The translations under genes were made by a program, and so were the position numbers. Positions 1 to 64,000 of a stretch of 64,000 bases of DNA are shown here, piece after piece. The stretch covers positions 32,304,001 to 32,368,000 of the forward strand of contig NC_087245.1 of assembly GCF_037042905.1 (NCBI RefSeq), read 5' to 3'. The notes beneath the pieces are model-generated. The model searched no databases and was not told where the DNA came from. It saw nothing but the letters and a program-made list of their open reading frames with translations. Numbering within the stretch: position 1 is the stretch's first letter; every line of letters starts with the position of its first letter. This DNA is from Lytechinus pictus. Taxonomy: Eukaryota.

Positions 1-2716
1 GAATAAAAACATAATATTTAGTATTTTAGAAATATCATCAATCGAAAATCAACAAATATGCTATGATCAATTGTAATTTGAATATTTGATTCAATTCTAT
101 TGCAGCTCTTTGTAAGATGGGTCGCTGGCCTTTCTTTTTGAAAACCACAGAATGCTATATCATATCAGGAAAGCTTAAGCAACATCTTCACTTGAACAGT
201 GTAAGTGCTTATCCTAATGAGACTAAAGGTCATTTGAGAAAAACTGCTCATTAGCATGACCCCAAACTGACAAAACCTTTAAGGTGAAAAAAGAAAGAAT
301 TCGAGCCTGTAACACATTTTTTTTCCAAATTTCTTAGCAATCTTGACACATCCTCTAATTATGTCATTTTTCCCCCCTGATTTCTATATATTGATGTTCT
401 CTCTGTGGAATGTGAAGTAAACACCTCTGATGCTGACATGGGGCTGGCCTGGTAATCATCTTCAATAATATAACATCCTAATGCCGCCCAAGCCAATAGG
501 ATGTCGTACATCCACTTGAATAATAAAGAAGTTCATCACCTAACGAGCCCCAGACATAAAACTGATCAATCCGCTGCTTCATGAATAAGAGAGAAATGTC
601 AGAAATGTTAACTATGTAGCCTGGCTAACAGCTTTTCAGGAGTGACGTGTAATGTGTCAAAAATGGTTGCCGACAGACATTGCCCAGACACCGACAATTG
701 ATATCCCAAAATGTTCTCTCCACACAATTCTGAGTCACCAAGCTTCTTCTAGGAGACTTTGTGTTCAGAGGGAGAAAGGCTGTACGTTAAAAGAGACACA
801 CGTTGAAAATAATTCTAGCTTACTTTGGTATAGATTGAAACGAAACTGTCTGTAGAAGCGAATTACTGTATTAAAGGAGATCAAATACGTTAAAACCAAA
901 TTAATGTTTCTTGAAATAAGTTGTAGAAAGTGAGGCCCCAAATCTTCCTTCCCGATTTTGGGAAGAATTGGTTGCAGAGCTACAGTGACATCACAGAAGG
1001 CAGATTATTCTTGAATAGTCAATATTAAACAAATCTTGAAATATCTTACTTCAGTTTAGGGGTGGCTCCAGGACTTACCAAAAGGGAGGGGCATTTTGTA
1101 CCAGAAAATTCTGGCAACCCCCCCAAAAAAAAGTTATCCACTACCAAAACATGACATATGCCCCTATTTTTTTTTTGCCTCTCAAAAAAAGGGGGGGGGG
1201 GCACAGGCCAGAAAGCCCCCACCCTGATCCGCCACTGCTTGAGATTCTTAAGGTGACGATACCAATGAGCTGATAAAAAGATCAATTATTTTAGTAAGAT
1301 TACTTTCATTTGCTACTGAAATGTACAAACTGTGTAAGAGGGCGTGCTGACAGAGATAAGATTCTATATAAAATGGAACTGGGAAAAAAGGGAGACAAAT
1401 TGTGAGTCCATGGACACATTTATACTACATCTGTCATGCAGAAACCAATGGGGAAACTGAGATACATCATACATGCACATGTATAACTTGACCTATAACC
1501 TGCCTATTCTAACTTCTGAATTGGATTTTTTGTGTACAAAGTCAATGGGACATGATGTACCTTTGCAGAGGTATAGTGGGGGAAAGTTTTAAAATGCTGA
1601 TTGTCCAATCACATACTTTATAAAATAGATACTGAATAAAAAATGAAATTCAAATATTAAATACTTGTCCCGTTATGCAAAGAAAGTCATGACATCATCA
1701 TGGTTCATGAACTCACAAAGAATTAAAAATTTGATATGGTTAATGGCATCATGAGTTTATTTTCCTCAACTGTGGACATTTCTTTATCAATGCATATAAT
1801 GAGTATTTGATAGCCACATAAGGGGTTTTGTCTCACCATGTTTCAACAAAATAATTATAAAAAAAATAATATCTTAGGTAGCTTTCATGAAACTGACAAT
1901 TGTTACAAGCTACTATAAACCCTTTCATCTGATTAGCTGAGAACAACTTTTCATGAACCCCCACCGAATGAAGCTCATTTCTTCACAAAAGACAGATGAT
2001 AGACCTGCATGTGTATATTACCGATTTATGATATGCTCTCATTGTCTTTATTTCTTCTTTAATATGCTTTACCTATGTAAGAAATTCCACAATCGACAAC
2101 ATAACAATCTGTTTTGTTCTCCATGAGAAAAATATGACAGATTGGCTGCACGGTGCACACATCAAATTCTGGGAAATATAAATTTCTTCATATAATCATA
2201 GCTGTCTCATATGCCGTTTGCACAGAAATCAATAAAATGGCTGGGGAACAGTAAAAATTGAGTTGTTGCTAAGCAGAGAGATAATGAAATTATCGTTATT
2301 GAATTAGCTTTTCAATCTCCTCCATCTCGGAGTAGAAATCAATTGTTTGATTTAATTCATAATTCATGGCATTGATCCATGTGGGCTGTACTAGATATTG
2401 TCTTGCAAATCAATTAGAGAGAAAACAAAAATCCAAATCAGTATTTGTTTATTCTCCAAGGATATGATAAATCTCAAAGTAGAGTATGACAGATTCTGTT
2501 TTCATAAAATGAAATGAATTGATAAAAACCCCTCCCAAATGACAATATGAAGAGGAGGAACAAGAAGTCTAATTAAGCTCTTGAAAAGGAAAATGGTAGA
2601 TGGGGAGATATAGAAACAGATAGTGAGAGAGAGAGAGAGAGGGGGGCAGACAAACTCTTACACATGTATAGAAAAGACTGAGAAAGTGACAGAGAGCATT
2701 CAAGGAGAGAGAGAGA

Positions 2717-5028
2717 CAAGGGCGCCAGAAGGGGGGGGGCAGGGGGGGCACTTGCCCCCCCAAATAAAATTTTTGGGGGGCAAAACAAGATTTTGCCCCC
2801 CCAATGTGCCCCCCAAAAGTAGAAAACTGATAAATTATTTAAGGACAAAAGTAAACGATGAAGGCACTTTTCTGCCTAAAAATTGTCATTTCCATTGTCA
2901 AAATGAAAAAATTTCGCCCCTGACGGGGCAATTACATATCATAGTACTAAGCCTCGCGTCTTTTGACGAACATGTCCCTCTGTGAAACATACCTTTCATA
3001 AGCCCCTTTTCCATCTTATTACAGCGTGATAACGTTTAACCTTTTAATGAATACATTTCAGACTAAAACCAAATGGCAAATTGAAAGTTGTACACCAATG
3101 CATGTTGGCTAACAAACGCGCAGTCGCCCAGAAATGCTCAGACCGGACCCGATATCACTAACGCGCGTTTACTCGAACACTAGTTACTCGAGCAACTATT
3201 ATGGAATCTATGTCATAGCTGTCAAGCCCAGAAACCATGCATAACATCTCAAGGTCGTCAATATCTCATATACTTGTTGCCTATGTAAGTCATCCCTGAA
3301 ATTGTAAGTATAGATTAATAAAGATATAGATTTAAATTATTTAAATTATTATTTCATTTTCAACTAAATATAAATTGAGTTAATACAATGATAACAAGTC
3401 AGTGCCCTAAAGAAAATACCAAGGTCATTTCAACTCAATATAGACATGTTATCAGTTATGTGTAGAGGATTATAATTTATAATTTGTGAAAATGGTGAAT
3501 CCCACTCGAAAGCAACTTAGAGATAATGTTTAATAAAATCATCTGTGAAAGTGTTTCCTTGATCCGAATCATATTATCCGAGATATGAATTAAAATGTAA
3601 ATAAAGAATATAAAAGAAAAATAAGCGTTACAGTACTGCTCTACTATTTTCATAGCCCCGTATTTTCCTTGATTCCTTTTCATTGGCATGATTGGCAGGC
3701 GTTTTGTCTGATACTATTTCAGCTCATATGATATAGCACTTTTGTATTTCAGATTCCAAGACTCCTTCCCATTACCTGTTACTAATCAGATCGAGAGGCA
3801 GCTATGTTCTCTGGTTTATCCCAGCTTTTGTTATTCATGGATGTATGCAAAAATCTAAAAAAATCCGGGGGTGGGTGGGGCTGCAAGACCTAAATTTTCG
3901 AAGATACTTAAGAGCGAGGGGTTTGTGATAGGGGAGCTTTTGCATTTTCTAGAATAAAATTAAAGGATTTCGTGCACACTTTTGGTGAATTTTGTGAATT
4001 TTTGCTCTCTCGATCGGCGGCCCCCGGCTGCGTACGATCATGTTTGCCATCTCAAAGTCTTTAAAAGGCCTATATTACTTTGGTTTGAAACAATTTCGTT
4101 TGCCAGGCTCGTCATTTGCTGGAACTGCGACCCTGATCATGAAGAAACACCAGTCTGGGTCAATAGGGAGGAAACAAAACTAGTTATGGTCACATTTTCC
4201 CCAGAAAATATGTAAAGAAAAAAGAAGATTTTGAAAGAGTCATCAAAAAGTGCTTCCCAGCCATACAAAACATGCAAAAGGAAACACATAAATCGAGTAA
4301 TGTTTTAAACTTTAATGATTTTCAGAAAAGTTTTAAATAGACAATTAAGCTTGTCATATTTCTTTTTCCTCAAGTTACAAAATATGAAACGTATTGCCCA
4401 TGCATGGATAATCAGGGACTATCTCCAATGCTGATGTCAGAAATGATTTGCATAGAATGGGGATTTAAGTGCTTATCGACGTCTGCCACGTCAGAACAGT
4501 ATGACATTTTGAATTTGAAAAGACATTCATTAGAATTTCTTTTGTTTCTGTTGTTACGCTTCTTCTGCTTACTCCTTGTTCTGACAAGAATTACTTGAAA
4601 CTTATGATGATTGTGCTCTCTCGCGTCGTCCGTGTATGTAAATGTACATAAATAAATGTTTCTGAAAGGATATTGCATGAAAAATGTAATTTCTGGTATT
4701 TTGAGTCAATATAAGCGTAATACGTAAGTTAATTGATCAGACATGAAAACCACATTCCGAAGCGATCGTTTTGCGCGTAGATTTCATAGGTTCTCATAAA
4801 TTATGAGTATAGTCTTTTGTAGTGAATTCTATGTATAATTCTCAAGAAATTTATTTTTGAATGCTCTTAGAAACGCAACTTTTATACTCCATTTTTACAC
4901 AAAGTCCTTACCGTGGGGGGTCCCACACCCTCTCCCGCTCGATCGCTTCGGTATCTCATGCTGTCAAAAATATTGTGCCCCCTTCGGGATTTTGCCCCCC
5001 AAAAACTGAAAGTGTTCCGGCGCGCCTG
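2717..5028. mobile_element. Non-autonomous hAT-like element
   Basis: Imperfect TIRs caagggcgccagaa / ttccggcgcgcctg with G/C-run subtermini. 8-bp flanking repeat gagagaga on both sides (low complexity). Confidence 0.65.
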
Positions 5029-7098
5029 GAGAGAGATACTAGTAATAGCAGAAAGAAAGCTGAATTAAAGGAACGACAATAACAAAGAGCAGATAAATAA
5101 AGAGGAGAGAGATAATTGTGAGAATAGACAGAGAACGGTGGGGATTGGCAGAAACAGTTAGTGAGGTATTACTACATCTTGTTAATATTGACAAAAACCA
5201 TAACTATGTATACTACATGTAAAGGAAATATACATTCAATGCTCTCTTCTACCCCCATTCAATTGATCTAGGGTCAACTTCAGAAACATATTATAATTAA
5301 AAAAAAGAATTGTAAAAACAAAATAAAGCTACTGAATACATTTAATTTGATTGGCTAACAGTAAACTTGTTTTAGAAATTGTCCATTTGGTATTATCATA
5401 AGTTTTTATGAAACGGGACCAAGGTGCTTCCATCTTGATTGGAGTTGTACATTTGACCGTACATTGCACAGTGAACACTTCAGTACATAAATACTTTGGA
5501 CATCAAATGACCATGGACTGACCATACAATGAATGCATTTCAAATCAATATAATTAATGTGAAAAGAATGATATTAAAAGTTTATGTTCAGCAGATCCAT
5601 GACCTTGCTTATAAACACTAATCATTAAACCACAATGTGGTATTCGAAGCTGGCTTGAACAATGACTTGACCAATATTGTGACCTTTGACCTCTGTGACC
5701 ATCATTTATTGATCAAGTATCTCTAAGCTCTCCTCCAGATTTAATGATGTAGGATAATCATGGATTTTACAAAAAGTTGGAGTGTATCTGTAGCAGTGCG
5801 ATTTGTGCTGGCCACATTTTATTTATTTATTTTTTTTTTTTTTGGGGGGGGGGGAGAGTTCCCATATGAAATATGTCTAGCAGTGTGTAATGATAACAAT
5901 AATGATTAATACTACTAATAATATGATGATGATGACGATAAAAATAATAAATAATAATAACAATATTAAAACAAAATAATTGATACACATTTAGTGAACA
6001 TGTGAATTTCAATTATAAAAACAATATTGAATCAAGGGAAAGTAATAAGGGAAATCTCGAACAAATAGAATACTCTTGATATTGTGGGATTATAATCAGA
6101 AACTAACTGAAATGTGAAACCTTTCAGTAATGCACATACATGCATGACTGATGCAGGCATAAGAAGTGACTTATCACTTGATCTACTATAGACACACTAG
6201 GACCACTGCTTGGTCTCATGTCATATGATCTTATACCAGATGACCAGCAACCCAAAACCAACAATAATAGCAAGAATATTTTGGTCTTCAAAAAGTACAA
6301 ATTAGAAAATTAGCTTATCTGAAAGAGTACCTCTTTTTCTTCATACTGCCAAAATTTGAAGTGGTAAGTAATCAAAAGATGAGATACAGGATTTCTAAAA
6401 AGTGTTTTTTTTTCTGGACAGCTTGGAAGTTTCATAGAGATTGCACAGAGGGTATATATCATGAATAAGTGAACCCAGAATCTTGTTTTCTCCTTATTCA
6501 TTGAACCTTTCACTGAATTTCTTCTACAAGTGTGGGTTATTATTAATTGATTTTGACAAGTTATGTAATTTAAAGCTTAGGAAGTGCTGATTCAAGCTCA
6601 ATAAAAAAATGCAATATTAATTTTGAGGGAATTATTATACTATCATTGTTTTTATAAGTTTGACACAGCAGTATCCACCATACTGTATCCAACAAGAAAT
6701 GTAATCAATGGCTCGAAGTGCTGAAAGACAAATACCGCCCTCTGTAGTCAATTTTGATCAATACCTTCATTGATCTTTGTATTATCTGCAATTCTACATG
6801 CATGTCTTTGCATACACACAACACAAAAAGTGAATTCCTATATAGTAAAATAATTTGCCGTTGAATTTAAGAATTATATCATCACTGGAGACCTTCAAAT
6901 CCAAACTGAAGTCTTATCTTTTTTAACAGTATTTAGTTATTGGCACTTCGACACTCATCCGAACTATCTCATTCTTTCTTTTCTTGTGCGCCTCGGAATA
7001 GAATATTTCTAGATAGATGGCGCTATATATGCCTCTTATTATTATAGCATTTGAACGAGAGAGCAGAATAACAAGGTATAAATGTGCATACCTCTTTA

Positions 7099-7989
7099 AG
7101 GGCCTGCTCACACCACCCAAACTTTGGTGGAGCGTTCCTTGAACGGTAGGGAGAGGGAGCCGAATTTCGACAACGCTCGTCACCTTGCACAAAATGGGAA
7201 AAAAAAAATCGAAAACAAGGGCGTTGCCTTAGCGGTGCACCGCTGAAGCCGGCGTAGCTTTAGCGTTGGTTTAGTGGTAGCAAGCGTTTAGCATTTAGCG
7301 GTGACGCGAGCGTTGATAGAGCGGTGTTCTGCGCATGTGGGCGTTGGCTCGGCGGGGTTTAAAGTTGGTTTAGCGGCATACCGCTTTTGACTACAGAGCT
7401 GAACGGATCGCTTTGATAGAAGTTCTAACAGATTCCAAATGGGCTCCTGGTCCATTTCTCCCCGTATTTATAGTCAAATGCTAGCCCCGCTCCGACACCT
7501 CCATACCAACGCCAAACCAAAGTTCATCACCGCAATGGATCGCTGCTTCAACGCCTCCACACCGATCCAGCAATCCCGTGTCCGCTCGTAAAATGCTTAC
7601 TACTGCTCCACCAAAGTTTGTGCAACGTTTAATCACCGCTCGGGCAAAGCTGGTGAAGCAGCGTTGGTCCAGTGTTCAAGATTTCTGCGTTGGCTTAGCG
7701 GACCAAAGCGTCCATGAACTTGCATCTAGCGGTGCCAAACTTTGAATGGGCGTTGTTGGAGCCGTGGTGAACTTTGCCGGAGTGGAAAATTGCCTGCTCC
7801 TCAACGCTCGCAATATTTTGTGCAGCTCAAAACTTTTGGAGCGGTCGGAGGGACCATCAGCGATAGCCAAGTATATACGACGTTGCCTTAACAGGTGCCA
7901 AATTCTGTTAAACGGTAACGAGCAGTGATGACTTTTTATCACCGCTCCAGGAATGCTCAGGCAAATTTCTTGCGGTGTGACCAGGCCTT
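7099..7989. mobile_element. PIF/Harbinger-like non-autonomous element
   Basis: TIRs ggcctgctcacacc / ggtgtgaccaggcc in a TTA/TAA context. The interior is GC-rich and non-coding. Confidence 0.65.
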
Positions 7990-8324
7990 ATGCAAAATGT
8001 ATTTGATTCATTAAGTCAAGCATGTGTAAAAGCACATATTTAAAGGCATAATTGTCTCTTTCAAAAGTTCACTGCAGACATTTTTATACCATTAATTCAG
8101 CATTACCTGTCAATTTCAAAGCTGGACAAAGTTTAATAAATATTTTTTTTCCGGGCTGGTTACAATTTAAGATCACCAACTTAAAGTTGTTATAATGTAC
8201 AATTTTAATTGGATCCTATGAAAATTTACAGGGCACATTCGGGCATCACTCTCTAATGTATTTTTTTTCTTCAGTCTTAATAACTGCTAACTCAACCATG
8301 ATATCAAATTCAAAATTACTTCTT

Positions 8325-8638
8325 TGGCCCGTATTCTGAAGTCGGGTTTAACTTAAACTCAGGTTTAAAGTTGTGGTTTAAGTATGGATAGCCAATTGTT
8401 ACATAAATCACTAACAGTAGAGATATCATATTTCAGCTCATTTGGCTCTCAAAACATTCATAATTGTCTAGGAAGTATAAATGGATGATTGTCTTCACCA
8501 TCGATGAATCAAGAAAGAGCACAGTAAACATAAGAAACATACAACTTAATAAAAAATTTTGACACTTTTGGCTTCCCATGATTTTAGCACAGAGTTAGAC
8601 CATGGTCTAAATTAAACCTGACTTCAGAATAAAGGCCA
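8325..8638. mobile_element. MITE (Harbinger/Tourist-like)
   Basis: TIRs tggcccgtattctgaagtcgggtttaa / ttaaacctgacttcagaataaaggcca. Confidence 0.7.
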
Positions 8639-9246
8639 TAGTGTCTGGGTTGATCATGAATTCCTTTTCTGTTTACAGATCTAAATGGAGTTTAGCTATT
8701 GAAAATAAGGCAGAATATCGGAGCCCCCTCCCCCACAAAACTGTGTCTATTTATCTGTGTAAAACATGTATCCTGATAGGGTTTAGTAATGTTTAAATAC
8801 CAAGCAGGGGCAGCTAACACAGAAAGGGGGGGGGGGGACTTAGTGGCTTTAGCCCCTAATTTTTTCATAACTATACAAAAAGGTGAAAATGACCATTGAA
8901 TTGTAATTTTGTGTATGTTAACTCCCTCCCCCTGTCAAAATTGTTTTGTGGCCCCTGCCCAGCACTTTAACACTCACCAGACAAATTTGAGAAAATAATT
9001 CAAAAATGCTTAAATTTTGCTGTTAATGAATGACTCATGCATGACTTACATGTAAAGGGTAAATTTTATTTTCATCAAGTGTAGGAATACTTCTAACATC
9101 ATCCTTTGCTAAAATACCTTTCGCTATCTTTTATTTTTCATTTAGGGGGAACTTACTTATTTGTGGCAGAGTCATACCAAAGACTTATTAATGGGACCTT
9201 TTGTCTTCGTGTTATTAAGGCTATTAACATTTCAGAAAGGAGAAGG

Positions 9247-9872
9247 TAATAATGATAATAATAATACACTTCATTTATATAGCGCCTTTTCATCAGATAC
9301 AAAGCGCATCAAAGAAAGAAAGAATAACAGAAACACAAATAGGGAGTATAAAACATAAGAATAATAACTACAAAATTATGAACATAATATGGAAACCGTA
9401 CAGAAAATTAGAATAGGTAAGTTTTGAGACATTTCTTAAATGAGGAAAGTGTTGGGGAAGTCTTAAGTGAAGGCGGCAAGGAGTTCCATATTTTGGGGAC
9501 AATGGTAGAAAAGGCCCTATCACCTATTGGTTTAGCAGTACGAGGCACAAGAGTATTACTAGTCGCCGAGCGTGTGTTGTATTTGGATGTCTGTGCAAAG
9601 AGAAGATCAGCTAAGTAAGTTGGGGCTTGATTGTTAACACATTTATAAGTTAGAGTTAAGGTCATATGTTTGATACGATCATTAACATGGAGCCAATGGA
9701 GATCATTTATAAGAGGAGAGACATGGTCATACTTTGATTTACAGTGTATAAGCTTTGCTGCTTTATTTTGAAGGAGTTAAAGAGAGCTAAGGTCTTTAAG
9801 AGATATGCCATCGAGAAGTGAGTTACAATAATCTAAACGTGATAGGACTAGTGATCTTACAGCTGCATGACA
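9247..9872 (-). mobile_element. L2-clade LINE 3' fragment with (TAT)n tail
   Basis: On the minus strand: RLDYCNSLL, DLHWLHV, APTYLADLL, GDRAFS..P KIWNSLP..FKKCLKTYLF, then a 3' tail gcgctatataaat...tattattatt. Confidence 0.85.
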
Positions 9873-10048
9873 GGAATAATAATATTATGTTATACGGAGC
9901 CTGCTGAGGTGAACAGTTCATAAGAGTTAAAGTGGCTACGCTGGGTAAATGAGAATTATTACAGGCAATTATCCCGCTATTATCAAAAGGTTAAAATGTG
10001 AAGATTGTTAAAACTTACAAGAATTATGCAAGAGTGGAGACTTGGAAT

Positions 10049-13000
10049 TCATAATTTGCTCTTGAAGTCATCATAGGAGCCCTTCCTACCCTGTCCATCG
10101 GCAAATCGTCCAGCTCCTTTTACCGATTCCTTAGCGAGGACACCGATACCTGATCCACATTAGAGGAGGAAACAGAATGGAAAGGGTAGAAAAATTATGA
10201 TTATTATCATTATCATCATCAACATTGTTATGATTATCATTATCACTTTTATTTGTTTGGCATCACCTGTGCTTTGGAAGCCAAAAGCAAACTGAATCTC
10301 CTCCTGATGGGAGTTTGCAGCAATTGCCAAGTTATGCGTAATAAGGACTTTGTAACGGACAGACGGACAACGGACTGATGCCATTTGGACCCCTAAAGGC
10401 CCTTTACAATTGATCCCTGATCAGTTTGTGACCACTTGCAACAGTTTTTTCCTGGTGTTGCACAATCGATCACTACGTGCCTTGCAAGCTCTCGTAATCA
10501 CTGTGGGCCATCGCACGAACCCAAAATGATTGTGACAGGTTGCATTAGATGCGATCGAGTCACTCGCATCAGATTGTACTACTAGTCGTGCGATTGTTGC
10601 AGGTCTAGATGCGAGAGTTGGCAAGACTATGTAGTTGGCTGGAGGTCGTGCAACACTTTCATGTGCGTTAGCGACCTATGAAGACCGGTCTTGTGACGGG
10701 TACAATGATATTTTGACAATGAGACTGTTGCTCGATTGATCGCAACACAGCTTAGAACTGGGTACAGTACCTGGAGAAATAGTGAAGTTTTAATGACAAC
10801 CAAATGGTGGGTGGCAGTGTGGCAAGCAGAGAGGGAAAGAAAGTTTGTGTATATTTGAAGCATTACTATGACAATTTTGGCATCGTCCAGTGGCAGCAAA
10901 ATATGATATGACTTTAAAGTTATGACCTAAAGTTTGTACTAGAAACTTTGGAAGACCACAAGACGATTATTTAGAAAGTTCAGGATTTCTAGAATTATAG
11001 CTAAAATGATTCGTAAAACATTTAAATTTGTAGTATTAAGGCGATTTTTGAAAGAATCTTGGCAAATAATTTGTTTTCAAATAAAAATTAGAGACAAATC
11101 AAGCCTCTAAAATGTAAATTTTCACCGTACGGTAGCCTCCTAGGCGCCCGTATCTATCAGTCTTGATTTTCCTTGGAACATGGTGGTGTGGGAAGTCCCA
11201 TAACCGGCTCTCCGTTTTACATTGAAATCAAACTGATATATAATCATTCATAATCCTTTCATAATAACAATTCTTGTTGTAAGATTTATATTTTGTTTGC
11301 ATATTAATACTACATACAGTATTCATGAATATTAGTAGTGAATTTCAGCCAGTTTTAGATATGAGAATGTTAAAAAAAAAGCAATGGCGTGATTGACATT
11401 GATGATTGAGTCGGTGACTGAATTTGAAATTGAATAGAGTAAACACATCGCACTGACTACGCAATCTATTTCAGTGTGATTTTGATATTCAATAGTCTTT
11501 CCTCTGTACTTTTGTGTTAAATGCTACGTCATTGAAGGCATTTTCGGGCCCGAAATACCTGCTCATGCCAGGCCCCCTCACACTCAGCTCACATGCAAGG
11601 CTGGGGGGGGGGGGGGTGGCGTTAAGTCTGAAGCAATTTCCGATAAATTCTTTGAAAAACATATCTGCACTTATCAAAGTGTACATCTATTTTATGTATA
11701 ATTTAAAAAAGAGATCTTTGACACAGTGCGTTTCTTTCTCCTTTCCCCCATTCTCTCCCTCTTTCATAAAAATGCATGGGGCCTAAGGCAAGCTAAGGCA
11801 GGGGGGGGGGGGGGGTTAAGGGCCCTTCTTCAAGATAGATCCATTCGGGAAAGGAAACCTAGTCTTAACCCCACTGACCTCACACATGTATTTTCTCACT
11901 GATATCATGCACTTCGAGTCTTAATCAACATGACTTCACCAAACATTAAACAAATGCAAAGAGATTGATCTGGATACAATATTTGGTGTCATTAAGGTTG
12001 TCGCACCATCCTCTGATTAAGTCATTTTTTGTTTAATAGCTTCATAAGCATTCTGTTCACGCTCTTGTTGTAAGGTTTGCATATATGTATGTGTTGATTG
12101 GTAGATTTTCGGTAATTATGGTCATGCATGGCTTACTTCCGGTGTGTTTTGTTGAGGTGAATGTTGATTGGTTGTAATTTTTTGTTTCCCTTCCATACCC
12201 TATCCTTTTCTTGTTATGGAGTTCTTCCCAAGCTTTCTAGAAAGGCAGATCATGCAAAACTTAACTAGTAGGCTTGATTGACGACATGCAAAAAGTTTTG
12301 GACAAAAGAAGGCAAATCAATCTTTTAATAATCATGGATTTCAAGAAGGCCTTCGATGTAGTCCCTCACAATTGACTGCTTCGTAAGCTCAACCGTCTTG
12401 GTATCCGTATTTTCTTAAAAAAACACCTTCAGCGGGTACTCTTGGAAGGGATTTCATCAGATCCATTCCCTGTGAAGTCAGGCGTCCCGCAAGGCACGGT
12501 GTTGGGTCCGTTACTATTTCTCACCTATGCCAACAACTTACCTAGGAACATCTCATCTAGAATACGCCTGTTCGTGGATGACTGCATCCTATACTGTCAG
12601 ACTGAAACCCCTTCTGAACAACTCTTACTCCAAGCCGATATTGATAAGCTACCAGACAAGGAACATCAATGGCATATGGGCTACAACATCTCCAAATGTT
12701 TCATCATGACTGTTACTCACAAGACAAGACCACTTTGGCTTAGCTATTCCATGGGAAGTAACTTGCTAAGTAAAGTTGACCATCATCCATATCTTGGCAT
12801 CGAGTTAGCATCGGACTTTTCCTGGACCTTTCCTGGACCATGCACATACCTGTAAACCAAATAACCAACAAAGCCTACCGTCAGCTTGGCCTTCTAAAAA
12901 GATATCTGTACGGCTGTGATACACAAACGAAAGCCATAGCTAGTACGTCCTCTCCTGGAATATTGTCATGCTGTCTGGGATCCTTGCCAGCAACAAACAA

Positions 13001-16000
13001 GCCATGGAGAAAGTCCAGAGACGTGCTGCAAGATCCGCATGCAACGAGTACAGCAGGACTGCTAGTGTCACAAGCACGATGAAGCGCCTGGGATGGGGAA
13101 GCCTTGAAGAAAGTAGATCCAAAGCCCGCCTATTGATCTACAAGGAAAGTCAAGGATTAATTCCCAGTAACATTAAGCATCTCTTGAGAATCAACATGGC
13201 TCAGAGTAAGCCAACAACAAGGCACTTTTCAAAGAAGTTTGTTAACCACCTTATAAGGGCAAATAAGAGATGCTACCAGCAATCTCTATACCCAAGAACA
13301 ATCCCCCAATTGGAATAAACTCCCAGATACTGTAAGGGAGGCTACACCAAATTCAAAGAACTTGAAAGAATCGAAATACATTAAGTACACATCCGACTTA
13401 ATGCACTGTTGCCAAAAATGTATGGGATAGCCACACCAGGGTTCTGTTTCATAAAGACTTGTTATAGTAAACAAATGCACAATTTCTATAACAAATTTAC
13501 CATCAGCCAATCAGAAAGAAGGATTTCAGTAGCTTTTAACTGTTACTGCAAAGTTGTTATTGTAACAAGTTTTATGAAACGGGGCCCAGGCATTTGTACA
13601 TCAAACCATCTAGATCCAGCGTTTACAATCTGTCCTGCTGTGCCTTACCAACTCCACCAATTTTATTTGTTTTTGATTGGCACTCATGGCACATCTGTAT
13701 TTTTTACACATGCAGGGGGGGGGGGGCATGTACATCTGTTCATCATTTACAATGTTTATTTTGATTATCTGGTTAATTTGTTTAGGGTGATTCAATACAG
13801 GAAACTTCTTTGCTCTACGCGGAATCTTGATACCGCAGAATCTGCATAATTCTGTGAGATTTTGGGTGTGTTGGTCCATGCCCACTCACAATGACGCACA
13901 CACAAACACCCTTGGGGGCTTACAAACAAGGGTATATTCAAAGCTCAATATCAGAAAAATTTGAATGTAACACTTGTAATTGTTAATGAATAAATTGTGA
14001 CTAATGACCTGAATAATATGAAAAACCATGAAATTAGGAGGGGATAAATGGCAGGGTCTAGTTATGATTTTACGTTTTGAAGTGATAAAATGATACCTAA
14101 AATGTACAAGAGCACCTTCGTAACTCAGGAGGATGCGTGAATCCGGGGAAGATGGCTTTGTTTCAAATCTTATTGATTCATTATGGCATCGATAATTCGA
14201 AAATTGACACAACCTAGTTTCAGGACTGTCCCTGATTTACATATCGTGGCCCAAAGTCACCTTCTAATTCTGAGCCTGCAGCTCTCGTGATAATCAGGTG
14301 TTATTGGTGAGCGCCATCTCGCAACGTAATGGTGAACTAGGCCAAGATCGCGCGATGCAGTAACTCTCCATTCATTGCGTGCACGTAGGTGATGGGTAGA
14401 GGGGTAGCTAGGTTTGGTGTAAAAATGGAATAATGTTATGTTTTTTGTTACTAATGAAACCATTCCTTGTAGAAACTGTAAGAAACAGATGGATGGAAAA
14501 AGGAAAACTCTGGGATGAAATAGAATAACATGTTCATGTTTTTGTTTTTATAAACAGTCAATTTGTAACCATGTTAATGCTGTATATACAGTGTAACTCA
14601 CCTCTTTCAAACTCATATTTGAAGGCCTCTTCGAAACCTTGACTATCATAAGTATTGCGTAGTGTAGCGTGTCTGTCTCCTAGCATGGCTCTTTGGTCTG
14701 GGAAAGCAGTCAAGAGCTTGGCAAGTTTCTTGGCTTCAGTTAAAGCTGTCAGGATAAACAAAATGAAAAGCTGTAAGATAGTATACAAATAATGAATGTT
14801 TATGAGTGCAATAGACAGAATAATTCATGAGGTGAAAGATGAAAAGATCCATTCAACTCGGCTATGCCTCATTGAATGGATCATTCATTTCATCTTTCAC
14901 CGAATGACGTATTCTGTCCATTGCACGAATGAAGGAACATTCATTATTTGGTTTATATGACACTTAAAACTAGATTATTTTTCAATTTCGATGCAAAATA
15001 TGATCATGCAGTGCGAACTTGGTCTGTTGATTGTCAAGTACAATGCGCATGTGCAATGGACAAAATCGTATGGATCCAAAATTGCACGATGAATGGATCC
15101 TAAATTGCAAGGTCGATGACGTCATTGTAAAATGGTCCGAATGATCGATATCAAACAACCAATCAAATGCCAAGGATCTACCTAGTATATATGACACCTA
15201 GTGGTGTCATATAATAGAAAATATATGGCACTGGGTAAAGAGATGCTCAAAATGGTTGACTTGCAGTCTACTGTATATCGAGAGCAAATGTAAGAATGAA
15301 CAGAAAGAAAATTTAAACATAGTAAAACAGAAGCAGACATGAAGAAACAATGCAAAAGATTCTGAGCTCTGATTTTTAATCCATTATAACAGGAAATGGA
15401 GGCACAGTATCAGTCGCTTAAATCTTAAAATCACTAAAATAGTCAACAGTACATGCAAATTACTTTTGTCCGCATAGAATATGATCTGTAAGCTCTATTG
15501 TTGCCATTTATTCACTCCCTGGGAGCATTCTAACAAGAGTTTCCAAACATAATTGCTAGGTAATATAAGATAAACTAGAAATCTGACGTGTCCAAAGGAC
15601 ACAGATGCCCCCGCTTAACGCAATCAGAAATTCATTCAATATGATTGAACTTAATATTGTGCAGAAACCAATATGCATATATATAATGAACAAATTTAGA
15701 CCTCTGACCTAAAGACTCACCCTTTCAATAATAATCTCTGACAGAAGATATGACAGTCAGGTCATTTGATGTGACCTGACTGTATTTTTGTGTCATTTAC
15801 CCAGACACCAAACATTTTTAAAATCTGGTGAATATTTCCAAAGTTATCATGCGGAAACCAAATTGCATATATAATGAGCTGTGACCTTTGACCTGCGGAC
15901 TCCGAATTCGAAATTAGCCTGTATTTTGGTGTCATCTACCTACACACCAAATTTTTTTTTAATCCGTTGAATATTTCATAAGTTATCATGCGGAAACCAA

Positions 16001-19000
16001 CTCGCATATTTAATGAGCTGTGACCTTTGACCTGCGGACTCCGGATTCGAACTAAGCCTCTATCAGTCAGTCCGCAAGCCCCTGTGTTAATGAGCAAGAT
16101 TTATCCAAGTCCTCTCGTGGCTGAATTCATGTCCCTGCAAAATCTCGTGAATTGTGAGACTTTCTTTCTCAAAGAATTTAACCACTTTCTCCTTGAGTAA
16201 CATTGATTATTTTTGTACCATGGGCAAGAGTAAATGTTACCCTTTTATAGTAGACCGGCCAAAAGTCAAAAAGTGCTCTAGATAAGGATTCGACGGCAAA
16301 ATTTGTTAATGCTTGGCATCCCAGCTAAAAGTCTTGCAAAAATACCCAGGAATAGCGTACGGCCGGATGCCAAGCGCAATTTTGCGTGAAAGTATAATTT
16401 TTAGCGTAAAAACTGAAAGAATGTCGAAAATCACGCATTTTGATATTTTGACGGATTATCATCATATTTTTGATTATCTTTGATATGAAATTATTTTTAT
16501 TCAGAGTTTCAAATTATAAGTCTCATAAATATGCATTTCAAATTTGAATATTACACACACACATATGGCACAGGGAAACATAAAACCGCGATTTCCTCAA
16601 AATAAAAGTTTGTGAAAACTATCAATAGTTTAAAGTTTTTTACGCAACTTAAATTCTTCGATTTAACTGCGTTTATCCATCAAATGTATAGTAAATGTCC
16701 TAATGTCACAAATATTAAAAGAATTTTCAAGTAAGATGGAAGATATCTCACTTTATGTTATCCGAAAGGAGACAATGTGCATTTTACCAGGTGCGCATTT
16801 TGAAAGAAAAATTGAAAATACCGTACATTATGTACATAATTACATGTATAAGTACATACTAAAGCGAGTTTTTAATTACATGTATAAGTGCATTCTAAAG
16901 CGAGTTTTTAATTGGATAGCACAATTTGTCAATTCTTTGCATCCCAGCTAAAAGTCTTGCGGAAATCCTGAGGAATAACGTACGGGCGGATGCCAAGTGC
17001 ACTTTTGCGTGAAAGTATCATTTTTTGCGTAAAATTTGAAAGACTGTCGAAAATCACGCATTTTGATATTTTGACGGATTATCATCATATTTTTGGTTAT
17101 CTTTGATATGGAATTATTTTTATTCAGAGTTTTAAATTATAAGTCTCATAAATATGCATTTCAATTTGGAATATTACACACACATATATGGCAATATGAA
17201 ATATAAAATCGTGATTTACTAAAAATAATAGTTTGTGAAAACTATCAATAGTATAATGTTTGTGTTCCGCATCTCAATTTCGTCAAATTTAGCGCTAACC
17301 GATTAAATACATAATAATTGTTGTAATGGCACATATAGTGAAAACAAATGTTGAAATAAGATGCAAGATATATCATTTCATGTTATATATGCGAAAGATA
17401 ACAATGTACATTTATCGGATGCGCATTTCTGATAAAATACAAACAGCGCACAATATTACATCTATATTGCACATACCGATATTAATCAGTGCGATACTCA
17501 TCATGATATTATATAGGATTATGTTTACTTTTGTAGAGTTCGATCTTCTTGCTACTTCAATACCTATTTTTGTCTCGCCTGCATGCATAGCAGAGCAGGA
17601 CTAAAGGAGCCACTTTTCCGGCGGAGGCGACGGTAGTTTTGATATAACAGCGTCATATCAACCTTGAAATCTTAACCAAGGTTACGTTTTCGAAATTTCG
17701 TTATAACTTTGAACGTATAGAAAAAAAATAATGACACTTATAACAGTATTCAGGTATTACTGATCGTCTTGCACAAGTTTTAGATCACATGATTAAGGTC
17801 AAAGGTCATTTAGAGTCACTGAACTTTGGCCATATGGGGGTATTTTTTCTTAATGTCATCATAACTTTTGAATTTTATTGATCCAGTTCATGTTTAAACT
17901 TGAATATAAGGGTATTAAAGTATCATGGATCATTTTGCACAAATTTCAGTTCACATGATCAAGGTTATACGTCATTTAGGTTCGATGAGCTTATTATTTT
18001 ATTATCACATGAATGGCGCTTTTGTGAATAATTATTAGTTTCAGTTGTTTCTAATGTTCTGCTGCTATAATTATTATGTGAAAATATGAATAATAAATGT
18101 TATTTGGTCTTTTGCATTGCAAGTTATCATTTTCATTTAATTCATTTTGCTTCATTACAGTTTTCGCGTTTGCTATTATCATAGGTCCATGCTGTTATGT
18201 ATCGTAGTCTAAGACGGGGGCCGGACAGCCTGACCTTGGGCAGCCCTGGACATACATGTATGTATTGCCAATGCCAATTTGGGAAATGCAATCTATAAAT
18301 TACAATATCTACGCTGGACGCTGGTCATTAGCCTTTAGATTTGTTTGTCATAATGGTCGTGCGACTGCATTTCCCAACATGGCAATACATGTGATGAAAT
18401 GAGCTTTAAGAATTAAAATGTGAACTTAAAGAACCTACTCTTTTAGTATTTCAAACATCATTCTCCACATATAAATTTTTTTAGCTCATGCAAATGGTTA
18501 TTGACCGATCTATTTTAATTTCTGGTCTAATGAACTGTTCAATTAACTGATCAAAGAGACCGCAGTTGCATGAAACAACGCCTTCTACATTCTAAAATTG
18601 GGAAAATGAGCTACGGACACTGACATAAGCCTTTTGATAGAAGATGCATGGAAGTGAGGGGGAGGGGAAACTTGCCCCCCCCCCCCAAAAATAAAAAAAA
18701 AAAAAAAAAAAAAAATCAAGAAAAGGCATAAAACAACAGAAGCAAAATAATAGAAAGCTTGTTGGGGAGGGGGTCATTTAGTTATTTATTTATTTATTCT
18801 TTTATATATATATTATACATATTTATTAATTCATTATAACCTCAATTGAATGTAAATATTGTAATTTTAACCATTTTTTTAAATTAATAAACACAAATTC
18901 TTCCCTAAATTAAGGCTTTTGCTTAAAAGACTTGGTCAGTCAGCTCACTCACCAGCAGCGTAGCTAGGATTTTGTCAGCAGAGGAGCACGGGGGCGGGGC

Positions 19001-22000
19001 TTGGTATTTTGCAGGGGGTGCCAAAATAGATTGATTCATCAAGTATTTATTATTAAGTACATATTAGCTTTATTCTCACAAGCACGATTAAGTATCTGAC
19101 TAGGCCCGTTTGAATAATGCGAGCGCGAAGCGCAAGCATTTTTATAATATGCCATGAAATTTAGAGCTGAAAGTTAGAAAGTTACACAATTCGTAAGTGT
19201 AATCATGAACATGTAATGTAATGTTAAAAATTTCAGAAATTTTTTATATTCTGACGTGAAAACGGAGCATTTAATACATATTAAAAAAAAATGATATATA
19301 GGCTATTGATGCGAGCGCGAAACGCAATCTGAATTTTATATTCCAATCCGTAAACTGGACATTTTGATGACGTTTTGAAATAAAGAATGTTATGTATCTG
19401 TTTTTAAAAAAATCCAGCACAAGCCGAGCTGGCTTCTTTTTTTTTTTTATTAGAAACGAAACATTCTAAGGCGCGATAGCTCGATCGGTAGTGAGGGGGT
19501 TTCGGATTCCGGTGGCCTGGGTTCGATTCCCACTTGGCGCGCTAGTGCCAAGTAAGGCATTTAAATGGTAGTAAGGCATTTTAATCATATAGGTCCCTCG
19601 GAGAGTACCTTAAGCCATCGGTCATCTGGTTGCTTGCTTAGAAGCGTTCACGCTTTCTTAGCAAATGAGGTAAAACAAAAATCGTCAAATCATGAACAAT
19701 GATCAGTATTTAATTATAGCATTTGATGCAAGCGAGAAGCGTGAACTGAAAATGTCGAATTAAACGAAGGATTTTAAAAAAGTTTTTAATGTAGAAAAAG
19801 ATGAATATCTTACTTTAATAACAAAAACGTTGGCGCAAAAGCGTGAGCTTAAATTGGGAGAGACTAAGAGCTAAAGATTGGACATACAATATTCACATTT
19901 ATTTAATAATGGACTGCATGCGACTGGATTTTGAGAAGTTGACACTTCAAGCAAGGTTTGTTTTTTAACAGATAGCAAGTTGTTTATCTCATATATTAAT
20001 GCCAGCGCGAAGCTCGAGTCGAAAATTTATTTGCCATATTTTTGTAATCCCGTGTAGGGTGCCTATCTCGCTAAACCACAATAAAATATACGCTCGAATC
20101 GCAAGCAGAATACTGGGGTATATTACAGCGGCGTACCCAGGATTTTCCAAAGGGGGGGGGCAATTTTTTTGGAGGATATTTCGTCCGCGAAAAAAAATTA
20201 CAAGCAAAAAAAAAAAGGTTTTTAACCACAAATAAAGGATTTTGTACCAGAAAAAAAAAATCGTCAGGGGGGGGGGCAGGGGTACGTCCCCTGCATGAGT
20301 TGTGACTCGTCGGGGGGGCAGTCTGCCCCCCCCTTTACGCTAGTGGTATATTATCTTGAAAACAGGATACTTTCAGCTCCATCCTTTCGGATACTACACA
20401 TGACCTTAGGCAGCGGGGGAGGGGGGGGGGGAGAGGCAGTTGCGGCCAGAAATTTTGTAACTCGTTTTAAGTATGTACTTATTCATGTAATTATGTTAAT
20501 AATTTACAGATCGTCAATTTTACATTCAAAATGCCCCCCCCCCCCTCCCCACTAAATTTTGCATGCCCCCTTTCGGAAAATATTTCATCTTACTTGAAAA
20601 TTCTTTGAATATTTGTGACATTCGAAACGATCGATATTCAATAGATGAACCAATTTAAATCGAAGAAGTTAAGTTGTAAAAAAAAACTTAGAACTATTGA
20701 TAGTGTTCACAAACTTCTATTTTGAGTAAATCACGATTTTTTATGTCATATTGCCATATATGTGTGTGTAATATTCCAAATTGAAAAACATATTTAGTAG
20801 ACTTATAATTTGTAACTCTAAATAAAAATAATTCCATATCAAAGATAATCAAAAATATGATGATAATCCGTCAAAATATCAAAATGCGTGATTTTCGACA
20901 GTCTTTCAGATTTCACGCTAAAAATGATACTTTCACGCAAAAGTGCACTTGGCATCCGCCCGTACGTTATTCCTCAGTATTTCCGCAAGAATTTGAGCTG
21001 GGATGCAAAGAATTGACAAATTGTGCTATTCAATTAAAAACTCGCTTTAGAATGCACTTATACACGTAATTAAAAACTCGCTTTAGTATGTACTTATACA
21101 TGTAATTATGTACATAATGTACGGTATTTTCAATTTTTCTTTCAAAATGCGCACCTGGTAAAATGCACATTGTCTCCTTTCGGATAACATAAAGTGAGAT
21201 ATCTTCCATCTTACTTGAAAATTCTTTTAATATTTATGACATTAGGACATTTACTATACATTTGATGGATAAACGCAGTTAAATCGAAGAATTTAAGTTG
21301 CGTAAAAAATTTTAAACTATTGATAGTTTTCACAAACTTTTATTTTGAGGAAATCGCGGTTTTATGTTTCCCTGTGCCATATGTGTGTGTGTAATATTCA
21401 AATTTGAAATGCATATTTATGAGACTTATAATTTGAAACTCTGAATAAAAATAATTGCATATCAAAGATAATCAAAAATATTAAAATAATCCGTCAAAAT
21501 ATCAAAATGCGTGATTTTCGACATTCTTTCAGATTTTACGCTAAAAATGACACTTTCACGCAAAATTGCGCTTGGCATCCGGCCGTACGCGATTGCTGGG
21601 TATTTTTGCAAGACTATTAGCTGGGGTGCCAAGCATTAGCAAGCATTAACAAATTTTGCCGTCCAAAGTATAAAAAATCGTTTTGGCCGGTCTACTATTT
21701 ATATTGGTCATTTCTTTTGAATGAAATATTTTGATAAATATGTGAATTTTTTACCTGAAAAGATGCATCAAACAGAATTTTCTTCCTCTGTTTTCACTTG
21801 CAAATTGTGCAACATTTTGTGTTTTAGGCACCAACATTATTTATATCATCAGAAAGCTCAAACTCTATACTTTCTTACAATGTCACTCTTGATATGTGGC
21901 ATCTTTTAGATGGGTCAGCAGCCAGTTATTTCCATCAAGATGCAAGACGAGATTTCTGAAATTTCTGAGTAATATAAAATCAAGAGTTCTGATTGGCTGA

Positions 22001-25000
22001 ATACTGTTTTCAAAACAAACAGGCGCGGGTAATTTGAAGAGATTACCACATGGTGAGTGTGACCTTGCAGAGGCCCAGTGTGGGGAACATTGGAATTTGC
22101 GTGGGTGTGTGGTCTGTATGACCAATCAGAGCGCAGTATTCTTGTTTTTGAGCTGCAAAATGTACTTGGCCTATGAAAAGCTGGCTGCTGACCCATCTAA
22201 AATACATCTTCTTATAAAAATTATATCACATTAAAGCTTAGATCTTCAGCTTTATCATGATTTAAAAATCATTTGTGCCCAAACAGAAATTAAGTGTGAA
22301 AACAACAACTTTTGTTGCATGAAAAAAAATATTTTGTTTCCTGTTTAGATCAAAAGTTTTTCCTATATTACAACATTCTTTTAAAAATCCAAACACATGA
22401 CCTAAAAGAATGATTCTTCTTCTTTACAAAGATACCAAAAACATGAAATTTGGTCAATATTTAGAGCAGCAATGGCCGAATAAAAAGAGGTGTTTTGGTT
22501 CGCACCAAGCTCATTAACTATGCAAAAACCCTCTTGTCATGAATATCACTTGGATAAAAGAAGCTACTTTTTCAGGGCTTGCGGACTGACTGCTATTTTG
22601 GTGTCATCTACCTACACACCAAATTTTTTTTAATCCGTTGAATACTTCGTAAGTTATCATGCGGATACCAACTCAAATATTTAATGAACTGTGACCTTTG
22701 ACCTGCGGACTCCGAATTCAAACTTAGCCTGTATTTTGGTGTCATCTACCTACACACCAAATTTTTCAAAAATCCATTGCATATTTTTCGAGTTATTGCA
22801 CGGAAACCAAGTGGGGGGACGGACGGAAGGACAGGGGCAACGCTTAATGCCCCCTCCGGACTTTGTCTGCGGGGGCATGAAAATCGCTAATATGATAATC
22901 CTACACACAAACTTCTTTGTTTGAATAGAATATGTTCTGTATTGTGTTCTTTTATAGCAATATGCCCTTTCTCGACTCCCTGGAAAGTGGCAAGGTGTGG
23001 ATTAATGCCTTGCCAGAGGACGCTAGGCCTTCATGAAATTACTCCCAGTGTATATTACCTTGTCCATCTGGTACTACTCTGTTGACTAGTCCCATACTGA
23101 GAGCCTCATCAGCATCTACCGGTCTGCCAGTCAAGATCAGGTCCAGGGCTCTTGATAGACCAATTATCTTTGGTAGTCTGACTGTACAGCCATCAATAAG
23201 GGGAACGCCTAAAACGAAAACATAAATAATTTGTTTATGAGAAGGATATAATCAAACGACAATGAGGACCTAATTGAGTTAGAGGTGGGTAAGGGAGGGG
23301 GGCATATCATTTAATCTCTCTTTTTCTCTCCCCTTTTTAAATTTTTGCTCTTTTTTCTGGTCATGTGATCTGATACATGTATAGGTACGCCATTGTACTT
23401 GAGAAAATCAATGAAAAAATATCCATCATACTGCTTCACTGTGCTGCATAAACAGCAACACAGTTATGAAATATTCATGATGAATGGATTCAAACCATGA
23501 TTTAAAAACAACGTACATGTAGGTAATTTCTGATCAATGTCACCATCATGAAAATACAAAATTAAGAATTGTCATAAAATATTCATGAGAATTCCTTCCC
23601 AATGCTGAATTTGTAAATAAGAGAACTCCTTACCGAATCTTCTATTGAAGACGCCCATGATTGAACTCTTCTCCGCTACTCTCAGATCACATATGAGAGC
23701 TAACTCCATCCCTCCAGCAACTGCATAGCCGCTCACGGCTCCAATCACAGGCTTACTGAACTGCATGGAAGTAGGGCCCTAGGAAAAAAAATGTTTTCAT
23801 TCACAAATATTTCTTATCCTCCTACTACTCTTCTAAATACAGAGTAAAATATCATAACATGATAAATCATCAAAATATGAAATGCCTACCCAAACTATCT
23901 AAATTTTTATAAGACTTTCACACAGAGTTGCTTACAAGGAAATACAAAAAAATCAATACAAGTTTTGGGTGGATCATATGGCAGAATGTTGTCCTCATTT
24001 AAAGGCTGTCTATGGAAAAACCCGGTCGAGGAGATTTGTCAAATGCTGCTGTCTTGAATTGCATGCAAAGCTCCATTAACTAGTTGCCTAACCCAACCTG
24101 ATAGTCTGTGTACACTGCCTATTAGAAATGACAAATTCCATATTCAAAGGGTTAACAGATAAAATGCCACATATCTGTAAATTGTTATTAATCTGGAATG
24201 ACTGGAGTATATTGAGAAATACCAATTTGTTACTTGGCTGAGAGAAAGACGGTAGGTCGCACATGCGCTGTGATTTCAATTCCTGTGCGCCTGGCGGTAG
24301 CGGTAGCTCAAGCGCACACTACCTGAAAAGTACAATGCGCATGAGAATACTACCTGACCAACAATGAACAGGGATACATGTCATGTAAACCATAACACCC
24401 TCCTGCAAGCTGGCGCCAAATTGGATATTCTAATAATTTGCCAATAATGCTGTAAATTCAAAAGTCTCTTTACCATAGGACCTGGCTGTAGGTAGTCGGG
24501 AACCGTTTCTGGGTCTTGCTTGGCTAAATTTTTCAAGTCCCATCCTGCACAGAAATTTCCACCTGAGAGAGAAATGATAATGCTAAGATGTCATTACTGT
24601 ATTAAACATCATAAGAGAAGTTTGGAATTACAGTGTTTATAGAAAAAAGTAATCCAATTTCGAGGTTTGATATTAAGAGATTTTAGAATTTTTTATTTCA
24701 AATGTCATAAAATATGAAAGAGCAGCTCCTCAGATTGTATAAATACACTACTTACTCTCTGACACCAATCATACTCAATTAATTGATGTTGAAGACATCA
24801 GGTACAAATTCCATTTCCTTGAAGTTTCAGCAAGCAGAATTGAGATGAAAATTTTAGATGCCTCAGCCGAGTGGTTTCTTTGTCGATGAACATGAGGAGT
24901 TTGAATAGCTCTCTCATGGGCTATGACTACGTTAATGAATGCAAGGCTGAAAAAGGTAGCTATTCCTCACTGACTGATAAGTTTACATTATCTTCAGGGC

Positions 25001-28000
25001 AATTCCGGAAAATAGTCGGGCTTTTTGTACATCCGACCCCCATTTTTCTCAGGTTTTACTTCACTTCATAAACTGACCTATTCACGATCATTTGAGAGCA
25101 TTACATTACTGTCGTAAGAACCAGAAATCAGAGACAGAAAATTTCATGAAGGTCTCACATACATGGGGTTGGACGTACATATTTTATGGAATTGCCATTT
25201 AACAGAGCTGCTGTTCAAAATCAGTATTTTGGTGAGGAAATGCAGTATTTTCAAAGAAATACCACAGGACAACACATAAAATTTCAGATATCGGTATTTT
25301 GTATAAAACCATCAGTATTTGTCAGTAATACTGACAATCAGAACTAGTTGGCATCTCTGCTTTAAGATAATTGGCTCATACTTGACCTGTTGCCAAATAA
25401 TAAATATAAATGAACACTTTGCTTTTATTCTTTGAATAGGATAACAAATATACAAAATAACCTATATAATCATGCTCATGCCAGTGATCTTAAAAGCCCT
25501 ATTCCGGTTTACAGCCATCGACCTTCATCTGCTCAAGCGCAAATTTTAATTACGAAATAGTTTTATATTTTAATACCTTTCCCGTATAAGACAGCGACAC
25601 TCAGTTCAGGGTCCTCCTCAAATCGACAGAATGCCACTTGTAGCTGTTTGGCTGTCTCTGGGTCGACTGCATTCCTAACGTCAGGTCTGTTTATCCCTAT
25701 CAGGCATATCTTATCCTCTCTCTCCACCTCTACCCTCCTCAAAGATCCTATCAATGGTGAAAAAATGATCACAAACGATTGATACAGGAGACAAGTTCAA
25801 AACAACTCTGAAAACTTACTTATTCAATTCAATAAAGTGAACTCAGTATTCTTTTTCTTTATTCTGAAGCACATAGAGAAATGATGACAATTATAATGAA
25901 AAATAAACTGATGTTGATGATGAAAATAGTAAACCGTACAGTAGACTCAGCATACATGTAGGTTGACCTTCCATAAAAGGTTGAACAATTCCGTAACTTG
26001 AAGAATTATTTAATTTAGTTTGTGCAAGATTGTGTTGTTTACATCTTCTAAGTCGAATTTTGTCTCATACCGTCTTACAGTGGTTTTCAAATTTATCCCG
26101 GTGCTGTTGGAAGACAGCGATACTGCTATAAACCCGCTATAAATGCATTAGCAGTAGGAAAGTTATCCCGCTACAGTCCCAGGATAAATTTCATGTACTG
26201 CATTCGCACTGCAGTGGGTGATTTTAGTAACCTCCGGAACAAACACATGCAAGCTTGTGGAGTGACTCAGATATGACCGGAAACACACTGATCTTAATAT
26301 ACAGATCAGTGCCAGAAACACATCTCTGCTCGCTGGATCCTTGATATCAACTTTTTAAAACTGCTTCATTTATTACTTATTTATTGGCTTCTAGTCAGAA
26401 TTTTGTCATTATTTGAAGTGAAAAATATTGTTATCTCATCAAATTTAACATTCACATAGTAACAAAATTGACTTGAATCCATCGAAGGTATTCTAGTTAG
26501 GAAGCCTTTTGGGAAAGGGGTTTAGTAAGATTGGAGCTAACTCCGTGGTTTGTGGATAAAGATATGACTAACTTGTCCAGGTGTTGAGAAATGGGCCCCT
26601 GCATATCAAAGACAAAAAGCAATGATAAACAGAAGCGGATCTAGAGGGGGGGTTGGGGGGGTTGCAACCCCCCCAAAAAAAAAAATCCGGGGACCATTTT
26701 TTAAAATCTTATCTTTTTTTTTAAACTTGTAATTTTATTTTATTCTATTTCTATGTATTTATTTCATTTATAATTATTATTATTATTTCTTTTTGGGAGT
26801 ATTAGGCTAACAGTGCTTATTCCAAGGTCCCCAATTCTTTGTATCTGTGTTGTTAACTGGCCTTACATTGCAGGAAAATGCAACTTAATTTTACAAATTT
26901 TCATGGGGGTTAATTTGGCAACGACCTCTATACCAAAAAGAGTGGTGTTTTAGATGCAAGAAAACGCCATTTTCACACACAGATTTTCAAAAATTTTCCC
27001 TACTGTGGGAGGGGGGACACCCCCCTCCCACACCCTCCCCCCTCGCTCGCTCCGCTCGCTTGGACTCGGTCGCTACGCTCCCTCGCATACCACCCCAACC
27101 CCCCCCTTTATAAAAAGCTGGATCCGCCCCTGATAAAGAATGCATTTAGATGTATGTGTCTGCATTGTTAAGTTTTGTAGGATGATATGTTTTCAAAAAA
27201 TGTAGACATTTGCAAAATGGAAGAAAATAAATATTTATTTGAATTGAAAAAATAGCTTATTAGCTTTCACTTGGTATAACTTTTTCAAACTCAGTTTGCG
27301 CTTCAAATGGGGTCTTAAAAAAACTGTTGCCAGCTTTGTTGGAAAACCACAATTGTAGGCTCTGCCAAAAAATGGTGAAACCTCACTCTCAACTCCAGAT
27401 CAAGGCAGACTCTGACTTAAGAGATACTGATCTGACGGGGACATCACGATAGACCGCGGGTCCGATAGACCGCGGGTCCGTTAGACCGCGGGTCCGATAG
27501 ACCGCGGGTCCGATAGTCCGCGGGTCCGATAGACCGCGGGTCCGATAGTCCGCAGTGTGTGTAAAATTATGATCAGATATATCAAATGTCATCGAGAGGT
27601 CCAAAGGTCAAATGATACAAGGCCATGGGGTTCTATCAGGTGCGGATCCATGGGGGGGGGGGGGCCGAGGGGGAACTGCCTCACCCCCCAACCCCCAGCT
27701 CAAAAAAGAGGGGGGAAGATGGGAAAAGAGAATACAAAAGAGAGTAAGAAGGAGAAAGGAAGAGAAGAAAAAAAGAGAAGAAAAAGGGGAAAGGAAAGAC
27801 AAAGAAAATGGGAGAAGAAAAGGGGAAAGAAGAGAAAAAAGAGAGGAGGGAAAAGGAAGAGAAGAAAAGAAAGGAGAAAGGGAAAGAAGAAAAGAAAGGA
27901 GAAAGGAAAAGGAGGAAAAAGAAGAAAAAAAGAGGAAGGAAGAGAAGAATATTTGAATAGAGGAAGATGGGAAGAAAGATAAGAAAAGAGAGAGAGAGGA

Positions 28001-31000
28001 AGAGGGGAAAAGAAGAGAAGAAAGAGAGAGGAAGGGGGAGGGAGAGAAGAAGAAAAAAGATTAAAAGAAAAAAAAGGGGGAAAGGAAAGAAAAAGGGAGA
28101 AGTAAAGGGGGAAAGATAAAAAAGTGGAAGAGGGAAAAGAAAGAAAAGAAAAGAACGGAGTAAGGAAAAGGGGGAAAAGAAGAAGAAAAAAAGAGGAAGG
28201 AAGAGAATAATATTTAAAGAGAGAGGAAGATGGGAAAAGAGAAGAAAAAAAGAGAGAGTAAGGGGGAGGAAGAGAAGAAAAACGAGAAAAGAGAGAGGAA
28301 GAGGGAAAGAAAAGACAGAAAAAAGAGAAGAAAAGGGGGAAAGAAAAGATGGGGGAAAAGGAGAAGAAAAGGGGGAAAGAAAAGATGGGGGAAAAGGAGA
28401 AGAAAAGGGGGAAAGGAAGACAAGAAATGAGAGAAGAAAAGGGGAAAATAAAGAGAAGAAAAAGAGAGAGAGAGGAGGAAAAGAAGAGAAGAAGAAAAGG
28501 GAAGAGGGAGAGGGGGAAAGAAAGAGAGAAAGAAAGAGAAAGGAAGGAAGGGGAATGAGGATAAGAGAAAGAAAAAAAAAGAAAGAAAAGGAGATGGGAA
28601 ACGGAAGAGGGATGTTGACCTGGACGTCGATTTGATGGCGCCAAAATGACGTTCGAACTATGGGGCGCCGAACTGATGTTTGAACTGGGAGGGGGGGGGG
28701 CGCCAAATTGATGTTCGAACTAGGGGAGCGCTAATTTGAATATTGACCATAATGCGACAAATACATGTTTCAGAGAGGGGGAGGGAGGGCAAAGTTATAT
28801 TTCACATGGGGGCGCCAAGTTTATGTTCAATCGAGGGCGCCAAATTGACCTTGAACTTAGGGGGCTTCATGCAAATTCATTTTCGACCGGGGGCGCAACA
28901 TTGCCCGTATTGCCTGTTTATAGTGAAATATATGTCCTGACCAAAAAACTTAAATTAATGCGGCTAAATTAAAATATCCCGTTTTTACGATAACAGACAA
29001 AAACAATGTTTTCGAGTTTTAAGTCTGTTTAGCGAGATGGATACCCTGTTGAGGGTCACAAAAAAGGGTTATTATCAAATTCAGCTCGCGCTACGCGCTC
29101 GCAATATTTGATTAATGAGGTATGCATCCTCTGCATCAATCCCACATGTAAGTGTTAGTGTTTTTCAAGTCAACATACATAGGCCGATCCAGGGGGCAAA
29201 GATTTTGCCCCCCCCCCCATGGTGGCGCAAAAAAGGGGTAAGAAACAGAAAAAAAAGAAGAGAAAAAGGACAAGCAATTAGAATAAGAATTATACCTTAG
29301 TCCTTCTTAAGTCAGTATATAAAAAAATTGAGCTCGCGCTTCGCGCTGGCATAAATAAATTGTTCAGTTATATACGCGCATCCCGACCTTACAGTTTTTT
29401 ATGCGAACGAGAAGCACAAGCTGAAAATATTTGATATTCTAACCTGACAACTGAAAATGTATTTTTCATTTCATCATTAAAAAAGTTTTCAGCTAGCGCT
29501 TCGCGGTCGCATTAATTTCTTAACAGATATGCTTCGTGTTCATCATAACAACTACTAACATAGGCGGATCAAGGCGGCCCGAGGGCAACCCCCCCCCCCC
29601 CCCTATTGACAGAGCAAATAAAATGGGAAAAACGGGGAAATAAAAAAGGGGGAAAGAAAGGAGAAAAAAGAAGACGAAACATAAAAGGAGGAAGACGAGT
29701 GAATGAAATAAGGTAAGGAGAAGACTTGGAAAACAATTTTTGAAAATATTTAAAGGACAAGTCCACCCCACCAAAAATTTGATTTGAATAAAAAGAGAAA
29801 AATCTAACAAGCATAACACTGAAAATTTCATCAAAATCGGATGTAAAATAAGAAAGTTATGACATTTTAAAGTTTCGCTTCATTTCACAAAAGAGTTATA
29901 TGCACATCCCGGTCGGTATGCAAATGAGGGAACTGATGACATCACTCACTCACTATTTCTTTTGTATTTTATTATGAGAATTATGAAATATTTTGATTTT
30001 CTCGTCATTGTCATGTGAAATGAAGTTCCATTCCTCCCTGAATACGTGGAATTCCATTATTTTAACATTTTGTGGTTCAGGCAAGGAGGTCCTAATCGTC
30101 AAATTCGTAAAAATTGAAATAATGTATAATTCAAACAATAAAAAACAAAAGAAATAGTGAGTGAGTGACATCATCGACTCTCTAATTTGGATGTAACTGG
30201 CTCGTTCATATAACTATTTTCTTAAAAATAAGCGAAACTTTGAAATGTCATAACTTTCTTATTTTGCATCCGATTTTGATGAAATTTTCAGCATTGTGTT
30301 TGTTTGATTTTTCTCTAATGATTCAAATCAACATTTTGTTGGGGTGGACTTGACCTTTAATGTCACTATATTAAAGTTTCGCTCGCGCATCGCGCTCGCA
30401 TTGCCTGTTCGATGAGATACATATCTTGCTCAATATGCTGATATGTAGTTTAAAATATCAAGTTTTGATATCAATATACAAAACATAATTCAGCTCGGAC
30501 ATCGATCTTTCATTATTTTGTTTTATTTACCAATTTATGTTTTTAAGTGCTCTGGAAAATAAATGTCCGTTTTATAGTTTTTTGTATTTCATATAAGATT
30601 CTCTAAATATACCTTTTCAGGTGTCTCGATTGTAAAAAAAAATAACAAAGGCCTATGAGCTAGCGCTGTGCGCTCGCATTTTGATTGGTGAGTTATGTAT
30701 ACCTATTTATTAATTCTATAACAATTAAACTACTTAAATCCCCCCATTAAAAAATTCCGGATCGCGATTTGCGCTCGCATTATTTGCTAAAAATATATCA
30801 ACCAAAGAATCCTATTCATGATTACAAAAATACTTGAAATATCAGGTTTTCAGGCCTCATGTATTGTCAACAAATTTCACACACTCATTAGGCTTAACAG
30901 ATTAATAAATACGAAATAAAATTTGTATGAATTCATAAAAACTAAATTGTCCCTTTTTCAGAAATAAATATTGACAAGTTTTAGGAAAAGAAATAGAAGA

Positions 31001-34000
31001 TAGTCATCATTCTTATATGATGACAAAATGTCCTTAGGCCTAAAATGTCTCGATCCTAGGTCAAAATAATAATAAAATATCAGCTCGCGCTTCGCGCTCG
31101 CATTATTTATATAGTGCTATCAAATTTCCCTATATACACAGTGCTGTAAACAGTGCTTAAATTGACCCTTTTCACATCGGAATTTCAAATATTATTTTCA
31201 GTTCGGGCTCTGCGCTCGCATTATTGATTTTTATGATGAAAAATGAAATGTATTCAGATTGCCAGGATTCTGTCTAACTCTAAAACACGTGCACGCATGT
31301 TTTTTGAGATACAAATGTTGATCTTATTCACAACGTGCTAAAATTATCCAGTTTCGGATCAGAATATCAAAAATGTTCTGCTCGCGCTTTGCGCTTGCAT
31401 TATTATTGTAAGAAGATACCAAAAATTACCCATGCTTTTTCATGATTGACAAACATGAATCGAATGTCCCATTGGGGGATTTGAAATCTCATCTTTTTAG
31501 GTTGGAATATCAAAAATGTTCAGCTCGCACTTCGCGCTCGCATTATTTAATCGTTGAAATATGTATCGTCTTAATGGCTAACTGCAAAACATCCTTAACA
31601 GGTCCCTTTTCGACCAGGCCAGAACGAATATTTAAAATTTCTGCTCGCGCTTCGCGCTCGTGGTAATTATCTAGTTACATACGCGTCCTGTTCAGGTTCA
31701 CAAACATTGCCCAAAATGTTCAATTTTCAGGACAAAATACATGAAATTTCATTTTTAGATTACATAGGGCTTAAGAGATTATTACACATTTATGTTGCTT
31801 ATAAAGTAAATTAAGCTAGGAAATGACTGTTAGGACATGGGCGTTTTGCCCCCCCCCCAAAAAAAAAAAGAGAATCAAGACTAAGCAAAAATAGAGAGAA
31901 AAGGAAAGGGATTAGGATGAAATATAATATTATTTTCCAAATATTATGTCAAAATCTATCACAACCTTGTATTTTTGTAATAAAAATGTCATAATATTTG
32001 CTTGCTTGCTTCGCTCACTGGCAACTTCTTATTAATTTCATGCGATACACCATATCGAGCCCCCTCGAAATTGTTGGCTCATTACGGCACTGGGACAACC
32101 CCTTCAAAGAAACCAAAAAAAAATCAACTTTGAGCGGCCGATCGGGGAAAATATGGGTGAAAAAATGACCCCTCCCCCTATTGGCGGAAGCTGGGTCCGC
32201 CCCTGACTTAGGCTTTCAGGATATAATACATGAAAAATCTATTTTAAAAAAAATCAGATCGAGCTTCGTGTACTCATTATTTATTTAGTCCTTGTGAGAT
32301 ACCTCAATGTGTTTTTAAGAATGAAATCTCAGATTTTTTTAACGTCTACCCATCTCCCACTTCATTTATTTTTTTAACTTGGTGCCGTCGCCACCCCCCC
32401 CCCCCGTGCACCCATGCTGAATAAATACGCCGCTGATGAGGAGAATTTGTCGATTGCTTCGAGATTGCATTATTCCCAAGAGGTTATTTAGTATTCTAAA
32501 ACAACGTACAGTACAGAAACTACAGCTCCCGTTCACACAATATTCTAGTAGGGCCTACTCTGGTTACAAGTTAAACCAAATTGAACCCCCCCAAAAAAAA
32601 AAAAAAATCACTCGTGCTTCGCGCTCCTATTTATATTACATTATATATTCATGGATTTTTTTTTTTCAAGAACAGATGAAAAAGTGGTCTTTGTTTTTTT
32701 TTATGTGATTATAAGATAATTCAAAATCCATTTAAGGCACTTAAGTTAGCCTGACCGGGAGGGAGTGGGCGCCATTTTTCGAAAAGTACACATGGGTGCC
32801 AAAAAAAGGGTCGAATTCCCCCCCCCCCCTCCCTCCCCACGAAATCCTGGATCCGCGCCTGGGTTCTATAACAATAACCCAATTAGGGCAATCACCCCCT
32901 GAAAACTACTTCAAGGAAAATATTATCCCCATATTTTTACCGCCGGGGACTGTTACCCCCCCCCCCCGGAAATTTACCCTCCAGACAATTACCCCGGATA
33001 ATTACCCCTAGTACGGAGCCTTGAAAATGCCATCAACGTGACGACATGGCGTGGTACTTTATCTTGCCATGTCTTAAATAATCATTGGCGGCGGAAGAAA
33101 AAAAATTTAGGGGGGTCCACCTGAAATTTTGGGATGGACACAGGTAAAAAATTTGACAAGCAAATCAACCAAAATTTATAGGAGGGACCACCAAAATTTT
33201 TTGACAAGAAAAAAAAAAGGTTATCAACCAAAATTAGGGGGGGGGACAAAAATATTTTAGTGGGGGTCCACCTCAATTTAGGGGGGGGACGTAGAAAACA
33301 AATTGACAACCAAAAAAAGGGTTCTCAACTAAAAATCTAGGGGGGACCGTCCCCCACCTCAAATTTATGGGGGAAAGGTCCCCCCCCCCGCTTCCACCGC
33401 CTAATTGTAATTAATACGCTTATTATTTCGACATAGCTATATATTCTATCTTGTCAAATCGATATGTCCACATGGCGAGATATGAAGTGTAGGCCTACAA
33501 GTCCCGATATATCGCCATGTTGACATGTAACTTATTTAAGTCGACTTGGCAAGATAAAATATTTCGCCATGTTGACATATAACTTTTTATAAGTGGACTG
33601 ACTTGGCAGGATAACGTATCGCGCCATGTGGACATAATAAGCTTATTTAGTCGACAGGGCAAGGTAAAGTATCTCGCCATGTCGTCAAGTCGATGGCATT
33701 TTAGAGGCTCCGTATGGCGTCGAGAGGGTAAATTTCCGGGGGGGGGGGGGGGGGGTAACAATCCCTGACGATAAAAATATGGGGATAATATTTTCCTTGA
33801 AGTAGATGTCAGGGGGCGATTGTCCGTTGGGTCATCGTTATAGAACCCCATGGACTCGTATCATTGGCCTTTTGACCTCTTGATGACATTGGATCTCACT
33901 ATATCCTGAACATAATTTTACACACACCGCGGACTATCGGACCCGCGGTCTATCGGACCCGCGGTCTATCGGACCCGCGGTCTATCGGACCCGTGGACTA

Positions 34001-37000
34001 TCGGACCCGCGGTCTATCGGACCCGCGGACTATCGGACCCGCGGTCTATCGGACCCGCGGTCTATCGGGCTGTAACCGATCTGTTCCGTATTATTTGCAG
34101 TCCACTACCCTGTTTGCATTGACAGACCTGCCAACCTCTGGAAATGAAAAAGTGTATTTTGTGATAAAAAAAAGTGTATTTTCCCCAAAAAAAGTGTATT
34201 TCATAATAAAATGTGTGGCGCACTCGCTCATCGCGGCGCTCAAACTGCATGCAAGCTAAAATGCGCACTGCTCTTGCAGATGAAAAAGAAAAAACATTTA
34301 AACATGTGTATATCTCACCCTGGTTTTAACAAAATGATTGAAAAAACAACAAGTTACCTAAAATTACATTGGTCTAATAACCATATTTGTGTAAGTTTTA
34401 TGAAATAGAGACTAGAGATGATTTTTCTCAATAAATTACGATTTTGTAAAAAAAAAAATATATATATATTTTTTTTTTACAAAAACATATTTTTAAAAGA
34501 AAAAACGTACTGCCGTATTTTGGTTGCAAAAACGTACTAAATACGCCAAAAACGTACTGGTTGGCAGGTCTGCATTGAGTGACTTGAGCCTATGATAGCC
34601 TAGTTTATCTGCATTTTATTTTATTAAAAGTAAAAACTCAGGGTGACCTTCCCCTGTAACTCAAGGAGCTCTTGATTATGTTTATGCAACACACAATCTA
34701 GAACATCTTTAAAATAACATTTCATTCAGTTTCTAGTTTGTTTGGCCTATTTAAGATAATAATATCGAGCTTGTATAACTTGTTGGCGGTCTAAGTCGTA
34801 GAGCGTGAGACTCATGGGTTAATACGTACTAGAGGGTTTTAGTCTCTTAATAATTGCCTAATAGTACCCCCAACAAGGCTTCATTTTTTTTTTCAGTCAA
34901 AATTTGATTATGATGGCATTGTTTGGCACAATTTCTCTTAAGAATATATATAGTGATTATATTACCAACCGGCCTTGTATTTCCTAACGCATCAGAAAAT
35001 AATTTCAATACACTTAAAACTTTGAAAAACAATAAAATATGGTTGAAATAGCCAATCAGTGATTTTGTAAATTGTTGAATTTTTCCCACAAAAAACACAC
35101 ATTCCGTAATACCATACCATTTTCAAGTGACCAAAATATTTCACATGTGAAGGGGTGTGATCGCAAGCTGATATCACAAAAAAGAAGAATGATCTCGGCA
35201 AAAATTTTACATCTATATTTTTGTAGGTATTTATGTATGGTGCTGTGACCTTAATTCTTGCGTTACCTAATTTTTGAGCACAGTCGAATATCTCAATATC
35301 TAATCAAAATCTGGAAAAACTGATATTATCACCAACAGAAAAAGCGACCCAAAATTACCCAGTATGGTAATTTTCTTGAAGGTAGGTTCTCAATTAGTGA
35401 AAATATTGGTAAAACATTGGCAAATATCAACAAGCTTCGAGAAATCGCTAAGTTTGCAAGCAGAGGTCTCCAAAAATGTAAGTAAAATGTGATACCAACC
35501 AAATTTATGGCATTTTAATTTCCATCTGATACAATTATCTTACCTTTGTCTCCTTGATTTCTTTTCTAAATCTTTGCAAAACCATCATGCCCAAATTAAG
35601 GTCACACTTTTTTTATTATACTTTTTCAGCCGAGCGCGCACAGTCAATTGTCATGGAATTTTGAGATTGCGATACCAGCGAAACCCTTGACCTACTTTAT
35701 AATTCTGTCAAACAAATTTGACTCTGGGATCTTGCCTTCCGTTTGGTATTCATGATTTCGATTAATTTTGTGTGAACTGTGAGAAATTTTTGATTGAAAA
35801 TCAACTTCATGATAATTTTCAAAATGTGCACAAGTTATGGTCACCCCATCATAAGTTTGATGAATTAAAAAAAAAAATTGTTTGATATGATTGAATTTAT
35901 GAAGTGTTCAGTGATACAATCCACTGACATACACCTAGTCTACCCTCAGCAACATAGTCAATGTTAATCAACTAAAACTTTTCAAGGATGAAAGAAATTC
36001 ATGATAAGTCTCCACTCAGGTTTTTCCAGTCAAAGTTGAATGAATTTCAGCTAGTGTGCAGACATCGGACACTTGCACTGCAGTCTGCAACTACCAATAC
36101 ATGACCAAGAACATTTCTTTTTTTGACAGCTGCTCAACTTGAAATAAAAACAATTAGGTAGAGAATTAGAGGATCCCTAGAACTACATTATGTACATATA
36201 ATGGCATATCTTTCATTCATAGAATCTAGCCCACATAGATCTCCAATCGCAAACGTTAGAATCCAACTTATAGACATGCTAGATAGGGGGCCGGTATAGG
36301 ATAAGACAAAAGTCTTTCAAATTTAACTGTTCAACTAGATCTAGACTTTAAATTAATTGAAATTACTAAAAACAAATAGTTTGGGGCCAAGGCAGTCTTT
36401 TTGAAACTGGCTGTTGAGCAAAAAATCAAGCAATTATTTAGATTCTAGATCAGGGATGGTCCAGGCTGGAGATATCAATATCTCAATAAATAGAGTTAAA
36501 TTCACAGAGCAAAATGCTGAAAATTTGATAAAAATTGGGTAACAAATAATGAAGTTATTGAATTTTAAAGATTTGCATTATTCCGGTGAAACAGTTTTAG
36601 GCATGCATGTCTTTATGAATATTTATTAGGTGAGCTGATGATGTCATGATATCCCCAGTTTGTTCTTTTGTATTTTATTATATGAAATTAGGTTTATTCA
36701 AGATTTTGGCCTTATCCTGAAATAAGTCACCTCACTTCTCGTGTGTGTGCGCTCGTCGTGTACAAAGTCAATGGGAGATGAGTCACCGAAATAAACGGCA
36801 GTGAATGGAGTGGTGACTTAAACCATGATAATGCCAAGATTTTTCTACCAAGAACTAAGACAATTGGATTGACAACTGATTAAGTGCATTACAACTTATT
36901 TTATCATAATGCCATGGAGACACATAATTTACATATCATGCATAGGCCCCTATGTATGAAAAAATGAAACATTTATGATTTCGTGTAATAACAATTAACA

Positions 37001-37519
37001 TAAGAAAAAGGAAAGTGGGAATGTGAGTCATGTGACATCATCAGCCCACCTAATGAATATCATGACCATGAGCATTTAATTGTTTTCACAAAATATTGTC
37101 AATTTTGATAAACTTTAAAATTCAATAACTTTGTTATGACTTTAATATGTGTCATCCGATTTTGATGAAATTTTCAGCGTTTTGCTCTGTGAATTTTACT
37201 CTATTCATTTTGATATTAATATTTTCAGCCCGGACCATCCATTTAAGCAAACAGATTGTCAAAACACAGTCATTCACCACTCAGTCAATGACAATGAATG
37301 ATCAGTCTCACTCAGCATGCTCATTTTTCAAATTTCAGTGAGTAAAATAAAAAAAGTTTCCAGGAAAATAGTGTCATTAGTGAGTCGCCCCTAGCCCCCA
37401 CGGCCCACCTGCCTTGTAATATTCTTACCAGATGAACAATATCTGACACCAACTCTCATGACTGCATTTGGTAGAAATGAACGAAATCGCTGTAAAAACA
37501 CCATTTTGTTCGTCAGCAT
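10049..37519 (-). CDS. Crotonase/enoyl-CoA hydratase-isomerase family protein (bacterial EchA-like subfamily), 7 coding exons, 296 aa
   Basis: Exons 37519-37429, 25747-25577, 24562-24474, 23778-23634, 23208-23059, 14745-14602, 10149-10049. All introns are GT-AG with compatible phases, 891 nt total. Motifs: INRPDVRNAVD, GGNFCAGWDL, KPVIGAVSGYAVAGGMELALICDLRVA, RRFGVPLIDG, RALDLILTGRPVDADEALSMGLVNRVV. Ends DFKSKL*. Confidence 0.92.
12270..13340 (+). mobile_element. 5'-truncated, decayed non-LTR retrotransposon (CR1/L2-group-like RT and C-terminal region)
   Basis: DFKKAFDVVPH, SGVPQGTVLGPLLF, RLFVDDC, YLGI, EKVQRRAAR and LGWGSLEESR spread across frameshifts. Confidence 0.9.
13436..13590. mobile_element. 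~150-bp MITE; related copies at ~45590-45750, ~50350-50500 and ~58430-58580
   Basis: TIR core gtttcataaa/tttatgaaac with a central agccaatca motif, recurring across the window. Confidence 0.6.
13610..13885 (-). pseudogene. Decayed RAG1-N-terminus/Chapaev-like zinc-finger ORF, probably a transposon relic
   Basis: HTQNLTELCRFCG...KKFPV...KINIVNDEQMYMP..CMCKKY...HSRTDCKRW fits H-x7-CRxCG-xn-D-x4-(H)P-..CxxC-xn-H-x4-CxxC with several ligands mutated. Confidence 0.55.
14789..15212. repeat. Crypton-like non-autonomous hairpin element; similar architecture at ~54970-55160
   Basis: ~160-bp imperfect palindrome aataatgaatgtt...aacattcattatt, followed by an atatgacac repeat and inverted repeat at the far end. 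Confidence 0.45.
17569..18065 (+). mobile_element. Decayed HINE/Helentron-like element fragment
   Basis: 5' ttttgtctcgcctgc...agcagagcaggacta, followed by repeated aaggtcaaaggtca-type units. Confidence 0.45.
19470..19665 (+). mobile_element. tRNA-derived SINE (decayed)
   Basis: A-box-like tagctcgatcgg and B-box gggttcgattccc, followed by a non-tRNA body. Confidence 0.6.
25203..25359. mobile_element. Small CAGAG-TIR MITE
   Basis: Ends cagagctgc / gcatctctg. Flanks atttaa and ctttaa (6 bp, 1 mismatch). Confidence 0.5.
26630..27132. mobile_element. hAT-like G/C-run MITE
   Basis: TIRs cagaagcggatctag / ctggatccgcccctg with poly-G/poly-C subtermini. Confidence 0.6.
27700..28612 (+). repeat. ~900-bp almost pure purine (GA-rich) low-complexity tract
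   Basis: Nearly all A/G, with short internal duplications such as gaaagaaaagatgggggaaaaggagaagaaaaggggg x2. Confidence 0.95.
29754..30356. mobile_element. Palindromic Kolobok-like MITE with TTAA TSD
   Basis: TTAA|aggacaagtccacccc ... ggggtggacttgacct|TTAA, with ~200-bp inverted arms. Confidence 0.85.
33014..33712. mobile_element. TA-flanked TIR element with internal ~51-bp tandem repeats
   Basis: ta|cggagcct..aaatgccatc / gatggcattt..aggctccg|ta. Repeats cgccatgttgacat... at 33470-33690. Contains a G-rich MITE at 33082-33404. Confidence 0.65.
34123..34572. mobile_element. MITE with perfect 14-bp TIR and 6-bp TSD CATTGA
   Basis: cagacctgccaacc / ggttggcaggtctg. CATTGA at 34117-34122 and 34573-34578. 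Confidence 0.85.
36452..37242. mobile_element. Kolobok-like palindromic MITE (decayed)
   Basis: gggatggtccaggctg / cagcccggaccatcc followed by TTAA. Inverted arms resemble those of the 29754 element. Confidence 0.6.
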
Positions 37520-37763
37520 TTCCTCTACCGTTGGCGTTGACTAAGTTGCTGCGCTGGCTGGATCTAGGCAGCAGGCCGTTGCAGCACGGCGCCCGCCCCC
37601 GACACCGGGGAGCACTGCCATTGGCTCTGCGGCTGCCTCTCGCCGCAGTGTATGTTTTCCTTTTTGTTTTGCAATAATACAGTCACCATTGTTTTTTGTC
37701 GTCAGCTAGTCAAGCAACGTGAACAAACTCTCCATTTTATTTGTTTATATTGTTAATAAAAAT
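37520..37763. promoter_or_regulatory. Putative bidirectional promoter / 5' UTRs shared by the hydratase-like and IPK genes
   Basis: 244 bp between divergent ATGs. Locally GC/CpG-rich, with a GC box (gcccgccccc, 37591-37600) and an inverted CCAAT (ATTGG, 37620-37624). Confidence 0.7.
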
Positions 37764-40700
37764 ATGGAATGTATAGTCAAGGTTGGAGGTAGTGCTATCA
37801 CCAAAAAATTGGAGCTAGAGACGATCAACTCTGACAACCTCGTTAAAACAGCAGAGCTTTTGAGTAAGCTAAAGGGAAAGTTCATTCTTGTACATGGAGC
37901 AGGGTAGGTCTACGGTATTGTAACTCCATCCATGCCGGCGAGGCCGGCCGGGGCCAGGGTAGGCATATGCACTTGACTTGCTTGTGTTGAATGTACAATA
38001 CATGTGTACAATACATGTGTACAATACATGTGTACATGTAGCTACGGAAGGTTCTGACTATCTTCCATTGGTGGAAAGTAATAGTGTGTATTAACTGTCA
38101 CAAAACAAGTCTATCTTTACTTTAGAAAAAAATAATTAAAAGAATTCAATTTAGGCCTACTTAACTTATTAAGTCTTGAGCCTGAGGCAAGTTATGAAGT
38201 TGTCGGACAGATGGAATGCTGAGCCTGAGGGTATGAAAAAAATTAAAATCAAGCATTTGAGGAAATAAGACAGACATTGATTGCCAACCTTATTTTACCA
38301 CACAAGGACCGTAGGAGTCCTAACAACAGAGAACAAGGTTATAGATCTAGGCCTATAACATAACCTTGTTCTTTGAATGAGTGGGCATATGGTCTGGTGC
38401 AGCAAACGTAATATGCATAAATCCTTGTTTGCTTTTGTTGGATCTACTTGCTGCATAAACATGGGCTTCAGAACACAAACAACAGTGCACATTTCTGTGG
38501 CAGCCCAAACAACGTTTGGGTCGATGTCCTTAGGGACACAGTGCATACTTGTACAGAGACAGAAAATTATGCTAGGTTAGCGTCCGTCCCCCCAGCCCCC
38601 AAACCCCCCCCCCCCCCTAGCCCCAGGGACATCTTTGTGTTCGGGTTTCCGCGTTAACCTCCTCCCCCGCTTTCAAAACCGTTCCATGCAGCCCCTGAGA
38701 TAAACCATATGTTTTGCATTATTTATCAATCTTTAATTCTTAAAATTTAACAGCTACAATTCTTCATAAGTGACAATTTTTTGGTTCTTAATGTACAAGT
38801 TTAGTTTTCTGCAGACGACTAAATTTGAATAGTGAGTGTAATTAGTGTGGCGTTACATAAGTTATCCACTCATTTCACTTCAGTTTTACTCATCTACTTT
38901 TCTAAAAGTGATAAAATGGTAAGTTTGAAAGTAAAACTGATGAAAAGTGAGAAGTTGAGAACTAGTCTAGAAAAGCAAATAAATTGATTTTTCTTCTTTT
39001 TCCTTGCAGATCCTTTGGTCATTTTCAAGCCAGTGAATATGGTGTTAGTAAAGGATACACTTCTCTCTCATCAGATGAACAGCTACGAGTTAAAGAAGGG
39101 TTCTGTAGAACAAGACTCTGTCACAAAGGTATCCTTGCTGAAAACCAGGGGATGTGGGGGAAGGGTGTAACAGTACCCGCTGAATTTTTGTTTCCTTTCC
39201 TTTATTATATATTTTTGTTTCAGTGAAAGGTCAAGGAAGAATGGAAGGAACATTTATATTAATGGATGTGATTCATAAATATTTTTTTTTGTTCTTGGAT
39301 CTTACTGGTATCTTCATATGTATAAAATCATTTGTCATTTAATAGTTTTATAATTATGTGATTGATGTAATTATAAATGTTGATGTTGGTCACTAGAAAT
39401 AAACATATATTAAAACAAAAAAGTGAGGAAATAAGAAGAAAAGAAAAAATAATTCTGAGGGGGGTAAAGTATGGCAAATGACAAACCAATTTCAAACTTT
39501 CAAATGATTTATCAATACTTCTCCTGGAAGTGACAGGATATACAATGTTTACAATCTTCTCTTATGAAAGAAAAACTTGTTTTCCAAATTAATTTATAAT
39601 TTATTTTTTTATAGGTTTCTCATTGACAACATTCCTCCTTCAACTAAATTGGTCCACTCCCCCTATTCGGATGATAAGTTATTCTTTGGTCAAGAGATTT
39701 ACCAACAGCTGCATGCAGTCTTGACCAACCATTTAAAAAGTGTAAGATTCAGGACCCCAGTTAGAGTGGACAATTAGATTACAGATTCTCGTAATATGAC
39801 AATTTTTATTGTCAATATTTTTATGCCTAATCATTATTTTTCATTTTAAAAAATCATGTTTGTAGTTGAATCATATGATAGTGGATGCTCTGGTAGAAAA
39901 AGGAGTGCATGCAGTTGGATTCTCTGTAAGTATGAACTCATAGATATACACAGCTCCTCAAATTGGCAAAACTCGTTAATTTTCTACTTTAAAAATATTG
40001 AATGTGTATTAGTCAGAGAGAGAATTAACTGAAAAGTTTCCAATTTGTTTCCAATTTAGGAAACAAATTGTTCATATCAAATGAAGTTGTTCCAAATAAT
40101 GTAGAGGAATGAAGAGATGAATTTTCTTAAGATTTTTTTCTTTTTAACAGTTAGTACTGTAAGTCTGTTCCAAACTTCCAATTGAGTGATATATTCAAAT
40201 TTTACTATAAAAGTAAAGGAAAGGTAATATGATAGCAGTATAATACTAACATTTTATGTTTTGTATAAATGAAAACACATTTTTCAGATCAAGTTTATTT
40301 AATCCAAAAGCCATGAAGAGATGATTTTTATGGGGAGAAACATAGTAAAAACTAATGATGCACATATCTCCCAAACTTACAATCATAGCCCTAGTGATGT
40401 TCAAAATTTACATAAGACAATCGAAGCAAATATACCAAAATTGTATTTGTTCATATTCTTTATTTGATTATTTTATCTTTAAGCCCTGTGGGAGATGGAG
40501 GATGAAAGGAAGAGGTCAAGTGAGGTCAAGCGACTGTGAGAAGGTCAATGAACTATTAGAGGCTGGTTTCCTACCTGTGTTACATGGGGACTGTGTGTTA
40601 GAGGAAGATCTGGGATGTACTATACTCAGTGGCGATACAATTATCCAAGTGAGTATATTAATGATGATGATAACGATGATGATGATAGTGATGATAATCG

Positions 40701-41260
40701 TGATGACGATTGTGATGATGATAGTGATGATGATAATGACGATTATGATGATGATTGCGATGATGATGATAGTGATGATTATGATGGAGGATCTGCTCGT
40801 GATCCCAAGCAATTCAGATTTACAGGCATTTCACTCATAAATGACAACTGTCAATTACTGTCAATTGAATTGTTTTTCTATGATCTTATTTTGATTTTGT
40901 TAGGTATTATGTGAATTCTTCAAGCCAAAGAGAGTGGTCTTCCTATCAGATGTAGAGGGCATATTCACCAAGCCTCCGACCAACCCTGAAGCCAAGTTCC
41001 TTCCCAGGATCCATGTTAGAAAAGATGGCAGTGTAGCAACCAGCATAGCAACCCGACAGCTAGACCATGATGTCACGGGGGGCATCAAGGCAAAGATAGC
41101 ATCGGCGTGCAGCATCGTCTCGCAGAGTGGTGGCGCTATACCAGTGTTTGTTTGTAAGCTTGGGGAACATTCAGCAGAGCTTGCCTGCTTGCGAGGCGAC
41201 AGGAGCGATGCTTATACAGGGACTATCATTGAAGCTGCAGATAACGTTCCAGTTTTATGA
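37764..41260 (+). CDS. IPK: Isopentenyl phosphate kinase-like protein (amino-acid-kinase family), 5 exons, ~280 aa if the exon-2 frameshift is corrected
   Basis: Exons 37764-37903, 39010-39128, 39866-39925, 40484-40648, 40904-41260 (GT-AG). Motifs: IVKVGGSAITKK, LVHGAG/SFGH, PVLHGD, ILSGD, FLSDVEGIF, DVTGGIKAK. Exon 2 ends in phase 1 while exon 3 needs phase 0 (see findings). Confidence 0.85.
40659..40786 (+). repeat. (GAT)n microsatellite in IPK intron 4
   Basis: Imperfect gat/gac repeat starting just after the donor site. Confidence 0.9.
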
Positions 41261-41380
41261 TAAACAAAGAAAATATCATTATGGCCTATTCCCCTAGTCT
41301 GTTTGAGACTATGCCCACATATGCATGCTAAAGCATATGTATGCCGGTCTCCAGTGGGTTGAATATACTGTACATGCAGT

Positions 41381-41798
41381 CAGGGTGCTACATAAGCACT
41401 TGCCCGATTGCCCGGGGCAAGTAAAAGTTAGAGTCAGGCAAGTGTTTTGAAGTAAAGACCAAAACTACTTGCCCAAATTGGGCAAGCAAAATTCTCAGTA
41501 GAATGACCAATATTAGGGTTGATAGGATATATTGACCCTAATTTTGGTCATGGCAGGCAAGATAAAATCTCTTTGGAAAAAGAAATGCAATAACAAAGTA
41601 GATCAGTTCATGTCAAAAGAGAGAAAAAGGTCAATGGTTTATAAAATCGCAAAACTTTCTTTTGAAGAGGTAAAACTTTTTTTTCATTGATTTTTTTTCG
41701 GGCAAGTGAAATAGATTTTTGGGCAAGTATATTCCAACTATTTAAAAATTTACTCGCCCAACTGGGCAAGTGCTTCTAAAAAGTTATGTAGCACCCTG
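41381..41798. mobile_element. hAT MITE with 8-bp TSD CATGCAGT, 120 bp after the IPK stop
   Basis: TIRs cagggtgctacataa / ttatgtagcaccctg, subterminal ttgccc/gggcaag repeats, perfect TSD. Confidence 0.9.
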
Positions 41799-42748
41799 CA
41801 TGCAGTATTCTACAATCACTGCTTTTTTTAGTTCTTTTGTAATCACTGAGATGAGCATGACCATCTATTTGTTTATGTTGGGCTTTGCATGGCAACAGAT
41901 CAAATGATAGTCAAAAATTGGTTTTAGTGGACAATGTAATAGAAGATTTACCACTTGTTAATTAACCTGCAAATTGTTTCATCTAGGCCCCGTCTTACAG
42001 AGAGTTACGACTGATCCAATCAATTGTAACTCTATGGAAATCTATCTGTGTCATAATTTTTTCTACAGGAAATGTGCAAAATGTCCTTTGTAAACAAGGG
42101 AGAACACACTGAACTGTCAAGAAATCAATGAATTTATGGATATACATTCATATCTAGAAAAAAATTTGAGCAAACATGCATTTTATATGTCGATTTTGCT
42201 GGCTTTCCATAGTTGTGATTGATCGGATCAATCGCAAGTCTTTGTAAGACGGACCCCTGGTATATGAATGTGATGCTGTGGTTCATATTAGGAAAGATTA
42301 TCACAGATTGGTATACCAGGCAGGCATACATAACATCCTGGATAATGGATAATCGAGTACATATCCAATCGGAAAAAAAAAGAAAGATCATTTGAAAAAA
42401 TCTCTCTACATCTAATTGTGAAGTGGTCATCTTGATTCTCTCCACATGAGTTTCTCATACTACTCTTTCCTTTGTAATTGCTTAGTTTGAAGCACACCAC
42501 TTATTCTCTTTGCACACATTTATCAAAATCTATCTATTCATACAGATGAGAACACAACTACAACCATTTAAGTTCACAAATATTGATCCATTTTATTAAT
42601 CTTTATACAAATGTACATGTATATATAATTTTTTTACAAAAACTGAATGTAATCTACTTTATTTTCAAATGAAATTATTGTTTTTCTATTAGAGGTCAAT
42701 TGTAGCAATCTTGAAATAAACAATAAGACTAAGTCCTGCTAACATAAT

Positions 42749-43023
42749 AGGGAGTTTTGGCACCACGATGCAGAATGAATCCAAGAACAAAGTAAATGTA
42801 TTGAAATTGCAAGTCAAATCACAATAAAAAACTGTTAGGTCTTTGTCAAAAATTGCTGAATCGTAACAGCAGTTTCATCCTACTATGGCGTTTGTCCAGA
42901 TTCCAGGATGAAACTGCCGTTTTGATTCTTGACAAAGACTTCATTGTCATGAAGGGCATTTGACAATATGTTCTCTATGTTTGAAAGCGTTCTGCATCGA
43001 CGTTGCGGTTACGAAAACTCCCT
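42749..43023. mobile_element. MITE with 3-bp TSD AAT
   Basis: aat|agggagtttt ... aaaactccct|aat. Confidence 0.6.
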
Positions 43024-43339
43024 AATGATATGGATGTCTGAAGCACTTCAAATCATAACAGTGTTTCAATTAAGGCTCAATGTTAAACCGGTATCTCTGT
43101 GTAAGATATCTCGACCCAAGTCTGTTCATTGTTAAGTTGCTGCTTTCGGATACCTGATCAATATGGTTTTCGAGAATGGCATGCTGATCTGGCTATAGTT
43201 GCTTCAACAGATATCTATCATTTGTCTTCATATTCAGACTTAGTGTGAGGATAAGGAATGAAATGAGATGGAACTGGCAAAGTTCTAATTTAATGTGCAC
43301 ATACAGCTAAACTTGCCTAAGTCGGGCTTCCATAAGTTG

Positions 43340-45108
43340 CAGAGCTCCCAAAAAATATGTTTTGTACGTATTTGTATGTTTTTTTGTGTAAAATCCATAT
43401 GTATGTTAATTCCAGCAAAAATACATTCTTCCGAATTTTCAGTATGCTTTAATTCATGTGTGCGCCTTTAATTTAGTGTTGAGAGTGATTGTGTATGAGC
43501 TGAATGTACATGTACGTGCGCTCTGATATCCTGCGTGGGAGCAAATGTGTTGCCATTCTCACCAGTTGATCTACTTCAGTTTTCTACTACTTGGAAAAGT
43601 CAAGCAAGAGACATAAATCCTTCAAAGAAGTACAACAGATGTGTGGAGGTGAAAACCATGCAATTCTCAAACACGTGTGTACCCGTTGGTTATCCATGGA
43701 AAGAGCTGTAGGAAGGCTACTTGAGCAGTGGGTACCTCTCAAAGAATTCTTCAGCTTGGAGGCAAAGACTGAAGAAGATAATCAACCTAAGAAACAGAAG
43801 GCTAAGGTTGGTGAGCAGTCATCATCTACAGGAAAAGCAGGTCATAGTTCACAGGTACATGCTGAAGGTAAACAAGGCAGACAATGACGACAGAAACACA
43901 AAGAAGCAAAAGGTGTCGACACAACAGAAGGCAGATAAGCAGTCAACATCTGCTGCTAGTGCTGGACAGAGCTCTGTAAAGAAAACTGGGTCTAACATGC
44001 AAAGCAAGGACAAAGTTACACCCAAACAAGTGTCGTTACTTTCTGGGTCCAAAAAAGGTCCCATAGTTACACCTGGCATCAAGAAAGTCACTTCAGTTCA
44101 CTGTGGAAAGAAACATCCAAAGTCACCAAAGATCCCCCAGCAAAGAAGAGTACACAAGGTCTCTTTGTTGCAAACGGTGGAAAGGAGGCTGTAACATCTG
44201 AGAGCAAAAAAGGCAATGCTTCCACATCAGTAAAGCAACCAGTGGGGAAAGCAGCAGCAATACATGCTAAATTGACTGATTACAACAAGTTAAGGAAAGG
44301 ACCCCTTGCATTATCAGAGACATTCTTTAGCTGTTTTTAAAAGGAGGAAAGGACCCCTTGCATTATCAGAGACACTTATTCAGCTTTCTTTCATGTAGTG
44401 ACATATTGGTGTTGACTTCATGTCTGTATATAATCTAAAGAATATCACAGATTGTTTTGTCCATTAACTTTACCTTTTCAATTTATTATACCACTAGGGA
44501 AACTTCTGTACAATGTGTACCGTCCTGTACCTGTACTTCTGCTCATGATGTGATTCATTGCATGCTCAAACACTGCATAATGTCTTTTATGTCCATTAAT
44601 TGTTTATAATGTGCTACATGACTATGAATGGCATGCATAAACTTACAATTAACTTTGTGTTCAGTTGCTGAAAATTAGAGATGCATGGCTCTAAAAACTT
44701 ATTCAAAATGTAGCCAAATGCTATTCTCTCCATTATGTTTGGTGCTAAAATTGTGGAAGTATACCACCTAAAATTCAAAATTCAAGGATGCTTGTATCTT
44801 GATATTGAGTGCATTACATTCATTTTTTTTCCCTTGCTGTGTCAATCCATCTGAATATAATAAACTTGATGCTGGCCTGCTCAAATCTGAACTTCTAAAA
44901 TTACTCAACCAGTTTTACCTAGTGTTTTTAACTAAATTCATTCATTCATTTATAACACCGACCTCGTGTTTATTATAAAAGAAACATCGTTGCAAGAGCA
45001 TTTTACAAGGAAAAATTCTGAAACAGGGAAAATCCTCTTTTTGACCTAAAAATATGTTTTTTCAAGCTGAAAAATACTTTTTTTGACAGTGACAGGTTGG
45101 CAGCTCTG
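43340..45108 (+). mobile_element. Internally deleted hAT-type DNA transposon carrying a transposase fragment
   Basis: Fragment YYLEKSSKRHKSF...ILKHVCTRWLSMERAVGRLLEQWVPLKEFF at ~43585-43770 has the hAT 'TRW' block. TIRs cagagctcccaa / ttggcagctctg (11/12 match). TSD not clean. Confidence 0.7.
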
Positions 45109-45410
45109 AAGCTTTATATTTACCAAAGTTGAAGCAATTTGCAACCAGATCATGCACAACATATACTGTATACCTCTTCTAAGTTGATTAAAGTAAAACA
45201 AGACTTTTTGGTTCAAAAAGAATTAAAAGAATTTGCTTAGGCAGTGTCACCTGTATATCCATTCCTTAAGAGTGCTTGAGGTGTATGACCGGTGTGTCTA
45301 AACAAACAAAAAATCCGCCAAGGTATGTTATTTTCAAAAATTACTAAGACATTTTTGATGTTGACACCATTAGAACGTCTCTTGCTGTCTGCAATCCTGA
45401 TCATGTCTCC

Positions 45411-48400
45411 TCAGTGTCTCTGATCTTGGTCTCCAGACTTATGTTTAGGTTTTGCACCAGACAGAGATAGAGCCAAAGCCTCCACTATAAACATAAAAGA
45501 CACAAATAATATCCTTTCAGCATTATTAAGTTAAGCTTATGTTTATAACATTTTGTGGGGTGCCTGTTGCCAACACATCCATGGAGTACAGGGGAGTGTT
45601 TCATGAAAGGACTTGTCAGACGTTTTATCCGACAAGTCCCACTTTATCCGACAGTTACCATAGTAACAGTACCTCTCAGCCAATCAACTTCAGAGAAAGA
45701 TGTCAGATCTGATAACTTGTCGGATGAAAATGTTGATGAAACACTCCCCAGGTTATTTTATTTTTGTGAGTCCTATGCCATATTGTTTTTTGGCTAGGGT
45801 CGAAACCCCTCTCAAGCACTCTACGCGCAAGCACTCCATTTGTGAGCGTTATGTGCCTAAAGTTCACACGCTATGGACTCTTTATTTTTCTTCAGCAAAA
45901 GTTGGCAGATATGCCAGAACAACAACAACAAACATACATAACATTTTAGGTGTATGTGTGGATACTTCTGACTTGCAAATGAAGGAATAAAGCAAAATCA
46001 AATTCTCTCAGAATTACTTACAATGAGGAAAGGTGCCTCTTCTAATGATATTTGCAAGTAAGGTAGAGAGAAACTCATTGCAATTGAAGAACTCTTCTTC
46101 AGCCTTGGCCACGTTCTCGATGCTAAATGAAAAGAACAAAGATTTAAATATTACCAAAGACATGCAGAAGTGACCATAATAATAATAATAATAAACAGTT
46201 CTTGTATAGCGCATATCACGATTATGAATAATGTCTCTATGCGCTTCCAAAGGACTTGGATATTATTATTACCCCAGCTGTAGCTTGGCAGCCGTAATTA
46301 CTAAGATTACAGCGCACACGCATTTCAAGGAATAAATTCCTGCCAGGTACCCATTCACCTCACCTGGGTTGAGTGCAGCACAATGTGGATAAATTTCTTG
46401 CCGAAGGAAATTACGCCATGGCTGGGATTCGAACCCACAACCCTCTGTTTCAAAGTCCGGAGACTAATCCACTGGGCCACAACGCTCCACACCATGTGTG
46501 GCTCTTGTTTAATGCACGAGTAAAATATTGCAAGAATGTATCTGTCTGTCTGTCTATCTATCTTTCTCATCTCTCTATCTATCTTTCTCATCTCATCTAT
46601 CTATCTATCTATCTAAGTAGTCTTACCTGAAAGTATGTACCCCTGCATCCCAGCGTCTTTGGAAGGTGACAGCAAGGTTGAGGACCTTGGAAACGGCTTC
46701 TCTGACGAAGCTAACCTTGTGGTGAAGCAGACATCTCTCCGATATCTTGGCCAGGTAGGACTTGTGAGCAGCTAGGATCTGGTCCAGGTCCAAGGCTTGG
46801 TCCAGAGCAGCAGAGAACTCCAGACCGGTGCTGTAGAGGATCTGATCAAAAGGAAAGGCCACACAACAAGATCGAGAAGTTATCTCAGGGTTCCGAGCTT
46901 TTCAAGATTCCCAGATTTTTCCCTGATGAAGTTTACAAATTCCCTGATAATTTTTTTAACCCATTCCCAATTTCACATGTTTATAAGTTGTTGCAGTGAA
47001 TTACATGTATTTTCAGTTTAAAAACAATAATGTTAAACTAATTAGCTACACTAAAAAACCACCATAACCAGTCATTCAATGGATGTTGTTTTGATATGCA
47101 ACAAAATATAACAGAGTCTGACTGACTTCCATGCTTTTGACTTTTGGGCCGATCAAAATTCTGATTTTTCGCTCATTTGAGGCATTTTCCCCTAATTTGA
47201 GGTATTTTTAAAATCAAATTCCCTGATTTTTCCCTGACTGGAAAAAGTAAAATAATTTCCCTGATGGGCTGGGAACCCTGTATCTTTATACATGCATGAC
47301 ATAAGCGTACCTTGTGATACGTCATCATGGTCATTTTTCAAAACTGGGTAATGCTCTGTTCAGGACCCAGTGCAATAATTGCAAAATAATGTAATAAGAT
47401 TAAAAGCCCATAAATTTAAGCCAAAAAAAGAGAAATTTTGCAAACCAATTATCGTTCCTTACTTCTTTATATTTCATCTAAGGCTTCAAAGTTATTATTA
47501 ATATCATGTGAACATTTTAATGTAAATAGTGAAATTTATTAGATCTAGGTCAAACCAGTTTAAATTTGTCATCAATCACACATGCTACCTGAACCAGATT
47601 GAAACATCAAATGGTTCTCCAGTTATCGCAAGAATATGACTCAAAATCTAATCCAATCATTGTCACTCCTACATGTGTACATAAACTAAGTTTGAAGTTG
47701 ATCCTTAAACCATTCTTCACTCATCAGCAAAGTTCATACCATCCCTAAAGGCCACCGCACACCTTACGACTGTTCGCGATCCGATTTTGGAACAAATCGC
47801 ACTTTGCTCATTTTCTGAAAATGTGAATGGAACATATCATTTTATTTGATGTTAAAATTAATTGAAAGATATACTAATATAACCATTTTGAAAGATTGCA
47901 AACCTTTATTTTGGAGTAAAGGCCAAATTAGTTTCAAATCGTACGATTGCTATGACGTCATTACGACTAGATATTAAATTTGCTTTTATTCTAAGAAGGA
48001 TGATAGCATAGTCACAGATTTGAACATAGGTATTCGTACGATAATTTCGAACAATACACAGTAAGATATTCCGAGTCTCAATATTAGCATCAAATTCTAC
48101 ATTTTATTCTGAAATCGGGTCGCAGACCAATCGTAAGGTGTGCGGTGGCCTTAACCCTTTCAATGGGACCAGTTTTTGACCGACGTTCGTGGCTAAATCC
48201 TTACCCTCGTCATGAGATAGTTATGCACAGCATTGACAAAGTGCATGAGTCGGAAGCGCAGGATGAAAAGACGATGGATAAGAGGTAGCTTCTCCTTAAG
48301 AGCCTCATCTGCTTGACCTCTATCCAGTCTCCCAAGGTCGCTATCTTCAGTCAAGTGTCCAATATTCACTGAAATAAGTAGATCTAACAAAGAAAAATAT

Positions 48401-51400
48401 AAAAATAGGTTCTTTTTAAAAATTCTTAAAAGATGAAATGTTTTCTCGATACATGAATCTTGCCATATTAAACAATGAATATCACATTGTAGGTCCCTAC
48501 AATCTCTTCTTGCATTTACACTATAATTGTATTTTCTTTTTTATGTTGTTTAATTGTACTCTATTTTTTTCTGAATTCAAATTGTTTTGCATGATGGTGC
48601 CCAACCTACATGTTATTTTCTCAAACTTCCTGGGAGGCTCCTTATCCAATGTTTTTGTCTAAATCTGTATATTTATGTAATTTTATGACTGACTGACTGA
48701 AATAAACTTGAATTGAAATCAAACTGAATAAAAAGGATGGAAGGAAAGAATGATACTAATTTCTCGTACAGATTTTATTTAATCACGCGATTGTAAAACT
48801 TGATGCGCAACTTGCAAGACTCTATTTCATTTAGAACACACACACCTCCCTATTACTGTTCCTATAGAAAACTGTCAAAGATCGCAATTTATTGAATGGA
48901 TCTGAATTGAATTCTTATCCACAAATGTGATAGGCCCTTGGCCTTTGCTAGTCTCCTTATACTCTAAATTCTTATATGTTCATTCTACAAAATTATGTAA
49001 ATATTGAATTAAGGAGATTTTGAATAAGTAGAACTTCCATAAGTCGAATAATTGTCTAATTTAAAACAATTCCTGTATTAAACAAGTTTACAATCAACCA
49101 ATCAAATTGATATAAACCGTCATTGCATCATTGCTACTGTAACAACTTTTATGAAACAGGCCATAGATTATGCAAACATGTGTTAATAACATCTCCTTGG
49201 TCAAATTTCATCCAAGTCAAACAGATTTGTGAGGTCCGAAGAAATTCGACTTCGGAAGAGTTACTGTATATCTATCTCTATATTTTTTGGTAAATATTGT
49301 TTGTATTTAGGTCTCTTTTTAATTGAGGCTACGATATATTCACCTGGAAACCGTAATTGTTGAAGGCAATACTGAGCTCTCTTTACTTGGAGTAGGAACC
49401 TAAATACTTGATTGTAGATATCTAATGCATGGTGATGAATCACTATATCCACCGGCCATGGGACCTGTAAAAGAATAAAACCGGTACTGTTTAATCATTA
49501 ATGCAATAACACCAACCGGTGTGTTGGCTCAGTTGATAGAGCGTCCGTCTCACAACCGGGAGGTCAGGGGTTCAAACCCCGGCCGCGTCAAACCAAAATA
49601 CGTTAAAAGATGGGAGTTGCTGCTACCCTGTTTGGCGTTCAACGATTAAAGGGATAGAGCCTCATCGTTCTGGTGCTGCACAGTGGCTGCAGGGCCCACG
49701 GTCAATTGGGCAAAGCAAATTTTCAGAGTATTTAATTTCATGTCTATTTCGAAAAATAAAATATGGATTTTTATCATTTTTTCATCATTTTCATCATATA
49801 AAACATATGAAACGGATAAATTAACACATTACAGAAATCAGGCCAATACAATATTTTTCTTTTATTCAACTTTACAACTACAATTTTTTACAATACAAAA
49901 GAAGAATCACTCTTTCAGATAGGCTAATGTTAATTTCTAAAAACATTTTTGAAGACTTGATTGTTACTTTGGATATCTACGGAGAACCTTCCCTGGCAAC
50001 TCATTGTTGGTTTTGGGAGGGTAGTTGGCATTTACCTTATAATGCAAGGTGAGAGAGTCTAGTGCATGAATTGGTTGAGTAGCCATCTTCCCCGTCAGTC
50101 TCTCAGGCTCTACACTCACGATTATCCTAGTCAGAATTAGGAGACAAATTACATATCAAATGAGAATACAAGAAACTGTGTTGATTTTATTTGTAAATTT
50201 GTGTTGAATAATCATGTTCTTATATTCTTCATAAATACTTAATTATAAAAAAGAATTGTGTTGATATTTATCCTTGGATCACAAGTACTAACATTAGCTA
50301 GGTCAATTCCATATTTTCTTCAGGAATAGAAGCTCATAATGATTGTTTGGGGCCCATTTCATTAAGGACTTACAACTGTTTATGGCAACTACCATGGTAA
50401 CAGGGCTCAGCAGCCAATCACAATCAAGGTTTCCACGGTAGTGACCATGATTGCAAATTTACAGCAGCTGTATAAAGTCTTCATGAAAAAGGTCCCTGGT
50501 TAGATCTTTTCCAAGATTAAAAAAAAATGAAATTCATAGTTTGTTCTCAAAATATGCAGCTGAAATATTTGCCTCTGTTATGGCCAAATCCAACACATAT
50601 TGCTCATTTATGATAAATTTCAATTTTAAATACATACTGCAGCTAATATCAATATGATTCATACAATGTGCATATGATTCGATGGGAAATTGCTGCTTGG
50701 TCTACACCCACTTTGTCTTCTTGTAGTTTGGTCTCATCCCAATTGCTCTAATCCCAGTTCATTTTCAACTAAGTCCTTTACTAACCATGTTTGTCTAATT
50801 TTGTACTTTATAAACATACCTAGCAGCTTCTTCTGGGTACCTGACACTCAGTGTTTCTTGTAAATGGTAGTTGAGGTTTAGCGTATCCTGCCAAGACTCA
50901 TGCCGACGTATCTTATCAAACAGCTCGGAGTAGAAATCATACATCACATCACCGGCCTCAAGGAGAAAGAAACGCTGTTTAAAAAGAATTTCATGAAGAA
51001 CGAGAAAAAGAAATAAAATGCTGTTTAATGACAACAATAGACCAATTGACAATTGCATTCTGCACAGGAGCATTAAGAGGTCATTCAAGATAAACAATCA
51101 AGGTGGTTTTCAAAGTCACTGACATAAGCATTTGTGATTTGATGATTATTCATATATCCCTCTTAAGTAATTTCTGTCATCACATCCACTGAAAGAGTAA
51201 CAAAGTGTTTATAATCGTTAGTATTTGACAGTAGCTAAAATAATAGTCAATATACCAAAAGCAGACAAATTTCAAAGTCACTTGAAAGAGCAATCGTCAT
51301 GTAATTGATATTTTTTTATGATTATTGACTGAAAATTTCAATAAAAACAGTCATTTTGTGAACCATGGAGTATATTGGCAAAAGACACAAACATGGACAT

Positions 51401-54400
51401 GTAAAGGTTCCATAACGTTGGCTCCTCTGACAATTGCTCCTACTAAAAACGCACACATCAAGCCAAACCTAAATCCGAACTTCAAACTGAACTTAACTCT
51501 CGATCCTATTCCTCACTTCATTCTAACCCAAAATCCTATCACAATCATAACCTTCTAGACTGGATATAAGGAAATACTTCTTTAGCCAAAGGGTTGTCAA
51601 TCAATGAAATAAACTCCCACAGTCCACAGTTGAGGCACACATACTCCTGCATTTTAAGATACAATTATCAAAATTGGGTTTTTAAGTGGGCTCTAAGAGC
51701 CTCCTTAACCCTGCCACACTCATCTGTACACCCTCGTCGTGAAGATAGTGAGATGTGGCCATCAAGGAAACTTCAAGGTAACTTCACATTGTATCTTAGG
51801 AGAAATTAGCGGAGGAGTAACTGTCGCATGAGCGAATGTCTTGCTACATGAAATGTCTGTGGTCTTGGTGACACGGCAATTGCTATGGGCTTTATTTCGT
51901 CTAAGACATAGGGTTAGGGTTGCAATAGGGTTGCATGTTAGGTTTAGGATAGGGTATAGTAAAATCCAGGGTTGAATTTGGTCATTCCTTTGGTGTGTGG
52001 AATTTACAGCGGAGCAATTGTCGCCAGAGCAAATGTCATGGAACCGTGGTCTATCATGACAATGACAAATACTTACTCTAAGAGAGAGCAGATGATCTTG
52101 GAGGTTGAAGTCAGTTTTGAAGACAGTGGCTAACTGACAAAACACTGATTGACATCGACTAATGATGCCTGGGTAGAGGTCTCGGTATAATACCAACTCC
52201 AAGGGTTTCGACAAACTAGGAAAAACAAACATCAGTGTGAATGATGAATGATATAATAACAATTACAAAAACAACAATGATAATAAGAATAATAACAATA
52301 ATGATTGAATAATTCACCCTTTCAGAAAAACATTACAAACAAGGGATCCACACAAATGGTAATCCTCATGGATAAATGCATACACTCACTGGGAAAATCA
52401 TATTGTATTGAATCATTTTGATTTCTGTACTTACCATACTGAAAAGTTGTTGTATTAGGTGGTTGAATCAAATATAAGAGCTGTAATTATTGCAGCTTGT
52501 AAAATTTTAAACATGATATGGACATATATAGAAAGAATTTTCTAGTTTATCTAATACAAAAGAGTAAAGAGAAAATTAATTCTGACGATTGTTCAGTGAA
52601 ATGATATAAATATTCAACACATGTATCACACAAAGAGTTAATTGGCTAAGCCCCAAAGATGCAGCTGTACAGGTATTTTCAGTGATTTGTCAGTCACCAA
52701 ATTATAATTTACTCCCAATAAAAGCTCATGAGGTTTCACAAGAGGTCAATAGATATTCATTTGACGCGACCCGTTAAAGATGGATTTATATACCGCCTTT
52801 TCAAGAGGATACAAACTTTGTATAAAGTGGATAACCGTTATACTTATATTGGCGTGTTTTCAAATGCTTTTTCAAGAGGCCAAGTGTGGTAACTTTTTGT
52901 GGAGTTGGATGGAGTTTGTTCCAAAGACATGGGGCAAGGGATTGAAAAGAATTGAAGCCAGCCTGTTTTCTGGATTTGGGAATGGCACAGAAAGGAGTAG
53001 ATGTAGAACAAAGAGAGCATGTGGTTCTCTGTTGCTAAAGGCGTGAAGAAAGTGAGAAGGAAGTGAGGTTGACAGAGATTGTAAGTATCAACAAGTATCT
53101 TGTCAGGAACGGGATGAAAAATGAAGTTCATCATATCCATAATGCCGATCACTGGGCAAGATGCACCACCAAGTACTCACTTTGGGTTCCTGTCTATCCC
53201 TTCTTCAACTTGTCTCTGACCTTGTCTTGCATTATCGGGATCGGAAGCAGCGTGATTGATCCCATGGGCTATCAGGGGATCGTTGAAGCCCCGGAGGGAT
53301 AGTTGCCTCTGAACCATCTCAGCAACGTTATCTGAGGTTGGGCAAGGTGCCTTGGTGGTGTCTGGCTTCCTTGTCTGGGTATCCTTGAGCATCCCTTGGA
53401 GTATTGCAGGCCTGGATAACTGGAATAGCTCTGTAAAGCGAATAATAACAACCAATGTCAAGGACCGACACATGCTACATAGAAATGTCACAGACATGGT
53501 AATTCAAAACAAATTGTGCTTTCCAAGTACTTCTTGCATAAGTCCGATGGACTTGCATGATGGACAGCTTATTATTTGCAAGTAAATAAGCCTTTAACAA
53601 ATTCCATATAATTCAATCTCCCATGATTCAGGAGTTTTCTGTTTATCTAATTTTACACCTCCTGAGCTGAAGACCATTTGATCTCAGCTCATAACCGAAT
53701 GGACAACCCTTCTGTCCTAACCTTATATATTTCATGACCTAAACGATCACCAACCGTGACTTCAAGTTTTATATGGATACTCTTTGTAAGGTGAATCCTT
53801 CTCTTTAATGGAGTGACCCCTTGATGAGATCTGAAAGTGTTGGGGTTTTCTGTGATAACCTTACCTCCTAAGACATCCTGTCTTGCTCTTGTCAGCTTGC
53901 CTGTCGCCTCAAGGATCTCCATAGACTTCCCTGCTAACAGAATGTGTGACAGGACAGGCTGAAGGAACTCGGGTACTGCGTTCGGCACGCTCTTCTTGAC
54001 TGATGATTTCCGCTCTCTCTTGGTCTTCGCTGGCACGGAAAGAAGAGCCCCATCTGTGTCGTCCCTTGGTAAGGTTTGTAAGCTGAACGCCTTCTTCCAG
54101 TAGCTTTCTGATTTGATGTGTATCTCCGGGTTCCTTCAAGTAATTGAAGATTTAGTTTGAATTTTCCAGGAAACAATTTCATGAAGAGACACTAAAGCAA
54201 TAGTACATAATGGCCAATCAAAATAAAAAGTTTAACCACAATTTGTAGGGAATGATACTGTCTTGAATGAAACATTTGATGCAAAAATTTTGAGATAATA
54301 TCAACAGTATCAATTAATATCAATCATTTTTTAATAATGCAGGTCGCCCGAGTCATCCCGTTTTTCTTTTACTGTTGACCGCTCAGCATTAAAAAAAAAA

Positions 54401-57400
54401 AAAACCTAAGGAACCTAAAACAAAGAACTACATAAGAAATTCAGCGTCACAAAAGACTAAGCATTACTAACTAAGCCAGGATTAAAATGTTTCGGGCCAA
54501 TAAATTCAAGCAAGAAAATTGAGGAATCCTGCTTCATACTACTATTTTTTTACTTGTTTGACCATGGTCTGGAAATAACAGTATCACGTGAAAAATTTGA
54601 TATATAGATCTAGATAAGGAAATAAAGGCCTAATTGGTTGATAATTCATAATCTTTGGTGACACTGAATTTTTCATGAACTTCTTTATTTTTGGGGTGCA
54701 CCGGTGGACCGCCCGTTTCAACTAAGGCCTACCCTAAACAATTAAGTGCATTCTAGAAGGATGTGGCTCACCTGCGAATGGCAAACTCTCGAGCAGGGTC
54801 AGATAAGATCCCATGCTGTAACCATTTAGTGATGAAGCTGGTGTAAGGCCCCGCTGTTACCGTCCATAGATGCCACAGGAGATCAAGCTAGGAGAGTAAG
54901 CGTAGTAAACACCATTTTGCAAGTATCATTGAGAGTACCTTGAAGCCCTCAATGATACATTTCCTACAATAGTATACAAATATTGACTGCTTTTTAGGGC
55001 AATATTAAAACTATACTACTGCCCCAAACTGATCTACAGGCCTACCTTTTCCCCTGAGACCGAAGGTCAAGGGAAAATAGTACACTATTACAGTCTCAAT
55101 TTCATTGAGTGAGAGTTTTTACTATACCCGAATAAAAGGGTAGTCAATATTTGTTTTATAAACCAATTATTTTCTGAGCAGGGCAATAGTAAAAGTTATT
55201 GCTCTGCTCAAATCATGCCAATCCATTTTGCACATACTGGCAATTTGTACAAACTATCACATATATTTAAATAATTACAGGCATATCAGGAAACTGTTAT
55301 ATTACAAAGATATATACTTATTGTTGGATAGTTTATGCAATCTATGAATGAATTATTATCATTAATATAATTATTGGCATGACAACAAAATGCAATCATG
55401 AAATATAACTTCATAGATGCATCAATTTTTCATCCTTTATTTACCTCTTTCTTGTCTTGGAAAGCAAGGCAAAACTGTTCTTTGATGGCCATATGAAGAA
55501 CATGAAGCAACGTATAGACCCTGTGGGCTGAAAGATCCTCAGAGGGACCTTCTATGCCTTGTTTGTACATGGTGTGTGCTAGGTGAAGTCTTTGACCCCA
55601 TGTGGACAACAGCCAGTCTTTGAACATACACAGTGTATAGGTCTCATCTAGAAAAGAGCAGAGAAAATGTGTAAGGTGCAAGCGATGACAGAAGCAATGA
55701 CGAGACTGGTTGGGATGAAACAAATTTGGAAGATATCATGCTTGTACCACAGAACATCTACTGGACATCAAACTCTGTCCAAATGAAGAGTCTTTGACCT
55801 GTATTTTGAACTACAGTTAACTTAAACCATAGTTTAATTATAAAGAGCCAGATGTTACACAAATCTTTAATATTGCAGGCTCAACTTATCAGCTTATTTT
55901 ACACTAATATCATTCAAAACTGTCTGGAAGTGATAACTGAAACAATTTTCTCCACACAATCTACGATGTCATTATTGGCTTTTAATGATCAAGTTCGAAT
56001 TCAATCAATTGCACACTTCATGAGATAAGAGGCAAGTGGATGCAAATTAAAGCCCTTTTTCTGGATTCCCCTTCATACCTTGAGCAACGACCTTCTTCTC
56101 CACCTCTATGAGTGAGTTTCGGAATTCCTGGAGAACCGTTGCAAGACCGTCAGCAAATGCTTCGTAGGTCTGGCAGTTGTAGCGCTTTTTCACTGCAGAA
56201 TCCTGGACCTTGGCATCTCTGAGGATATCAGGAAGCAACTGAGTTTTGCCTGGACCTTCTGGCTTGGTGTCGGTCGCCGTCAAAGGGTCGGCCTGGGGAT
56301 CTTCATTGGCTAGTTCTAAGAAGAATATTTGGGATGACCGGTGGAAATGAATTGATCAAAAGTTCAGGAAAAATTCTTGATATTCCAGTGACAGTACAGC
56401 TTTGCAGAATATCTATTATTGGGTGCCAATTGGCAAAAGTGCTATGCCGAGAGTTAATTAGATTTGGTTACTCTCAAAACATACATGTGTGTACAAATAA
56501 TGCCTTCATAAATTGAAATATCAGATAATTCATCACAAAACATAAAAAACAACATGAATGTTGGAACAACCATAACAATGATTTAGTAAATGAGTGATTG
56601 TTGGAGATGTGAACCTGTCAAATACAAGTTCAATGCTGACCTACCAAGACATGATCCAGCCAACCTAAAGAGCAGGGGCAGATTTTGGATCTGAATATAG
56701 AGGCTTAAGCCAGCTTTCCAAGGCGTCCATAACTATAAGCTTTACATAAAGAAATTACCTTTTGGTGACTCTAGTTCCTTCTCTGAGGAGATTGATGGGT
56801 GGCAAGGTTTCCGAGGTGTACAGTAACTCATTGGATTGGACTGCACCCTGTCAATGAATGACTGTAACTGGAGTATCTTTGTGCCTAGTTCAGCCAGCTG
56901 TCTGGTTATACCATGTAATGAAGTCTGTAATGAGAGTGGGGGGTGGGTGGAGGAGAGATAGAGAGAGGGGGGGGGGGTTTATACGGATAGAGAGATAAGT
57001 CGTCATGCTTGGTTTCTGTAAACAGCCGATATAAATTAGCTTAATATAAGTACAAATGAATCTTCTTCATTTGCTTATCAAAATTTGAAGTTTTAAAGTT
57101 AAATAAAGATCCAAGAGTTCTTTGACACCACTTTTTTTTCCTAGACTGCTAAGAAGTTTTACCAAGATTGTACTGTGTGTGCATCTCTAGCTTGACTGAA
57201 TCCTGAACTTCAAGCATTTTCCCTTCTTACTCTTTGAATCTCTCTATGAATTTCTTCTACATTAAATAAATGAAGTACTTTGAGTGGGGTAGTGTTGATA
57301 CATTTAAACAAGTTATACATCATTTTGAAGCTTCAGATGTGTCATTTTCATATGTATGGCAATAGCCCAAAGACAACTTACAAAGTCCCATCGAGAGTCA

Positions 57401-60400
57401 GGGAGTGATCTTCCAAAGAAGGAACATAGTCATTATTTAATAAATGAATGATGCAGTATTTGGTCAATGAATATACATGTACAGTAGACTCTGCATTAGT
57501 CATCCTTCTGTATGTCAAACAATAACCTAACTCAAAGCATTATTTCAGACCAGATTATGCAAAACATGTGTTAATAACATCTTCTAAGTCAAATTTTGCC
57601 AAAACAAAACACATATCTGTTGTCCAAAGAGATTCGACTTAGAGAGAGTCTCCTACAGTCCAGTATGGTGTGTTGGCTCGGTTGGTAGACCAAAGACGTT
57701 AGAAGATGGGACTTGCTGCTACCTTGTTTGGCATTCAATGATGTAAGGGTTAGAGCTACATTGATCTGGCGAAATGAATTTTCTATTTTTAACAATAAAA
57801 ATATGGATTTCATTTTCATTTAGATTGAATAATAATACTGAAATGATGAAAATGAAATGATGCAGGAAAAAGAACACTTTGCTGAGCTATATTGCACTTA
57901 CAGGAGTGAGATGTGCTACTTGAACATCGTCCCTTGCCACGTGACAATCATCTCTCTTCTGATAAAGGAACGATCTACCAGCTCCTAAAAGCATCCTGTA
58001 TAAACACACATTACAATTTGAAACTGATGTAGCACTTATATCCTGGAGGACAGGATAAATCCATACATAGAATCAAATCCTTTGAATCAAAACTGCCAAA
58101 ATATTTACTTCTCTCGCAAAGCTGTGTCTTGTACTTGGTGAGGTATTCCCATTGCAACATCTTCAAAATTTCTCTGCGACAAGAAAAACTGTTTGGGTCA
58201 ATGCAATCTGGTTAAGAACTCTCTTGCAAGTTGCAACCTTTTACAAAGATTTTGAAACCTTCATCTTAAATGTAAATGCCAGTTGTGGGAATGATCAGAA
58301 AATGAGTTCAAACGAAATCAAATGAAATTAATATGAAATTAATATGTATGAATTAAAAATATGTGCCAAATGATTCTGCTAGAAAATTTGTAATTGCTGA
58401 GAAATGGCCAAAACATGCAAAGCATCCCAGCCAGGGTGCTGTTTCATAAAAACTTATAACAACAAATTCAAAATTTCTGTAACAAATTTACTATCAGCCA
58501 ATCAGATTGAAGGATTTCAGCAGCTTTTATCTGTTATTGCTAATTTTTTAAAATCATAACAAGTTTTATGAAACTGGCTGCTGATGTCGGGTATTTTTCC
58601 AATAATAAATAATAATAATGATGATGATGATAAAAATAATGATAATAACAACAATAACAACACACTGTCCCACATGTGCTAATATGTGTTGGTGGTCTTC
58701 AGTGTGGTCATATGCATGAGTCTTCATGATTCCACAGGGTTACATTTATAAATGTAAATATCAAACCAGATCTAGATCTACCATATTATGGGGATAACTC
58801 ACCTTTGTTTTTAAAAGACTTTCTCATGAAATTATTTTTTTGCTGACTCTACTTTTTATCAAGTTATAACTTACCATATACTTTCTCTGATGATCTGTGT
58901 TTCTGTCATGGTAGTTCTTGGTATGTCAGAAATGAACGGTTCACTAGAAACCTCCCTTTCACACCTGGGAAGGAGAACAAAAGTACGTAACAGAACAGAC
59001 TGACCATGTCAATAATGTGCTAATAATTGGAAAAGTTGGAAGAAAATTTTCTCTCTCCCTATTTAATGGGAATGATAGACAACCCAACCACACCTGAATA
59101 ACTGGCACACTTGTACATGTTTATATACATATTGGATCGTTGTGGCCCAGTGGATTAGTCTTCTGACTTTGAAACAGAGGGTCGTGGGTTCGAATCCAAG
59201 CCATGGCGTAATTTCCTTCAGCAAGAAATTTATCCACATTGTGCTGCACTCAACCCAGGTGAGGTGAATGGGTACCCAGCAGGATTAATTCCTTGAATGC
59301 ACTGAGCGCTGAAAGACAGCTCGAGCTAAAACCGGGGTAATAATGATAACAACAATGCGCATCGGAATAGATTATTTCTAGATAGATGGCGCAATATAAA
59401 TGCCTATTATTATTATCATTTAAATACAGAAAATTATGTCACTACAGAAAGAAAAGCAAAAGAAAATTAATACTGATAATAAAGAAAAAAAAGATGGAAT
59501 CTCGGCACATACATTTCTAACATTTTCAAATAATGACCTCTGACCTTTTGACCCCTAAATCTAATAATACATGTATCACCAACTTTCAAATAAGCAAACA
59601 TGAACCAGTTTGAACTTGATCGCTCAAACAGTTCTTGAGTTATTATAAGAACAACATATTTCAATGTATGTAATAACCTCTGTGATCTTTGACCTCATGA
59701 CCCCAAAATATTATGAGAGCATCGTCCTCCCTATTAATATAAATAGGAATAGAGAAAAGTGTTCAGTGAATTTCTATGAATGTGCAATTTGACAAATGTA
59801 ACACAGAGTTAATTGGATGAGCCCCAAAGATCTGTACAGATATTTTCACTCCTTTTCACAGTCTGGTGCCAGCACATCTAAATCTACATCCAATATCAAA
59901 GCTCATTACAGACAAAACATAAGGGGGCTCTTACATATAGGTGGATTAAATTAAGCTAGAGCGCTGACTCATAGCAAATCGCGCACCGATACTGGAGATC
60001 GTCCGCCATTACCAAACCGGGCAACTGTGAGGGTATCCGGGCAGCTGCGTCACAGCAAAGTACACACACCAACCGCAGCCAGTACATTTGAATGGGAAGA
60101 TAATCGTCATCTAAAAAAGTATCAAAATGTCAGAATCTTGTGCAACTGTAGGTTGCAACAACCAGAGAGTAAAAGGAAATGGATTATCTTTTCATAAGTA
60201 TTTCATACAGCGTTTTAAGCCACAAAACGCTGAAAAATGATACAAAATACTCTTATTTTGGGTAGATCTCCCGAGATAGCCCCGCACTTTATTTATTAAT
60301 TATGAGTAGGATGGGGGGGGGGGGGTTGGGTGTCTGGACACTTCAAAATTTGAGGCATCCTCTTTTGTCTTTGGATTCTACAAAAAATATGAATTGAAAA

Positions 60401-63177
60401 ATTGTCGTCGTCATCAGTGCTAGTCTGAATTGCCAACCAGGATTTCTATCTGAAGTCAGAGAACATTTGGAAGAGACAAAATCCAAAGACCCTCTCAAGA
60501 AACACTGCACTCTCATGTTTGATGTAATGGCCCTCAAGAAGGAAACTGTGTAAGATCCCCAAAACTATGCAGGTTTCGTCAATTGTGGAAAGTTCCTCTC
60601 AGCATCTGAGGATAGTCTTGCCACAGAAGCAATCGTCATCACAGTAATTGGTTCAACTGATAACTGGAAATTTCCAGTAGCTTACTACTTTCTGGTGCTG
60701 CGCAAGCTGAAATTGTGAAGCAACTGATTTGCGCATTGACAGAGGCAGATATGGTTGTGCATGGTGTAACATGCGATGGCAACTATGCCAACCAGGCTAT
60801 AAAGCAACGTTATTGAGCTGCTCTCTCAATCCTGAAGATACGAAATCTTTACTACTTCCCACACCCTCCAGATCCGAATTAAAAAGTAAATTTCATATTT
60901 GATGCACGTCATCTTGCAAAACTGGTTAGAAAATGTCTAGCTACAATGGGAACAAACTTTCATGATGGAGAAGAAATGAAATGGTCGTATATTGAGAAAT
61001 TGAACAAGGTGCAGCTGCAAGACGATCTGAACCTTGCCAACAAACTTAGTCTAAACACATTCAGCGGGAGCAACATAAGACAAATGTGAAAATAGCGGTG
61101 CAGGCACCGAGTTTGTTGGTTGCTGATGAGATTGACTTTTTGAAAGATGACTTGAAAGACTTCGCAGGGAGTGAGAAGACAACAGATTTCATACAGAAAG
61201 TTGACAAACTATTTGACTTCTTTAATTAAAAGAGTCCAAAGGCAAAAGGCTACAAACAACCTACGCGTTTGTCAAACTTTTCTAACAGAGAGAAGTGGCT
61301 TCTAAAGACAAAGAAATACCTGAGTGAGTTGCAGGACGCTCAAGGCCAACCTTTGGTTAAAGGTCGCAGAAAAAACGCATGGCTCGGCTTCATGGCCAAG
61401 ATCGATTCAGTACAGCAGGTGTGGGAGGATCTTCTGACAAGGACCCAACCATTTTGCTACGTAAGCACATTCAAGATGTTACAAGATCATCTTGAAATGT
61501 ACTTCAGGCGGATTTGTCATAGAGGAGGGTGGCATAACAACCATAGTTGCCTCCAATTTAAATGGGCAATTCTGAAGAACTGTTTCGTGACCACGATAGA
61601 TTCAGCACAGCAGGTGTGGGAGGATCTTTTGACAGGGACCCAACCATTTTGCTACGAACGCACATTCAAGATGTTATAAGATCATCTTGAAATGTACTTC
61701 AGGCGGATTCGTCGTAGAGGAAGGTGGAATAACAGCCCTAGTTGCCTCCAATTTAAATGAGCACTATGAACAATCCTGATGAAGAACAAAGTAACACCTT
61801 CAAGTATTGCTACTGCTATTCAAATCGACGAACCTATAAAAACCTTATTCACAGAGAAACGTTCAGCAGCAGTGTCTCACAACAATAAAGACATGCAAGC
61901 ATTTGCTAAGTTGATTAGCAAGCCAACAAAATTCCTTGTCCATGTTTTACATTACCTTTCAGGGTACTCTAGTAGACACATTATTCAAGAATGTAAATGT
62001 ACGAAATGTTGCATGGCTTTGCATAAAGATGCTCCCAATGCTGTTGACACCAATGAAGGTTTGTTCACCTAGAGAAGGGATCGAGGTGGTCTTATCAAAC
62101 CATGATAAGACATTTTCAGAATTGTGAAAATTACAGATATGATTTTTAGGTGGGTATACATGCAGTCTTCTAACATGTGCATAATCTTTGGTTTCGCTTT
62201 GTTTAATATTTTGGTACTAAATTTATTTCATTCCAATTGTTTTTTTTTTAAACAAGCGTGAAGCGCGAGCTGAAGTTTTCGTCAGATTTAGAGTTAAAAA
62301 CAGAACATTCAACGTAATGTGACCATGAAGAATTTGGGCATAGATCTAACCAACTGTTGCAAGTTGCAAGACTGGAACCTCAAAAAACGAAAAGTTCTCT
62401 CCTTTTACCCCCGTCTCGATCGGCCATTTTTGTTATGAATCGTAACAAATGGCCGATCGAGACTGTGGTAGAAGGAGAGAACTTTTCGTTTTTTTGAGGT
62501 TCCAGTTTGTGCCCAGATGTCAGGAAACTGCCACTCGTTAGACCTTCATCCATATAATCGTGGTAAGTGCATAATTTCTGTTTTCACAATTCATTTGGAG
62601 AAATATTTAGACCATAAATCACCCTTGTCCCGTGAGTATGGTCAAATACACGGTAAGCCCCTGGGCTCCCGCCCGCGCAGCGGGCGGGAGCTCCCTGGGT
62701 TAGGGAATGGCAGCCAGTTTACATGGTAGGCACAGCGCAGCTCCGTGCATGCTATTATGACTCAGTGCTCTAGCTTTATTTTAATCCACCTCTATGGCCT
62801 CTTACCACTGCCTGGTCATGTGATGTGTCACATGATCACTATGGAGTGTAGAGTCTTGCTCCCCCTGCCAGTACTGTATCACCACACTGTCACTAAGCTC
62901 TGCCCAACCTGTTCCATACAGTTTGCTGCTTCCAGGGACTCTTGAAGAGGTGTGGTGATGAGGCTCAATCTGAAGGACTCCCTCTCTTGTCAGACTTTGA
63001 TCAGCAATAAAGACTTCTTCTTCATCTGACCACTCCTTTAAAAAAAAGAAAAGGTATTCCTGAAATATATTTGTATTAATATGTAATGCTACTATCTATT
63101 ACTACTACTCCTACTCCTACTAATACTACTACTACTACTACTACCACTATTACTACTACTTCTACTACTACCACTAT

Positions 63178-63219
<42 letters not shown>

Positions 63220-63283
63220 TACTACTACTACTACCAATAGTACTATTTCTTCTTCTACTACTACTACTACCACCAGCACAAGC

Positions 63284-63341
<58 letters not shown>

Positions 63342-63428
63342 ACTCTACTACTAACTCTACTACTACTACTACATGTACTACTACTTCTACTACTATTTCT
63401 TCTACTACTATTACTACTACTATTTCTT

Positions 63429-63518
<90 letters not shown>

Positions 63519-63519
63519 G

Positions 63520-63556
<37 letters not shown>

Positions 63557-63651
63557 GAACAACTTTACCTCTTCAGAAGAATCTTGGAATGATTTTAAAG
63601 GTTCAAGACCTTCCAGTAGGTAACCAGTCCAGTCAAATTTGGGTTCAGGAG
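45411..63651 (-). CDS. TUBGCP5: Gamma-tubulin complex component 5, 3' 18 coding exons (5' exons lie beyond the window)
   Basis: Exons 63651-63569, 63035-62806, 58964-58875, 57995-57902, 56924-56759, 56315-56079, 55647-55445, 54887-54772, 54133-53865, 53430-53181, 52215-52077, 50974-50820, 50126-50036, 49464-49344, 48368-48205, 46841-46627, 46122-46022, 45484-45411. Phases are consistent. GCP5-like motifs: FDWTGYLLEG, TETQIIRESIW, LLAGKSME, FFLLEAGDVMYDFYSELFDKI, LHYKVPWPVDIVI, LRFRLMHFVNAVHNYLMTRILYSTGLEF, RGTFPHLEALALSL. Confidence 0.95.
46177..46488 (-). mobile_element. tRNA-derived SINE with (TAT)n tail
   Basis: On the minus strand: ggagcgttgtggcccagtgg (A box), gggttcgaatccc (B box). Body shared with the 59134 copy. 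Confidence 0.85.
46886..47280. mobile_element. CAGGG-TIR MITE with 5-bp TSD TATCT
   Basis: tatct|cagggttcc.agc ... gctgggaaccctg|tatct, with subterminal ttccctga repeats. Confidence 0.75.
47749..48151. mobile_element. Harbinger-like MITE with TAA TSD
   Basis: taa|aggccaccgcacaccttacga ... tcgtaaggtgtgcggtggcct|taa (perfect 21-bp TIR). Confidence 0.9.
49515..49797 (+). mobile_element. tRNA-derived SINE, second family; an internally deleted copy lies at ~57667-57820
   Basis: A box tggctcagttgatag, B box ggttcaaaccc, body gacgttaaaagatgggagttgctgctaccctg-like, (ttttca)n tail. Confidence 0.8.
59134..59420 (+). mobile_element. tRNA-derived SINE with (TAT)n tail
   Basis: A box gtggcccagtgg, B box gggttcgaatcc, same head and body as 46177-46488. 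Confidence 0.85.
60350..62150 (+). pseudogene. Decayed P-element/THAP9-type transposase in a TUBGCP5 intron (antisense to the host gene)
   Basis: Frameshifted, stop-containing segments with P-type motifs FDVMALKKE, VTCDGN, FDARHLAKLVRNCL, LNLANKL, QDHLEMYF and YLSGY. Confidence 0.85.
62371..62506. repeat. 136-bp near-perfect palindrome
   Basis: actggaacctcaaaaaacgaaaagttctctcc...cgatcggccattt / aaatggccgatcg...ggagagaacttttcgtttttttgaggttccagt. Confidence 0.9.
63097..63556 (+). repeat. (TAC)n/(CAC)n microsatellite, ~460 bp, in a TUBGCP5 intron
   Basis: Long imperfect tac repeat with a cac block. Confidence 0.97.
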
Positions 63652-64000
63652 CTAGACAGAAATTGTGAAGACAAGTATTGCTGAAAACAATCACTGTCAA
63701 TAACGAATGCAACCCAAATCGGGTTTCCATTAACAAGTGGAATGACACTGGCAGCCTCGTCTGCATTATGCAATTTGACGTAGAAGCAGTGTTGACTTTG
63801 TGACATTGAATATTCAAAATTTTCTGTTCTACCTCTGAATATACAATGCAATAGATCATCATGCTCAATAACCCTTCACAATAATTCAATGAAAAAGAAA
63901 AAATGATTAAGGTCTGATAAGAAAAATAAGTATATGCATACAGCTGATTTACATGTAGTTATCCTACATGTATGCACATTCAAATTTACTAACTATGAAA

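What the first reader, a model, noticed from the sequence alone, without database searches (positions are those of the whole stretch)
13600..14400. RAG1-N-terminal/Chapaev-like zinc-finger relic hidden in an intron
Seen: the minus-strand ORF HTQNLTELCRFCG..KKFPV..PKQINQIIKINIVNDEQMYMP..CMCKKYRCAM..HSRTDCKRW. From memory, human RAG1 non-core reads [58 protein letters not shown], with the same order and spacing. The Y and W sit at Cys positions, one substitution away, and a poly-C run has inflated the Pro stretch. Known: this domain is shared by RAG1/RAG1L transposons and Chapaev transposases in invertebrate deuterostomes. The ORF is cut at 13590 by a MITE and a LINE. A CpG-rich promoter-like patch and a candidate CAC terminus (cacgcaatgaatgg on the minus strand, ~14381) lie upstream.
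Basis: partly seen in the sequence, partly recalled or inferred. Interest (0 to 1): 0.7.

Follow-up and report, generated by a model that had tools for sequence, protein, structure and literature searches.

The report
Dead Chapaev-like transposon fragment in intron
This is the broken front end of an old jumping gene whose zinc-finger head is related to the start of the immune recombinase RAG1; it lies in an intron, was split by another mobile element, and is most likely an ordinary fossil of a known transposon type.

Summary
The 91-codon minus-strand frame (13610-13885) is real and encodes a decayed Chapa/RAG1 N-terminal zinc-finger (NZD) domain. A profile from 17 Chapa domains fetched from metagenome contigs scores it 30.2 bits (E 6e-8; next segment 5.8), and that profile hits the solved RAG1 NZD at E 3.5e-15. 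Six of eight zinc ligands survive. It lies in the last intron of an enoyl-CoA hydratase gene, on the host's strand. Corrections: the domain is cut at about 13617 by the 3' tail of a LINE (the MITE sits inside that LINE), so the Trp is probably a junction product; the conserved His-Pro survives in the neighbouring frame. One contig from another run joins 13617 to 12069 without the LINE, and the far side carries a weak match to a helix seen in Chapaev transposases. No RING, catalytic core, RAG2-like gene, paired TIR or TSD was detected; the CAC end is unproven. Best reading: a dead 5' fragment of a Chapaev-type transposon (about 0.7), not RAG1L (about 0.12). Known kind, low interest.

The parts
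13617..13879 (-). Decayed Chapa/NZD double zinc-finger coding region from the likely ATG (13879) to the LINE junction. Ligand positions: His6, Cys14, Cys17, Cys60, His82, Cys87 intact; Tyr63 and Trp90 at the two other Cys positions
   Evidence: ligand set from bioRxiv 10.64898/2026.01.24.700457
13715..13736 (-). Locally frameshifted stretch: D-V-H in the neighbouring frame (13736-13728) next to a 12-base homopolymer (13715-13726)
   Evidence: the two-frameshift reading is inference
12249..13616 (+). 5'-truncated, degenerate non-LTR retrotransposon (LINE) inserted against the domain's strand; 3' tail ends at about 13616-13619; 5' edge uncertain within about 12225-12249
   Evidence: Pfam RVT_1 E 9.4e-13; frames; junctions; joint
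13440..13586 (.). High-copy MITE with terminal inverted repeats, flanked by CAG on both sides, inserted in the LINE's 3' untranslated end
   Evidence: very high depth and many loose ends
11978..12248 (-). Probable continuation of the same first coding exon beyond the LINE: basic linker, then a helix like the one before the intron in Chapaev transposases (best match 12046-11999), then GT at 11977; 4 stops, no RING detected
   Evidence: weak; DNA link
13880..14391 (-). Probable 5' non-coding part of the element, with candidate CAC termini at 14381 and 14391 and a mildly CpG-rich patch; termini unproven
   Evidence: distance fits relatives; no partner end; chance rate
10150..14601 (-). Last intron of the host enoyl-CoA hydratase gene, holding the whole relic
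14602..14745 (-). Host exon upstream of the relic
   Evidence: a contig of run X1 covers 14600-14747 with 0 differences
10049..10149 (-). Coding part of the host's terminal exon
   Evidence: assignment to the same gene rests on frame continuity and recalled family sequence, Pfam gave no hit
23059..23208 (-). Host exon with the enoyl-CoA hydratase match
   Evidence: Pfam ECH_1 E 1.3e-8; splice sites read

Best explanation
A Chapaev-type cut-and-paste DNA transposon (or an already deleted derivative) inserted into the last intron of an enoyl-CoA hydratase gene and died there. What remains is about 0.5 kb of 5' leader and the first coding exon: a type I Chapa/NZD domain (a C4 finger interlocked with an H-H-C-C finger), a basic linker and a helix that precedes an intron in relatives. 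Shown: the domain homology, the intron position, the LINE and MITE, and the failure to detect RING or core. Inferred: the order of events (transposon, then LINE into the last Cys codon, then MITE into the LINE), the loss of the 3' part, and that the piece is now inert and removed with the intron. In the ancestor the domain was presumably the non-catalytic zinc-bound head of the transposase; its role is not established even in RAG1.
For: Domain: (hhalign 95.5%, E 1.6e-8). The profile's members are Chapaev-like: 10 of 14 scanned ORFs pass the RAG1_imp_bd cut-off, 2 of 14 carry DUF1280, several carry RING. P0013 (named Nematostella) matches Chapaev-2_NV of the published alignment by eye. By eye the ORF is closest to Chapaev-1/2_BF: 18 residues between the second Cys pair and the His against about 19-21 in those and about 29 in the four RAG1L rows (counted by eye). 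No PDB RAG1 chain was hit at E up to 10. Beyond the LINE the Chapaev helix profile has its best window hit at 12046-11999 in three versions (8.6, 8.3, 9.7 bits), on the right strand, followed by GT where relatives have their intron. PMRAG1L shows no such helix by eye. One contig joins 13617 to 12069 without the LINE. Relatives start with CAC 513-556 nt before the Cys-Arg codons; the window has CAC at 535 and 545.
Against: The helix match is weak: E 0.1-0.25 for the window; only 1 of 10 pairwise tests was under 1% of shuffles and 3 of 10 under 5%; with L018 the true chunk only tied for fourth of 1242. The joining contig is 1 contig in 1 of 4 runs at 80% likeness, its middle is unknown, and it resumes at 12069, not near 12248. 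No invertebrate RAG1L sequence could be scored. The Cys-to-His spacing ranges 13-35 among the fetched homologs, so it separates weakly. The tree does not place the ORF (end branch 5.27, no supported group). No TIR pair, TSD or core was found. One homolog, L027, carries the domain on a P-element-type transposase, so the domain alone does not name the family.
Confidence: 0.7

Rival explanations
1. Dead 5' fragment of a RAG1L/ProtoRAG-type (TransibSU) transposon.
For: Same domain with type I ligand layout. Echinoderm RAG1L lacks RING, as this relic seems to. A RAG1L-RAG2L unit sits in an intron in another sea urchin.
Against: Shorter Cys-to-His spacing than the four RAG1L rows. The piece beyond the LINE resembles Chapaev, not PMRAG1L, by eye and hits no RAG chain in PDB. 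No Pfam family was found in 12 intron frames (low sensitivity, since even the weak RAG1_imp_bd hit drops out in the long frame). Candidate ends do not resemble the starfish TIR beyond CAC.
Confidence: 0.12
2. Fragment of another transposon that carries a Chapa-like domain, such as the P-element-type transposase in L027, or a free-standing fragment unrelated to the piece beyond the LINE.
For: L027 pairs the domain with TNP-like RNase H and is the ORF's highest-identity row, 27% over 82 columns. The profile from L027 and L030 scores 19.5 bits.
Against: Two Chapaev-like subgroup profiles score higher, 27.8 and 22.4 bits. The post-LINE piece does not match P0010 beyond chance, 109 of 1000 shuffles.
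Confidence: 0.1
3. Exapted piece: the open frame or its CpG-rich leader is used by the host as an alternative exon, small protein or intronic promoter.
For: 91 codons remain open, the ATG stands at the family's usual start, and it is on the host's strand. Contigs of organism B also cover 13714-14286.
Against: Two of eight ligands are lost, the His-Pro motif is out of frame, and a LINE cuts the last ligand. Differences to organism B look similar inside and outside the relic: 37 other letters over 13861-14135, 26 over 14453-14747, 23 over 10002-10303. The model has pLDDT 51.
Confidence: 0.04
4. Chance resemblance, or a ZAD (zf-AD) host gene fragment.
For: No direct hit in three large searches. 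ESM Atlas top hits were other zinc fingers, under 0.9. The family shares its first finger with ZAD.
Against: Profile score and shuffle controls; 24 non-Chapa loci carrying the same first motif score at most 9.4 bits. The N-terminal His and C-terminal His-x4-Cys of the second finger are present, and ZAD has a single zinc site. No zf-AD hit for the ORF.
Confidence: 0.04

Closest known systems
Chapaev transposons with type I Chapa domain (Chapaev-1/2_BF, Chapaev-1/2_NV; CMC group; PMC4411706, PMC4079192, bioRxiv 10.64898/2026.01.24.700457)
   Same: N-terminal Chapa domain starting a few residues after Met, without the vertebrate H2 insert; similar ligand spacing; weak match to the helix before the intron; CAC at the usual distance upstream.
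   Different: No RING/C2H2 between domain and helix (about 53 codons, against about 200 residues in RING-bearing relatives and about 100 in RING-less L034, counted); no core, paired TIR or TSD detected; disabled and split by a LINE.
[quoted passage not shown]
   Same: Same order of eight ligand positions; the family profile hits it at E 3.5e-15; the ORF hits PF12560 weakly.
   Different: Lacks the roughly 20-residue H2 insert; two ligands lost; no direct phmmer hit; not part of a recombinase gene.
RAG1L of echinoderm TransibSU / ProtoRAG transposons
   Same: Chapa/NZD domain without H2; no RING after it in echinoderm forms; intronic fossils are described.
   Different: Shorter second half of the domain; downstream piece unlike PMRAG1L by eye; no RAG1 core, RAG2L, RSS-like TIR or 5-bp TSD found.
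ZAD / zf-AD domain
   Same: The first (C4) finger is structurally alike: top rows for a family member's model, Z 3.1-4.9.
   Different: ZAD has one zinc site; the ORF keeps ligands of the second finger and has no zf-AD hit.

Membership tests
Chapa/NZD domain | Profile similarity to Chapa domains | tested here: met
   30.2 bits, E 5.9e-8 in the window; shuffle controls; hhalign 95.5%. Members were selected with a pattern that shares the first motif, so the motif-free control (12.1 bits, 1 of 2000) is the fair minimum.
Chapa/NZD domain | Eight zinc ligands (C4 plus H-H-C-C) | tested here: inconclusive
   6 of 8 intact; Tyr and Trp at the others, as expected for a decayed copy.
Chapa/NZD domain | Double zinc-finger fold | tested here: inconclusive
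   Model of the ORF pLDDT 51, not searched. Model of member L036 pLDDT 76.5 gave only ZAD rows.
Chapaev transposon | N-terminal Chapa domain | tested here: met
Chapaev transposon | DDE transposase core with CMC motifs (DUF1280 type) | tested here: not met
   Core profile: best window hit 7.2 bits, E 0.21, with stops and no catalytic motif; no Pfam family in 12 intron frames. Hence filed as a probable Chapaev-derived fragment, not as a member.
Chapaev transposon | Terminal inverted repeats CAC...GTG | tested here: inconclusive
   CAC at 14381 and 14391 fit the relatives' distance, but a 44-nt stretch has a CAC 38% of the time; best partner 9 of 15 identical; relatives begin CACGG or CACTG, the window does not.
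Chapaev transposon | 3-4 bp target site duplication | tested here: inconclusive
   Of 12 x 27 CAC pairs, 2 had a 4-bp duplication, with only 5-6 of 15 identical; no 3' end is known.
Chapaev transposon | RING finger after Chapa (some subgroups only) | tested here: not met
   No RING by Pfam or tblastn beyond the LINE; RING-less forms exist (L034).
Chapaev transposon | Dispersed copies in the genome | not testable with these tools
   No genome held; no second copy in the window; two different contigs of run X10 overlap 13865-14135 and may be alleles or paralogues.
RAG1L / ProtoRAG transposon | RAG1-type catalytic core | tested here: not met
   No Pfam family in 12 intron frames and no RAG chain hit by the post-LINE piece; only the intron was scanned, at low sensitivity.
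RAG1L / ProtoRAG transposon | Convergent RAG2L gene | tested here: not met
   No Kelch or PHD family in the intron frames; the rest of the window was not scanned this way.
RAG1L / ProtoRAG transposon | RSS-like TIRs with 5-bp TSD | tested here: inconclusive
   No pair with a 5-bp duplication among 12 x 27 CAC pairs; the 3' end may be lost.
RAG1L / ProtoRAG transposon | Domain groups with RAG1L rather than Chapaev | not testable with these tools
   No invertebrate RAG1L protein was returned by any tool; compared by eye only.

The most novel reading that the evidence does not exclude
The relic marks an undescribed RING-less lineage in an echinoderm that pairs a short type I NZD with a Chapaev-style first exon, standing between Chapaev and RAG1L; a LINE-free copy, hinted at by the contig in run X10, could still be intact and would show how the RAG1 N-terminal domain moved between the two transposase families.
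Probability: 0.1. Interest if true: 0.55.

Novelty: new member of a known kind. Interest (0 to 1): 0.2.

Why it matters
As it stands it matters little: Chapa-domain transposons and their fossils are described across invertebrates, and the Chapa-RAG1 link is in print (PMC4411706; bioRxiv 10.64898/2026.01.24.700457). It is a usable seed for finding a diverged family (at most 29% identical to the 17 fetched domains) that the single-sequence searches here missed. [quoted passage not shown]

Tried and rejected
Whole-genome copy search: no genome held. Direct searches with the ORF: PDB sequences, no RAG1 at E up to 10; word-based protein searches empty; 1.84 billion representatives gave one hit, a repetitive 1153-aa protein with 13 weak stretches, rejected as an artefact; ESM Atlas gave only leads under 0.9, RAG1 clusters at 0.78, ranks 14 and 17. 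Pattern scan of viral contigs: 0 matches. Sequencing runs: no RNA holder listed; the two organism A runs laid (X1, X5) give little or no cover of the ORF, which is no evidence on expression. Depth was not used as a copy number. The table of differences was cut (477 rows not shown), so the Tyr codon and the homopolymer could not be checked in other copies. By-eye resemblance of 11887-11831 to the second Chapaev exon: not supported by its profile; best hit 7.7 bits elsewhere, reversed control 8.2. Core-profile hit at 10640-10422: rejected as chance. An alternative frame giving a Cys-x2-Cys motif at 13626-13703 scored 5.8 bits and was treated as coincidence. Structure: ORF model too poor to search; PDB 21wb did not appear in either fold search of the L036 model, which is no evidence on the fold. 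Tree: uninformative. Earlier findings: none by sequence or by the full word list. Literature: 5 searches; none of the listed titles or abstract openings describes this locus; Repbase was not available.

Full report
Observation. The frame exists as stated: 13610..13885 on the minus strand, 91 residues, ATG at 13879. Alone it finds almost nothing. Pfam gives one hit, RAG1_imp_bd, 14.3 bits, E 0.032, under the 23.3 cut-off. PDB sequences, two word-based searches and 1.84 billion representatives gave no true relative.

Getting real relatives. A degenerate DNA pattern for the two Cys motifs found 46 metagenome loci. My script recovered the match in 42 of 46. I judged 18 to be Chapa domains by eye, dropped L042 as a duplicate of L025, and kept the other 24 as controls. 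Of 14 such ORFs scanned, 10 pass the RAG1_imp_bd cut-off, 2 carry DUF1280 and 1 a P-element-type core. Their alignment hits the solved RAG1 N-terminal domain (21wb, E 3.5e-15), full-length RAG1 (E 2.3e-11) and, far weaker, a ZAD (E 3.5e-4). It also retrieved 15 proteins from 5167 candidates, 3 named Nematostella; P0013 matches Chapaev-2_NV of the published alignment by eye.

The domain is real. The 17-member profile scores the ORF 30.2 bits, E 5.9e-8, best of 2921 segments, next 5.8. Since the pattern shares the first motif with the ORF, I controlled for it: 0 of 2000 shuffles with that motif kept reach the score, the 24 control loci reach 9.4 at most, and residues 18-89 alone give 12.1 bits with 1 of 2000 shuffles as high. 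Against the mouse ligands (H102, C110, C113, C175, C178, H206, C210, C213) the ORF keeps His6, Cys14, Cys17, Cys60, His82 and Cys87; Tyr63 and Trp90 stand at the other two. A Leu (TTG) stands where the family has Trp. The family's His-Pro is read in the neighbouring frame at 13736-13728; using it lifts 29.0 to 38.2 bits. I infer two compensating frameshifts around the 12-base homopolymer, so the long open frame is partly luck.

Setting. The host is an enoyl-CoA hydratase gene on the same strand (ECH_1, E 1.3e-8); the relic lies in its last intron, 10150-14601. That the organism is a sea urchin comes from unchecked earlier notes on this genome; I did not test it.

Breakpoint. The MITE (13440-13586) has CAG on both sides and lies within the 3' end of a truncated LINE (RVT_1, E 9.4e-13). 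The LINE's tail runs to about 13616-13619; that such a tail is typical of some LINEs is recalled, not tested. In run X10 one contig joins 13617 to 12069, skipping the LINE (4 of 11 listed runs laid, 80% likeness, 63 letters on the shorter side, middle unknown). Three bases are shared by both LINE junctions (13617-13619 and 12246-12248); a join there would keep the frame and give Cys in place of Trp. This is inference: LINE homology may reach about 12225, so the 5' edge is uncertain.

Beyond the LINE. That frame has 4 stops in 103 codons. A profile of the helix that precedes the intron in Chapaev proteins has its best window hit there, at 12046-11999: 8.6, 8.3 and 9.7 bits in three versions, E 0.1-0.25, reversed-window controls 4.1 at most. 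A GT follows where relatives splice. Against this: 1 of 10 pairwise tests was under 1% of shuffles, 3 of 10 under 5%, and with L018 the chunk tied for fourth of 1242. The match is weak; it gains weight from strand, place, frame and the joining contig. No RING lies between domain and helix, and no second exon or core was detected.

Ends. Three related loci share an edge at CACGG 551-556 nt before the Cys-Arg codons, two more at CACTG 513 and 521 nt. The window has CAC at 535 (14381) and 545 (14391). But a 44-nt stretch holds a CAC 38% of the time, the following bases differ, and no partner end or convincing TSD was found among 12 x 27 pairs. The CpG patch is within the top 5% of 200-nt windows, no more.

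Which family. It works like the head of a Chapaev transposase and is best called a Chapaev-derived fragment; it is not filed as a member because core and paired ends were not found. Chapaev is preferred to RAG1L on spacing (18 residues against about 19-21 in Chapaev-BF and about 29 in RAG1L, by eye), on the helix, and on the lack of such a helix in PMRAG1L by eye. No RAG1L protein could be scored, the tree is uninformative, and L027 shows the domain on another transposase type. Odds: Chapaev-type fossil 0.70, RAG1L fossil 0.12, other carrier 0.10, exapted 0.04, chance or ZAD 0.04.

Papers seen. PMC4411706: parts 1-2 of 4 of the text, supplements 3 and 5 whole, passages of 1 and 2. bioRxiv 10.64898/2026.01.24.700457: parts 1-3 of 6; its alignments and supplements were not seen and bear on the type I and family assignment. 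bioRxiv 10.1101/100735: part 1 of 4. PMC9885083: part 1 of 6. PMC7204232, PMC3014272, PMC4079192: passages. Kapitonov and Jurka 2007 was not seen, only cited by these.

Verdict. A correct and sharp-eyed identification of a known domain in a dead transposon fragment. New member of a known kind; interest 0.2.

Noticed in passing
L027:2180-4036 (+); P0010: A Chapa/ZAD-like N-terminal domain on a P-element-type transposase (TNP-like RNase H, E 1.4e-22). Papers read here name only Chapaev and RAG1/RAG1L as steady carriers of the domain. It lacks the first His and last Cys pair, so it may be a single-finger form.
   Followed up: partly
L034:444-3086 (+) and L010:666-3497 (+): Long single-frame Chapaev-like transposases with DUF1280; L010 has a RING, L034 has none, so RING loss occurs among close relatives.
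   Followed up: partly
window 16296-21642: A 5.3-kb element with 964-nt inverted arms (96%), each holding a 623-nt internal repeat.
   Followed up: no
window 27436-34078: A 6.6-kb unit bounded by inverted arrays of a 16-nt repeat, holding a purine-rich tract and 13 copies of a 37-nt motif.
   Followed up: no
window 61230-62072 (+): Fragments of a P-element-type transposase (TNP-like RNase H C, E 3.6e-7) with a 180-nt internal duplication.
   Followed up: partly
window 43570-44340 (+): Open frames that look like a hAT-type transposase piece by eye (recalled motif); Pfam gave no hit for 43570-43884.
   Followed up: partly
window 40349-41260 (+) and 48193-56355 (-): Host exons: amino-acid-kinase family (E 1.1e-10) and a gamma-tubulin complex component (E 0.0038, below cut-off).
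   Followed up: partly
window 10996-11133: 138 bases absent from contigs in both organism B runs: an indel between the window and that organism.
   Followed up: no
window 5325-5426, 49115-49160, 58431-58577: Further copies of the MITE found at 13440-13586.
   Followed up: partly
window 9408-9776 (-): A frame resembling the C-terminal end of a second LINE by eye; no Pfam hit.
   Followed up: partly

Follow-up and report, generated by a model that had tools for sequence, protein, structure and literature searches.

Gene structure and genomic context

The window analyzed here, i.e., the whole stretch of 64,000 nucleotides from Lytechinus pictus contig NC_087245.1, contains a gene of the isopentenyl phosphate kinase (IPK) family on its forward strand. 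The gene runs from 37764 to 41260 as five collinear exons separated by four GT..AG introns (Table 1), and carries the motifs KVGGSAITKK, HGAG/SFGH (with intron 1 in between), LHGD, SGD and DVTGG. A spliced gene with the full IPK motif set had been proposed in the original prediction, and every motif named there was found. That gene model was right in structure and motifs, but it left unstated the frameshift described below, which is merely hinted at by the mention of a "corrected ORF".

Raw stranded reads from three RNA runs labelled as this species (X17, X18 and X19; about 6% of each sampled, at low depth) covered the exons on the expected strand. Exons 2 to 5 are held by one spliced 843-nt contig of a further RNA run, X1. 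A raw-read row spanning intron 4 was absent, and exons 4 and 5 adjoin in the X1 contig (record 2). The word share of the gene in RNA runs X1-X4 was 0.23 compared to 0.24 expected for the exonic part, which is a lead only. In the L. pictus genome the gene has a single locus; all four matches fall there, at approximately 32.34 Mb of a chromosome-scale contig, and a second IPK copy or an alternate haplotig was thereby ruled out.

Table 1. Features of the IPK gene and its surroundings (positions in the window).
Feature	Position	Strand	Evidence or remark
Reverse-transcriptase element, fragment	12376..13315	+	RVT_1, E 9e-13
Enoyl-CoA hydratase/isomerase-family gene, spliced	23042..37520	-	head-to-head with IPK
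5' untranslated part	37701..37763	+	RNA: X1 contig 1 covers 37701-37901 with 0 differences; first mates of raw reads on minus strand
Exon 1: ATG, K6-x-G8-G9, K15, H44-G45-A46	37764..37903	+	IPPK_Arch E 7.6e-8
Intron 1, 1106 nt, GT..AG, divides HGAG/SFGH motif	37904..39009	+	12 spanning raw reads (6+4+2)
Exon 2, 119 nt: SFGH with signature His51; frameshift inside	39010..39128	+	IPPK_Arch E 0.057
Frameshift site, codon 84: CT dinucleotide repeat short by one unit	39116..39120	+	raw reads, contig X1, homolog column
Intron 2, 737 nt, GT..AG	39129..39865	+	X1 joint and 13 raw reads
Exon 3, 60 nt	39866..39925	+	aligns with XP_041468498.1 residues 88-107, 2 differences
Intron 3, 558 nt, GT..AG	39926..40483	+	13 raw reads (3+5+5) and X1 contig
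Exon 4: P138-VLH-G142-D143 and S156-G-D158	40484..40648	+	IPPK_Arch E 7.5e-10
Premature stop of frameshifted reading, codon 125	40537..40539	+	109 nt 5' of last exon junction
Codon 147, Glu	40601..40603	+	Asp in 79/79 homologs; alignment column, raw reads
Intron 4, 255 nt, GT..AG, with GAT-rich simple repeat	40649..40903	+	X1 record 2 joins exons 4 and 5
Exon 5 coding part: D218-V-T220-G221-G, K226, G268-T269, stop TGA	40904..41260	+	IPPK_Arch E 1.1e-10
3' untranslated part, enters multi-copy repeat at ~41381	41261..41408	+	X1 record 2 extends to 41408; depth up ~100-fold past 41369
Multi-copy, highly transcribed repeat	41381..41800	both (RNA)	depth ~100-fold higher
Gamma-tubulin complex component gene, spliced	46626..63095	-	Pfam GCP_C_terminal in 2 scanned frames
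P-element-like transposase, fragment	61230..62069	+	TNP-like RNase H, E 4e-7

The multi-copy repeat follows directly after the IPK 3' region. On the other side, the enoyl-CoA hydratase/isomerase-family gene has its likely first exon, with a possible mitochondrial leader, at about 37400-37520, with approximately 240 nt between it and the IPK start; that it belongs with the exons further downstream is presumed. RNA reads lie on the opposite strand at this first exon, and the arrangement suggests that IPK and the enoyl-CoA hydratase-family gene share a promoter. The IPK gene lies upstream of the gamma-tubulin complex component gene, and the window further contains fragments of two transposable elements.

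Family assignment

IPPK_Arch (NCBIfam) was the best family for four of the five exons, which match in profile order (positions 2-46, 48-78, 113-159 and 161-229), and the motif set is therefore not due to chance. The single-exon scores are each below the 120-bit cut-off set for a whole protein; the cut-off was tested on a close relative, the 94% similar L. variegatus model XP_041468498.1, which scored 179.3 bits. Exon 3, with its 20 amino acids, had no match to any NCBIfam family, while Pfam AA_kinase matched three of the five exons. An HMM search against the subfamilies of the amino-acid kinases (AAK) had been advised as a check, and here the other families (NAGK/ArgB, ProB/P5CS, PyrH, aspartate kinase and FomA) did not reach their cut-offs: XP_041468498.1 scored at most 46 bits against them (argB 46 of 151, FomA 40 of 550, pyrH_arch 27.5 of 158 and proB 17.7 of 186 bits required). 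In a PDB search the best 7 of 13 matches were IPK-type (E 1e-34 to 9e-20), followed by FomA at 8e-10.

Table 2 of Dellas et al. (2013; PMC3857490) gives 11 invariant IPK residues (M. jannaschii K6, G8, G9, K15, G54, H60, P140, G144, D213, T215 and G216) in addition to the partly conserved K221, G253 and T254. Their counterparts in the window protein are K6, G8, G9, K15, G45, H51, P138, G142, D218, T220 and G221, and K226, G268 and T269, respectively, as mapped by motif spacing alone from that table, on a read-through with X at the break. The signature His, H60 in M. jannaschii and reported as catalytically essential (PMC3857490), is H51 in the GAGSFGH motif of the window protein, and 79 of 79 homologs have His at this column. 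Collectively, the best-matching profile, the IPK-type structures, the retained invariant residues and the grouping with animal IPKs described below support the identification of the gene as an IPK, as far as sequence can tell, which upholds the identity first proposed.

Origin and distribution

The window protein was aligned with 48 animal, 11 plant or algal and 20 prokaryotic homologs (80 rows in total; homologs partly drawn from the best 120 of 738 proteins). Its median identity was 46.5% to the animal and 30.8% to the prokaryotic sequences. In a quick IQ-TREE analysis of 56 of the 80 rows (24 omitted for speed; SH-aLRT support only, no non-IPK outgroup), the window protein is sister to that of L. 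variegatus, represented by XP_041468498.1 (SH-aLRT 99), then groups with Diadema (92), and is placed within animals (84) and eukaryotes (99). The phylogeny with archaeal, plant and animal IPKs that had been called for thus nests the window protein among the animal enzymes, and the urchin gene was likely inherited vertically.

Contamination of the assembly, or recent acquisition of the gene from archaea or algae by lateral transfer, was rejected on the tree and the genomic context. Nothing except the archaeal fame of the family speaks for such an origin, while it conflicts with a chromosome-scale contig (~32.34 Mb) that has spliced animal genes on both sides, with the four introns and with the placement among animal IPKs, which leaves it a negligible probability. 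The introns had been put forward as an argument against contamination from the start, and the surroundings and the tree now strengthen that argument.

The absence of IPK from mammals, also part of the original prediction, is too strong a claim. While no IPK was reported in 35 mammal genomes (Dellas 2013; PMC3857490), the RefSeq model XP_038605717.1 of the echidna Tachyglossus aculeatus is an IPK homolog with 151 bits to IPPK_Arch, the His signature and a position in the vertebrate clade (99). It has no N-terminal KxGG motif, and the model is therefore incomplete or decaying. A literature search on monotremes did not return the IPK phrase among the matches listed, which is weak evidence. Further vertebrate IPK homologs come from an alligator, a turtle and two frogs, Discoglossus and Ascaphus, and these extend the vertebrate list of 2013, in which no frog appears (PMC3857490).

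Among close relatives, the L. variegatus "isopentenyl phosphate kinase-like" protein XP_041453450.1 (290 aa) has the same motifs and is identical to the window protein at 264 of 280 aligned residues (94%). In contrast to this model, the window allele has a frameshift at codon 84, carries E147 and reaches its stop 10 residues sooner. A similar tail, ending in GLFP, lies in another frame just downstream (window 41252-41300), which suggests that small indels altered the C-terminal end past the conserved GT motif. The second L. variegatus model, XP_041468498.1 (226 aa), itself stops after DVTG. The two models are near-identical and lie on contigs of equal listed length, and the cut in the shorter one is what a 1-nt loss in the G run would produce; they represent haplotypes left uncollapsed, a duplicate or an error. 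With a full-length model also at hand for L. variegatus, it became less plausible that the gene is broken in both Lytechinus references.

A frameshift, probably genuine, in the assembled allele

The spliced coding sequence of the window is 841 nt long and out of frame. Exon 2 is short by 2 nt near 39119, where the frame is lost at a column in which 47 of 48 animal homologs have Ser, and the reading stops after 124 residues. The window allele hence has no full kinase-domain reading frame, and a 124-residue product without everything from P138 onward would lose function. The RNA data gave two different pictures of this site. At the joint of exons 2 and 3, all 13 raw reads listed (2, 7 and 4 in X17, X18 and X19, respectively) have two extra letters and are in frame, and the deletion form of the window was found in none of them. 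The contig X1 record 2, at a depth of 12.3, is 843 nt long and composed of pieces of 505, 165, 62 and 111 nt that add up to this length with no other letters and no gaps relative to the window across the deletion; this contig thus carries the deletion.

One alternative is that the gene is intact and the deletion an assembly error. Dinucleotide repeats are error-prone in long reads, and the deletion lies in a CT repeat of this kind; each of the 13 raw reads over the joint keeps the frame, and the catalytic motifs are all kept. Against this, the spliced X1 contig shares the deletion and is otherwise identical to the window. Further, no fewer than 17 exonic positions, counted as at least 9 non-synonymous and 8 synonymous codons, distinguish the raw-read samples from the window, and these samples therefore represent other haplotypes. 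The assembled haplotype is also marked by D147E at an invariant column. Taken together, we regard an error in the repeat as unlikely. The assembled allele is probably a real null, a conclusion drawn from one contig of one run, and as contig X1 may derive from the very animal that was assembled or from its relatives, it is perhaps not independent of the assembly.

The D147E change is the only deviation of the window protein at the 27 columns conserved in ≥97% of the 79 homologs, and 44 of 48 animal homologs deviate at none of these. The raw reads have Asp at codon 147 (13 of 13, 12 of 12 and 1 of 1). The window allele also has L194F at a column conserved in 44 of 48, and raw reads covering the D147E and L194F sites show neither change. 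Judged from the sequence, both substitutions look like signs of decay in the window allele. For the gene overall, the listed differences between the window and the raw reads (at least 9 non-synonymous and 8 synonymous codons, relative to 643 and 194 sites) give a per-site ratio of about 0.34, which shows that IPK is not evolving neutrally.

Two observations bear on whether the allele could still be expressed. As a rule, a message that stops 109 nt ahead of its final junction should set off nonsense-mediated decay, and the presence of the contig with its premature stop at depth 12.3 despite the expected decay speaks against the null reading. The window allele could also give a working enzyme by alternative splicing around the deletion. 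On paper there are in-phase donors after 39166 and 39172 and two open acceptors, and the acceptor at 39882 would restore the frame at the cost of about 6 residues and could rescue part of the message. The X1 contig, on the other hand, takes the normal acceptor at 39866, none of the rescue joints (39882, 39166 and 39172) is among the RNA joints seen, and the segment that would be lost or altered includes S84 (47 of 48) and L88 (79 of 79). Splice rescue was rejected on these grounds and is highly improbable.

We read these data as a transcribed null allele in the assembled haplotype alongside intact alleles in the species. A literature search that covered few subscription journals found no null IPK allele reported in an urchin. 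It is conceivable, at a tentative level, that a null IPK allele segregates in this living sea-urchin species, possibly in viable homozygotes, which would make it a case of IPK loss in progress and a natural knockout.

The mevalonate pathway of the urchin

The original prediction had inferred that this animal has an isoprenoid-phosphate salvage or alternative mevalonate (MVA) route. As the assembled allele cannot give a whole enzyme, this inference would apply to the species and perhaps not to the assembled haplotype. Its salvage half is plausible. The alternative MVA route itself was not borne out by the genome, in which one PMK locus and one MDD_C locus with three exon matches were found; the MDD_C search picked up Haloferax, of a class with MPD-like residues, as its control. 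The search for decarboxylase paralogues that had been suggested thus returned a single locus, with residues of the classical MDD.

Six positions separate MDD from MPD (PMC3857490, Table 4). In the urchin enzyme these phosphate-pocket positions are a Tyr at the end of the first exon, Lys and Ile in the next exon, two Ser in GSGS and one Ser in the TSST motif, i.e., the eukaryotic MDD pattern at 6 of 6 positions and not Leu/Arg/Ala/Thr. The S. epidermidis numbering of these residues presumes that chain 3qt5 is shifted by 5 residues, and such a shift agrees with each of the three matches. On contig C2 of the same genome, at about 51.526 Mb (piece 1-1666, minus strand) and close to the 3' part of the MDD gene, we observed a 555-codon open frame that resembles a LINE endonuclease/reverse transcriptase by eye.

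The features of the Chloroflexi and haloarchaeal alternative pathway, which are an MPD-type enzyme with Leu or Met/Tyr for Lys21 and Arg for Ile27 and no PMK, were not found in the urchin. The modified archaeal MVA pathway is defined by a UbiD-family decarboxylase together with a phosphomevalonate dehydratase of the aconitase-X type. A six-frame search for UbiD (PF01977) gave 0 matches in the L. pictus genome and was positive in 9 of 14 control genomes; a blank is no proof of absence here, as six-frame searches may miss short exons or a decarboxylase of an unfamiliar family.

These results bear directly on whether IPK completes a true alternative route in the urchin, in which MVAP would be decarboxylated to IP and then phosphorylated. 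A cryptic MPD among unknown eukaryotic enzymes was left possible by Dellas et al. (PMC3857490), which would allow such a route, while the lone MDD_C locus despite a search able to detect Haloferax, the six MDD-type pocket residues, the presence of PMK and the blank for UbiD beside nine positive controls all point the other way. We therefore consider the alternative route very unlikely.

Discussion

Collectively, we find it fairly probable that the window carries the single, five-exon, transcribed and vertically inherited IPK of L. pictus, that intact alleles salvage IP and DMAP beside the classical pathway, and that the assembled allele is a likely null by a 2-nt frameshift. In the proposed salvage, PMK and MDD would make IPP, and IPK would return dephosphorylated C5 units to the diphosphate pool. 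The IP and DMAP may arise from hydrolysis of IPP and DMAPP by a phosphatase or Nudix enzyme, or from the diet. The intact enzyme would pass the ATP gamma-phosphate to IP or DMAP using its signature His. Lysines act in the IPK transition state. From the analysis as a whole, salvage of IP/DMAP seems likelier than the alternative mevalonate route, and the intact urchin allele presumably has kinase activity. Being partly redundant, such a salvage step could allow null alleles to drift, in keeping with the many times that animal lineages have lost IPK independently.

The salvage role has been discussed for animal IPK in general, where recycling, control of the IP-IPP balance and an IP-like substrate were named as options and losses were ascribed to partial redundancy (PMC3857490). 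Our literature search, which covered few subscription journals, returned no in-vivo evidence for IPK salvage in any animal. The main in-vivo substrate of the intact enzyme might instead be a different small phosphate or phosphonate, IP-like or dietary. The AAK family phosphorylates varied substrates, FomA is the next relative in the PDB, an "IP-like substrate" was named as a possibility (PMC3857490), and the patchy retention in animals has no explanation. Set against this are the pocket motifs, which the urchin protein shares with plant and archaeal IPKs, and the two animal orthologs that are efficient IP kinases with low-micromolar KM, namely B. floridae (KM 13.3 µM, kcat 27.2/s) and T. adhaerens (KM 3.1 µM) (PMC3857490). 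Such a main substrate other than IP is hence improbable, and salvage of IP and DMAP is the role we favor.

The urchin gene resembles three known systems to different degrees. Compared to archaeal IPK (NCBIfam NF040647; PDB 8u0k, 7n9d, 3ll9 and 3k4o), it shares the AAK-family sequence, the His signature and the best PDB matches, with an identity of about 31%. The archaeal IPK route may be partnered by a UbiD-type decarboxylase. The archaeal enzyme ends the main route, with an MPD or UbiD-type partner, and neither partner was found in the urchin genome. Plant IPK, which works with Nudix hydrolases (Henry et al., 2015, 2018, via PMC8248349), belongs to the same family and likewise stands beside a complete classical pathway, in a model of IP/IPP balancing; it is retained in all plants, whereas IPK is patchy in animals. 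Closest are the animal IPKs of Dellas et al. (2013; PMC3857490), who list the enzyme in Strongylocentrotus purpuratus and Paracentrotus lividus and assayed those of Branchiostoma floridae and Trichoplax adhaerens. These belong to the same family, keep the 11 invariant residues and occur in genomes that also encode the classical PMK and MDD, and the B. floridae RefSeq IPK is 48% identical to the window protein. In contrast to those enzymes, the urchin protein is known here from its sequence, and a null allele is not described in the sections of that paper covered here (PMC3857490).

The IPK family, its presence in sea urchins and the activity of animal IPKs are already known, all published in 2013 (PMC3857490), and as a family member the gene is ordinary; the added value lies in a possible natural knockout. 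Annotation from this assembly would yield an IPK that is truncated or mis-spliced, which by the evidence reflects a real allele and not the state of the species. If animals with null and with intact alleles can be bred or genotyped, a comparison of their pools of IP, DMAP, sterol, ubiquinone and dolichol would test the role of IPK in animals, and such a comparison would also show why many lineages lost it. If true, a segregating null would be a ready natural knockout for the in-vivo role of IPK, a question that was open in 2013 (PMC3857490).
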